Assembly (NCBI GenBank): GCA_010909165.1
Contig: MU008165.1
Span: forward strand, 1,984,001-2,048,000
Reading direction: 5' to 3'
Source: Anthoceros angustus
Lineage: Eukaryota > Plantae > Anthocerotophyta
DNA: 64,000 nt
A program made the translations under genes and the position numbers. The notes beneath the pieces are model-generated. The model saw only the letters and a program-made list of their open reading frames with translations, ran no database searches and was not told the DNA's origin. Each line of letters starts with the position of its first letter. Positions within the stretch are counted from its first letter, which is position 1. Of the stretch, positions 1 to 64,000 are shown in pieces.

Positions 1-586
1 TCCAACTTCTTCGGCACCTCTGGAAAGACTGTCACTCTCCTACTCAAAACGCCCACCACTTTGCGAGCCTTCTCGAGGTTATAAGCCTGCTGTATGTTGC
101 GAGCTTTCTAACGCCTAGATTTTGTGCATCTTTTACAAAGAGGGATTTTGTGCATCTTTTACAAAGAGGGTTTTCAATCGAGCTATTACAATATTATCTT
201 GTGTTGGTAGTAGTATCTAAGATTGGAGGTTGAGCAATATAGTACTTATTAAACTATTTTTCATATTATTTTTGGAGCAATAATTTTAGTGAGATGAAAA
301 AGTTTTGGGCAGTCTGACATATACAAAGTTGACAAATAACAAGTTGGATTTGAGGAAAGATATGTGGAACGTAGAATACATGGTTCTTTATTGCTTGTTG
401 GAGCATTGAAAAATTTGTAGCATTTGGTTACCTTCTTGGTTACAACAGTACATATGTCATTTTTCGTAGTATGAAACAGTAGATTTTGTTCATGAGAACC
501 TTGGAATCACTAGCCTCGATCATTAAGCAGAGGGAACAAGATAAGATGAATGCAAGTTGTGCTTCCAAAACTTATCCCGCATTATT

Positions 587-3500
587 ATGATGGTAGCAAT
601 GCATAGTGGAATGGAACGCATGGAATACAAAGAATGGGGAGGTGGAGAAGTGTATCAAGGAGGGCATTTTGGGCAGGACGCATGCCAGCTAGATGAGGAT
701 AATTTCTCTTCCCAGTTTGTGGCAATAGATACATTTGATGATGACATTGATTGGAATGGTACACATTCGTACACATGAAGTGCTTGAATGTACATGTGCT
801 ACTCAAAGAATACAAAACTTTGATTGTAGCTTGTCTTGTGGACTTTGCTTTTACTTCGCGACCAAAACCTGAGGAGTTGTCTTGCATACTTTTTATGTAC
901 TTTCTGATCATTATTGAAGAAGTGTCTTGCAAAATGTGAAGTCACTACTACAGTTACATTGCAATGTCTTGTGAAGTAGATTCTACTCACAACCATAATT
1001 GCATTTTTCTTTTGCAGACTGTGAAATTACTTCAGAAATACCACCTTTGCCAAAGTGTTCCCCAAAGATCTCCCCAATTATTGGAAAGACCAAAGTGTCT
1101 GCTCGAAAAAAGACCAAGAAAGGTCCTCCGCAATTTTCTTCTAAATCACATGTGGAGGAGGCAGCTTCGTCACAAGAGGACACCCAAGAAACTTGTGCAG
1201 CTTACGTAAAAAGCATTCACTCAAAAAGGAAGATTGAAAAAACAAGAAGTGTATTTCAAGGTAATAGACATGGCTTACTAGAAGCAGGCATTGCCCTAGT
1301 GCCTGCTTCGACTCTTGAAAAGCACGATAAAGCTATGAGAAAGTGTCCACAAGGTGCAAAACGGCCCCCACGTTCTCAACAAACTCAAGATACAAATGGT
1401 TATGAAGTAAGTATTATGGTTGATCATTATATTCATCAATTCAATGTTAAGAATTATCTTGAGTCCTGACTTAGTTTCCTATAAAATCTATGTAGATTTC
1501 TGCTGAAAGCTCTCCTTGGACCTATCCAATGGAGTATGATCAATGTTCTATAGCTTCATGCTCTAACTCTTCAGGAAGTTATCCAAGTAAAGATGATCAT
1601 TATCAGCGGAGTGGGATAGATATTGGTATCAGAGATACCATCAGTCGGGAGATTTGGGATTTAGCTGGAAAGGACCCTTCAACGGCGACACGTGACATGG
1701 ATGAAGTGTTGTATGCGACAAAGCTTCATTCTTCGAAAACATTAGAGCCAAAATGTAGCTCGCTTCAAAAAACAACTGCAAAGGAAGTAGACAACTATAC
1801 TCCAAAAGACAATCTTGCAGAAACAGAGAGTATCAAAAGCAATGAAAAAAGAAATCAAAAGACTGTTCAGTTCCAAAAACCAACACAAAATGGTAAGATG
1901 GAAACCACACAACGTCATGCCATTGTGAAAGGGTATACACGTAAAGGAAAGAACTCTACAACTATGCCTAGAACCGACTCCCTTGATTTGTGTATGAATG
2001 TAAAGAAGGTTGAAATGAAAAAATCTAATGGCACAACAAAAACAAAAGTACCTTCAAAATTATATTCTACATCAAATCAATCTTTAAAGGAGGAAAATAT
2101 GAATTTGAGGGTTATTATGAAAGAAAATATTGTTGCAAATTGTCCCTCTGATGATGAAGAGTCACAGGATAAGCTAAATCCTGATGAGCTTTTATTATTT
2201 TCTTCTAGAAATGGAGAAAATGCTTCAATAAGAGATAATATAATCTTTCAAAGTATTGATCAAAAGAATAAAGACAAAGAGGAGCATATTGTGAGGCAGA
2301 TGGATCAAGAAGATCCGTTCATTACGAAAGGAGATAACTATGAGAAATCTGGAATTCTAGAAACTGTAGCAACACAAGTAGTCTCACCCATGGATTCGAT
2401 AGATAATTGTGACATGTTCAATCCAAGATTGTCTATCAACTCTAAAGACAAAGCTCTAGTTCCATGGGATAAGAAAAATTATGAACTAGGAGAAAAGTTG
2501 TTAAATGACTTTCAAAAAGAGAATGAAAATTGTCTTTCAAACATAAGACCAACATCTTTTAAGCAGTCGGAGAATATCACAGGCTACACCAGAAGGCACC
2601 TATTACGTCAAAGCTTGGAAAGTATCAGGCAAGAATTTGATGAATGTAGACCATTGAACTTGGAAAAGATCGAAATCGAAGAATCACCTCTAGCTAATGG
2701 CTGTTTGTTTGCATCCATGGATGCAAGTGAGAGCATATATGGTGAGGCCGGTATGCCTCAAGGTGACATTAATAACGAATTAGATAGCATATTACCTTAC
2801 AAAAGTGAAAACAAAGCCCATTCATTTGAAAGGACTGAGATAACCTATAGGAAGACATCAAGACCTTGGTCAGCCTCATGTCTCTACGATAATCCATCAA
2901 ATAGTATTGTGGAAAAACATGATGATATTAATCATATATCAAGATTGTCTTACATTAATATAGAACCCTCATTAAAGTACTCTGAAAAGTATGTTAAAGC
3001 TGTACCTGGAAGTAGGATGAATCGATTACAAAGTTTGAAAAAGGCTGTTTTGAAAGATGTGTCTATGCGAGCCGCAAAGCAACAAGCAAATGTTTCAAAT
3101 GTTCACCTTGGTCATTTTTTCGCTAGAGACCAACAACAAGTGGAAATTCATGATGAGCAAGAGAATGTACTTCTAAATAACAAGCAGTGTATTCACCCAG
3201 AGCAATTGTACCAAGCTGAAACTGAAACTGATTTTCCAAACTCACCAGAAAGATCAAATCAGAATGATAAACACATAGTACAAACTGACCAAATATCCAC
3301 CACACATTTTCAATGCAATGAAAATCATAGAGAGCAAGAAACCATACGAGTGTTGACAGCTTATGTGGAATGTCCCTTTTCATATCAAGAAAATAGGCCT
3401 AAGACTTTTGAACCACAAAATGCAACAATTCCAACTCAAAACAAATCACCTACAAATGATAGAGTACTGCTGGTTCCCGACTACAATTCATTGATTAAAG

Positions 3501-6500
3501 ATCTCAAAAATAAGTATACAACTGTAAAGGATGAAAAATCAGTGCAGGATACTTCAATTGTGCAAAACGATTCTTTGGAGCTAACGACAAAGGCACAATC
3601 TGAGGAAACAAATATATATGTCCAACCCACTGAAGAATTAGCCATCAATCCACAACACACAATGAGTATTGTGCCTTTCACAACTAATAAAGAGGATACA
3701 AACTCGCGAACTACTTCTGAAATGGTAAATGTCTGACTTATATCAAGTTCTAAGCTATCGTAATATAATAGAGTAATATCTATGTACATAATATTGCATG
3801 TGTAGGTGCTTCCATTGGAGCTGAAGAATTACAACAATGAGTCAACAGAAATGGCTTCATCTTCAGAAAATCTTTTAACTGATCGTACATCCCTTTCAGC
3901 AGAAAAGTTATCAAGTATCTTATCTTATTTAGGACAAGTTGAGGAATCCAATCGGCGGGTACATTATGTTCATGTTCCTTTTGAATGGATTGCTGCTATA
4001 GATATTTCTATTCATATTAAATGAAATAAATATATTTTTCAGGAAGGAAATGCAATAATGATACCAAAAATGTATGAAAATGTGTATGGAGAGTCATCTC
4101 CCCGAACTGTGCTTGATCATGAAGATACTTTATCTCTAGCCGCATCTTCACTAGTTTCTGCATCACCACCTTTAACATATAGAAGCGAAGGTTGCTCGCA
4201 AGGAGCCTTTCAAGTCACCCGTCATGTTAGTGCTTTGCCTGCCCCTTTTACAGTTTTGGATGGGGTTCGGAAGAAAATGCAAGAGCTTAAAGAAAAAGTT
4301 CTCGCACAAGAATCCCACGTTGTGCAACTAGAAGCTGAAAAGCAAAAAATTATTGTTGAAAGAGAAAATGTGATTCAAAAGTAAGTCATGTTACCAAAAT
4401 CTAAAGAAGAAAGTTTGTTTACATCCAAAATTTCTATAGCATGTTAAATTTGATTATGTCCAGTGTCCATCCAGTGAGCGGGAAAAATTTGGAAAGCAGC
4501 TAGAAGCCACAGCTGCAGAATATAGTGCCGCAATCCAGCATCATCTTCTCCTAAATGAGAAGATGGTAGTAGAAAAAGAGAAGCTTTCAGACAAATGTTG
4601 CAATCTTACCATGCTTGTTAATGCTGCAGATTCCAGGGTAATTGGTTGCAACAATCATGTATTCTCATGAAAAATAAAAAGTAGTTTTATACTTAATGAG
4701 AGGATCAAATCAAGTTACATGATTGAGAAAAATGACTTTGCTTATTTGCACTTTTTTCAGCTTGAAGAAAAAGTAAAGGCCTTGAATGAGAAATGGCTCA
4801 GAGACTTGAGCAAGGTACTTACATTTAGGTTTTTGAAAAATATTATTACAAGAAAAATATTACACTTTAGAAAAATATTATCTAGTATTGCTTATTTATG
4901 TTCTATAGCAAAAAGAGTTATGGAGTGCGGGTGAAAAAACGAAGCGAGAGACATGGATGGAAAAGAAAACAAAAGAATTGAAGGAGCTTACAATAAAAGG
5001 CCTTGAACCACACCTTGAAAACATTTCTGATGTATGGTCTTGTGATATTGATAATCAATCTTCAACAATCAATTATGACATAAGTTCTTTGAATTAATTG
5101 AAAAACATGGCCCACATGATACTGATGGCATTTTTTATAATGTGACTCATAGAAACATAAGCACGAAATAAGGATGATAGAAGCTAGACTTAGCGAGGAG
5201 CATAGAAAGCATTTAGAGGAACAAAGTAACCAGCATCTCATCAACATTACCCAACTCCGTGAACGACTATTAAGGGTAGCTGTAGTGATAATATCCTAAT
5301 TATGCTAAAATAATTTTGAGCTTGATGTGGAAATGTAATGTATGTGCAACTTCAATAGGAACGAGACGACTTTATTGATAAGGAAAGATTGTCTGCTCAT
5401 GTTCGCATGAATGAAGTTGCTGAAAGGTCAGTAAAGATTGATCAATAATAATTATTTGAATTGGCTGAAAGGTTTGTTCCTATGATGGAAAAATAGTAGT
5501 TATAGTGGACTATAAAACTCAATAGATCTCACAACATGTATTTACATGTTAGGTATGAACAACAAGCAATTCAGCAAAGAATGCACATTGCTAATGAGCT
5601 CACCTCAAAGTTAGAAAAAGTTGAAACAACTAGGAGAGAAGAAAAATTGGCAGCTGATGAATTGATCAATCGTCTTCAGAAAGAAGCGGCAGAAAGGTAT
5701 TCATTCTAGAGTATAACATAATCTATATATTATTTTGTTATATAAAAATTGAATAACTTGTAATACATGGTGACATACTTGCTGATTGTTTTAATGTATT
5801 TTGCTTGAAGGGATTTGATGTTCGCAGAGCATGTAGAAAGGGCCGTTGATAAATCCAAGCAGAAACGAGAACAAGAATTAATACTAGAGAGAGATAACAT
5901 AGTTACGGAGCTCCAATCCTTGAAAGATTCTTTTAACCAACTACTTGCTGAAGAGATGAAGAAGAAGGAGAAAGAAATTCAAGCAAGGTGATTCTAAGAC
6001 TTCAAGCATATAACTGATAACTGGTATTTTAAATCCTTGATACTTCTACAGTTGATTGCTCTTGTCAACTACATCCTATTAACTAAAAATATTTATCTAA
6101 GTAAACTTTGGTATTATTTTGGTAGATGTGTAAAAGAGAGAGATGAACAAATAGAACTTGTACTAGAAAAGTTGGATAAAGAACGAGAAGTTGAACTTGC
6201 TCAGAGCAAGCAAGATAGAACCTCAAGGTTAGAAGAGCTTTTGGGAGAAAAAAGAGAACTATTAAGAAAGTTAAAAGATCAAGAAACTCAATTCAACAAC
6301 ATTAGAAAAGACCTTGTCGAGGTATTCCAAAAACTCTTTCTCATGTTGTATTTGTAATATTGAGTTTATGCTTGCGATATGATACACAGAACTAAACTCA
6401 TGTAAAATTCTTCGTCTTCTTCATTTTGAAAAAATGAAAAATTAGGCAAAATTACGAACAGAAAAGGAATTGGCAGAAGTTCATATGCACAACACCTCAC

Positions 6501-7009
6501 TGCAAAGAGATTCTAATTGGCAATCTCACCTTATAGATCAACTAAAATCACAAGTGAGTATGCAAAGAATTGCATGTAAATATGAAATAATTAAATATTT
6601 TAAAATATTATTGGATAATTCCTTATCCAAGTTTTGTAACTATAGGGAGAACAAGAAAGGGTTAGTTTCAAGACTAGAGAAGATGCTCTTCTTGCTCATG
6701 TTCAAGAATATAAGCACCAACTCCATAAATGCAATGTTGAAGTTCAAGAGATGAAAGACCGCAAGGTGCTTCTTCTAACTAAACTCAAGGAACATGAATG
6801 AATAAATATATATTTCAAGCAATTTATTTTAATTTTTCGTGTAGGTTGAAGAACTTGCAGAGTTAGAAGCAAGAGTAAAACTAGCAATCCTTAAGAAAGA
6901 CTCAGTGATAGAAGGGTTGAAGCACCAGCTCATTGTTGCACAAAAGCAAATTCAACAAACTGAAATTCTGTTGCAAGAGGAACAAAGAGCAATAGTTGCG
7001 GAGCTCTAA
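587..7009 (+). CDS. CEP131: CEP131/AZI1-like centriolar-satellite coiled-coil protein with a long low-complexity N-terminus (~16 exons)
   Basis: GT-AG exons chain in phase: 587-758, 1018-1406, 1496-3724, 3806-3958, 4043-4380, 4475-4637, 4761-4814, 4909-5031, then short exons to ~6845-7009 (TAA). Spliced C-terminal motifs recall CEP131: LSSILSYLGQVE; YSAAIQHHLLLNEKMVVEKEKLSDKC; RETWMEKKTKELKELTIKGLEP; ERDEQIELVLEKL; EELAELEARVKLAILKKD. The start codon is uncertain (several nearby ATGs). Confidence 0.8.
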
Positions 7010-8512
7010 TATATTTCTACTATTATGGATTATAGACATTTTCCAAAAGAAATAATCACTACTTGTTGTAAATTAATGATGAGTTTTTCCTAGCGTGTCA
7101 TAATATAATATTCAATAAGGAGAAAAGTAAATCAGACTTAGAGTACTTTAGAAAGTAGCCTAAGACAAATCTTGTTTAATGCAAGTGCGTAAGACAAGCT
7201 TGTCCCTTGTACAAGTAGAGCAACTATACATAGTTTTGAACTTCCATCTCTTAGATTTAGATTATTTTTTCTTTGTATTGTAGAAATATTGTATATTCTT
7301 TTGATACATCTTTGTAATCATAAGTGAGCTAACATAATCAAAGAAAATGATTTTTGGACATATTTACTTAAATATTTTTTAATAGTTATTATGTAAATAA
7401 TGGTGATATATATTCACTTCCAACTCTTCGATCACAAGAAAATTTGAATTATATGATAGAGGAACTTATCATCCTTAAGTTCAAAACACACATTTTAGTT
7501 TGTTATAAAGTTAAGATGATGTGGGATCATTGATTAAATTAGCAATATATTCCACTTGAGCTGGTGTTTGAGAAAGTTCTCTATCCGCAATCAAACAATT
7601 TCAAGTTAAAGCAAGGTTGATTATGTTAATCTTGTTTTCAATGTTATCTTATCCTAGCTTCAAAAAATTATTAGCAAGGATTAACATCATAATTCAAGGC
7701 TATGCAGAAATTAATGATCTTATTTAATACACAAAGAGACTACAAATTGTTTTTGTTTTGTTCAAGATTTTTAGGTTTTGATAGTATTCAATGTATTAGC
7801 TCAGATGCCATAGCTAAGAGCTAACCATAGAAAAATTAAATCATGTACTATGTGACACTATAAAATGTCCAATTTTTTTTTATGGTAGACATATTTATCC
7901 TTTCTCTATATATTTAATAAACATAAAAATCCGAATCAAAAGAGAGTCAAAATGTAAACTCATAGAAATTATATATTCCTTAAATTCAATTCAATACATT
8001 CAAGATCAATTGATTTAATATGAAAAAAGAATTCAATAGCAACTGCACGATAAGAAAAAAAACTTAAATTATCAAAAAGCTATAAAACTGCAACAAAACA
8101 ATGGATTGCCTTCTTAGTGGAATCCATAAAAATGTTCCAACTTCATCAAACTTGGAATTTTATGAAATGAGAATATGTACTTTGTTCCGTTTATAATAGC
8201 ATTATTATATTTATACACTAGATATCATGAATATATTTTTGAAGCATCCTCTCTTCCACTTCGGCCATGATTTTAGTTGGTTCCCAGCTTGGTGAAGGCG
8301 CGTCCATGTTGAAGCCTGGAACAGGAGAAGTGCTGGAAGTTAATCCTTAAGGCTCGCTTTGCATCTGGAAACGGCAGACAGTTATCGAAGCCAAGTTTGC
8401 TCGGACGCTGGTGCCAGAGTGCGGGCTCTGACCTCGTCAACCATAGGCTGTACAGGTGTGAAAATTGGTGCTCAAGGGAAGGCGTTCACGGCGGACGAGA
8501 CAAGGTCGATAA

Positions 8513-11084
8513 ATGTCGGGACTTGATGCCTACAGTGGCTCAGAATTGAACGAGTATGGAGGATTCGACATGAATCAGAGCTCTCTCAGAAAGCTCTGCA
8601 AGATGAACAAACTGTAAGTAAGCTGCACAGTGGAGGAGTGCACACGGTCGGAGCGATTAGGTCGTGATGGGAATTGTCCTGGTGTGGCAGATATATACAT
8701 TGCCCGGAGCTTAACGACGTTCTTCATCTGCAACAGAAGGTTACCAGCCAGCCAGGGATTTTTTCTCTCTGTGTTCCTCGTTGTTTGCTGTGCTCGCGCT
8801 TCGCTGACTGGAGTGTATGGTAGATCAGGGGATATCGCAAATAAAAAATTTGGAGGCTTATCACGGCCTTAAAACTGTGTATTTGGAACACAATGGTATC
8901 GTTTTCTGACAGACATTTTGGAGCTCTTTCTGCGTCGTGTAATGTGCTTGAGCTCATTGAACACTTGCATCTTTTTTAACAGCTATTTCGAAGATTGAAG
9001 GGCTTGAGACTCTGGTCAACATTCGTACTCTTTATCTCAACCAGGTTTGGCGACTATGCTTGGAGAGGTTTTTACAAGATCTTAAGACCTACTTCAAGTG
9101 TCTTACGTTCCTTGTGGAGTTGCAGAATCTGCTGAAGTTTGTGGGAGGATTGGAAAGTTTAACACAATTAGAAGTGCTCGATCTGGCTGATAACCAGGTG
9201 TTCATCTTCTTCCGGCTCTGCTCTGGTGTGGGATGCGTCATCACGAACTATGGCTCTCGCTAAGCTGCTGCTGTATCTTGGTTAAGGTCTGATTTTAGTT
9301 TGAGCAGTTCAGTAGGCCATGTATCTGACTGCACAGATAAAAGAAGTGACGGGGCTCGTGTGCTGTCCATTGCTTCGACAACTTAACCTGTCTGGAAACC
9401 GGATCCAAACAGCAAGCGATGTACGACATCTGTCGGTAAGCCTTTGTGCACCACCTGACTTACACACATGGTCACCTGAATTTCAAGATACTCCAATCAT
9501 CATCGGGTTACTGCTATAGGAATGCCCGAGTCTGCAATCGTTGGACATCTCGAAGAACTATATTGACGAAGATGAGGCATTGACGGTGAGGTCTCTTCTC
9601 GCTTAAATGCATTTGAAGTCGAAAGGCTGTCGAGATGTGTGAAGTGAGAAAACGTGTTTCGTTGTATCTGACATTTCAGTGTTTGGGAAGGTTCTCAGAG
9701 AGCTTCCGTTAAGCCTGCTGCGGGTGACGGGCAATCCCATTGTAATCAGGACGGAGAACTATAGAAAAAGAACAATATCCTTAATGCCAGTTGTACGTGT
9801 ACAAAGCTTTTGCAATGCTTTCCACAAAGCCTGTTATGCTATCCTTTCCTTGGATCCTCACCAGAGCATCTCTGCTGTCAGCTGCAATACTTCGATGATT
9901 CTCCTGTTTTTGATAAAGAACGTAGGCTGGCTGAAGCATGGTTTAAAGGAGGACTGGAGGTAACACCTTGGCCCTTCTCTTCCTGTAGAGCGCAGTCGGG
10001 TGGGTAATTGATCATCAGGTTGCTCTTAGGTAGTCTGAGCCCGACTTTCGCAGGGTGAGAGGGAGATGCGGGAACTCATTGCTGTGGAGGAAGAAAATGA
10101 ACGAGCTAGACATCGTAGAGGCAAGCATGTTTATAGCCACAGTATCATCACACGTGGTCTTGTCGTGAAGAGTGTCTTGAAGTGGAATTGAAATGGTCCT
10201 TTGCAGCATTCAACGACATGGTTGCAACGGCAAAGGCTGAGTACGCTGCAAGAAATGAGGAAGTGGAAAAAGAAGTGGAAGACATGTCCACAGCCAGCAG
10301 TGGGGAACCAGCCGAGAAAATTGTGAGCGAGCAGGATGATGTACCTGCCCTGGAACCCATTCCCGCGGACGCCATTGCCGCGGCAGACTGCCCTAGCAAG
10401 GAGGAGCTGGACGCCACAGCAGGCATCCAAACAGAGGCCGGGGACCATGGTCACATCCATCCACAGGAAGCCGGAGACTGCAACAAACCCAACAATCAAG
10501 TGAAGGCGAACAGCGAGGACATAGCAGACATCACAACGCTGCTATGGGAAACCACGGACAACGCCATATCTTCAATCGACGACGAGGAAGCGCTGGAGCA
10601 GCAGAGACTGGAAGAATCTGAAAGAGTCCAGAGAGTCGCCAAGTACGCGGAGCTGATGGCCGTGAACGCAGAGAGGGAAAGGGAGTTCAAGCGAGAGCTC
10701 CAAGAACGTGCCTTGCGCAGAGCTGCAACTGCCACAGAGGAGAAGTTCGGCGGGCTGGCACAGGGCCGGAGAACCTCCACCGACGCGGACGACGACGACC
10801 CTGCTCTGCTGACCCCGAGGCCGGTCATTTGGGGCACAGCGAAGTACCGCGACCTGTGGCTGCAGGCTCTGGCACTGGACGACGAAATGCCCTCGGCAGA
10901 CGAGACCAGCTCCTCCTGCGACACGGACGAAGAGTGCAACAGCGCTGGCGAGCCCCACGACGCCGAATGCTCCTCGTCTGCCGCCGCCGACGAGCCCGCT
11001 CTCGAAGATGGAGCTCCTCTCCCTGCACAGGAGCTGAAGGAATCTGACGAGACTGCCAGTTCGCAGGGCCTAGATAGCGTTTGA
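8513..11084 (+). CDS. DNAAF1: Dynein axonemal assembly factor 1 (LRRC50/ODA7)-like LRR protein
   Basis: ATG 8513 follows an in-frame TAA. Approximate exons: 8513-8613, 8691-8739, 8829-8895, 8983-9044, 9126-9197, 9337-9435, 9520-9585, 9692-9792, 9882-9959, 10054-10120, 10207-11084. Product: [39 protein letters not shown]..., SDS22-type LRRs, LRRcap (GNPIV...[43 protein letters not shown]), then an acidic tail. Confidence 0.88.
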
Positions 11085-12767
11085 CAGGTAGGTATGTGTT
11101 TTTTTGTTTTCACAGTTTAGATCTACCTATTGATGAAACCAGAAGTGAGAGCCGAATGACTGAAATGTGAAATACCTACGCGTGCAGGTGTGAGAGCCGG
11201 CTTGGAGCAGGCAGTGAAGTGGAGTACGGAGATCGTCCAGGTGCGGACCTGTTTGGAAGGGACATGCATGTAGAATGTATGGGCTGGGCTGTTGTGGTTT
11301 GGATAGGATGTGTATGTAATTTGGAGTTGGCGACCTGCCGTATGGCATGAACCTTCACGAGCCACATGGCGGGGTCAGGGTCTATGTCTATCCTTGATTC
11401 GGACTGGGTGACAGATTTTCGCGGACTGGAATGGTGAGGCCAACCAGTGACGAGAGAGGTACTTGTGCAATGTAGCGCGTGGCCTGGATTTTGAGGCGGA
11501 ATCTGGTTGTTTTCGCAATTTTGCACGCAAATAGAATGTCCTATGGGTGGGGTGACTTGGAAGTGGCCCACGATCAGCATGCATGTACCATGTTACATGC
11601 AAATGTGTGTTAACATGTGAGGAGTTGATTTGAAGGGAAGGAAAGTCGAAGCTTCGGTGGGTCACGGGGGAACCAAGCGGCCGTCTGGGTGGCTCTTGAG
11701 TAACGTAAGGTAAGGAGGTAATGCGGTCCCCGTTCACACGGCCGCCTGGCTGTGGAGGAGTACAAAGGTGGTGATGGATGCGTATGTCTCTTCACTCTGC
11801 TGCCTGCCTTGCTCCTGGGTCTGCCATCGCATCTCATCGCGCGCCTCGGCTGGGGCTCGGGCTGGGTCTGGGTGTGGTCGGGTTTGTCTCGCTTGTCGGC
11901 CTTGAGTGCGGGGTGCGCTTGCCTGCCTGCCTGCCTGCCTGCCTCTTTGCTTGCACGACCGCTGCTGCCGGAAGGGCGGCTCGCGGGCGGGGGGTGTGTG
12001 GTTTGGTGGCTTTCAGGCTCCGTTTCGTCATGTCTGTTTCCGGCCTGTTGCCCGCTCTCACTGCCCTGCCCCGCCTGCTGCACGCCGGGTGAGATTCTTG
12101 GCTGCTGCCCTGCATTCCGCCCCCGCTGCTGCTGCCGGGCTGGGGAATTGGAGAATGGTTGCGCAATTGCGGGGCTGGTGGAGGCCCTGCCTCCGCGATG
12201 CCGGCGCGCGGGAGAATTGCGTGCTGCGGCTGGCTTGATTGTGCTGGGTGATGGAAATTTGTAGGTGCAGGAGGTTCTTGTGCCGGGATCGTGCCGGGCT
12301 TGGCTTGTCGCTGCTGCTGCCGGGGTCGTTCTGGGTGGGAATCGCTGAATGGTGGAATTTGGTGCCGGAATGGATGTGTGTGGTTTTGCGCGTGGTTAGG
12401 TGTGCTTCTTGCAAGTAAGCTGTGGTGATGGGTCGGGAGGAGTTGGGGGATTTGGGGAGTAAGTCGTGTTATGTGTTGTCGTTTGGATGGGTGGTTGGGT
12501 GGATTCTCCGGGTTGGAGTGGGTGAGGGGTCTGGCATGGTTACGGGAGCCCTGCAAGCTGTTGGAAGGGGGAGCAGGCAGTGGGAGATGAATGAGAGAGC
12601 GGGGGTGCATGGTGTTAGAATTTTGTTTGGGTCTCGTGAGTGGTGGGATGACTATGACTTACTGGTGGCTGACTCTCCGTGCATTTTGCAGATGAACGAA
12701 GTTGTAGCCCGAGTCAGATAAGTGTGGTTCGTGGTGTGTTCCGGGGGTCTGAGGATTTTTCAATAGG

Positions 12768-14226
12768 ATGGGGAGACTGTACTTGATTCAGCTGGATGGC
12801 CGCATCTACAGTTGTAAACAATGCCACAGCCATCTTGCCAACTGTGATGAGCTAGTTTCCAAGGTGCTTAACTCTCTCTTAGGTGCTGCTAGTCTCACCC
12901 GGCTCTCGCACTGCCGGCTTGCCCACGAAACACTCATGATCTCTGCACATGTTTTGGTTGCTGTCGTTTTTGTGGTCTGCAATTCATGTTTGAAGTTGAA
13001 AAATGTGGATATAACTTGAACAGGCTTAAAGGGAAGTCTTTGTTGCAATTTAATTGTCTGATAGAGCCCTCTTTCTTTTCCTAACCTCGCTGTTCAGTCC
13101 TTCCACTGCCGGCACGGGAAGGCTTACCTTTTCAACACCGTGTAAGTTCTCTGACATTTCTTTGTAGATACCTTCTTTCCCGCATTTACTTCTGAATTAT
13201 GCTGTACTTGGGTTCCTTGCGGTTGGATGAACATTCATTGTGGAAGTCCTTGGGGGCTGATTTGGCTGGGCACCAGGACTTGTATTCAGGATTTGCTTGT
13301 GAAAATGTATGCTGTTGGATTGCGTCACTGCTAGAGGGTCTTGAGTCACTGCATCTAGGCCTTCACTTCAGTGGTTACACCTTCTGGACATTGTGGCTAT
13401 GCTCGACAATGTGACTTGTAGTCTGGAGGCTGAAACTCTGCCTCACTATTTACTTGAGGGTTTCTGGTTTGAGATGTGGGTCAGTGGCGTGTTGAAACGT
13501 TGCTTGAGTTTCTAACGTGGGAGTGCCGCGCTACTGCTTGGAATGTTTGTTAATGAGACTTCCTTCTCTGCCAAATCAGTCGAGGAAGACTGACATCCCT
13601 CTGAACTGCTGTCCGACAGCAGGTCCCGAGTCCTATTTGTGTGGTGGATGAATGCATGCCTTGAGTGTTCACTTGCTTTGAAGTTTAGAAAGAGTCTTTT
13701 GTCAGGAATGCTTCCACTTACATGGAGTCTGGTTTGTACTCTTTACAGCGTGAATGTATCAGTTGGGCCACAAGAAGATCGGATGATGACCACGGGACTC
13801 CACACTGTGGCTGACATCTACTGCAACTGCTGCCAAAGGATTGTTGGATGGAAATATGTAAGTAATGCAGGCATTTTCTTTTTGTTGTAGTGCTCCCTGC
13901 CGGTTCTGGACACCAGTTTGCAATGAAAGCAGTTTTTGATATGGCTAGTTTTGCTAGTTCTGAAGTTCTTGAGCTAATTTTGAGGTTGCGCCGGGAGCTT
14001 TGGCAGGAGTCCGCACACGAGAAGGACCAGAAGTACAAAGAAGGGAAATACATTTTGGAACGGTATGCTGTGTCTTCTGGTGGGCTTTTGCGGCTGGTCC
14101 CATGTGCATCTTGTGTCACTCACAAGGTGAAGTTTGCTGTGCCACAGAGCTAAGATGATCGACGGGGACGGAACTGACTTCTACCTGGACCCGCGACCGG
14201 TGGGCAGTGATCCTGACGACGTATGA
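12768..14226 (+). CDS. Yippee-like zinc-binding protein (YPEL family)
   Basis: Exons 12768-12863, 13098-13141, 13749-13857, 14007-14062, 14148-14226 give [19 protein letters not shown]...[15 protein letters not shown]...[17 protein letters not shown]...VGWKY...[11 protein letters not shown], the classic yippee signature. Confidence 0.95.
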
Positions 14227-14842
14227 CATGCAGCAGCAAGAACGGTGTTAAGTGCACAGATCAAACCTGATTTGAGCAAAGGATTGAACTGGGATTTGCG
14301 CAACAACCGAACAAGACAGGGCTGTGAATTTGCAGCTCATATTTCCTCCTGTATATTCTTTTAGCCCTATGGTTTTGTACAAAACCGCTCTCTGGGCGGC
14401 AACAGCATGCTGCAACTGTTGTAGATACATGCAAGGGACAAGTGTACATAGAAGCTATTAAGAACTTGCTTACATTCTTTTGAATCTAGTGGATTGTGCG
14501 TCGGTCAAGTTAGGCTTACCTGCACATTGCGCAATGACAATTTCAGTGTTTTTAAAATAATTATCCTGGCAGACCCGAAGTATGTACCTAATCTAGAGTT
14601 CTAGACTCTAGAATTTGATTCTACATCTGTAAATGCCCGACCGCGCGAAGAGCTTGCTTCATTTAGGTACATCAACGCAAAAGAAGGAAGAAAGGGTTGC
14701 ATCCAGGTGGAACGGTGAGTGGATGAGAGTCACAAAAGTAGGTACAAACACGTGTTCGGATAGCGTTTTCCCGAATCGTGAATAAAAAGCGAGCCGCTCT
14801 CTCATCACTTTTTTCGCTTCCTCTCCGACCTCAGGACTCGAA

Positions 14843-15440
14843 ATGGCAGCAGCGATGGCCTGTGCGGCGGCTCCCGCATGCCGCGTCTCCCTCTCGCTCG
14901 GCAGCAGCAGCAGCGTTAGGAGCAGGAAGGGAATGGGCACCGCTTGTGCCGCGGCTGTGGCTCCACTCCGTTCCTCGTTCCGGGGCATTGCCTTGCCGGG
15001 ATCCAGCAGCAGCAGCAGCGGCGGCGGCGGAGCTGGCACAGCAGCTCAGCGCAGCATGGCTCCCATCGTAGCAGCGGCCGGATACAAGTTGAAGTCTCAC
15101 AAGGCCTCTGCAAAGAGGTTCAGAGTCACAGGGAGCGGCAAGATTGTGCGGAGGCAAGCCGGCAAGCAGCATTTGCTGCGGAAGAAGAACACAAAGAGGA
15201 GGAATAGGTTGACAGGACTGGTACGCTCTTGCTTATTTGCCTTTGTCTTGGATTTTCAGGTTTGTTTGTGTGTGATGCTTTGTGGATTGGATAGGTTGCG
15301 TTGTGGCGGGTATGGCTGCGTGTCATCGGGATGCCGCGATAGCACTGATTTTCGGTCTTGTTTGCTTGCAGACGGAAGTCTTCAGAGGTGACTACGATAA
15401 TGTTATCGGAGCGTTGCCTTACTTGAAGGTCCTTAGATAA
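14843..15440 (+). CDS. RPL35: Nuclear-encoded plastid 50S ribosomal protein L35 (bL35c) with transit peptide
   Basis: Exon 14843-15220: Ser/Ala-rich transit peptide, then [48 protein letters not shown] intron, then exon 15372-15440 [22 protein letters not shown]. Confidence 0.96.
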
Positions 15441-15860
15441 TAGGTGCCAATTACTACTTGCTCTGCGCTGGCAAGACTGATCGCTGGCCTGGCTATCCAC
15501 TTCTTAAAACTTTTTCGTTATGAGATATTGCTCTCGCTGAAGTCGAGTGGTGGAAGGGAATTTGTACTGTGTATGTTATGACTGGCAGCCGTCACAATGC
15601 GCGGCAAGACCGCTTGCAGAGCTTTCCAGAAGCACATCAGCCTATGTGCGGTGGCAGGGACACCTGGTATCGTGTTTGGATGGGTTGGCATTGTCTTTTA
15701 CAGGTGCTGCATCTGGCGTGTACGTTACGACACCGTACAAGTGCCACACATGGCCCCAGTACAGCATGACTATTAAAGGTAGTAAAGGTAGTAAGCAATT
15801 TAGGTGAAGAAAGTTTTGTCCTGATAAATTAAGAGACGATGATGGCCTTACATTGCGGTC

Positions 15861-17744
15861 TCACAACCACGATGCATCCATGCTGCTTTTGTGGAGCTGA
15901 AATGCAGGATTCACCCATGCCCCGCAGCTGCACTGCATTCCAGCCCAGTTGAAGTTGCCAAGCTTGAGTTGGCAGTTTGCGCAATTCAGCTTACCAGAAG
16001 CAGCGCCTTCTTCGAACACTGCCAACAGACGAGAACAGGTCTGATGCTCTGCCTTCTAGTTGAGGTCAAACAGATGTGAGACTGTTCTCAAGGAGTCAGT
16101 GTATTACCTGGGTTCATCCATTGTATGGGCTCAACAAAGATTGAAGAGCACAATGGCATACTAACATCATCTCCTGGCTTCTTCACTCGTTTCCTCAAAT
16201 TTAAGTAGAAGACGCCATTCCCGGACTCATGCACAATGACGTTGCTCTTCGATGCAACCAATCTCCGACACTTCTTGCACCGGTAAACTGTGAATGGCTT
16301 TGTTTCCGAACTGTTGGAATCACCTCTCAAAGTGGTCGAGTCAACATCTTGAAGCTCACCAGCAGAAGCTCCTGGGTCTGGGGCACAGCTGGAGGGCTCT
16401 AGTCTTGCACCCCTCGCGTGGGCTTCACCTGGCAGGCATGTTACAGAAGGTCAGAACTTGCATCCGATAAGTGAGCAAGTTACAGAAAAATGTTATGGGG
16501 GTACTCACCTAAGTTCTCCAGGCGGAACTTCTTGTAGGTGGGGCTTTGGCGATCTATGACGAAACCCATCTCTTGAAACATACTCAACTTGGGGGACAGA
16601 GGCAAATGGGAATGATCAGGCTAAAGAACGACTGATGTTCCTCACGTTCAGGGCATGGCGAGTGCAGGCAGCTGCGACTAGGAGAACTCCTATCCAGATG
16701 GTGACCTGACCGCAGTGGCAGTGCAAGGAAAATGCAAGGACATTGACAGGGGTAACATGCCAGCCACGGAAGACAGACCTGTTACGCCAGAAACGTTGGG
16801 TGGATACTCCACAAACCAATGCTACAGGAAAATCGCCTAGCACCAAGGTATGCACCCCATCCTCAAAACACAGTACTACCCCGACCATTTGTTGCATGGC
16901 AGCATCACATGATTGGCATGCAATCCACTTTCTCCATGAATTCCGACAATATCGTTGCTAAGGGTCAGAACGGGGGGTTCCCCAAGCATCATTTACAAGG
17001 ATTACCTGCTGCCAGAACCCGAGATTAGGGCAGACACCGCTACTGACTTCTTTCAGGGATTTGTGTGCATCTGTCAAGATAAAAAGGAGCTGCCGTTAGG
17101 TGATACTGGATCGCCGCGAATCTGATTCCGCTGTGGCTGTGGCGGTGTCGGAATGGAGAAATAAGGAGTAAGCAGGCAGCTATTGCACAACTAGGCTTTG
17201 GGACTCAAGTGCTCCTTCAGTCCGTACCTTCCAATTTCAAGCGCTCACTCTTCATCAGGTACGCCATCACAACCGCAGCACTGCATTGAAGAGACATGGC
17301 TATGTACAGTAGCTCCCTTGCACGTGAGGACAGTAGAAGAACAGAATTTGCGGCACTTTAATTGACTAACCTTCGAGACACGCCTGCAAAGCAATGTACC
17401 AGCACAGCACCAGACGCCAGTCCCGTCTCAATAAACTCCAAGCACACTTCCAGGTTGTCCAGCAGATTCTGGGTATCAACGTCTCGCAGTGGCACGTTCA
17501 TGCTGACGATTCTCGGTGCAGACCCATTGCTAGACACAGTTTCCGGTGCATCACTGCCGCTGCTTGATGCTTCTTCTACCCCTGGGTCATGGACAGGATA
17601 TGGAGCAACTTTGCGGCCATGGGATGGTTTCAGAGCAGGTGGAATGAGATTCAGTACGTGAGTGATATGTGTCTCCGACGATGTCAGCACTGCCTCTGCA
17701 TCCTGAATGTCTCCGATGTAGAGGCGTTCTCGAACTTGCTTCAT
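15861..17744 (-). CDS. DUSP12: Dual-specificity phosphatase DUSP12/YVH1-like with C-terminal zinc-binding domain
   Basis: Exons 17744-17371, 17280-17228, 17070-17006, 16587-16509, 16428-16108, 16018-15861. Catalytic VHCFAGVSRSAAVVMAYLM, VCPNLGFWQQL, YRCKKCRR, and GKLNCANCQLKLGNFNWAGMQCSCGAWVNPAFQLHKS. Confidence 0.93.
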
Positions 17745-19196
17745 ATCTTCCTTGGCCGTTTAACCAGTGAGCAAGTTCACTCACAGACTCAAGACGTCAT
17801 CATCTCGGTCAGAATGAGCTCGCGAACCTTTCTCTCAAACAACTTGTCCGTCCTTCAGGTCTTGTATACTTCCAGAGTAGCTAGCAATTCTCTCCTCTAC
17901 TTTTTGTCACTCAGGTGCGCCGCCCAGCAGCCAAACAGGCCTGATCCCATCTCAAGAAGTCCTCGCAGCTCTCACCTTCTCGGGCAGACTTCTCACTGCT
18001 TCACCTCGCAACGGCCCCCGTCAAATAGTTTCTCAGATTCCAGGGACCAAGTTCTGCTTTTATGCTGATGCTGATGACAGTCGGTACTCGGTACCCTGGA
18101 CAGAACCTGCTGACAATTTACCGCACAGTAATAGGAGGTAACTGATTAATCCCTCACTATTTTAGAATTGCCCCAGATTGCTTTTAGAATTTGAAGTGTG
18201 AAGTAAACCCATGTTCTCTGTGGAAGGTCTGGACCATGAGAAGCAACCAGAGTGCGGGATGCGGGTTTAGCTTCTCAACAAAATAAAGATGCTTTGGGTT
18301 AACAAAGTGACACATGAGGTGCCTGCCAGATCCACCTCCTTCGATGTGCTGGCTGAAGGAGGCAGGCACACCGCTGCAGGCACGTTGCCGTTGTGGATGC
18401 TGTCACTACCAGAAGCCATGATAGCAGGTCCCAGTCCCACGCAAAGAAGCAAGCGACCTATCCACACTTCATTGTTCACTGCCTCCGGTAGGTATGACAT
18501 GTACGACCAATCCATTTAGAGGTCGCCCTGGGCGGCGACCAGTAGTGGCTGTTTGCGTTTGAGCCTTTCCTTTTCCAGGTGCGCTTTCTTATCAGCAGGG
18601 AATGGTCCTGGTTTGCTTACATGTGCTCCCCTCCGATTAGATGTCGGCTTGTGGCCTGGTTGCGTGCAGCATGGTCCGGTGACCCCGGTCCTCTACACAG
18701 CCATGGCAAAAGTGGTACGCTTGTGGGGACCAATGTGACGATTTGACCGGTTTGACAGCAGAAAATTTGGCTTGGAGATGTGTATCGAGCATCAAGTACA
18801 TACTTTATATATTTTAAATAGGAATTATTTGGTGATCCAGACCTATTCCCTTTTGGCTGCGCAAAGCTACATTTCAGCAATTTGCTTAAAACAAAATATT
18901 CAAATTATATTTAATACCAATGATGATCTTTACACATAATTTTAGGAAATAAAACACAAAAATAATGATTTGATAAAATTATATGCTAAATATACTATAA
19001 AATTATTAACAGCTCAACCCTAATAAAAGGACGGTCACATAGAAGAAGTTTTTACTTCACCCGCCATCATATTCACAAAGCTCCTTATGTAATAATATTT
19101 ATACTAGAAATTGGCAACCTCTCAAGCAAAAGCTATCCACCTCGTGTTGGTCGCCTCCAAAAACCAAGGATCATGCTCATGACCTTCCTCGCAACC

Positions 19197-19520
19197 GCCA
19201 TGGTAAGATGAACGAAATATTTTCTTATTCATTTGCAAGTAAAGAGTTCATGGTAAAGATGAACGAAATATTTTCTGATTCATTTGCAAGTAAAGAGTTC
19301 ATGTAAGGTTTGCGTGTCAAGGATCCGGAAGGCATCTCCATAAAGTGAAATAGCGATGATGAATACACAACACATGGACTTGAGGATAATGATGGAGGCC
19401 TAGAATCAAAAAGGGAGAAAAGAGTCATGTAAGGTCTGCGTGTCAAGGATCAGGAAGGCCGCCTCCATAAAGTGAGGTAGCGATGATGAATACACAAAGC
19501 ACAGACTTGAGGACAACAGA
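19197..19520. repeat. Two local direct duplications (~50 bp and ~125 bp), probable TE remnant
   Basis: catggtaa(a)gatgaacgaaatattttc...gcaagtaaagagtt occurs twice; catgtaaggt.tgcgtgtcaaggatc...gcgatgatgaatacacaa...gacttgagga occurs twice. Confidence 0.7.
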
Positions 19521-21218
19521 ATCAAGAAGGGAGAAGCGCTCTCTGCCTTGTGAAACATGATCAAGGCAAGCACACAATGACGCAAGAATTTAAGAGGTAC
19601 CCAGCACAAAGCCCCCATAATTTGGAGGTGCATAGTCATGGCCTTTTAACGCTCTAGCATGGGTGGATATGCATTCACTCATGCACTTCCTGGTCCAAGT
19701 TGAAACTTGAGACATAACATGTTCCACCTCTACTCTTGTCCATAAGGATGGAGCAATAGGGAAATGCTTTAAGTAACTACCTTCCCTCTCACCTTCTAGA
19801 TGTTTAAAAAACTTGGTACTCACTTATCATTATAATGGACTTTGAAAGAAATTGGCTTTTTATCTTATCTTGCACCCGTTAAATATTTGGCACTTACAAC
19901 TAGTCCTTCCCCATGATTCTTAATATTTGCATAATATCCTTTTGCCTTCATTAGAATATCCTCTAGGGAATAGTTAATGCTTTTACCATCCTCGTTTGCA
20001 AGGGTTGAAAAATCCCAGTGCAGGACTTCAATGTATGCCTCGAATTCACTAAAAAAACGATAACCAAGGATTAGTGCTTATTTGAGCTAGGAAAACAAGG
20101 ATTAAAATAATCATCATTATTAATAAAATAATTTGAATTAACCTTTAAGTTTTTCTTATAGGTTTTGAAATCTAAATATTTTTATTTTCAAAATATATAA
20201 AAATGCCTATTGGGAACCCTCTAAATGGGACGCTTAGGGCTATTCAGTTACTCCCAATTGTTCCCAATCAGAGGGGGTGGTGGACTGTACATGTATGCTG
20301 TAGAAGGATAAAAAAGGTGATGCAAGATTTGGATAACAAAGCGTGGTTACACTCATCTAAATCAAAGTCATCATATGAGAAAATGAAATTACGTCCATTT
20401 TAATTAATCGATGCGGCGCCGGGCTGCCGGTCTTTGTTTCTCCACCACTACCGAAACGGTTCACGGAACCTGGATAGACACGAAACCTGGTCCAACAGAT
20501 GTATGGGCCTGGTTGTTGCTCCAATCACAAGCATTGCTGCTCGTCATCCAAATCCCGTTCGCCTTTCAGAAGTGTGACGCATGTGGAGGCTCCCCACGTG
20601 TAGCCCCCACTGTGAAGCCTCCTGTTTGGAGTGGGACGCTAACACTTTACTGTACGCATGTGCCTGACGCCCTGACTGCTTGGAACCTGCATGTTTATTA
20701 GAAGCTTAGTTCTCCAACGCAAAGTCTCGGAAGGGACAAATTCTGGGACAGGAACATGTTACCTACTTGAGACGCAGGGTATGGGACAAGGAAAGGGTTG
20801 CTGTTCAGGAGCATCAGTCTGGGAAGGCTGCTTTCCAATTCCCTTGTGTCATAGAGACTACAAGCTGGACTTAAGAGACAAAAGGGAAACATGTCCCCTC
20901 AGAGACTTGCAGCCGGTCCGGAGAAGCAGGTCTCTGTAACACTGTCGCTTGACAACAGCAATAATGCACCCTTTACAGAAGGATCAGCCCGACTCCAGCA
21001 CTCGCTCAGGCTGTCAGGAAGAATGCCCCCCTCAATAGCTGCCTGTGCTGGGGTAATACAGCTGTGCTTGGCTAAGCACAGCTGCGAGCTTTTAACGTTT
21101 GTCAAATGAATGCACTGTGTCAAGTTATCCTCCTGGGTGCATGGCCAGCTCCGCGCTGTCGCTGTCCTTTCATCATGTATGTTCGCAGAATGTAGCACAT
21201 GCCTGTCTTTCCCGATTT

Positions 21219-24086
21219 TCAAAACAAGCTGCTTGAGCCTGGCATATATATACTTTCCTCCTCCGGATGTTGTTTATCCCCAACCAAAAAGCTATGCACC
21301 AGCCCGTCCATGTCAGTCCACCAGCTCTGGCCTGCCTGCTTCCAGGCTCCAATTCCTGTTCTCTTAGCCTGCATCTCCTGTGCCTCCAACAACATCTGGG
21401 AACCGGTGTATATGTTTGACATCAACACATATGCTGCAGGGTCCATTTCGTCCAGCTTCACTGCTTCTTCGAAAGCAAGGCGTCCAACCTCCAAGTTGCC
21501 CCACTTTCGACAAGCACCCAATAGAGTGTGCCAAACTGCGACATCAGGCTGCACAGGCATAGTCCGTACCAAAGCTAGTGCCTCGTCCAGTCGGCCGGCA
21601 CGACCCAGAAGATCGACCATGCATGTGTAGTGCTCTATCATGGGAGTGACGGCAAACTTTCTGCTCATAGCCTCAAAATACTCTCGCCCCTTCTCCACTA
21701 GGCCGACATGACTGCATACTCTCAGTAAACTCAGGAATGTCACGCTGTCTGGCTGGACGCTATCCCCTCTCATTCTGTGAAACAAGTTGAAAACCACTTC
21801 ACTGTCCCCTTGACGGGAGTATCCTGCAATCAGTGCATTCCAGGTGCCAATGTCTCTTTGCAGCATTGCCTCAAACACTTGCTGGGCATAAACCATGCTC
21901 CCAGACCTTGCATACATGTTTATCAAAGCGAGGGCAACAAGTACATCAGCTTGGGCCCCTTGTTGTTCAATCTGTGCATGAAGCTGCCTGCCTACATGCA
22001 AAGCTGCCACATTTGCGCATGCCTGCAGGATGCATACAAATGTCACAGAAGAAGGTACAATGGTGCCTCCTTCCTGCATAGCACTGTAGAGACGAAGTGC
22101 CTCCTGCCCCATGCCCTGCTGAGAGTATCCTGTTATCATGGCATTCCAGGATACCACAGTTTTTTGGCCAAGTCCATCAAAAACGCCCTGAGCATCCTCC
22201 ATGCTGCCACACTTTGCATACATGTTTACCAAACTGTTGGCCACAAAAACATCAGCCTGAAGGCCTTGCTCTTCAATGTGTAAATGAAGCTGCTTCCCCT
22301 GCTCCAAAGCTGGGACACCCAATGTTGCGCACGCCTGCAGGAGGCACACAAATGTCACAGCATCAGGAGCGGCCGTGCCCTCTTCCTGCATATGAGTGTA
22401 AAGATGAAGAGCTTCCTGAGCCATACCCTCTTGGGAATATCCTGCTATCATGGCGTTCCAAGTGACAACATCTTTTTGAGGAAGCTTATGAAACACTCTC
22501 TCCCCTTCTTCCAAGCTGCCACACTTTGCATACATGCTTACCAAACCATTTGCTATAACCACATCACCTTCAAGTCCTAGGTCTCTGATCTGTGCATGAA
22601 GCTGCCTCCCCTTCTCCAAAGCTAGATAGCCCGTGGTTGCACAAGCCTGGAGGAGGCACACAAATGACACAGCATTAGGAGCGGCAATGCCTTCTTCTTG
22701 CATAGTATTGTAAAGACAAAGGGCTTCCTCACCCATGCCATGGTGGGAATATCCTGCTATCATGGCATTCCACGTCACCACATCTCTTTGAGGAAGCTCG
22801 TCGAACAGCATTTGAGCTTCTTCCAGGCTGCCACACTTTGCATACATGTTGATCAAACTATTTGCTACAAAAATGTCAGCCTGGAGTCCTCGTTCTCGAA
22901 TCTGTGCATGAAGCTGCTTCCCCTTTTCCAGAGCTGGAGAGCCCACGGTTGCACATGCCTGCAGGAGACACACAAATGTCACAGCAGTAGGTGCAGTGAT
23001 GCCTTCTTGTTCCATGGCCTCATATAAGAGAAAGGCTTCCTGCCCCAATCCCTGCTGAGAATATCCAGCTATCATGGCATTCCATGTGACTACATCCTTT
23101 TGAGGAAGCCCATCAAACACTCCCTGAGCATCTTTAAGGCTGCCACACTTTGCATACATATTGACCAAACTGTTGGCGACAGCCACATCAGCCTGAAGCC
23201 CTCTTCCTCCAATCTCTGCATGAAGCTGCTTCCCCTTCTCCAAAGCCGAGGCACCCACACCTGCACATGCCTGCAGGAGGCTAACAAATGTGACAGAAGT
23301 GGGTACAGCAATGCCTTCTTGTAGCATAGAACTGTAGAGCTGAAGGGCTTCTTGACCCATGCCATGCTGGGAATATCCTGATATAAGAGCTGTCCATGTC
23401 ACAACATTTTTCCCACCCAGGCCATCAAACACTCTTTGAGCATCCTCCAAGCTGCCACACTTTGCATACATGTCAACTAATCCAGTAGAAACAAACAGAC
23501 CAGGCTCAACCCCAGTGGCCAACACATCAGCATGCACCAGCTGCCCAGCTTCCAGGTCTGCTGCCCGGGCACAAGCCTGCAGGGCTGCTACAAACACATG
23601 ACCATCTGGCTTCACACTCGACCTGCGCATCTGATGATACAGTTGTATGGCCTCCCTATCTTGTCTGTGCTTAACATGCGCCGAAATGATGGCAGACCAC
23701 GTGAAAGCATCTGGGTTAGCAACCGTTCTGAACACATCCATGGCTTCTTGCAACATGGCATGAGAAGCATACATCCGCAGGATGTGGTTGCACAAAAAGG
23801 TGTCCGTCTCAGACCTCTTCTTCACAATAAGAGCATGGACACAGCGACCCAGGACCACATCCCTCACACATTTAGTTAGGACTGTACAAAGCAAAGAGTG
23901 AGAAACAAGACATTCTGTTTGCACCAAAACACCCAGAGCCTCCACAGCCTCTGTGAGCTGCCCCTGCTCACATAATATGCCCACAGTTCCGGCTGTGACG
24001 CGCCTTTCGTATCCTGGGGGCCTGCAAGGGTGGGGACCAGGACCATCCCGCAACCTCCAGTTAGATGGCCAAACACAAGTCTCCAT
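21219..24086 (-). CDS. PLS-class PPR protein (23 motifs + E1/E2 + WW-type PG box/E+), organellar RNA-editing specificity factor; no DYW deaminase
   Basis: Intronless 955-aa ORF: L-S, six P-L-S triplets, P2-L2-S2 (IEHYTCMVDLLGRAG), E1 (VWHTLLGACR), E2, then KQAGQSWWTDMDGLVHSFLVGDKQHPEEESIY. An apparent 2-nt frameshift lies in the E+ part. Confidence 0.93.
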   Translation of the reverse strand: METCVWPSNWRLRDGPGPHPCRPPGYERRVTAGTVGILCEQGQLTEAVEALGVLVQTECLVSHSLLCTVLTKCVRDVVLGRCVHALIVKKRSETDTFLCNHILRMYASHAMLQEAMDVFRTVANPDAFTWSAIISAHVKHRQDREAIQLYHQMRRSSVKPDGHVFVAALQACARAADLEAGQLVHADVLATGVEPGLFVSTGLVDMYAKCGSLEDAQRVFDGLGGKNVVTWTALISGYSQHGMGQEALQLYSSMLQEGIAVPTSVTFVSLLQACAGVGASALEKGKQLHAEIGGRGLQADVAVANSLVNMYAKCGSLKDAQGVFDGLPQKDVVTWNAMIAGYSQQGLGQEAFLLYEAMEQEGITAPTAVTFVCLLQACATVGSPALEKGKQLHAQIRERGLQADIFVANSLINMYAKCGSLEEAQMLFDELPQRDVVTWNAMIAGYSHHGMGEEALCLYNTMQEEGIAAPNAVSFVCLLQACATTGYLALEKGRQLHAQIRDLGLEGDVVIANGLVSMYAKCGSLEEGERVFHKLPQKDVVTWNAMIAGYSQEGMAQEALHLYTHMQEEGTAAPDAVTFVCLLQACATLGVPALEQGKQLHLHIEEQGLQADVFVANSLVNMYAKCGSMEDAQGVFDGLGQKTVVSWNAMITGYSQQGMGQEALRLYSAMQEGGTIVPSSVTFVCILQACANVAALHVGRQLHAQIEQQGAQADVLVALALINMYARSGSMVYAQQVFEAMLQRDIGTWNALIAGYSRQGDSEVVFNLFHRMRGDSVQPDSVTFLSLLRVCSHVGLVEKGREYFEAMSRKFAVTPMIEHYTCMVDLLGRAGRLDEALALVRTMPVQPDVAVWHTLLGACRKWGNLEVGRLAFEEAVKLDEMDPAAYVLMSNIYTGSQMLLEAQEMQAKRTGIGAWKQAGQSWWTDMDGLVHSFLVGDKQHPEEESIYMPGSSSLF

Positions 24087-25129
24087 ATTGTTAAGCCAGA
24101 GATACTCCTGAGTCTCCCCGTCCTGGAAATCAGAAATTCACTCGGGACGTGAAGGTCACTCGGGATGTCAAGCCGTCGACAAGAGTGTGCATGGGGCAAA
24201 CTGTGTGCCCTGTTCACCCGGTGCTACCAGAATCAACAAGCTGTGGTGCGTGGCTTGGCACTTGCCGATGCAACGCCACGAGTCGGAGATCAACAGGAGC
24301 TGGTTGTTTTGCAATGAGCAAGAAGACACATTTTCTGCACACACTGCTGTCATTCGAGCTGGCAGGCTCTGCGTGTTAACAACATGGATAGTGTCCTCGG
24401 CAACGGACAGCCCCATCACGCCAGATTGCTACATCGATCACCGCCCACAGAAGAGGTTCTCGGCAGAAGGGCCTACACTGCCCAAAATCTGATCAACAAG
24501 CTCGGTCTGCCCCATAATGGTCAGGCTCGTATCGGACATCACCAGCTTAGTCAGACAAGTTACTCAGCGGACCAGTTGCCTCATTCAAAGACTGAAGGCC
24601 CACCTGGTCGGCACTTCAACCACCACGACAAACTTCGTCTCACAGTAGCAGACAGTGACTCGACCAGCGGCTGTCCTAAAATGTCTGCCTTCAACCAAGC
24701 ATCTCATGGGGTCCAGTTTGCTCACACAGCAGGCAGAATGGAGCCAGAGGGGGGACAACCAGATATGTCTTGGTCCAAGCAAATTGTTGTCATTACCATT
24801 CCTTTGAAATGATGCACATCCTCTAGTTCCTATTGCCGATCTGTGACGGTAGAGATAAAAGGACGATTCTGTCTAGACAAATGAGGGGCAAGAGCATGAT
24901 AACTGGAATGACACAACAACAGAGTCTGGTCACTCACCAGCCTCATCGATCTCGTTTTGTACCGCACTTTGTGCTGTTCTTCTGTCTTTTTGCTTTTCCC
25001 CCGCTCCGTCGTTCTCTGGCCTTGGGCTTGGCCATTTCCTTTTCTTCCTCAGGGAAGAGGGAGGCTTCGATCAGATCCCCAAACAAAACAACTCAAACCT
25101 CAAAACTTAACAAAATCTCAAATTTTGGT

Positions 25130-25610
25130 CCCGCACCCAATTCTGTGACATTTGTATCGTCTTGCAAAGCATGTGCAAGCGTAGGCACCCCAGCTTTCGA
25201 GAAGGGGAAGAGGGGAAGTAACTTCATGCACTAACTGGAGAACGAAGGCTTCAGGTTGATGCGTCTGTAGCCAACAGCGTAGTTGACATGTATGCAAGGT
25301 GTGGCAGCCTATGCAAGGTGTGGCAGCCTAGAAGACGCTCAGGATGTGTCTGATCCACTTTCTCAGAAACTTGTGGGAACATGGAATGCCTTGAAACCAG
25401 GATGTTCCCAGAAGTGAAAAGGCCTGGAAGCCCTTCATCTTCTCATTGCCATGCAAGAAGAATGGGTGGGAGAGCCTAATTTCGTGACCTTTTTGTCCCA
25501 TCTGCGGGCATGTGCAGCTGTGGGCACTCTGGCTATGGTGAGCGGGAAGCAGCTCCATGCACAAGCCAGAGAACAAGGGCTTCAGGGCGACGTGTTTGTA
25601 GCCAACAGCC
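25130..25610 (+). pseudogene. PLS-PPR fragment (L-S-P-L-S), inverted relative to the intact PPR gene
   Basis: APNSVTFVSSCKACASVGTPAFEKGK; VANSVVDMYARCGSL; EPNFVTFLSHLRACAAVGTLAMVSGKQLHAQAREQGLQGDVFVANS. Contains frameshifts and a 19-bp duplication (25291-25328). Confidence 0.85.
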
Positions 25611-25949
25611 ATGGCATGCCGTGTCGGACACTGGGGTACTCGGTAAGTTTCCGTAGTTTTTTAAGGGAGTTGCTGCGTGCGTTTTGAAAAAAATGACCCT
25701 TTAGGTGACGGCGACTATGCGCAGCTAGGCCGTTCGGGACACCCATCCCCTCTCTCGCGCAGGAATGTGCCCTCTCTTCCGTGGTTGGTTTGTCAGGCCG
25801 GATTTCTACGGGATTCGGCACATTTATACGAAAATCATAATATACACAATATAATACAAACCTTTTCAAAAAAACGTTTCAAAACGGCTTATTATGATCA
25901 GATGCTCTCGCGTTCGACCGTCGCTGTGGTCCGGAGTCCGGAGGGAGCG

Positions 25950-26255
25950 GTGGCAAGGGGGAGGGGGTGGCAAGGGCATGGGCATGGGCTGGCATGGTTG
26001 GCATGGCTGGCGTGGTTAGCATGGCTGGCATGGTTAGCATGGCATGGCTGGCATGGTTAGCATGGCATGGCTGGCATGGTTAGCATGGCATGGCTGGCAT
26101 GGTTAGCATGGCATGGCTGGCATGGTTAGCATGGCATGGCTGGCATGGTTGGCATGGCATGGCCGGCATGGTTAGCATCGCATGGCTGGCATGGTTAGCA
26201 TGGCATGCCATGGTATGGCTAGCATAGAATAGCATAGCATGGTATGGTGGGCATG
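25950..26255. repeat. GCATG-based minisatellite (~23-bp unit gcatggcatggctggcatggtta)
   Basis: Directly visible tandem array. Confidence 0.9.
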
Positions 26256-26842
26256 GAATGATTTAAGAAACGTTTCTTTAAGGTTTCATTTATGTACAGA
26301 TATGTACATGTAACATGTGCATGTGCTGTCTTGTATGCCACCATGCAAGGTTGTCCCATAGGGTGAACAAGTGTTGGCAAGCATTGTCGCCAAGGTGGCA
26401 TGTGGTGCCATGGGGTGTCAAGTGTCAATTTTGGCAGCCCGATCAAATTTGGCAACTCAAATTCGGCCACACTTGGCATGGCCTGCCAATTTGGTGGGTT
26501 GTCACTCGTCACCACGTGTCAAGTATTTCGAACCAATATTTCAAATACCAAGCCAAGTGTTTCCAATACAACACCTCTATATTCGTTTACTATCCAAATG
26601 CTAGTAATAAGTTACACTAAAGGGCGAAAGGTTTCTACATTTGCTACCTATCGAATTACTAGTAGTAAGTTACACTAGAGGGCTAAAGTTACCAAGTGCA
26701 TAGTGAAGATCAAACTAGAGCAAGTTTAAAAAGTTCTCCATGTATGTACATGCATGAAGTGTAATACGCAATACGGATGAGAATATGGATGCAACTACGG
26801 AGTAAATATGCAAGCGCATATAAGAATAGGTGGATACGCTTG

Positions 26843-26966
26843 AGAAGTGTTAGTTATCATTAGATATTAGAAAAATAGGATAATTAAGACACTTGTTTGT
26901 CTTAAGAAGTGTTAGTTATTATTAGATATTAGAAAAATAGGATAATTAAGACACTTGTTTGTCTTA
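26843..26966. repeat. ~62-bp direct tandem duplication
   Basis: agaagtgttagttat.attagatattagaaaaataggataattaagacacttgtttgtcttaa occurs twice. Confidence 0.85.
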
Positions 26967-27906
26967 ATTATCTTACATGTCTGCTTAATAGTAGCACCGA
27001 CTCACCGACTAAATAACAGAAACAAAAAGCCCGAGCTAGTCGGCATTCCAGAGTCCAACCAATCTTGAGCAGTTTAGATTGTTGCATTTGGTATCAGTTG
27101 TCAAGTCATACACTCATACAATTCAATACAAATACATTAATACTATCACATAATATGACTTATCTAGTCATATACTTATACGTGTTCGACAATGCATGTC
27201 TCCTTGGCTTGTGTGTTTCCCCTTGTAAGTGTGGAGTTAGGGTCCAACTTGTAGCCTTAACTTCGGTTCATAAGTATTGGTTTTTTCCACGGGGCACAAT
27301 AGTCTGGACAACCAGGGAGTTTATAGCTCGCCTCCTTATAATTTTTCCCTTAGAAATATGGAATTCGGCATTAACTTTTGTGGCGCTTCAGGGTTGAGTA
27401 GTCTCCTAATTTATGGCAAAATGAGTTTAAGATTGTCAGTTAGTCTCCCAATTCAAATCAAAATGAGAATAAGTATATCAGGTATGGCAAAATGATAATT
27501 TAATGTTAGTAATCCGATGTGTACATGCTCTAACATATGTGACATCCATTTGCATTATTCATGAACAAAGATGAACTTCATGGAAGAGAGTGATTATAGA
27601 CACCTAAGCCACTTGCTTGTACATAGACATGGGAAAATAAGAGCTGCACATTAAATAAAATGATGAGTTATATCATATTTATGAGTTATGTCCTAAAGAA
27701 AATTATGAGTAATGTCATATGAGTTATGTAGTCCAATCTAAGAGTTTTGGAAGAGTATTCTAGGTAGATGTCTCACCACTTGAAAATCTTCTTTTGGAAG
27801 AGACTACCCTTAAATAGTGATAATGATGACAATAATAATGTTGATGATGATAATTATGACATATCACATACAATGGTAACATGGAACTATACCCATAACT
27901 ATGCTC

Positions 27907-28053
27907 ATATACACAAAAAATCATGAACAGAGGAGAAATTTTGCTCAACAAAGTGCTTTACCAAGCCATGCAAGAGGGTGATATACACAAAAAAAATCAC
28001 GAACAGAGGAGAAATTTTGCTCAACAAAGTGCTTTACCAAGCCATGCAAGAGA
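27907..28053. repeat. ~72-bp direct tandem duplication
   Basis: atatacacaaaaaa..tca.gaacagaggagaaattttgctcaacaaagtgctttaccaagccatgcaagag occurs twice. Confidence 0.85.
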
Positions 28054-29464
28054 CCACCCTCGAATAAGAGGATATGAGATATCAAGTATAGAGAAACACT
28101 TCACTATAATGTCCACCACCCACACCTAAACCACTCTTAAAAGAAATGAGAAGAGTAGACGTTATTAATAGGCGAGATGGGGAATCCCATCTACCCCTGA
28201 ACTACTCTTAAATGATCATCATGATAAGTTTGAGATAACACACATAATTATATCATACAGCAATATTCATACACATAACTAATTTAGGAATATAAAAAAT
28301 ATTTACTAAACAAAATCATTTCCAACCACATATAGATGCACTTTTGAACAAGATTATGATAATTATGAGGGACACTATAATTATATAATTATTACACATG
28401 ATTATACTCATATATATATAGTAAATTAACAATAGAAAAAAAGTCATTAATAAAAGTTGCTTACTAATTACCATGTCTCCTTTATGGGCACGGTATGCTA
28501 GCCATAACCACAACTTTCTCTAAAGGTCTATAGGCCATGGGTGTCCAAGCTCTTATGGCTATCATGGTTTTCCGAGGCAGAGCCTGCTCGCATCTATGAC
28601 TTTGTACGCGCCATAGCAACATGTAGCCTTGGTTACCTTTGCTCTCACAGCGGCCATCAATGCCATCGCCCATGTAGCCATGGCCGATATGGCAGCCTTA
28701 ATGAGCTAGCATGGCTTTCCGGCATTCGAGATAGTTTATGTATGATATCCATCATGCATGACATAGTGGCATGGTACACCGTTCATGCATGTCACGGTGG
28801 CACAGTGCAACGGTACAGCGGTGATACAGTGGCACCCTAGCCAATGGTTGGTGTAGCATTGCAATGGTGCAATGGTCATTATAAGGAGGGGCTACCTTTT
28901 ACAAATGGGTCGTTAGAGGAAACTACAACACTTTTACTACAACTCAAAGCCTTGTTGTAAGTTTTTCGAACATTTACAACAAGGGTTCCTAACTAATATG
29001 ATGTGGCACGGATTTTACAACAGGGGTTTGTTGACATGGTATGTTGGCACGGATTTTACACCGGGGGTTGCTCGTTGTCCATGACGTTGTTAATTGTGCA
29101 TAAACTCTTTTTGATTTAGAAAACTAGGAGGTTATTTGTTAATAAAACTATACTTTGTTGAATATATAATGACGTGGCACATTGTTTGTAAAGGATGTTG
29201 TAAACAGTACTTGTAAAAGACATTCTAAACCTTGTTTGTTATAGATGTGGTTGTAAATAGTGCAAGACTTGACTTTTTGGAATAATACCATTCATCGGAA
29301 TATAAATGAATAGATTTATTATTTGCTGATGTGGCAAATTCGTTGCAAATGATGTTGTAAATATGTTTATTTGGATTTATGTTAGTTATGGGATTATCTA
29401 TTTTTGTTTTGTATTTACTGCCTTGTCACATGCATTGTAACTATGGTTGTAAAACGAATGAAAA

Positions 29465-29466
<2 letters not shown>

Positions 29467-29560
<94 letters not shown>
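29467..29560. repeat. (TA)n microsatellite
   Basis: Perfect dinucleotide run. Confidence 0.98.
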
Positions 29561-29562
<2 letters not shown>

Positions 29563-30052
29563 TTATTTGCTGACATGCCAACTTGAGTGCAAATATGATT
29601 GTGAAATGGTTTCTTGAATTTATGTTATATCATTGGATTATTAATTTTTATTGTATATTTGTTAACGCGCACATGCATCGTAACTATGGTTGTAAAATGC
29701 GGATTTTTTCATGAATTATGTCATCATGTGCCAATATCCATGAATGAATATTATTTGCTGATGTGGGCATGTTTGTCGCAAATGCCGTTGTAAAATTGTG
29801 GAAGAGATCTTTTCCTTATTTATGTCATTTATGAGGTTATATATTAGTAAGATTGCTGATTTGGCATGCTTGTCGCAAATGCCATTGTAAAATTGTGGAA
29901 GAGACCTTTTCCTAATTTATGTTATTTATGAGGTTATATGTTAGTAAAATTTCTTATGTGGCATGTTCATTGCAAATATGTTGTAAAGTGTTATAAAAAT
30001 TTGTCGATTTATAAATAGTGCCAGCGCATTGTAAATGTTGTTGTAAGAATTT

Positions 30053-30460
30053 TCTTGGCCAAGCTGTCAAAAACGAGGCGTGCATCTTCCAGCTCGCCAC
30101 ATTTGGCATACAGGTCCACTAGGGAAGCGCCCACAAGTATGTTATCCAAATGTCCCCTTTGCACAATCTGTGAGTGCAGTTGCCTGCCCTTCTGTAAGGC
30201 ACAAACGCTTGCACATGCCTTCAAAAGGCAAGCAAAAGTAACCACATCAGCCACAATCAGGCCAACTTGCTGCATTCGTGCATACAAAAATAGCGCCTCC
30301 TAACCAAGCCCTTTCTGTCTATACCCAGAAATCAGGGCATTCAAAGTCAGCACATCCTTTGGGCTTAGGCATTCAAAAACTCGATGCGCATCTTCAGTTC
30401 GCCACACTTTGCCTACATGTCCACCAGGCAAGTGCCCACAAGTGTGTTATCTAGATGTCC
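30053..30460 (-). pseudogene. PLS-PPR fragment (second copy ~32070-32428)
   Basis: GHLDNTLVGTCLVDM*AKCGEL...; YARMQQVGLIVADVVTFACLLKACASVCALQKGRQLHSQIVQRGHLDNILVGASLVDLYAKCGELEDARLVFDSLAK. Contains a stop and frameshifts. Confidence 0.88.
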
Positions 30461-30702
30461 TCTAATAACATGTGGTTCCTACACTCAGGGGCTACTAATC
30501 ATATATGCCAATTGAGAGAGAAATTTACTACTTACACTACGGTGTCCACAAGCCAACTTGTTTTACTAGGAGACGATAGTGGCTTAGGAGAAGTGCAGCT
30601 ACCCCTTGTAGGTCGAAGGGACATTTGTCTCCAAAATGTTTTGCACGTACCTAGCATGACAAAGAACTCGTTATCCATACGCAAATTAATATCAGATCAT
30701 GA
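30461..30702 (+). mobile_element. Ty1/copia protease-region fragment (duplicated copy)
   Basis: WFLHSGATNHIC...LQNVLHVPSMTKNSLSIRKL matches the copia W.lDSGAT.H and L.nVLhVP...kNLlSv.kL motifs. Confidence 0.85.
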
Positions 30703-31472
30703 GTGCAAATATGTTGTAAAGTGTTATAAAAATTTGTCGATTTGGCATACAGTGGTACCTTGGTCAATGGTTGGTGTAGCGGTGCAACGGTGCAGCGGCG
30801 ATACAGTAGCACCCGACCCTGGCAATCATTGTTGTACAAGGTCCAGAACATATGAAACATATTGTGTGAAACCGAGGCTCTTATGTATGGAATTTTATGT
30901 AAGCACCCACACGCCAAATTCCGAGAGGCTAATGGCGATAAAAGACACTCTTGCGAAATACTGTGTGTAGCTTTCCGGTGCCTTGCACAACTCTCATCGA
31001 CATCTTTTCTATATTTTTTGTGAGAGGGTGTCTGAAGAGTCCCAAACGACATCACGATCCCAAACGTTTGACAAGTTCTTAGGTTCTAAAATAAGCGTCA
31101 TTCACGAAGACATCACTTAGTTTAAAATGGCCACGTGATGAATATATGTGGATCATACCATATACTCTGGACAAATTCCATACACAAAACCGTAGAATAT
31201 TCGTAGTTCAACCATAGAATATAGAGAAGTTCTCGAACATTCTAGAATTATAGAGTTTCTTCCAAAAGACCCGTGCGCGTGACTTTTGGAATAATACCAT
31301 TCATCGGAATATAAATGAATAGATTTATTATTTGCTGATGTGGCAAATTCGTTGCAAATGATGTTGTAAATATGTTATTTGGATTTATGTTAGTTATGGG
31401 ATTATCTATTTTTTGTTTTGTATTTACGCCTTGTCACATGCATTGTAACTATGGTTGTAAAGCGAATGAAAA

Positions 31473-31572
<100 letters not shown>

Positions 31573-34500
31573 TTATTTGCTGACATGCCAACTTGAGTGC
31601 AAATATGATTGTGAAATGGTTTCTTGAATTTATGTTATATCATTGGATTATTAATTTTTATTGTATATTTGTTAACGTGGCACATGCATCGTAACTATGG
31701 TTGTAAAATGCAGAAGCCGGATTTTTTCATGAATTATGTCATCATGTGCCAATATCCATGAATGAATATTATTTGCTGATGTGGGCATGTTTGTCGCAAA
31801 TGCCGTTGTAAAATTGTGGAAGAGATCTTTTCCTTATTTATGTCATTTATGAGGTTATATATTAGTAAGATTGCTGATTTGGCATGCTTGTCGCAAATGC
31901 CATTGTAAAATTGTGGAAGAGACCTTTTCCTAATTTATGTTATTTATGAGGTTATATGTTAGTAAAATTTCTTATGTGGCATGTTCATTGCAAATATGTT
32001 GTAAAGTGTTATAAAAATTTGTCGATTTATAAATAGTGCCGGTATAAATGTTGTTGTAAGAATTTTCTTGTATCAAAAGCGTGCATCTTCCATCGCCACA
32101 TTTGGCATCTGAGTCCACTAGGGAAGCGCCCACAAGTATGTTATCCAAATGTCCCTTTGCACAATCTGTGAGGAGGCACCTTATACGCTTGCACATGCCT
32201 TCAAAAGGCAAGCAAAGTAACCACATCACCACAATCAGGCCAACTTGCGCATTCGTGCATACAAAAATAAGCGCCTCTAACCAAGCCCTTCGCCTATACC
32301 CGTAAATCGGGGCATTCAAAGTCGACATCCTTTGGGCTTAGGCATTCAAAACTCGATCGCATCTTGATTCGCCACACTTTGCCTACATGTCCACTGCAAG
32401 TGCCCACAAGTGTGTTATCTAGATGTCCTCTAATAACATGTGGTTCCTACACTCGGGGCTACTAATCATATATGCCAATTGAGAGAAATTTACTACTTAC
32501 ACTACGGTGTCCACAAGCCAACTTGTTTTACTAGGAGACGATAGTGGCTTAGGAGAAGTGCAGCTACCCCTTGTAGGTCGAAGGGACATTTGTCTCCAAA
32601 ATGTTTTGCACGTACCTAGCATGACAAAGAACTCGTTATCCATACGCAAATTAATATCAGATCATGAGCTGCAAGTGCTGTTTACACCAGCAGGCTGCTT
32701 GGTGACTCCAGCAAAACCGGTGCAGCGGTGATACAGTGGTACCTTGGTCAATGGTTGGTGTAGCGGTGCAACGGTGCAGCGGCGATACAGTAGCACCCGA
32801 CCCTGGCAATCATTGTTGTACAAGGTCCAGAACATATGAAACATATTGTGTGAAACCGAGGCTCTTATGTATGGAATTTTATGTAAGCACCCACACGCCA
32901 AATTCCGAGAGGCTAATGGCGATAAAAGACACTCTTAAATCTGTGTAGCTTTCGGTGCCTTGCACAACTCTCATCGACATCTTTTCTATATTTTTTGTGA
33001 GAGGGTGTCTGAAGAGTCCCAAACGACATCACGATCCCAAACGTTTGACAAGTTCTTAGGTTCTAAAATAAGCGTCATTCACGAAGACATCACTTAGTTT
33101 AAAATGGCCACGTGATGAATATATGTGGATCATACCATATACTCTGGACAAATTCCATACACAAAACCGTAGAATATTCAGAGTTCAACCATAGAATATA
33201 GAGAAGTTCTCGCGAACATTCTAGAATTATAGAGTTTCTTCCAAAAGACCCGTGCGGCAGTGCCCGACTTTTTGAGATATCCCAAACTACATGCCATAAA
33301 CAACTGGGTCAACTTGTATGCAACGTACTGTGGACGTACTTTCGCTGGCCGACCAGCTAGGCGTACACTATGTCCCGTATCGTGTAGTATGTAGTTCGAT
33401 CCCAAGTGAATGTATCATGCCGCACTATCAGCCTTCTAGTTCTAACTACTTCGGGGAGTTTCCATCCAGTTTATACTGATATTAATGAACTTACCCCAGC
33501 CACCAAACTTGGACTCTGTGGGGACAAGGGAGGAATGGTAGACTCCCCCTTATGAAGGTAATAGGCGTGTTCTTTTTTTGTTCTTTAGTGTGTGGCGTGA
33601 GGAATAAGGCAGAAAAAGGGGAACTAAGGACGAATGGGCTGGATTACGACGAACAAGAAGGACTGAAGGAAGGATCCGTGTCGGACAACGTCGGATAGGC
33701 TACAAGGAACTCTGGAGTAAACTCAGGAGCGGACCAAGGTAAGTGTGGTGGAAGGAGTAACTGCGGAGAAGGAGCGGAGCGTAATAGGCAAGCGGGACAC
33801 GTGCACGGTGCCGAGTGGAAGACTGACATGCAGCGGACTAGGACTGCAGAGTTGTCAGTGGCCGTTATAGGCAGGTAACCACGACCCAAGGACATGCGCC
33901 AAGAAGACGACGGGCGTGAAGTTGCGATACGATGCGTGATTCTTGCGATTCGGCGGCGAAGGGCGTCTTCCGCGCATCAATTCGCGGCATACTGTTGAGA
34001 AGACCATTTTCCCGGTCGACTTCTTGGCAATTCTCGCTGTCGCTCGTGCTCAGACACCTCGCTCTTTGGCACTTTCTCTTCCGACGTTCGAGCGCAATGC
34101 CATGTGACCTTCATCTCCTTGCGGCGCATCAATCCATCCGGAGCTTAGGAACCTCGTGGAGAGCATCATAGCCCTCCATACCTCAGCGGCAGAGCGAGCG
34201 GCGCGTGAACATGGGACCCAAGAAGGCGGTAGAGGTCTGGGAGCCCTGGTGCTTGGTGGAGAAAAAAATTGTGATGAGGCGCTACCCGGATTTCGGCCCA
34301 TGGCTTGCCGAAGCAGGGGAGTTGGTGCAGGAGTGGCACCTCGACATCTTCCACGTGGTATGGACCTTTGACAGCGTGGCGCTGGTCCGGGAATACGCCC
34401 GGAAGATGTTGGCGGCGGCAACCAAGGCTGTCCGCTCCAAGAGCTTGCGGGAGGATCCAAGGAGGTGGACGGTGGAGGTCCTTCGGGTAGTTTACAATCG

Positions 34501-35949
34501 CCCAGCATCACTTCTTCACAGGAACACTCTCTTACCTTAGCCGAGGGGGTTGACTTCCATGACTTGTATAGTCTGAAGATTAGTCATCAAGTTCACTCGA
34601 TTCAACAGCAAACGTACGTTGCCGACACACAACCAAGTGTAAGCAAGACTTTCTTATGGCACTGCAGACTTTGTCACCCAAGTTTAGCCTACATAAAACA
34701 AATAACCAAGAACAAGGCCATGTATAAGGATGGGCTTACTTTTCAACCAGAAGACACCTATTCTTCTGTGAAGGCTGCCAGTACGGCAAACTTACTCAAA
34801 AACCGTATAATGATCCTTCACCAACTCGAGCCACAGCCTTACTAGAAGTTATACATACGGATATATGTGGACCTATGTCCACACAATCATTCAGTGGAGC
34901 TATTTATTTCCTATCGTTTATGGATGAGTGGAGTCATTATTGCCAACTCTATTTTCTACATAGTCGCTAGCAGACTTTTGCCAAGTTTGAGGAATATACA
35001 ACTATAGCGGAAGCACAGACTGGCCATGTGATTAAGCGTCTGTGCAGTGAAAATGCTAAGGAGTACATTAGTACAGAATTCACTGAGTTCTGCAAATGAA
35101 AAGGCATCATTCACCAACTGACGGTACCCTAACATCCACCTCAGAATCCCTTTGCAGAACGTTATAACAGGACTTTGCAGGAAAGGACCAGGGCAACATT
35201 GGCACTCGCTGGACTTACCCGGGCATATTGGGCAGAAGCAGTTGATTCTGTGAACTACATCACTAACAGACTGCCATTGAAGCCCTTAACATGATAATTT
35301 TTGAAGGGGGGGAATATAGTAACCCCCTTCAGTCGAGACAACACCCCCTTGTCACGATGTACACCCTTCCTGCAACAGCATATCTGCCCTACTTTGATAA
35401 TGCGCACACCCTTTCTAAGCCCATACCTTTGATAAAAGACGCACTTTCAAGTCTAAACTCCAGAGCTAGAGCATAGTAGGGTGTGGGCCCGTCTGCTTTT
35501 TTGTGGAATGCATAGAGGGCTGCCATTTTCATATGTTTATTACAACTGAAAACTTTTACTTTCAAGTGGTGGAACACAATGAAAGCAATCCTCCTTTAGC
35601 AGTTGTTTGTTGAAATGTTCTCACGACCACTGAAATAAGACTCCCGATACTGAGTCAAGGACCACCACCAAATTCCGAAGGCGGTCCATATCCTCTGCGT
35701 CAAAGCTGTCATTCTCCTCCAATGCTTGCTCGTATTCATTAGTATAATTCTTGGGCTGAGCTTCGGACGGTGTCGACTACCACGCTACATTTAGGGTCTG
35801 CTGACCCTCATCCAAAAGCTCGCCAATCGTGGTCTTCAACCTTCTGGCACTCAATGCAACCACTTGGGCTTTAAGGCAATGCCAACGTCCTTAAAATGAA
35901 CAAAGTTGGTTGCCCATGCGCCCATGCAAGCGTCCTTAAAATCAACAAG

Positions 35950-38588
35950 AACAAGGTCTCCTAAGAAGTAGAGACGACTCCTCGTCTCTACTTTTGAGGG
36001 TGTGAAATTTGGGGTTTGACGATGGAGAACCGTGCTTTGTCACGTTTTCAAAACTTTGGCCAAAACCTTAAGTGTGAAAGTCCGAAGTGAAGAATGAAAC
36101 CATGTTTTTTGAGGGTTTTACCTGTTATGGTTTTTTTTTAAGGTAACACAATCCCCTAATTACCCACCACAAAATGATTACAGTCGAAGATGGAAACCAA
36201 ATGTAACAAGCCATGTAGTCATACGGACATCATGAATTTCAAAATAGCGACATAGCAGGGGTTTGAAGGGTTGCATGCATGAGCGGTAAACAACAAAAGG
36301 TGGATGCCGCATCAACGTAATTCTATGACCGTGGATATCCGGTGAACGCGGCTTCATCGGTGAACTTGACTCAGCGCAAGTCAAGTGTTGGTTGCCACGG
36401 ATAGTGGCGATCATTTCTATGTTGCGAAACATGACATGAAAGTCACGGAGGCCGTGCGGCTTGCATTCTCCAAGTGCTCTCGAAAGTCCCACGAGGCAAG
36501 CGTTTGGATGTGTTGAGCGTCATTTACGAACCTCACCGCTAACCGACATAATCCATGCCCACCGGCCTAACCTCATCGGCTACAATGTTCGCATGCGTGG
36601 CGGTGCTATGACATATCGATCTGGGCCAGTGGTTATGTCATCGGACATGCTCAATGCTTGATGCGTAGTACGTGGTGTGACCAAGTCTGCTAGTTTGCGC
36701 CATGACAATACGCGAATGTGGGAGGAGTTTGACAATGGCGCCAGCTATTTTACGGGTTATGGCGGCGGGGCGGGGTTCTTATTGCAAGGGTGATCATGGG
36801 CCCGCTATGGTAGCATCACGCCTCAACATTCAATGGCGACAAAGAACAAAGCGCAAAATCGTATGCTTGCAATCCAGCTGAAAACAAGCACACGAGAACA
36901 TGCACTCGGGTTGACGGTCATCACCAGGACACAACCCATTGCAGAGAAGAGGGCCAGGAGGAGATCCACTTTGAGGGAGCGTCGTGGGGGCGCCTCCGGA
37001 GGCATCATCGCCAATTGGTGGCCAACCCTTATTCGAGTGGCATCCGTTTGCCACTCCCAAAGCCTCTGCGTGGTTCCACAGGGGGGAGGTGGGGATAAGG
37101 GTTTCTTTGAGGGAGCCCAAAGGAGGTGAGGACTCTAACCGAGAGGAGAGAGGGGCTGTGAGGCCCCGTGACATCTGCCATGATCTCACGTTGGCTGGGA
37201 AGGAGGTGAAGGCAGCTGAGATGGAGCTGCGGAGGTTCAGACCATATCTGGCCGTAAAGCCTGAACAGCGGGAGTTGACGAAGGAGGAGCTAGAGGCGTA
37301 AGAGGCGCAGGGCAGCAAGAAGGCGTCGAGGAGCTTGCGCTTGTAATGGCGGTGGGAAACAATGCCAAGGCATTGAGAGGGTTCAATCAGCCGGAGCCTC
37401 CGGCCGAGTGAAGGCTTTGGTAGTAAGGTGTTTCAATTCATGCATCCGCCGGTTGCTAATCGTGATTGCTGGTTTTGGTGCCGCTTGATGTTGCCGCCGA
37501 TCCGCTTGCTGATGTTACAGCCGTCTGTCATGGCCGTGCATGGGTAGTAAGGTCTTCTTTGTGAGCCAATGACCGATCGCTGCTCTTCATGTATGTAGGT
37601 GCCAACATATATGCGGGAGGTTGTCAGACAAAGGAGGGCAGTTGATGAGGTCCCTCCTTTTTGGGAGCCATGTAAGCCCCGGCTAGGATAGGCATTTTTG
37701 TTTTGGTGTGGGTGGAGTGCTAGAGCACCGCCAGACTTCAAACTTGATCATCATAAAAGAGGGCGAAATTGTTGGCTTTGTTCGGATAATGTGGTGCAAA
37801 GGTCACCGGATGTCCGTGCCTTTGGCGCCTTAAAAGAAAAGCTTGTCTTCGCTTAGATCGCAGATCCAACCTAGGTCCGACACCCTAGGCTATTCGCTTA
37901 TGAGTATGGGTCACTTGACTAAATTCGAAAAGTGACCGTTGTCCCAGATCGGTTATATGGTGCCATGGCACTTTTCTTTTAATATATGTGAGCATTTTTG
38001 TATAGTTTGGAGCGGACATATAGTTGGGCATATGGCCCATGTGGGATCTTGGTGTCTTATACCTCTAGTCTCCCACTTTAGTACCAAATCGATGTGTGCA
38101 TGCATGTTTGTGTATCGGGTAGTTGACATGAAGACACATATCCTTCTTGTTTTTATGGTGCCACAACCTTGCGATCGGTAAGGCGGGATGTCGGGCATAC
38201 TTGGACCAATGTGTACAAAAACCGTGTTAGCATATTGAGGTGTCATTGCAGTTTTCAACTTAGCACATTGGTTCTGAAATTGTCATAAATGTCCAGATTC
38301 AAAACGACAAACGGTTTTTGCGAAAATGCCCTTAAAAAGCCTTAAAACTAGGGTATTTTCCAACTTGATCCAACCATGGACCTTTCTTAACGGGGTTAAA
38401 AGACATCAAAAAGGTAGAAAAGATGCTTTTGACAACTACGGGAAATGGAAATAGTGTGGGTTTTGCCCTTGGTTTTTGGAAAAGCACCAAATCCAGAGAT
38501 TGGTTGCCAATTTGTAGGTCGAATGTGACCAAATGGACATCTGTCTCTAAAAAGAGGAGTGTGTCTCTACTTCTTAAGAGACCTTGTT
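35950..38588. mobile_element. TIR DNA element B (2.64 kb) nested in A, AACA...TGTT termini, 4-bp TSD CAAG
   Basis: Left aacaaggtctcctaagaagtagagac versus right reverse complement aacaaggtctcttaagaagtagagac (26 bp, 1 mismatch). CAAG at 35946-35949 and 38589-38592. Confidence 0.88.
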
Positions 38589-38736
38589 CAAGATTGAGTT
38601 AATAAGAGGATGTAGGATCTGAACTTGAACCTCCTCACTACTACACCTTTTTCCCAACCACTTCACCAACATTTCCAAATTGACAACTTTTGAGCCGCTA
38701 AATATTCATTTTCTTAAAGACAGCCTACGAGGAGGG

Positions 38737-38978
38737 GTAGGGTGTGCTAGGGGAGGCGCCACCGACCGGCCCATGGCAGATGGCATGTTGGGGAGGGGGC
38801 CGGCCATGGCGCCATGGGCGGTGTGCTAGGGGAGGCGCCACCGGCCCCATGGGCGGTGTGCTAGGGGAGGCGCCGGCCGACGCCCATGGGTGTTAGGGGA
38901 GGCGCCTGGCCGGGCGCCCATGGGCGTGGTGTTAGGGGAGGCGCCAGTCGGCCGGGCGCCTCCCTAGCACCATCCTAC
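38737..38978. repeat. GC-rich minisatellite (tgctaggggaggcgcc x~5) closed by an inverted copy; MITE-like
   Basis: Direct repeats followed by ggcgcctccctagcacc. No TSD found. Confidence 0.6.
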
Positions 38979-41900
38979 AGCATGCGGGTGAAGCTAGGGG
39001 GATAAGAAGGAACGGTATCCTATCACCACTAAGGTGTGGCCCATTTGTAGGAGGGGTTAAAAGATTTGCGTCCATAGGTGACTGCTGAAGAGTACAAGTG
39101 GTGGGAAGCCTTTTGGGTGGACTAGAAGGAGATTGCTATCATTGTGGAGAATAACATTGGGCTAGTGCTACAGCGTCCTTGGAAGTGGTTTTCACGTGCA
39201 GAAGTGGATCATACAGCCTGACCACTTCAAGTGCCGGATGAAGCTTTGCTGGATGAGGCATTATTGAGGGACCTCCCATAGCGTGATATGTACTTGGGGG
39301 CATATCAAAATGCCGGAAGGCAACAGTGGGAATGGCATGGATGAATAAAGACATAATGGAAATCTAGAAGGGGATGTTTCTGGTAGTGCCGTGTACTATG
39401 GACACGCATAATAGGCCATTCTGGATTGGGGAGAGTCATTGACGCGAAGCTAGATGCACCACGACCTCACTTTCTTATCCACTGGTATCGGACCGAGCAT
39501 ACAAATGCGTACGAAGGGAGATATGTGTAGGAATACATAGTCCGTCAGAGTGCTAGTTAACCCATCTGGTCTGATGCCGAGGACAAAAGGGAATAAGGTC
39601 CATTTCCCAAAAAACATACAAGAGGTGTTTGTGAATGAAACTGCCATCTTGTATTATGGGTTTGTGTTGAACGCACGGAAACATGTGTATGCGGTGGACA
39701 AAAAAGTAACAAGGGATAAAACAGTGTTTCTCAACGTAGGGGTTTGTCTCCGAACCCCATTTTGGCCCCAACCATCCAGAAATGCACTTGTCTCATTTCA
39801 CTGTTTTTAGTGATTTGCGAACCCACAGCCCATGCATCCGAGCCCAAAAGAAGACCTAATGTGCCCACCGTCCGCACAAATGCCGGACACACCTTTGTAC
39901 CAAGTGGCCGGATGACTGGCCCACTTATGCTCCAAAGAGCTGGAGTGCGCCAACGTCCGCGACTTATACTCCAAAGAGGTGCAATACACCGGGTTTGGAG
40001 AGGGTTGCGTCAATACTTGTGTAGGCAAGCACTTTCGCCTGTTGCTTGTGCACACTTGCCACCGCACCAACACTCACATCAATTCTCTTTTCAAACCCCG
40101 TGATTGAGCAATCCTGCACGGCAGTATACTGCCCCGACCGCCCCTCCGTGAGATAAGCCGCACTTAGATCTCGCAGATTAGGCCTCAGCAGAATTGGACA
40201 AGGTAAAGGATGGTGAGGCCTCCTCAACCGCTCTTGATCAAACTCTTCGTAGCTTACATTTCTTCTTGTCAAGTCCGCATCGCTTTCAACCTTAATCTAT
40301 CCATGGGTGGCACATGGAGCAAGTCGATCTTAAATTCAAAATCTCCGCGAAGCTTGGCTATAGTCTTTTCGAACACCCACGCGCCACACCGTAGTGGGCG
40401 CCATAGGATGTATGTGTCCTCCTTCGAGCCTCACCAAAATACTCACCATTTGGTCAAAACCCCCAGGACCAGCCCTCTTCTTCGTGACATCACTGCCTCA
40501 CTAGGGCTCGCAGTGGCCAGGCAGATGCTCTCTTATACTTGAGTTCGATCGCATCCTGTGCTTTCATTACTCAAGGACAAATCATCTATTCTATTTATTT
40601 TCTTGCTTCTCCGCAAAACATTGTGAAACATTGTCGCCTTCAAAAGGTTGGCCATTAGAAACCACCATCATACATGTCGAATTTTGGAAAATGTAGCTCA
40701 TCTAGAAACCAAGGCCTATGCATCTATACGCATCAAACTCGAATGAGCCGGACATTTGGCGACCAATCAAAGAGATCCAAATTGCAAGTCATAGGGCACA
40801 TAGAGTAAGGCCAAAAGGTTTAACATGTTGTATACAAAGCGAATGTGGAATATAACATCAACCAACAAATGATTTTCAAAATAATATTCATGACTTTACG
40901 CCTAGATACCGGATGATTTACAAATTTTTCAAACCACTAAAAATCAACACTCCATCCTAGTATTGATACGCCTAGGTTGCTTAACAAAGGAGTTGTTACA
41001 AAGTTTTCAAAGCACCAAAAACAAGCAAACCATCCTAGTACTAATCCGACCCAAGAGTGCTTATAAGGAAGTTCTAAAGCACCAAAGTCAAGCACCCCAT
41101 CCCGGTATCGATCCGACCAAGGTGCTTAACCTTGAGTTCTTATGCCATTGAGTCTACCACCTATCCCGAGGATGCTGAAGACAAACAATATATATACAGG
41201 CGCCGGACGTCCGCGATCCACTCCACCATTTCCATCTCACGACGCCCACAAGATTGGGGTCTAAAATGCGCCGGACGTCCGCAGTTTTAGCAGACTCGCC
41301 AATGTGCCGAACGTCCGCGCATTGCTCCAATTCCTTCTATGTTTTTCACTCTAACAATGGAGATCCTGTGGTTGTGTACTCACAGGCACAGACGCCAGCT
41401 ACTTTTAGAGTCGTAGTTTGGTCCTCTCGAGATGGCCATGATCGGCTATCGGTTAATGTTCTTCACAATTGCGCCGGACGTCCAGCTTGTTTTTCGCTGA
41501 ATTGCTACTTTTATGGTTATCGGACGTCCGCAGCTTGGCGGACTAATTTTGTTTGGTTTGCCACTGCTCACCCCGCTAGGAAGTACTATCGTCATGAAAG
41601 AGGTGTTTAGGATTCCTAGCACCGTTAAAAATCCTTGAAATCCCTTCCTTGTGAAGGTGAAATCCATGAACCTTCTTGGCAACCTGTGTAAGTATTCACG
41701 AGAAAATAACATGGTCAATGTCTTTGATGTTTAAAAGTGGTTTTGCTAAAGATGATGCATTTTGGCCTGCTGGGGTCATTTTTGGTCTTTAGGGACCCAA
41801 ACCCTTTAATGGAGAATAACCTATGTTGAGAGACGCTTATAAGCTTTTGCAAGTTGCGCACCTTGACACACAAGTCAAAGTGCTGCTGAAGATAGTGATG

Positions 41901-42749
41901 ACAATGCTGGAGAAGCTCGACCAAGTGATGACGAAGGATTGAACTCGTGATGAGTGAAATCGGGGTTTGTCCGGGGTCCCAGTGAATGTTGTACGTCTGT
42001 TCCGGATGTTATTGTGTTTTGAAATACCTGTGGCTTTTGTTGTGTCCATACTAAACCACATTTTCCTCCCAAAACCGAATTTCTGTCGTCCTTCCGGAAC
42101 GGCCTTCCTTACCGTTCCTACTTTGCATTAATCCCATAGGTTCGAGTTTGCGATCACCATTCGACAGAAACATTGCTGGATGGAAAGTAGGAACTTTAGT
42201 GGGTGACACCCTTTTTTTTTTTGAGATGTTTTCCGGAATGCCTTAAAAACGCTGTTTTAGGGCCCATCAAAAACCCCCTTCATAGATTATTTACGGAAAA
42301 CCCCCTTCGAGATTATTCACCCCCTTCAAAAATTATGATGTTCCTTGTACGACATCACTCCTTATCGAGGTGGACAGGGAATAAGTAAGCCCCATATATC
42401 ATATCTGCGTGTATTCGGTGCAGCCGCTTATGCTTACATCCCTTCCGACAAGAGACGGAAGATGGACAACAGAGCAAGCAAGTATATATTCGTTGGATAT
42501 TCCGACACAGTTAAAGGATACAAACTGTATAATCCCTCAACAAGGGAATTAACTATGGCAAGGAGCGTAAGCTTCAATGAAACCTTTATCCTTCACTCCC
42601 ATCTTCGCTCTGTTACAAGCCACGAGCTTCCACCATCAGCACCTGTACACGACCATTCACCTGTATTCCATGCAGAGGACACTGATATTTATACTGATTT
42701 CCAGCACTCCTCCTATGAATCAGATGATGACATACCTCTTCAACCGGTT

Positions 42750-45569
42750 GCAAGGCAAGGCAAGGCAAGGCAAGGCAAGGCAAGGCAAGGCAAGGCAAGG
42801 CAAGGCAAGGCAAGGCAAGGCAAGGCAAGGCAAGGCAAGGGGGTGGCAAGGCAAGGGCAGACAGAGACAAGGCAAGGCAGAGACAGGGCAAGGACAGAGA
42901 CAGGGCAAGGGCAAGGCAAGGCAAGGCAAGGCAAGGCAAGGCAAGGCAAGGCAAGGCAAGGCAAGGCAAGGCAAGGCAAGGAAGAGAGGCAGAGGCAAGG
43001 CAAGGCAAGGCAAGGCAAGGCAAGGCAAGGCAAGACAGAGACAAGGCAGGCAAGGCAAGGAAGGCAAGGAAGGCAAGGCAAGGTGGGCAGGCAAGGCAAG
43101 GCAGAGGCAAGGCAAGGCAAGGTGGGCAAGGCAGGCAAGGCAGAGGTGGGGGAGACAGGCAAGAGACAGAGGCAAGGTGGGCAAGGCAAGGCAAGGCAGG
43201 ACAGGCAAGGCAAGGCAGAGACAAGGCAAGACAGAGAAGGCAAGGCAAGGCAGGAGGCAAGGCAAGGCAAGGCAAGGCAAGGCAAGGCAAGGCAAGGCAA
43301 GGCAAGGAGACAGCAAGGCAAGGCAAGGCAGAGCAGAGATGAGGCAAGGCAGGAGAGACAAGGCAAGGCAAGGCAAGGCAGAGACAGAAGGCAAGGCAAG
43401 GTGCAAGGCAAGGCGGACAGGCAAGGCAAGGCAAGGCAGAGAGGCAAGGCAAGTGAGGCAAGGCAAGGCAAGGCAAGGCAGGAGGCAAGGTAAGGCAAGG
43501 AGGTGAGGCAAGGCAAGGCAAGGACAGAGACAAGGCAAGGCAAGGTGGGCAAGGCGCAAGGCAAGGCAAGGCAGAGCAAGGCAAGGCAAGGGCAAGGCAA
43601 GGCAGAGCAAGGCAAGGCAAGGCAAGGACAAGGGCAGAGACAAGGCAAGGCAAGGCAAGGCAAGGTGAGAGGCAGATGAGACAGAGAAGGCAAGGCAAGG
43701 CAAGGCAAGGACAGGCAAGGTGAGACAGAGATGAGGCAAGGACAGGCAAGGAAGAGACAAGGAGGCAGATGAGAGACAGGCAAGGCAAGGCAAGGAAGAG
43801 GCAAGGCAAGGCAAGGAGGCAAGTGAGGCAGAGGCAAGGGGCAAGGACAAGGCAGGCAGAGGCAAGGGATGGCCAAGGCAAGGCAAGGCAAGAGGCAAGG
43901 AGCAAGGCAGACAGAGGCAAGGCAGGCAAGGTGAGAGGACAGAGCAGGCCAAGGCAGAGGCAAGGACAGGCAGACAGGCAAGACAGAGGCAAGGGCAAGG
44001 CAAGGGGCAAGAGAGGGGCCAGAGACAGGCAGAGGCAAGGCAAGAGACAGAGACAGAGACAGGCAGGCAAGGCAAGGCAAGGTGAGACAGGCAAGGCAAG
44101 GCAAGGCAAGGCAAGGCAAGGCAAGGCAGAGACAAGGCAAGGCAAGGTGAGAATGCAAGGCAAGGCAAGGCAGGCAAGGCAAGGCGAGACAGGCAGAGCA
44201 AGGCAAGGACAGAGACAGGCAAGGCAAGGCAAGGCAAGGACAGAGACAAGGCAAGGCAGAGACAAGACAGGCAAGGCAAGGCAAGGCAAGGCAGAGACAG
44301 AGACAGAGACAGAGGCAAGGCAGGCAAGAGGCAAGACAAGGCAAGGCAAGGCAAGGCAGACAGGCAGAGACAAGGCAAGGCAAGGCAAGGTGAGGCAAGG
44401 ACAAGGAGAGACAAGGCAAGGCAGAGACTGAGACAGAGCAAGGCAGACAGACAGAGGCAAGATGAGACAGGCAAGGCAAGAGAGACAGGCAAGGCAGCAG
44501 GCAAGGCAAGGCAAGGAGGCAAGGCAAGGCAAGGCAAGGAGGCAGAAGGTGAGGCAAGGCAAGGCAAGGTAAGGCAAGAGCAAGGCAAGGCAAGGCAAGG
44601 CAAGGAGGCAAGGCAAGGCAAGGCAAGGCAAGGCAAGGCAAGGCAAGGCAAGGCAAGGCAAGGCAAGGCAAGGCAAGGCAAGGCAAGGCAAGGCAAGGCA
44701 AGGCAAGGCAAGGCAAGGTAGGCAAGGCAAGGCAAGGCAAGGCAAGGCAAGGCAAGGCAAGGCAAGGCAAGGCAAGGCAAGGCAAGGCAAGGCAAGGCAA
44801 GGACAGGCAAGGCAAGGCAAGGCAAGGCAAGGCAAGGCAAGGTGGCAAGGCAAGGCAAGTGAGGCAAGGCAAGGCAAGGCAAGGCAAGACAGAGAAGGCA
44901 AGGTGAGGCAAGGCAAGGCAAGGCAAGGCAGAGAGGTGAGGCAAGGCAAGGCAAGGCAAGGCAAGGCAAGGCAAGGCAAGGCAGGCAAGGCAAGGCAAGG
45001 CAAGGCAAGGCAAGGCAAGGGCAAGAGGCAAGGCAAGGCAGGCAAGGCAAGGCAAGGCAAGGCAAGGCAAGGCAAGGCAAGGTAAGGCAAGGCAAGGCAA
45101 GGCAAGGCAGGCAAGGCAGGCAAGGTAATGAGGCAAGGCAAGGCCAGGAGGCAGGCAAGGGCCAAGGCAAGGTAAGGCAAGGCAAGGCAAGGGCAAGGGG
45201 GGGCAAGGCCAAGGCAAGGGTGAGGCAAGGCAAGGAGGCAAGGCAAGGCAAGGACAGGCAAGGGGGCAGGCAAGGCAGAGGCAAGGCAAGGCAAGGAGGC
45301 CAAGGCAAGGCAAGGCAAGACAGGCAAGGATAAGGCAAGGCAAGGCAAGGCAAGGCAAGGCAAGGCAAGGCAAGGCAAGGGCAAGGCAGAGCAAGGCAAG
45401 GGGGCAGAGGCAAGGCAAGGCAAGGCAGAGGCAAGGCAAGGCAGCAAGGCAGGAGGCCAAGGCAAGGGGGCAGGCAAGGCAAGGCAAGGGATGGCCAAGG
45501 CAAGGCAAGGCAAGGCAAGGCAAGGCAAGGCAAGGCAAGGCAAGGCAAGGCGAGGCATGGCCAAGGCAA
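42750..45569. repeat. (GGCAA)n pentanucleotide satellite, ~2.8 kb, degenerate in the middle
   Basis: Directly visible. It is the source of the artefactual QGKAR/LALPC ORFs. Confidence 0.98.
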
Positions 45570-46334
45570 AGAAAAAGATAAAATGGTAAGGGAAAGCGAT
45601 TACTGTATAGCAAAGTCTCCAAAGATGAAGAAAAAGCTGAGATGGCCCTCATACCTTATCGAGAAGTTGTGGGAAGCCTTTTATACTTGGCCGGGTGGAC
45701 AAGACCTGATATCTCACAAGCAATAGGGGTTGTATCCCATTACTTATCCAATCCCGGCAGAAGACAGTGGATTGCTGTAAAACGGATTTTGCGTTACCTT
45801 AAAGGAACAAGGCATTTATGCCTCAAGTACACAAAGAGCAATGACATCGCACTTATATGCTTGTCAGATGCCGACTGGGCTGGTTGCATTGACGGTAGAA
45901 GATCGATTGCTGCTTATTGCACCCTACTCTGTGGATCAGCAGTAAGCTGGCAAAGTAAGAAGCTCACCATCATCAGTCTGTCATCCACCGAAGTGGAGTA
46001 CAGTGCTCTGTCCTTAGCAGCCAGGGAGATATGTTGGATTCGTCAATTCCTCACTGAGATCCATATTTAGCAGACCACTCCAACAATCCTACAGTGTGAC
46101 AACCAGTCAGCCATCGCACTATCTGCCAACCCAGTGCTACATGCCCGTTCAAAACATATTGAAATACAGTTCCATCCTACAACTCAGAATGTGGCAGACC
46201 TCCTTACAAAGGGGTTACCGAAGCTGCTACATGAGCAACATCGACTGTCACTAGGGTTAGAGCAAAACGAGGCTTATCTTAGCTCTACGCCTGATGCTAT
46301 AGCTCAGACAGCTCTCTCCTAAGCTCCAAGGGGA

Positions 46335-46484
46335 TGTTTCGTCGCTGGCGTTAGGGCACCCAGCATTTCCAGCCCCTTTTATGCCGCCAGTTTTTGATCT
46401 CCATCTTTGGAGCACCTATGGCAAACATGGCTCAGACATCAGTGCACTCCGCTGTAACTTGGATGAAGCTTCTACTTCCCAACA
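46335..46484 (+). mobile_element. Candidate short 3' LTR of the copia element
   Basis: A purine tract aagggga immediately precedes TGTT at 46335, just after the RNase H stop, and the segment ends in CCCAACA. No 5' LTR is available for comparison. Confidence 0.45.
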
Positions 46485-46647
46485 TAATCAGGAACAGCTA
46501 AGCATGGTGCTTACAGATACGGACGTTTTGTTTATAAATATCTAAAAATATACGTAACTATTTTTTACTTATTATGATAACTTAACTCCGCACTGAAATA
46601 CTTACTTCTATAAGTATCATACCTTCTAAAGTTATTGTTTTGTCGCC

Positions 46648-46654
46648 TATATAA
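46648..46654 (+). promoter_or_regulatory. Candidate TATA box of the pectate lyase gene
   Basis: cc-TATATAA about 140 bp upstream of ATG 46794. Confidence 0.35.
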
Positions 46655-46793
46655 TAGGGTTGGTTGGTTGTGAATCTTAACCCTCATTGCGATCGACATT
46701 AAAACCTATCCTCAAAAAGTTGTTTGGTTGAAAATTCTAATCTTCATTGTGATCGACATTGAAATCTTCGCACAAACTACTTATCTATTGAAT

Positions 46794-48612
46794 ATGGCAT
46801 CTCTTCCTCTAGTTGCTAAGTGGTCACTCTATGTTCGACTATTTGCTCTCTACTTATGTTTTTGTCTTATGAAATCCTCCGTAGTCCATTCACGTCAGCT
46901 GAACAACCCATTTAGATCTTTGATAACTAAACCCTCTGCCTTGCCTTATGCAACAATATTAGATGGTCACAATGCATCGATGTCAATGAAACATCATGCC
47001 AAGCGTTTCTCCTTAGAGAATCCAAGGTGTGTAATTGTTTCACATGTCTCATATTATTTGTGATTGATTTTTATCGCACATATTTTTTTTGTATTTATGA
47101 TCATAATTTCATGTAAAATATAAAATAATTATAAATTGTTCATTCTCGTGTTGCATTATTTAACCAGCTCGACATGTCCACCGACGGGAAACCCAATTGA
47201 TGATTGTTGGAGATGTGATGCAAATTGGGCAAACAATAGACAATACTTGGCCGGATGTGGAATTGGATTTGCCAAATATGCTTATGGTGGGAAAAATGGA
47301 AATATCTATGTTGTCAACTCAACTGATGACGAAGCGATGAATCCTGCACCGGGCACACTGCGCCATGCAGTGATTCAATTCGAGCCGTTGTGGATCACTT
47401 TTGCAGCAGATATGAAAATCACTCTGAAACAGACTCTTATAGTTAATAATGATAAGACAATTGATGGTAGAGGAGTTGATGTTCATATTGCAGATGGGCC
47501 TTGTATTACGCTCAGGGATGTCCATAATATAATAATTCATGGGATTAGAATATACAATTGCACACCAACAGTTGAGAATGTGCAAATACAAATTGATCCA
47601 AATAACTTTGAGTGGTTTGGCAACACCGATGGTGATGGCATCTCAGTCATCAACAGCACTAATATTTGGATCGATCATGCGTTTTTGTCTAATTGTGCAG
47701 ATGGTTTGATAGACGTAACTCTCGGTTCCACCGATGTTACTATTTCGAATAGTTATTTTACTTCTCATGACAAGGTATGCATTACTAATTAAAGATGAAT
47801 TTCATCAATTACAAGATTTTCATGTGAGACAAACTTGCATGTTCTTTCTCACATTCACACATGTGCATTCATGCAATTCAGGTTATGTTATTGGGGCATA
47901 GTGATGACGAATTTGGAGATATTAAAATGAAAGTCACAATAGCGATGAATCATTTTGCCGAAGGATTGGTGGAACGCATGCCAAGGTACGAACTTATGTA
48001 AAGTTAATAAGTTTGGATTGTAGTCATTTTTTTCTCCTATGCCTATGCTTACAAGCGTGCACAATGAATAAAATTGGCACTAATTGTTTCAAATTCTAAA
48101 TTCTTCAATATTTTGTTCTATAGATGCCGTTTTGGTCAATTTCACGTAGTAAACAATGATTATACCATGTGGGGAATGTATGCTGTTGGTGGGAGTGCCA
48201 ATGCTACTATTCTAAGCGAAGGAAATCGCTACTTGGCTGGAGATTATAAAGAAGTATGTATAAAAACTTAAAGATTATGTATTGCATGTCTTTATTTCCA
48301 ATCCACATTATTGTTTTTCTTTCTTTATTTTGGACATAACTTTGAAATATGGTATATGTACATTTTCAGGTAACCAAGCACATGTCTCTTGACAATGGTT
48401 GGAAAAATTGGAATTGGGCCTCAAGAAATGATTTGATGCTCAATGGATCTTACTTTACTGAGTCTGGGGTCAACTCATCTGCAGATTCTTCTCAATTTGA
48501 CAATGCTTACATAAATGCCATGAGCTTACCTGCCAAATCCGTGGGTATGGTTGGTAATATGACAGCAGATGCAGGACCTCTACCTTGTCAAGTACAGTTC
48601 ATATGTTATTAG
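46794..48612 (+). CDS. Secreted pectate lyase (PL1 family)
   Basis: Exons 46794-47026 (signal peptide), 47168-47774, 47882-47985, 48124-48253, 48370-48612. Motifs [59 protein letters not shown]. Confidence 0.95.
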
Positions 48613-50038
48613 TTAAGATAGGATAATGTATCGATAATATTTAAAACATTGATGAGTGAATGTTTAAAAGTCATTCCAAGTGAAACAAAAAGTCCTCTAT
48701 AAATCTGTCATGTTTTAATTATAAGCGTGTAGACATGTAGGGGGCCTATGTTCACCCTGATAACATGTCCAACCCTCCATCCCCGTCTATCTCTGTGGAT
48801 GGGTGCTCACCCTATACGTACATCCTAACCATATGTGATGTGATCCCCACTGCAGTGTGCATGCGTTCCCTGCTTGAGGTGTCTAAGGTAAGAGGAATAG
48901 GAAAGAGAAGAGGAGAGAACTTTTTTGAGAGGGATCCACAAGCTTTAAAAACTCACGTTCCTCATGAGAACATCATGGACATTTAACCTCAATGTTCATA
49001 TTGTCAGAATACTACTCCCAAATAGAGGACAAGTAGAAATCAATATGCTAGATATTGTATGCTACATGTCCCAATGCCTCATGTCCGTTTTCCCATAGTA
49101 GGAGCATGAGACATCCATCAATCTTAAAAGTTGTATGTTTCATTATTTTATAAATGACGTTTCAATGTATTTAATTAATAACGAACTTTTAGTACTACTT
49201 TGTTATTGAAGAGGAGAAAAAAAAATTGGTGAGGTCATGGTAACAACAACAAAGTACCAGTATACGGAACAGGACAAAATATCCAAGTGGGATAAAGAAT
49301 GTCACAAAATCTATTCAATATTGTTTGCTTTTTCAATAGCAAAGTAGTACTAAAACGCGGTTGCCCTCTAAATAGATTGAAACCAATGCAACAATGAAAC
49401 ATAAAAGTATTGGATATGGCGAAGATTTACGGGAGAGATATGGCGGATATGAAATTCAGCAATCTCCATGAATTGGATGGATGTGGTGTGAGGAAGCACC
49501 AGCATGGACAGAAGTAGACAGGCTACCGAGGTATGTATGATGGACCACATTATAATCTTATTTAGAAGTTACATGTTTTAGTGTTATATTGATAATGTTT
49601 TAATTTATTCTGGTGATGGTATATTTTTAGTGTTTAAAGGATTAATATTATTTTAAATTTATTTTCAATACCAAAGAAGTATTGAAAACGTGTTTGCCAT
49701 GAATAACCACCACCTCCAAACCGGTTGCACCTATGGACGGAAAAGAGGATTCTGTCCGACTCTGTCTACACTTTTACACCTTTGACAAGCAGCGACATCA
49801 ACCGGAGTGAATGTTTACAGTGAATGAAGTTCAATGCAATCCTAGCCAGCTACGGGAATGCAACCAAGGCACCTGCTTCCCCGGCATTCCTAACACACAG
49901 GGTCAGCTCTACATCCATTTCCGTCACTCTTCGCTGGTCTCTACCTTTGATGAGCCCCCGGGCCGATTAGTCCACTACCTACCTATGTAATAAACCTCTA
50001 AAAAAACTTAAAAAGTGTGAGAGAATTTTCGTTTTGTG

Positions 50039-53000
50039 ATGTTGTTTCGTCTGCTTCGATTCTGGTCATCGGCCAGCGTTCCGCCCATGGTTGTGTTAAG
50101 CGGCGTCCGCAGCTGCGCCATGGCTGGGCGAATTACCGGCAGAGGCTTTGGCCTCATCCATGTTGCGTTTTGGGCATTGCTCCTGTGCGAGATGATGTCC
50201 TCCGGATCCGCTGTACAGGTAATTTATGGTTGACGACTTTCCGATTCCAGGAGAATCAAGCAGCTCGATTCAAGCAAATGTGTGAAACTGTAGGCAGCTG
50301 ATAGCTGTTGAGTTGCATTACCTCTGGGGCTCAATTGTGGGGATGTGCTACGTGGACGGCATTGACAACTGTCGGGCTTTCCTGTTAACGCGAAACCCCT
50401 AAACCCAGAAACGTAGAGCTTTGCACTGGCTGGGAAGAATAAGATACTCTGTAGCTCTTCTTCAGCTGCTATGTGTAATCACTTCTGCTGGCAATTGGCA
50501 GCCTTCAGGGATGTTGGGGTTCAAAACTCGGAAGCTGGCCCCTTCAGTGCTGTCTCTCTTCAACATGAAGTTGAAAAGCCAGTTCTGGAGTGACGACGTG
50601 ATGGCTCGTGGTAAGTGAAACGTGTGCAGAATTTTCCGTTTTTCCAACTTGGTACGGTTAACTGACGATTGTCCTTTCGTTGCCATTACCTTCTCGATTG
50701 CTTCCTCTTTTTTTCAGTGAATGATGATTGGAATCTCCCGGAGCACACCCCGTATGGTAAACAAGGATTGTCAAACTACACTCAGGCAGGTACTGGAAAC
50801 TTTTCTGTCTGTTCTGTTTATGCTTTCCATGCTTTCACTCCCTTGGGTTTGTCCTGTCTGTAAACACTCCGTCTGCACATCTGTGGATCATATTCATGTT
50901 GCAGGCAATGTGGCGGCATACTTGGGCTTTTCTGCAGTTGATGCTATCCATTTTCCGATTCCAGTGAATTTTATCTTCATCGGCTTTGACAAAGAAGGGA
51001 ACCACCGTAAGGAGGCTTTCAGTGTTTTCATTTCATCTTTATTGATTCTGTCATAGCTTAGAATGAGTTTCTTTCAGAAATCGAGCTGGGGCGGGATGAG
51101 CTGGAGCGATGGTTCACGAATATTGACCATATAGTAGAGCACACACGCATTCCTCAGCTTGGAGAGTCTCTCACGCCGTTTTATCGAGTACGAGCAGATG
51201 GGAAGCAGCGTCATACTCTTCCACTTGTTAGTAGTGTTCACTACAAGTAAGCACAACAAGTTCTTTTGCAGCTCATGAAATTATGGACTTCTTTTGAGGT
51301 GACTGTGGTGTCTGCACAGCAAGATATAGTAGCTGCTGAACTATGCTATCTGCAGCTATTCAGTACACGCAATTGACCTTGGGCCTGGTGTTGCGAAAGT
51401 TATCGAACAAGCCATTACTCTATTTGCACGGAAGGAGAACATTACAGACACAAAGTAAGGCATGAGGCCGGTTGTTGTAACCTATGTGTGTTTGCAATTC
51501 TGTGTTGTCAATGAGGCTTAAGCTGGATACATTTTCTGACAGACTGGACACAGAAGCAGTTTGGCAAGTGGACATTGAGAGCATGGAGCACATTCTTGAC
51601 AGCCTTGTAGACTATCTTGAAATAGACAAATCTTACAATGTATTTGTCCTCAATCCCAGACGAGATACTAGTCGAGGAGTGTATGGTTATCGGTGAGTTG
51701 GGGTCTTTGGTTGGCTTGGCAACCCTAAAAGGTTCTGGATGCTAAGAACTTGGCTGTAGTTGGCTACCATGTTAGTTTGATTTGCAGTGTTTATTCTGTT
51801 TGATCTCACAACAGATCTTCTGATTCAGGCGTGGTTTATCCCAAGCTGAAGCCAACTTTTTGAGCAAGGTAAATCTGGTCTTTGTATTGTCAATCAGTTC
51901 TCATCACGTGTTCCTTGGCTGATGTGGTTGTGTTTGTTGCCCCTGGTTAAGGACGAAAAGTCAAGAGCTCAGCTACTTGCCACAAGAAGGAGCGAGCAGT
52001 ACAATATATTTGAAGGTGATACTGCTGAAAAAAAGCTTGGAGGGCACTGCATGTTGGTGATAATCTGGTCGCATGATGCTTAAACCTGTCACTTCAATTG
52101 CAGCTGTGGACAAGAGCACCAAACGTCCCCTGTATTCCCGACATCCAATGCGTCAGTTCCATTGGACCACAGCTGAATCCTTGGATACGGTGATTCCATT
52201 TTAGGCACCTTGCTTTGATGTTTATATTTTGAATCAGTAGCTTTGTGTCAGAAGCAGAAAGGGAGAGCGTTCTGTGGTCAATGCGCACTGTAGATGTATG
52301 AGGATTTACTAACAACCTACTTGTGCTTTTAGGCGCAATGGGTGGATGCCTACCAGGCTGCCCTTGATTCACACGCCGAGGTTATGAAGACTAAACAGGC
52401 AACTGACCTCAGTGTCTTCCAGGCCAAACAGGTGAAGAGAAATTTCAGCCATGTTGGCGATTTGGGTTGTTGGGCTGAATCTTTGACGGCTGCTTGTTTT
52501 ACTCTGCTGGTACAGATTCTGCTTGGGGCAGATTTTGGCCTGAGTGCAGCACTAGAGAGACATCTACGTCAAGATGGAGGTGGTCTAAAATCTGACTGTC
52601 TTACAGATACTTGGGTCAGCAAGAAAAGGTTGAGCAATTCTTTTCCAGTGGCTGTCAGGAAATTGTTTCCACCTCAATGCTCTGTATGAACGTTTGCCTG
52701 TGCTGATCCAGTGTAGCAGTGAGGAATTAGAAGTGTACAATTGCTGACAAACAATAGCTTTTGTGCAGATGGGCGTTCATAGATTTGACTGCTGGTCCGT
52801 TCACTTGGGGTCCAACAGTAGGTGGAGAAGGTGTCAGATTGCTTACCAGTCTTCCGTCTGTTGAAAGAAGCTTTGAAAACGTGACATGGAAAGGAGATGG
52901 TATTGGACATGTTCATCCTGTTTGCACGCCTGCAATGGATATTCGCTGCAGCACGACTGCTGAAATCGTGTCTGACACTCGAAATTGCGTTGCAGTGCGA

Positions 53001-55722
53001 TCTGATACTGATCTGCAGACGGAAGTTCAAATGATGGTTCAAGATAAGTTCGCAGCCTTTGGAGAGGTAAAAGTCCCAATCTGATTGGCTAAACGAATCA
53101 ATTTGCTTTGTTTGCTTTGCAAATTTGCATATTAAGTATTGTTTGTGGTGGTTTCTTGCAGGATTATGCGTCTGTCATTGACATGCTAATGGCAGAACTC
53201 GATGTATATGAGATGTTTGCTGCAAACCATTGCACTGGTCGTAAGATCAGGCTCGCTCTTTGTGGAGGTCAGTTTGCTGTATTTAAAGCTGGGACAGTTT
53301 GGACTGCACCAAGGGTTGTTTCTCGTGGTTGGTCTCGTGGTATCTCCTAGTGGTGACAGCCAAGTACTGTATAAGGATAGGGTGACCTGAAAAGATTAAT
53401 CCATGTAACAGACCTTGTGGAGAAGCTAGCGCAAATACGAGAAGAGCTGGAGACATTCCAACTGGATGAGCCCAGTGAGGAGGAAAGGACGAAAGCTTCT
53501 GAGGTTTTGAAACGAATAGATAGATGGAGCATGTTCAAGGATATCCATGCGGTATGCTAGTCTGAAGTGTGCTGTTGGAGATGCTGTGTCTTTTTAAGCT
53601 CTTACCTTGATGAGCTGTCAGGTTGATTGACTGGTGATTTGACTTTCTGCAGCATGAAGAAGAGTTCGCTGTTGCAAGGGACAGATTTCTTTCACATCTT
53701 GGTGCCACGTTGTCTAGTTCAATGAAGCATGTCCTGACAACATCTACAGCAGAAGGGTCTTTTCACTACTACAAGAAAATATATTTCCGCATCTACATCA
53801 TAACGGAAGAGGTATGCAGATAGTGTGTGCCTACGTAATGATTTTTCGTTTTTTGTTAACAACCCTTGATGAGTATCTGTATGTGTAGAAAGAGAAAGGA
53901 AGGAAGTCTGCCGTAGATGATGCAGCAATTAAAGGAGCTCTTTCATCTCTCATCATGTCAAGTCAGACGGTTGAATATTCCACTCAAAAGTAAGGGGCTT
54001 TGAATGAAGGTTGGGCCATGTCAGCTTCTTCTTGGGTTTTGGCTCGTTGTGGACCAGGGGTTAGGCTTGTTTGAAGCTCTTTGTGTACTCACATGGTGAC
54101 TGGGGATCCCCAAACCCTAAACCTTTGTGCACAAACACCTTCTTGAAGGCTGAAATACTTCTGTGGAATGAATTTCAGGTTGAGTCTTGCCGATGATGCT
54201 GCTCTTGCAATGGCATTTGCCGTTGCAAGGCAAGCAGCAGTTGTTCCTGTTCTGGCACTCAATGGATCTGAGAGGCCTTCACAACGAATCTATCTGGATT
54301 CACTGATTCTTTGGCACCAGTTGCAACAACAAATCACAACTCCTGGTACTATCTGCTGCCTTCATACTTGTCTCTCTTAATGGTTAACGGTTTCCAGTCG
54401 GTTGGAGCCTTGTGCAATTTTAGAATCTTGCAGGCTGAGATGCCAGATGTTGCTCGGCTTAAGATGCCAGATTCACAGTAGGTGGTTGTTTGCAGAGAAA
54501 AATTTCCGTGGACGTTCTGTGCTTGAGGTTCCCATATTCTGGTTAGTGCAGTCAGGAGAACCTTTGCTCATTGACAAGCACTATGTGGCAAAAGCCTTGC
54601 CGGATATGGTCATTGTGGTGCAGTCGAGCCATACTGCTTGGGAAAGCCACCTGCAGTGCAACAACAAGTCCATTCTGTGGGATTTGAGGTAAAGTATGGA
54701 AGCTGGTTGGGTGACGTCAAGTGTTCCGTTTGCAAAGCTATGATTAATACTTGTGCGGTGCCTTGTGAAGCCAACCACTGAGTGCAGCAATCGCAGCAAC
54801 AGCTGAGCATTTGGCCGGATTGTTGCCTGCACACGTGACCTACAGTCATGCCCACGAAAACGCCATACAGGTTAAAATCCTCGACCACGAAAACGCCATA
54901 CAGGTTAAAATCCTCGACGCTCTTGTTGATGGTTCATCTTGTACTGATTTCTGTGGCGCCTCAGGATTGGGCTTGGTCCACGGGATGCCATCCGTTTTCA
55001 AGTACAGCAGAGGGGTCACATGTGTCTCTACTGCACAACGATGCTATTGCACGCAGCTACATCGTTACAGCTCTTGATGAGTCCATTCAGACGGTGAACG
55101 AGGCTATCGCGAGACTAGTCAAGGAGCATACATGTGCCGTGCCTTTCCCGTGCTTGTGATGTGTGGAGCTTCTTTGATCTGTTACAGGTAGCACAGGTGC
55201 TTTCAGACACCACTAACGAGTGTCTCTGGACTTGCAGTTCCACACACGTTTCTTACCGTGAAAGACAGGGAGTACACACTTCTTCAGAATTATAATACAT
55301 TGGTTAATCTTTGGAAGCAGGTGGTGGCTAATCTGACACTAACTTGTCCTTGAGCATCCAACAGGGCATGTGACTCATACATCTGTGGATGCAGATTGTG
55401 AAAGTAGGCGAGGATCTCAAGTTCGAAAATGCCATGAGCCTGCTAAACAACCTGGAAATCTACTCAAAGGGGTGCGTTGCATTGTCATGCTTGCAAACAC
55501 TATTCACAAAGCAGGTTTGCCGTACAATCTAAATGTGGCTGCCTGCGCAGGGTCGCGGCCGAGGCAGACGGCATAATCGCAGCTCTGCATCCTATCCATT
55601 GCACTCGGCAACGGAAACTGGACAAAAGCAGCAACACCTTTGCGGGAGTGGCTATCGCTGGCGTGGTTCTGATCTTGTGGCTGTTTCTGCGGCCCAGGCG
55701 GAGGAAGCCCAAGCTGAACTAA
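50039..55722 (+). CDS. KNS3: KNS3/SPOT1 (At5g58100)-like type-I membrane protein, many short exons
   Basis: Spliced motifs SVLSLFNMKLKSQFWS, NYTQAGNVAAYL, PIPVNFIFIGF, ELERWF..IDHIVEHTRIP, WAFIDLTAGPFTWGP.VGGEGVR, DKHYVAKALPDMVIVVQS, LHPIHCTRQRK, then a C-terminal TM helix and RPRRRKPKLN*. The start is uncertain (ATG 50039/50087/50120/50192; exon 1 ends 50218, exon 2 starts 50409). Confidence 0.82.
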
Positions 55723-55896
55723 AGATTCTTTTCATGCCACCGTAGTTCGACTTTTCTCCTGCTTCCTGTGACTAGGATGGTCTCGATATTACAGTGAGCA
55801 AATTCATTCACCTCCACAGCACTGTCGCGCAAGGACGCTTCCCTTCCCCGGTTCCTTGCCACTACGTTGGTGAACGCAGAACAAGGCAACCGCTCC

Positions 55897-56641
55897 TCAC
55901 GAGGAATAGGCGTAGTCAAATTGAGTGATACCAAGCATGCTGCTCAGCGTGAGATAGACAAGGTATAGCGAGCCTCCCAAAACCGCCACTACCAACACGG
56001 CCGTGACCGGACTCTTGAGCAGATCCACAAGCGGCTTCACCAGGCTGTAGAGCCCCCCCGAGGCGACGGTGAGGAAGTACAACCCGTACCTGCGCATGTT
56101 GTCCCAGAACTCCTCCACCAGCGGCCCATCCGGCCCGAATGCCAGCGCCTGCATGTCGGATTCCATCCCTACCCGCTCCCTCACCACCATCTCCACAGCG
56201 TGCGCGGAAGGCACAGCCAGCATCGCCAACCCTAACCCTAACACCCCGGACGCCATAGCCACGCCTCCGAACTGCCTTCCCAGCAGCCCCCGCGGGAGGT
56301 CTGGCTCGTAGCACCACGACGCGTCTTCCCTTCCGGCCTTTCCCTCCCAGGACTCCCTCCCTTCCGCCCCTCCCGCTCCTCCCCGTCCTCCTCCTCGCCC
56401 TCCCGCGCCCGAGCACCGCCAGCAGCCACGACGGCGGCAGCACCAGCCCGCCTCCTCCTCCGGCGGGCTCTCCCCTTCTCCCCGCCAGGCACCGCCTCCA
56501 CTCCCTGCTAACCCTCTTCCCCAGGCTCGGCCTCTGGCTCACCAGCGTCTGCCTGCTTGCCGTCGCCGTCCGCTGCACGCATGGCGCCAAAGGACCCGCT
56601 GCCAGAGCCGTAGCGCCCGCCATGGCCATCGCCATGGCCAT
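55897..56641 (-). CDS. ycf33: Ycf33-like plastid membrane protein with transit peptide; frameshifted as given
   Basis: The C-terminal ORF FGPDGPLVEEFWDNMRRYGLYFLTVASGG...LLKSPVTAV..TLSSMLG matches nuclear Ycf33 proteins. The N-terminal MAMAMAMAGATALAAG (ATG 56641) is in a different frame across a G-rich tract. Confidence 0.75.
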
Positions 56642-57095
56642 TTTCTCGGAATGCACACTCGAATCGCCGCACCAGCGAATGAAATTGCACTCGTCAAGGC
56701 ATCACTCGAACTCCCATCTGCGCGTCTGGGCAAGCAAGCATGTGGACGGACACACAGACTCACCGCAACTTCCCTTTCCCCAGCCTCACAAATTCGAACT
56801 CGAAGCTCAATACGATTGTCAAACCGTTGTCATCTCACTCCAAAGTGATGATTGGGCGTGTTATGTGCTGCTGGTTGTTACCCTCGTACCCAGTTCGCTC
56901 ACTTGGATATCCAGACCCATTTCACCCAAGCCATTTGCGACGGCTTCTCTATCCAAGAAGGAAAACGTAAGGAGATAAACACATATTAGATACAATATGT
57001 TATGCCACATGTTACGAGATCCAGTTATGTGCGCGAAACGAAACTCCCAAACTCGCAATCATAACACCGCGTAACAGATTACGAATACAAGCGAT

Positions 57096-57185
57096 TGTCG
57101 ATCCGCAGGATGCCATATGCTGGCAGCCTCTAACCAGGTAACCACCTGGTCTGAGGCTGCTAGCATGGCGTCATGCGGATCCACA
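57096..57185. ncRNA. Long imperfect hairpin, candidate MIRNA precursor
   Basis: gatccgca-gga-tgcc-atatgc-tggcagcctc-ta-accaggt [aacc] acctggt-ct-gaggctgcta-gcat-ggcg-tca-tgcggatc: ~40-bp stem with G:U pairs and small bulges, intergenic. Confidence 0.4.
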
Positions 57186-57546
57186 CTAACCTTCTTGATA
57201 CTGTATTCCTGTATTCCTGTGAGCAAATGCCGGGTGGAGCTGTGCGAAGGCGGCATCGACAAATGCTGGAGGTGTTTCGACGCGGCATCCAAACTCTAAG
57301 GCGGTCAAAAATTGGAGTCGCTGAATAGAACCTATGCACTATAGCAAAGACAAAAGGCAATGAATAACTCAAAGGAGACCTATGCCCACCTACCTAACTT
57401 CTTATCAGCCCAATGTTGTCGTAGATGAACGTCCACTACATAGCATCCAAAGACGCAACCCACGTCCACATAAACAACTCTTGTGCCCAAACCCTTAGCC
57501 TCGTGGATATCCCTTACAAGACATAGCTTTAGAACATACAAGTCGA

Positions 57547-57738
57547 TTAGTTTGCTTTTCCCACTAGTTCCCGCAAAGAAGGGTTAAATGGACTGCAAAA
57601 GCTCTTTGTCGTGAAACATAATCTCCCTGCACTTTTTTAGTTTGCTTTTCCCACTAGTTTCCCCTAGTTTCCGCAAAGAAGGGTTAAATGGATTGCAAAA
57701 GCTCTTTGTCGGGAAACATAATCTCCCTGCACTTTTTT
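57547..57738. repeat. ~90-bp direct duplication
   Basis: ttagtttgcttttcccactagtt...cgcaaagaagggttaaatgga.tgcaaaagctctttgtcg.gaaacataatctccctgcacttttt occurs twice. Confidence 0.85.
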
Positions 57739-57806
57739 TGAAACTATTCTGAAAAAGGGTCTTCAACACTAAATATATCTCATTTCCTAGCCTGGACTTC
57801 TTCAAT

Positions 57807-58040
57807 TAGGTCTCCTTGAGAATGACGATCGTAGGTTGACTTTTCTAAAACTATCATGTGGGACCTCCTTGGAATGATGAACGAAGGTTGACTTTTCTAA
57901 AACTGTCATGTGGGACCTCCGTCAGAATGATGAATGTAGGTTAACTTTTCGAAAACTATCAGATGGGACCTCCTTGAGAGTGATGAACGTAGGTTGACTT
58001 TTCAAAAACTATCATATGGGACCAATATCCTTGAATAATG
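57807..58040. repeat. ~53-bp tandem repeat, 4+ copies
   Basis: gggacctcc..gaatgatgaacgtaggttgacttttc.aaaactatcat recurs at 57860, 57912, 57965, with a partial copy at 58018. Confidence 0.88.
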
Positions 58041-58851
58041 ATAGATTGGTAGCTAGGGAAATCTAAAAAAGAGAGAGTAGTTATTTGACAATGATCAACA
58101 TTGATAGGAACGAAGTTCCTCATGTTTTAAGTTATTTCAGATTATTTTATTAAATAAAAATATGTAAATTAAACCTAAACCTATTTTCTCCTTTGCTTCC
58201 ACTATTTGGCACACCATCTAAAGATGGTTGAAGGGCTTGGCAGGTTGTGCAGCTTTGGTGCCTTATGTGCATAAAGGTTTATTTGGAGTCGATGGTGTTT
58301 CCTGAAAAGCTTATTTAGACTCAGCATCGGTCACCCATTGTATACACGCAGGTTCTGTTGTGATTTTCATGCCATTGGACAACAATATTGTATATATGGT
58401 AGGACGCCTTGTTGACACCAAGTACTACTCTCTGATAGGTTTGCCAACATGTCCTTTAAGGAGAGAAGCATTGCGGAAGTCCAAGCCGAAGGGGAAGAAT
58501 TGCGTAAGTCCAAGCCTAAGGGAAAGTGTGGAGGCGAGACCCTATGCTTTGACCTCCCCAAAGTTTGGTTTCATACTGGATTTGTTTTTTTTGTGTCATT
58601 TTGTGTGTTAAGTAGGAGGCGAGCTTTGACAATAAGGTCCCATTGAGCCGATTTCAAGACAATCACAACTCGTCATGGGCGGTGTGGTGTGCCCTTCCTA
58701 GGGGCTTCTTGTGGAGCCTTAGGAGTTCCTATTGGAGGTATAAATACCTCCAAGCCTCATCTCAATGTGAGAGAGTTACACTTGCCTCCTCCTCTCCTCT
58801 CCTCTTTCCACCATCATGGGCTGCCACACGATCCTTCACTAAATCCTCCTC

Positions 58852-59195
58852 CTCCTCGCCTCGACTCCGGACCTCGGGGTCCGTCCTCGCCTCCTCCGGG
58901 CTTGTCGAGACTGACTCTTGACCACCCTTACCTCTACTCCTAAGGTCCAAACTACTAGGTTCGTTCCCTCCTCTTGAATCCGGACCTCGGGGTCCGTCCT
59001 CGCCTCCTGAGTCCGCACCTCGGGGTCCGTCCTCGCCTCCTGACTCCGGACCTCGGGGTCCATCCTCGCCTCCTGACTCCGGACCTCGAGGTCCGTCCTC
59101 GCCTCCTGACTCCGGACCTCGGGGTCCGTCCTCGCCTCCTGACTCCGGACCTCGGGGTCCGTCCTCGCCTCGACTCCGGACCTCGGGTCCGCCTC
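58852..59195. repeat. 33-bp tandem repeat (cctcgcctcctgactccggacctcggggtccgt), ~6 copies plus one dispersed
   Basis: Directly visible; translates as ARTDPEVRSQE on the minus strand. Confidence 0.92.
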
Positions 59196-60026
59196 GACCG
59201 ACGCCCATCCTCCTCTTGAATCCGGACCTGGTCCTCCACCGGTCTCCGGATGTCCAGGTCCGGAGCCTCTCCCAAGGGGTCCGCTTCCAAGCCTGCACCC
59301 ACTCTCCTTCCATCCCTGCCTCATCTCCTCCGGCGCTCTGTCCCCTAACCCTTCCTCCAGGGCTCTCCTTCCTACGCCCTCCCCCGAAGCTCTCTCTTCT
59401 ACTCCCTCCTCCGAAGCTCTCTCTTCTCGCCTCCTCCAGCGAGGACGGACTTACCTCTCCGTTGCATCCGCCGCTCGCCTCCTCCCTCGGACGCCCATCC
59501 TCCTGGGCCTTCCTCGTTGCTGCCTCACACTGCGAGCAGGGCTCCTTCCTAGGGGCTTCTTGTGGCGCTCTCCCCTAGGCCTTCGTCTCTCCAGGCCCCC
59601 TCCGACTCCTCTGGCGGTCCTTCAATCTCGGCAGCGTGATGTGTTGCTCCCTCACGCCGGAGTCTCGCATGATAACATGAGTCGACCTATTGGATGGCCT
59701 CCTCCACATGGGCTTGGAGCACTCGATACTCTCGCCACCAAAGATTCTTTGGCAGCTGGGCGTGCCTAGTCGCTTCTTGCACCCGTTGCGGTCGTCAGCA
59801 CTGGTCACGGCGCATCTCGTGAAGCCGTTAAAGGCGGCTCGCCACCTCTGAGTCGTTGTTGTTTCTCTGGGCGCTCCTCCTCCTCCCTGCAGCACTGCGC
59901 TCACTTGGCCATGGACCGAGTTCCCCTCCGCCTTCCAGCGGATCAGCCTGCTCCTCCTTGAGCCCTCTCCGCCTCCGCCTCATCTTCTTCTTTTGGTCGC
60001 CATGTCTGCTCCAGTTGGGTTAAAAG

Positions 60027-63000
60027 TCAACGTCTAATATAAATCCGACTCTCTTTCAAGCTCGGACGTCTTGCTCTTCTGTGGCGACCCTCCTCTCCTC
60101 TCAAATAGAGCTGGAGTTGCTCTATCTCTCGCTCATGATCTCGGATCCGCCCTTGGAGGAGCCCATTCCGTTCTTCTATCACCCGGAGTCGCAGCTCCAG
60201 AGTCTCTTTCTGTCCTTCCACCTCATGGCGCTCTCCTTCCAGCTCCTGAAGTTGCAGCCAGAGATCCCCCAACTCCCTGTTCCTCACCTCCATTTCCTCG
60301 CCATGGGCCGCCCAGCGCAGTGCGGCCGCTGCTCCATCTTCAGGCTTGCTGTGGCCGCTCCTGCTACCTCCCTCCATCGGTTCCGGTCTCGGTAGTGGTC
60401 CCGGTCGGTCAGGCCCCTCCGCCTCCTCGCCCCCGATGAGCCTCCAACGCCTAGCTCTACTCTTGCCGGGCCTCCGCCAACTCTTTGGCTTCCTCCGCCC
60501 GTCGGCGTGCTTCCTCCAGCTTCCTGCCTCCTTTCAAGCGCGGTCCTCCGCGCTGCGCCTCCCAGCGTGCATCATTGTTATTGCCCGGGAGCACCTGGCG
60601 CTATCCTCACAGGTGGACTGGCCTCCGTTTATGATCCGGCGCTTCTCCTCTTCGACTCGAGGACTCCGCCTTCTTGGCGGCTGTGATACCTCCATCGACC
60701 ACAGCTCCACCATTTGCCTCCGGGTGGCCTCCACTTCTTGGGTCTCTCTGCCATCCTGTAGAGTCCCCATAACATGCCGCCCATGACGGCCGCCAACTCA
60801 TTGTGTTTCCTCCACGGTGTGTGGTGAGGCCCCAGAAATCCGTCGGCGTGGGTATCTCCGGTCCGTTAAGGACCGCCATACCGCCGTCCGGAGTGAGTCT
60901 GGTTGGGGACTCGGACTAATCGGGACCCTTAGGTCTGTCCGTCTGATAGGCCCTTTGACCTCCTTGGCCCTTTTATACCGGCTCCTTCTCCATGTCTCCA
61001 CTTAGGGTGGGCGGACGTGAAAGTTCGAACTAGCCGCTTTCCTCTCCTCGTGGGGGATAGGGCCGGCTCTAGGTGGGGTTCTGATGACCCGCCCGTGGGC
61101 GTCCCATTGCCTTCTTCTTGCCTCTTCGCCTCCACGCCGCTCGGTCGGCGGGGTAAGGGCATCCTTGAGGCGGTGGGGTTGGGCGGGTGCTTCCTCTTCT
61201 CCATCTCTCCCTTAAGTCGGGAGCTCGGCGTCTTGCTCCCTGTAACTGCGCCGACCCTCCTCCTCTCAAATAGAGCTGGAGTTGCTCTATCTCTCGCTCA
61301 TGATCTCGGATCCGCCTTGAGGAGCCCATTCCGTTCTTCTATCACCCGAGTGCAGCTCCAGTCTCTTTCTATCCCTTCCACCTCATGGCGCTCTCCTTCC
61401 AGCTCCTGAAGTTGCAGCCAGAGATCCCCCAACTCCCTGTTCCTCACCTCCATTTCCTCGCCATGGGCCGCACGCGCTTGGTCTGCGGCCGCCTGCTCCA
61501 TCTTCAGGCTTGCTGTGGCCGCTCCTGCTACCTCCCTCCATCGGTTCCGGTCTCGACGGTAGTGGTCCCAGTCGGTCTTCGCAGTGGCCTCCGCCTCCCT
61601 CGCCCCCTTCAGCTGAGCCTCCAACGCCTAGCTCTACTCTTGCCGGGCAGCCTCCGCCAACTCTTTGGCTTCCTCCGCCCGTCGACGTGCTTCCTCCGCA
61701 GCTTCCCTTGCTGCCTCCTTTCAAGCGGTCCTCCGCCTCCTCGCCTCCCAGCGTGCATCATTGCAGGGAGCACCTGGCGCTATCCTCCTGGGTGGACCTG
61801 GCCTCCGTTTCGGCGGTCCGGCGCTTCTCCTCTTCGACTCTGGCGAGGGACTCCGCCTTCTTCTTGGCAGCCTGTGATACCTCCATCTGACCCTGGAGCT
61901 CCACCATTTGCCTCCGGGTGGCCTCCACTTCTTGGGTCTCTCTGCCATCCTGTAGAGTCCCCATAACATGCCGTCCATGACGGCCGCACTCAGGTGTTTC
62001 CTCCACGGTGTGTGGTGAGGCCCCAGAAATCCGTCGGCGTGGGTATCTCCGGTCCGTTAAGGACCGCCATACCGCCGTCCGGAGTGAGTCTGGTTGGGGA
62101 CTCGGACTAATCGGGACCCTTAGGTCTGTCCGTCTGATAGGCCCTTTGACCTCCTTGGCCCTTTTATACCGGCTCCTTCTCCATGTCTCCACTTAGGGTG
62201 GGCGGACGTGAAAGTTCGAACTAGCCGCTTTCCTCTCCTCGTGAGGGATAGGGCCGGCTCTAGGTGGGGTTCTGATGACCCGCCCGTGGGCGTCCCATTG
62301 CCTTCTTCTTGCCTCTTCGCCTCCACGCCGCTCGGTCGGCGGGGTAAGGGCATCCTTGAGGCGGTGGGGTTGGGCGGGTGCTTCCTCTTCTCCATCTCTC
62401 CCTTAAGTCGGGAGCTCGGCGGTGTCATCTTGAGGCTTGCATGGCGCTCTGCCCTCCCTCCATCGCCGGTTCCGGTCTCGGCGGTAGTGGTCCCTGGGTC
62501 GCCGCAGCCTCCGCCTCCTCGCCCCCGCCGAGCCTCCAACGCCTAGCTCTACTCTTGCCGGGCACCTCCGCCAACTCTTTGGCTTCCTCCGTCGGCGTGC
62601 TTCCTCCAGCTTCCTTGCTGCCTCCTTTTCCCAAGACAGTCCTCCGCTGCGCTGCATCTCCCAGCGTGCATCATTGACCACCCGGTGGAGCGCTATCCTC
62701 ACAGGTGGACTGGCCTGCGTTTCTGATCGGCCTTCTCCTCTTCGACTCGAGGACTCCGCCTTCTTCTTGTGCACTGTGATACCTCCATCGACCACAGCTC
62801 CACCATTTGCCTCCGGGTGGCCTCCACTTCTTGGGTCTCTCTGCCATCCTGTAGAGTCCCCATAACATGCCGCGTCCATGACGGCCGCCAACTCTTTGGC
62901 TTCCTCCAGCCTCAGTGTGGAGGCCCCAAGAAACTGGCCGAGGCGTAGGTATCTCCCGGTCCGTTAAGGACCGCCATACCGCCGTCCGGAGTGAGTCTGG

Positions 63001-63340
63001 GTTGGGGACTCCGGACCCAATCAGGACCCTTAGGTCCTGTCCGTCCTGAGTAGGCCCTTTGACCTCCTTGGCCCTTTTCGCCACCAGCTCCTTCTCCGCA
63101 CGTCTCCACTTAGGGTCGGGCGGACGTGAGGGAGTTCGGGAACTAGCCCGCTTTCCTCTCCTCGTAGGGGATAGGACCGGCTCTAGGTGGGGTTCTTGAT
63201 GACCCTTGCCGTGGGCGTCTCGCCCTTCTTCTTGCCTCTTCGCCTCCACCACTCGGTCGGCAGGTAAGCTGAGTCCTTGAGACGGCAGGTGGGGTTGTGT
63301 GCTTCCTCTTCCATCTCCCTTCTCGTCTCACGGCTCGGCG
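60027..63340 (-). mobile_element. Unclassified GC-rich element: three tandem ~1.2-kb units encoding a degenerate coiled-coil protein
   Basis: Units start near 60060, 61223 and 62414 (third shorter). Repeated ORF pieces METWRRSRYKRAKEVKGP..., ETQEVEATRRQMVEL..., RELGDLWLQLQELEGERHEVEG. Intronless with many indels. Confidence 0.55.
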
Positions 63341-63341
63341 G

Positions 63342-64000
63342 TGTCATGCCGCAGTGATATTAATCTACTTGGCTTAGTGTTTGATTAGCATTAATTAATC
63401 TAATTACTTATCTTTAAGTAAGTAGTATTAATTAATCTAAGGTGCTTATGTTAATTAAGCATTGATTAGTGTTAATTAAACATGGTTAGCTAAGTGGATA
63501 AGCTCCAATATGCTTTGGCATATTCCTTGCATATTATAGTGTATTCTTAGGATACAATAGCTAAGTGGATAAGCTCAAGTAATATGCTTTGGCATATTCC
63601 TTGCATATTATAGTGTCAAAGCATATTACTTGCATATTATAGTGTATTCTTAGGATATTTCTGGCATATGCTGATGCCAATAGGATATCTTAGGAATATG
63701 CCGATGCTAGGGTCTAGTATATCTAGACCCTTCCATTGAGGACAAGCTCAGATCATAGCTTGTCCTCTAGATATGCAATGCAAGAGCGTTGTGAGGAGGC
63801 CAAAGGCGACCCGAGAGCTGTGAGGAATTTGCGTGTTGTTCTGGGAGAGTGTTTGTGCCACGACGTGCGAGCTACTTCCTCCTGTGACTATGATCTCGTG
63901 TGTGTACACTAGATAGGCCGTGCTAGGCTTAGTGTGATGCTAGGCGATGCTAGGCGATGCTAGGCGACGCTAGGCAATGCTAGACGATGCTAGGCGATGC
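63342..64000. mobile_element. Probable start of an LTR or other TE (runs off the window) with internal repeats
   Basis: Abrupt switch from the GC-rich unit to AT-rich sequence at TGTCATG. Internal ~70-bp duplications (63487-63650) and (GCTAGGCGAT)n at 63936-64000. Confidence 0.45.

Follow-up and report, generated by a model that had tools for sequence, protein, structure and literature searches.

Sola elements carry a 4-bp target-site duplication (TSD) as their stated mark, and the curated library of Ectocarpus transposons gives a TSD of this length for both Sola-1 and Sola-2 (PMC12477816). For one member of that library, Sola1-1_Ec32, the recorded ends are AACCG-CGGTT and the TSD is again 4 bp; the nearest match to its transposase is that of Sola1-1_PPa, from the moss Physcomitrella (PMC12477816). 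Sola1 MITEs of the insects Bombyx and Rhodnius (Sola1_NA) have ends of the form GGACCG... and insert at AWWT or AWDT targets, AWWT having been called a hallmark of Sola1 (PMC3845634). With respect to land plants, the Physcomitrella Sola1 is listed among their transposons in a review, and a survey of 1007 plant genomes found seven superfamilies, with both Ginger and Sola among them.

Against this background we examined two elements, A and B, located in a window of Anthoceros angustus DNA (that is, the whole 64-kb stretch that was analysed). Both were confirmed as real, nested, gene-less cut-and-paste transposons with a common end chemistry; their parts, and those of the copia retrotransposon gene that surrounds them, are collected in Table 1.

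Table 1. Features of elements A and B and of the surrounding copia gene (positions within the window)
Feature	Positions	Strand	Evidence
Host decayed copia pol, left of the insertion: gag-pre-integrase domain and integrase core with stop codons	34372-35287	+	Domain search, joined frame
A, left target-site duplication, CCTT	35284-35287		Identical four bases at 42343-42346
Element A, 7055-bp non-autonomous TIR transposon	35288-42342		Inverted ends, excision frame; no Pfam or Rfam content
A, left inverted end, beginning AACATGATAATTTTTGAAGGGGG	35288-35316	+	Repeat-finder pair I1
A, left subterminal GAAGGGGG motifs (35303 on +, 35323 on -)	35303-35330		8-mer count
B, left target-site duplication, CAAG	35946-35949		Sequence reading
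Element B, 2639-bp non-autonomous TIR transposon nested in A	35950-38588		Inverted ends and flanks; no Pfam or Rfam content
B, left inverted end AACAAGGTCTCCTAAGAAGTAGAGAC, then a short hairpin repeating GTCTCTAC	35950-35975	+	Repeat-finder pairs I2, I7
B, right inverted end	38563-38588	-	1 mismatch in 26 nt relative to the left arm
B, right target-site duplication, CAAG	38589-38592		Sequence reading
A, right subterminal GAAGGGGG motifs, three copies (42274, 42301, 42320)	42274-42327	-	8-mer count; repeat families D16, I8
A, right inverted end	42314-42342	-	Pair I1; 1 mismatch in the first 23 nt
A, right target-site duplication, CCTT	42343-42346		Frame restored on removing one copy
SH3-like C-terminal domain of the host copia integrase, to the right of A	42347-42650	+	PF25597, E 1e-26

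The two arms of element A (A-type end, AACAYGATAATTTT) are each 29 nt long and 93% complementary according to the repeat finder. Immediately outside them the flanks agree over the CCTT tetranucleotide, while the fifth base mismatches on either side, so that the duplication is exactly 4 bp. When B and the duplication belonging to B are subtracted, the length of A is 4412 bp. The left flank of A is the decayed core of a copia integrase, upstream of which lie matches to gag_pre-integrs and Pol_BBD (Pol beta-barrel). Joining position 35287 directly to position 42347, which removes A together with one CCTT, yields a single open frame, ...AEAVDSVNYITNRLPLKPLYDITPYRGGQGISKPHISYLRVFG..., that keeps the spacing usual for copia integrases, and the match to SH3_retrovirus (the retroviral-polymerase SH3-like domain, E 1e-26) begins 13 residues past the junction; the corresponding empty-site sequence of the host copia is ...CTGCCATTGAAGCCCTTGTACGACATC.... 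Within the copia integrase gene, the insertion point of A thus falls in the linker that joins the core to the SH3-like domain. The repeats with their flanks on the one hand, and the restored frame on the other, independently establish both the boundaries of A and the 4 bp of its duplication.

The arms of element B, which carry the B-type end sequence AACAAGGTCTC, are bordered by flanks that are identical across exactly four bases. The repeat finder lengthens these arms by one G/C pair; as the longer arms leave flanks of CAA versus AAG, a duplication exists only if the flanks are taken as 4 bp. The boundaries of B are supported by its ends and flanks, whereas those of A are supported by a reading frame as well. 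A paralogous 45-bp repeat found inside A has a 4-base periodicity, and is therefore ambiguous by eye as a proxy for the empty site of B. With regard to the order of events, this single copy is compatible with either sequence, B into A and then A into the copia gene, or the reverse.

On these points the first-pass annotation of the window, which was made from the sequence without database searches, held up. It had placed both elements at the positions given in Table 1, describing A as having 29-bp terminal inverted repeats (TIRs) and a CCTT duplication, which both our reading of the sequence and the repeat finder bear out, and B as an element inside A with 26-bp TIRs and a CAAG duplication, in agreement with arms that differ at a single position. 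Its statement that excision of A and one CCTT brings back the copia integrase frame is likewise borne out by the joined open frame and its SH3_retrovirus match.

Near the ends of both elements are short repeats of the kind that a transposase might recognize. Five of the seven copies of the 8-mer GAAGGGGG in the 64-kb window are located no more than 70 bp from the ends of A (two at the left and three at the right), and we consider these motifs putative transposase binding sites. In B, GTCTCTAC is repeated beside each end and forms a short hairpin at the left. Both A and B are typical non-autonomous elements whose family-specific repeats resemble binding sites. The interior of A also contains GC-rich 35-bp repeats, as well as tandem repeats of 67-78 bp.

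Each element is present in just one copy in the window, as might be expected if the inverted repeats and their flanking tetranucleotides were products of chance or rearrangement rather than of transposon insertion. A scan of the window for inverted ends of 20 nt that had no more than two mismatches, were no more than 15 kb apart and were flanked by identical 4-mers was compared with 20 composition-preserving shuffles. In the real window the scan returned A, B, and one pair within a repeated PPR gene region, and nothing else. The shuffles gave between zero and four inverted pairs each, and a matching 4-bp flank was obtained in none of the 20, as opposed to two independent cases in the real sequence in which inverted ends of 26-29 nt are accompanied by exact 4-bp flanks. 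Further, when A is excised precisely at these positions, a conserved integrase frame is regained, which effectively refutes an origin by chance or rearrangement; we regard such an origin as extremely improbable. At up to three mismatches, no further copies of the ends of A or B were found in the window, and the shuffles likewise gave no matches.

The two elements are different sequences. Only the terminal AACA (AACA...TGTT) is common to the ends of A and B, and blastn detected no similarity of either element to the other or to the rest of the window; that the TIRs differ save for this tetranucleotide had been recognized in the first-pass annotation, and we found the interiors to be unrelated as well. 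Neither element appears to encode its own means of transposition. The frames searched for a transposase were those of at least 100 aa over most of the window, with the limit lowered to about 60 aa inside the two elements. Within the two elements, the 43 open frames examined returned only noise when compared with Pfam at E values up to 1, in keeping with the earlier observation that no transposase is recognizable in either, and there was no Rfam match in A or B. The 99 open frames of this size in the rest of the window (100 aa or more) matched host genes and copia domains, but neither a transposase nor a DUF7869, ParB, or methyltransferase domain. An open frame near the right end of A had no relative in a set of 5.8 billion proteins. 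A search of metagenome contigs with a 20-nt pattern from the end of A yielded 11 matches, none of which (0 of 11) continued like A, indicating that these are chance matches. The host genes of the window include an intact PPR gene that has both E and E+ motifs; its best matches come from the lycophyte Diphasiastrum (46-48% identity), with about 38-40% identity in ferns and conifers, which points to a land plant whose near relatives are missing from the proteins compared.

Because the two elements agree in their ends (AACA...TGTT with a 4-bp duplication) and have no transposase of their own, the simplest mover of both is a single type of enzyme. This supports the earlier suggestion of two non-autonomous families mobilized by one transposase type, which could not at that time be assigned. 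The standard superfamilies of plant TIR elements, namely hAT (8-bp duplication), Mutator (9-11 bp), CACTA (3 bp), PIF/Harbinger (TWA), and Tc1/mariner (TA), do not fit flanks that match over exactly four bases, as had been proposed. Similarly, the TTAA duplication of piggyBac and Kolobok differs from both CCTT and CAAG.

Of the 4-bp groups known to us, only Ginger and Sola are among the superfamilies found in the survey of 1007 plant genomes. The 4-bp duplication that marks Sola elements is present at both insertions, as CCTT at A, where the reading frame also fixes it, and as CAAG at B. The first-pass annotation had set Sola aside on the grounds that its signature differs; the 4-bp duplication by which Sola is marked, together with the AACCG-CGGTT ends and 4-bp TSD of Sola1-1_Ec32, speaks against that exclusion. 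Like A and B, Sola1-1_Ec32 has terminal inverted repeats and ends of the form AAC...GTT, and the sequence of its 4-bp duplication is not fixed. In other respects it is different: it is autonomous and 21.5 kb long, its inverted ends are imperfect and span 282 bp, and it carries a ParB-methyltransferase gene. At the fourth and fifth terminal positions it departs from the elements seen here (AACCG, versus AACAT and AACAA), and its duplications show a bias towards A as the last base, which is true of neither CCTT nor CAAG on either strand.

The Sola1 MITEs of insects offer a different set of similarities. These are short, gene-less derivatives that are mobilized in trans, as is proposed for A and B; their duplication is likewise 4 bp, and their inverted ends measure about 28-36 nt. 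They differ in that their ends begin GGACCGTTTATTTTGAAAG... and that they prefer AWWT or AWDT targets. The resemblance of the end of A to the insect Sola1 end (ATTTTGAA) was not significant (p 0.10-0.30), nor was that of the end of B (p 0.66). The AAC...GTT termini are common to A, B, and Sola1-1_Ec32, but not to insect Sola1 with its GGACCG ends, an agreement that amounts to three bases and one plant-like reference end. The two targets observed here, CCTT and CAAG (n = 2), do not follow the AWWT preference; as the Ectocarpus Sola1 is also without AWWT, we take this preference not to be a group-wide feature of Sola1. By signature and by elimination, Sola1 is the best candidate for the mover, and we lean towards the interpretation that A and B belong to two unrelated Sola1 families, both non-autonomous and mobilized in trans. 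Since A and B differ in both their ends and their subterminal repeats, their partners would belong to two different Sola1 families.

Two other assignments were weighed against Sola1. Ginger, Academ, and Chapaev elements are reported to have duplications of 3-4 bp or 4 bp, and A and B might accordingly be non-autonomous members of Ginger1 or Ginger2, of Academ, or of the Chapaev branch of CMC. Like the elements described here, Ginger1 and Ginger2 make 4-bp duplications, and Ginger occurs in some plants, in which the survey of 1007 genomes found active clusters. The ends of Ginger elements, however, are TGT...ACA, as opposed to the AACA...TGTT found here, and Ginger2 prefers a TATA target, which is unlike either CCTT or CAAG. 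Academ and Chapaev are absent from the seven superfamilies of that survey, and in the literature that we found, AAC ends are recorded for none of these groups. We accordingly think an assignment to any of them quite unlikely.

The second alternative is that elements with AACA...TGTT ends and a 4-bp duplication form a DNA-transposon lineage yet to be described, whose non-Sola transposase is located elsewhere in the genome. Consistent with such a lineage, the combination of AACA termini with unconstrained targets (CCTT, CAAG) matches no full published signature that we found, the window is without a transposase in the frames scanned, and the signature of animal Sola1 (GGACCG ends, AWWT targets) is not that of A or B. 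Against it, the curated Sola1-1_Ec32 combines AAC...GTT ends with a 4-bp duplication lacking a fixed target, Sola1 is known from land plants, and nothing that we observed requires a new superfamily. We therefore judge this alternative improbable. Of the first-pass proposal of an uncharacterized lineage, the part that describes two unrelated non-autonomous TIR families stands, while the further step to a new lineage is not supported, Sola1 providing the better fit. Similarly doubtful, in our estimation, is a broader version, in which either a transposase lineage yet to be described, or a plant branch of Sola that is deeply divergent and follows end and target rules of its own, would be the source of many unrelated passenger families in this genome.

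Returning to Sola1 as the preferred source, we propose the following sequence of events. Autonomous elements located elsewhere in the genome would provide the transposase in trans, and this enzyme would bind the inverted ends along with the subterminal repeats, which are putatively GAAGGGGG in A (three copies at the right and two at the left) and GTCTCTAC-type repeats in B. It would then cut exactly at 5'-AACA...TGTT-3' and insert the element at a target site whose two strands are cut four bases apart; repair of these staggered breaks would produce the 4-bp duplication. B may have been inserted into A in this manner, or may already have resided within it. The enzyme itself would most likely be a DDD transposase of the Sola1 type.

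A new cut-and-paste lineage would be indicated only if the full-length partners of A and B proved to be something other than Sola. Conversely, if the Sola1 assignment holds, the consequence would be one of routine annotation: AACA ends accompanied by any 4-bp duplication would serve as a rule by which TIR elements now labeled "unknown" could be masked and classified in a non-seed land plant. It would also mean that Sola1, which is rarely curated in plants, gave rise to several non-autonomous families there.

Directly upstream of the gag region of the copia retrotransposon, a unit of approximately 2 kb is present twice in tandem, the copies being 99-100% identical and each containing a long (TA)n tract; this arrangement could represent either a segmental duplication that occurred recently or an LTR repeated in tandem. 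Beginning approximately 100 codons past the SH3-like domain of the integrase, the remainder of the retrotransposon is replaced by an array of CAAGG-derived pentamers (GCAAG repeats with numerous variants), which generates spurious minus-strand open frames of 950-980 codons.

Sequence features of the window outside the transposon insertions
Feature	Position	Strand	Length
Long open frame	1496-3733	+	746 codons
GC-rich block	10100-12700		
PPR gene	21219-24086	-	955 aa
PPR-repeat-like block	25150-25570		
Minisatellite	26001-26225		
Tandem units	29270-33215		~2 kb, twice
Pentamer array	42750-45600		~2.9 kb
GC-rich block	55900-63300		

The minisatellite advances in alternating steps of 9 and 14 bases (GCATGGCTGGCATGGTTAGCATG). 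In both GC-rich blocks (55-65% GC), the two strands carry long open frames that overlap, and the largest of these had no Pfam match. No Pfam domain was found in the long plus-strand open frame, which encodes abundant Ser, Asn, Lys, Glu, and Gln. Set in AT-rich surroundings, this frame resembles a large exon encoding a disordered protein.

The PPR gene, whose product has E and E+ motifs, is intact, and its best match, from the lycophyte Diphasiastrum, is only 46-48% identical. A block of PPR-repeat-like fragments in inverted orientation, located approximately 1-2 kb from this gene, gives rise to numerous inverted-repeat pairs.
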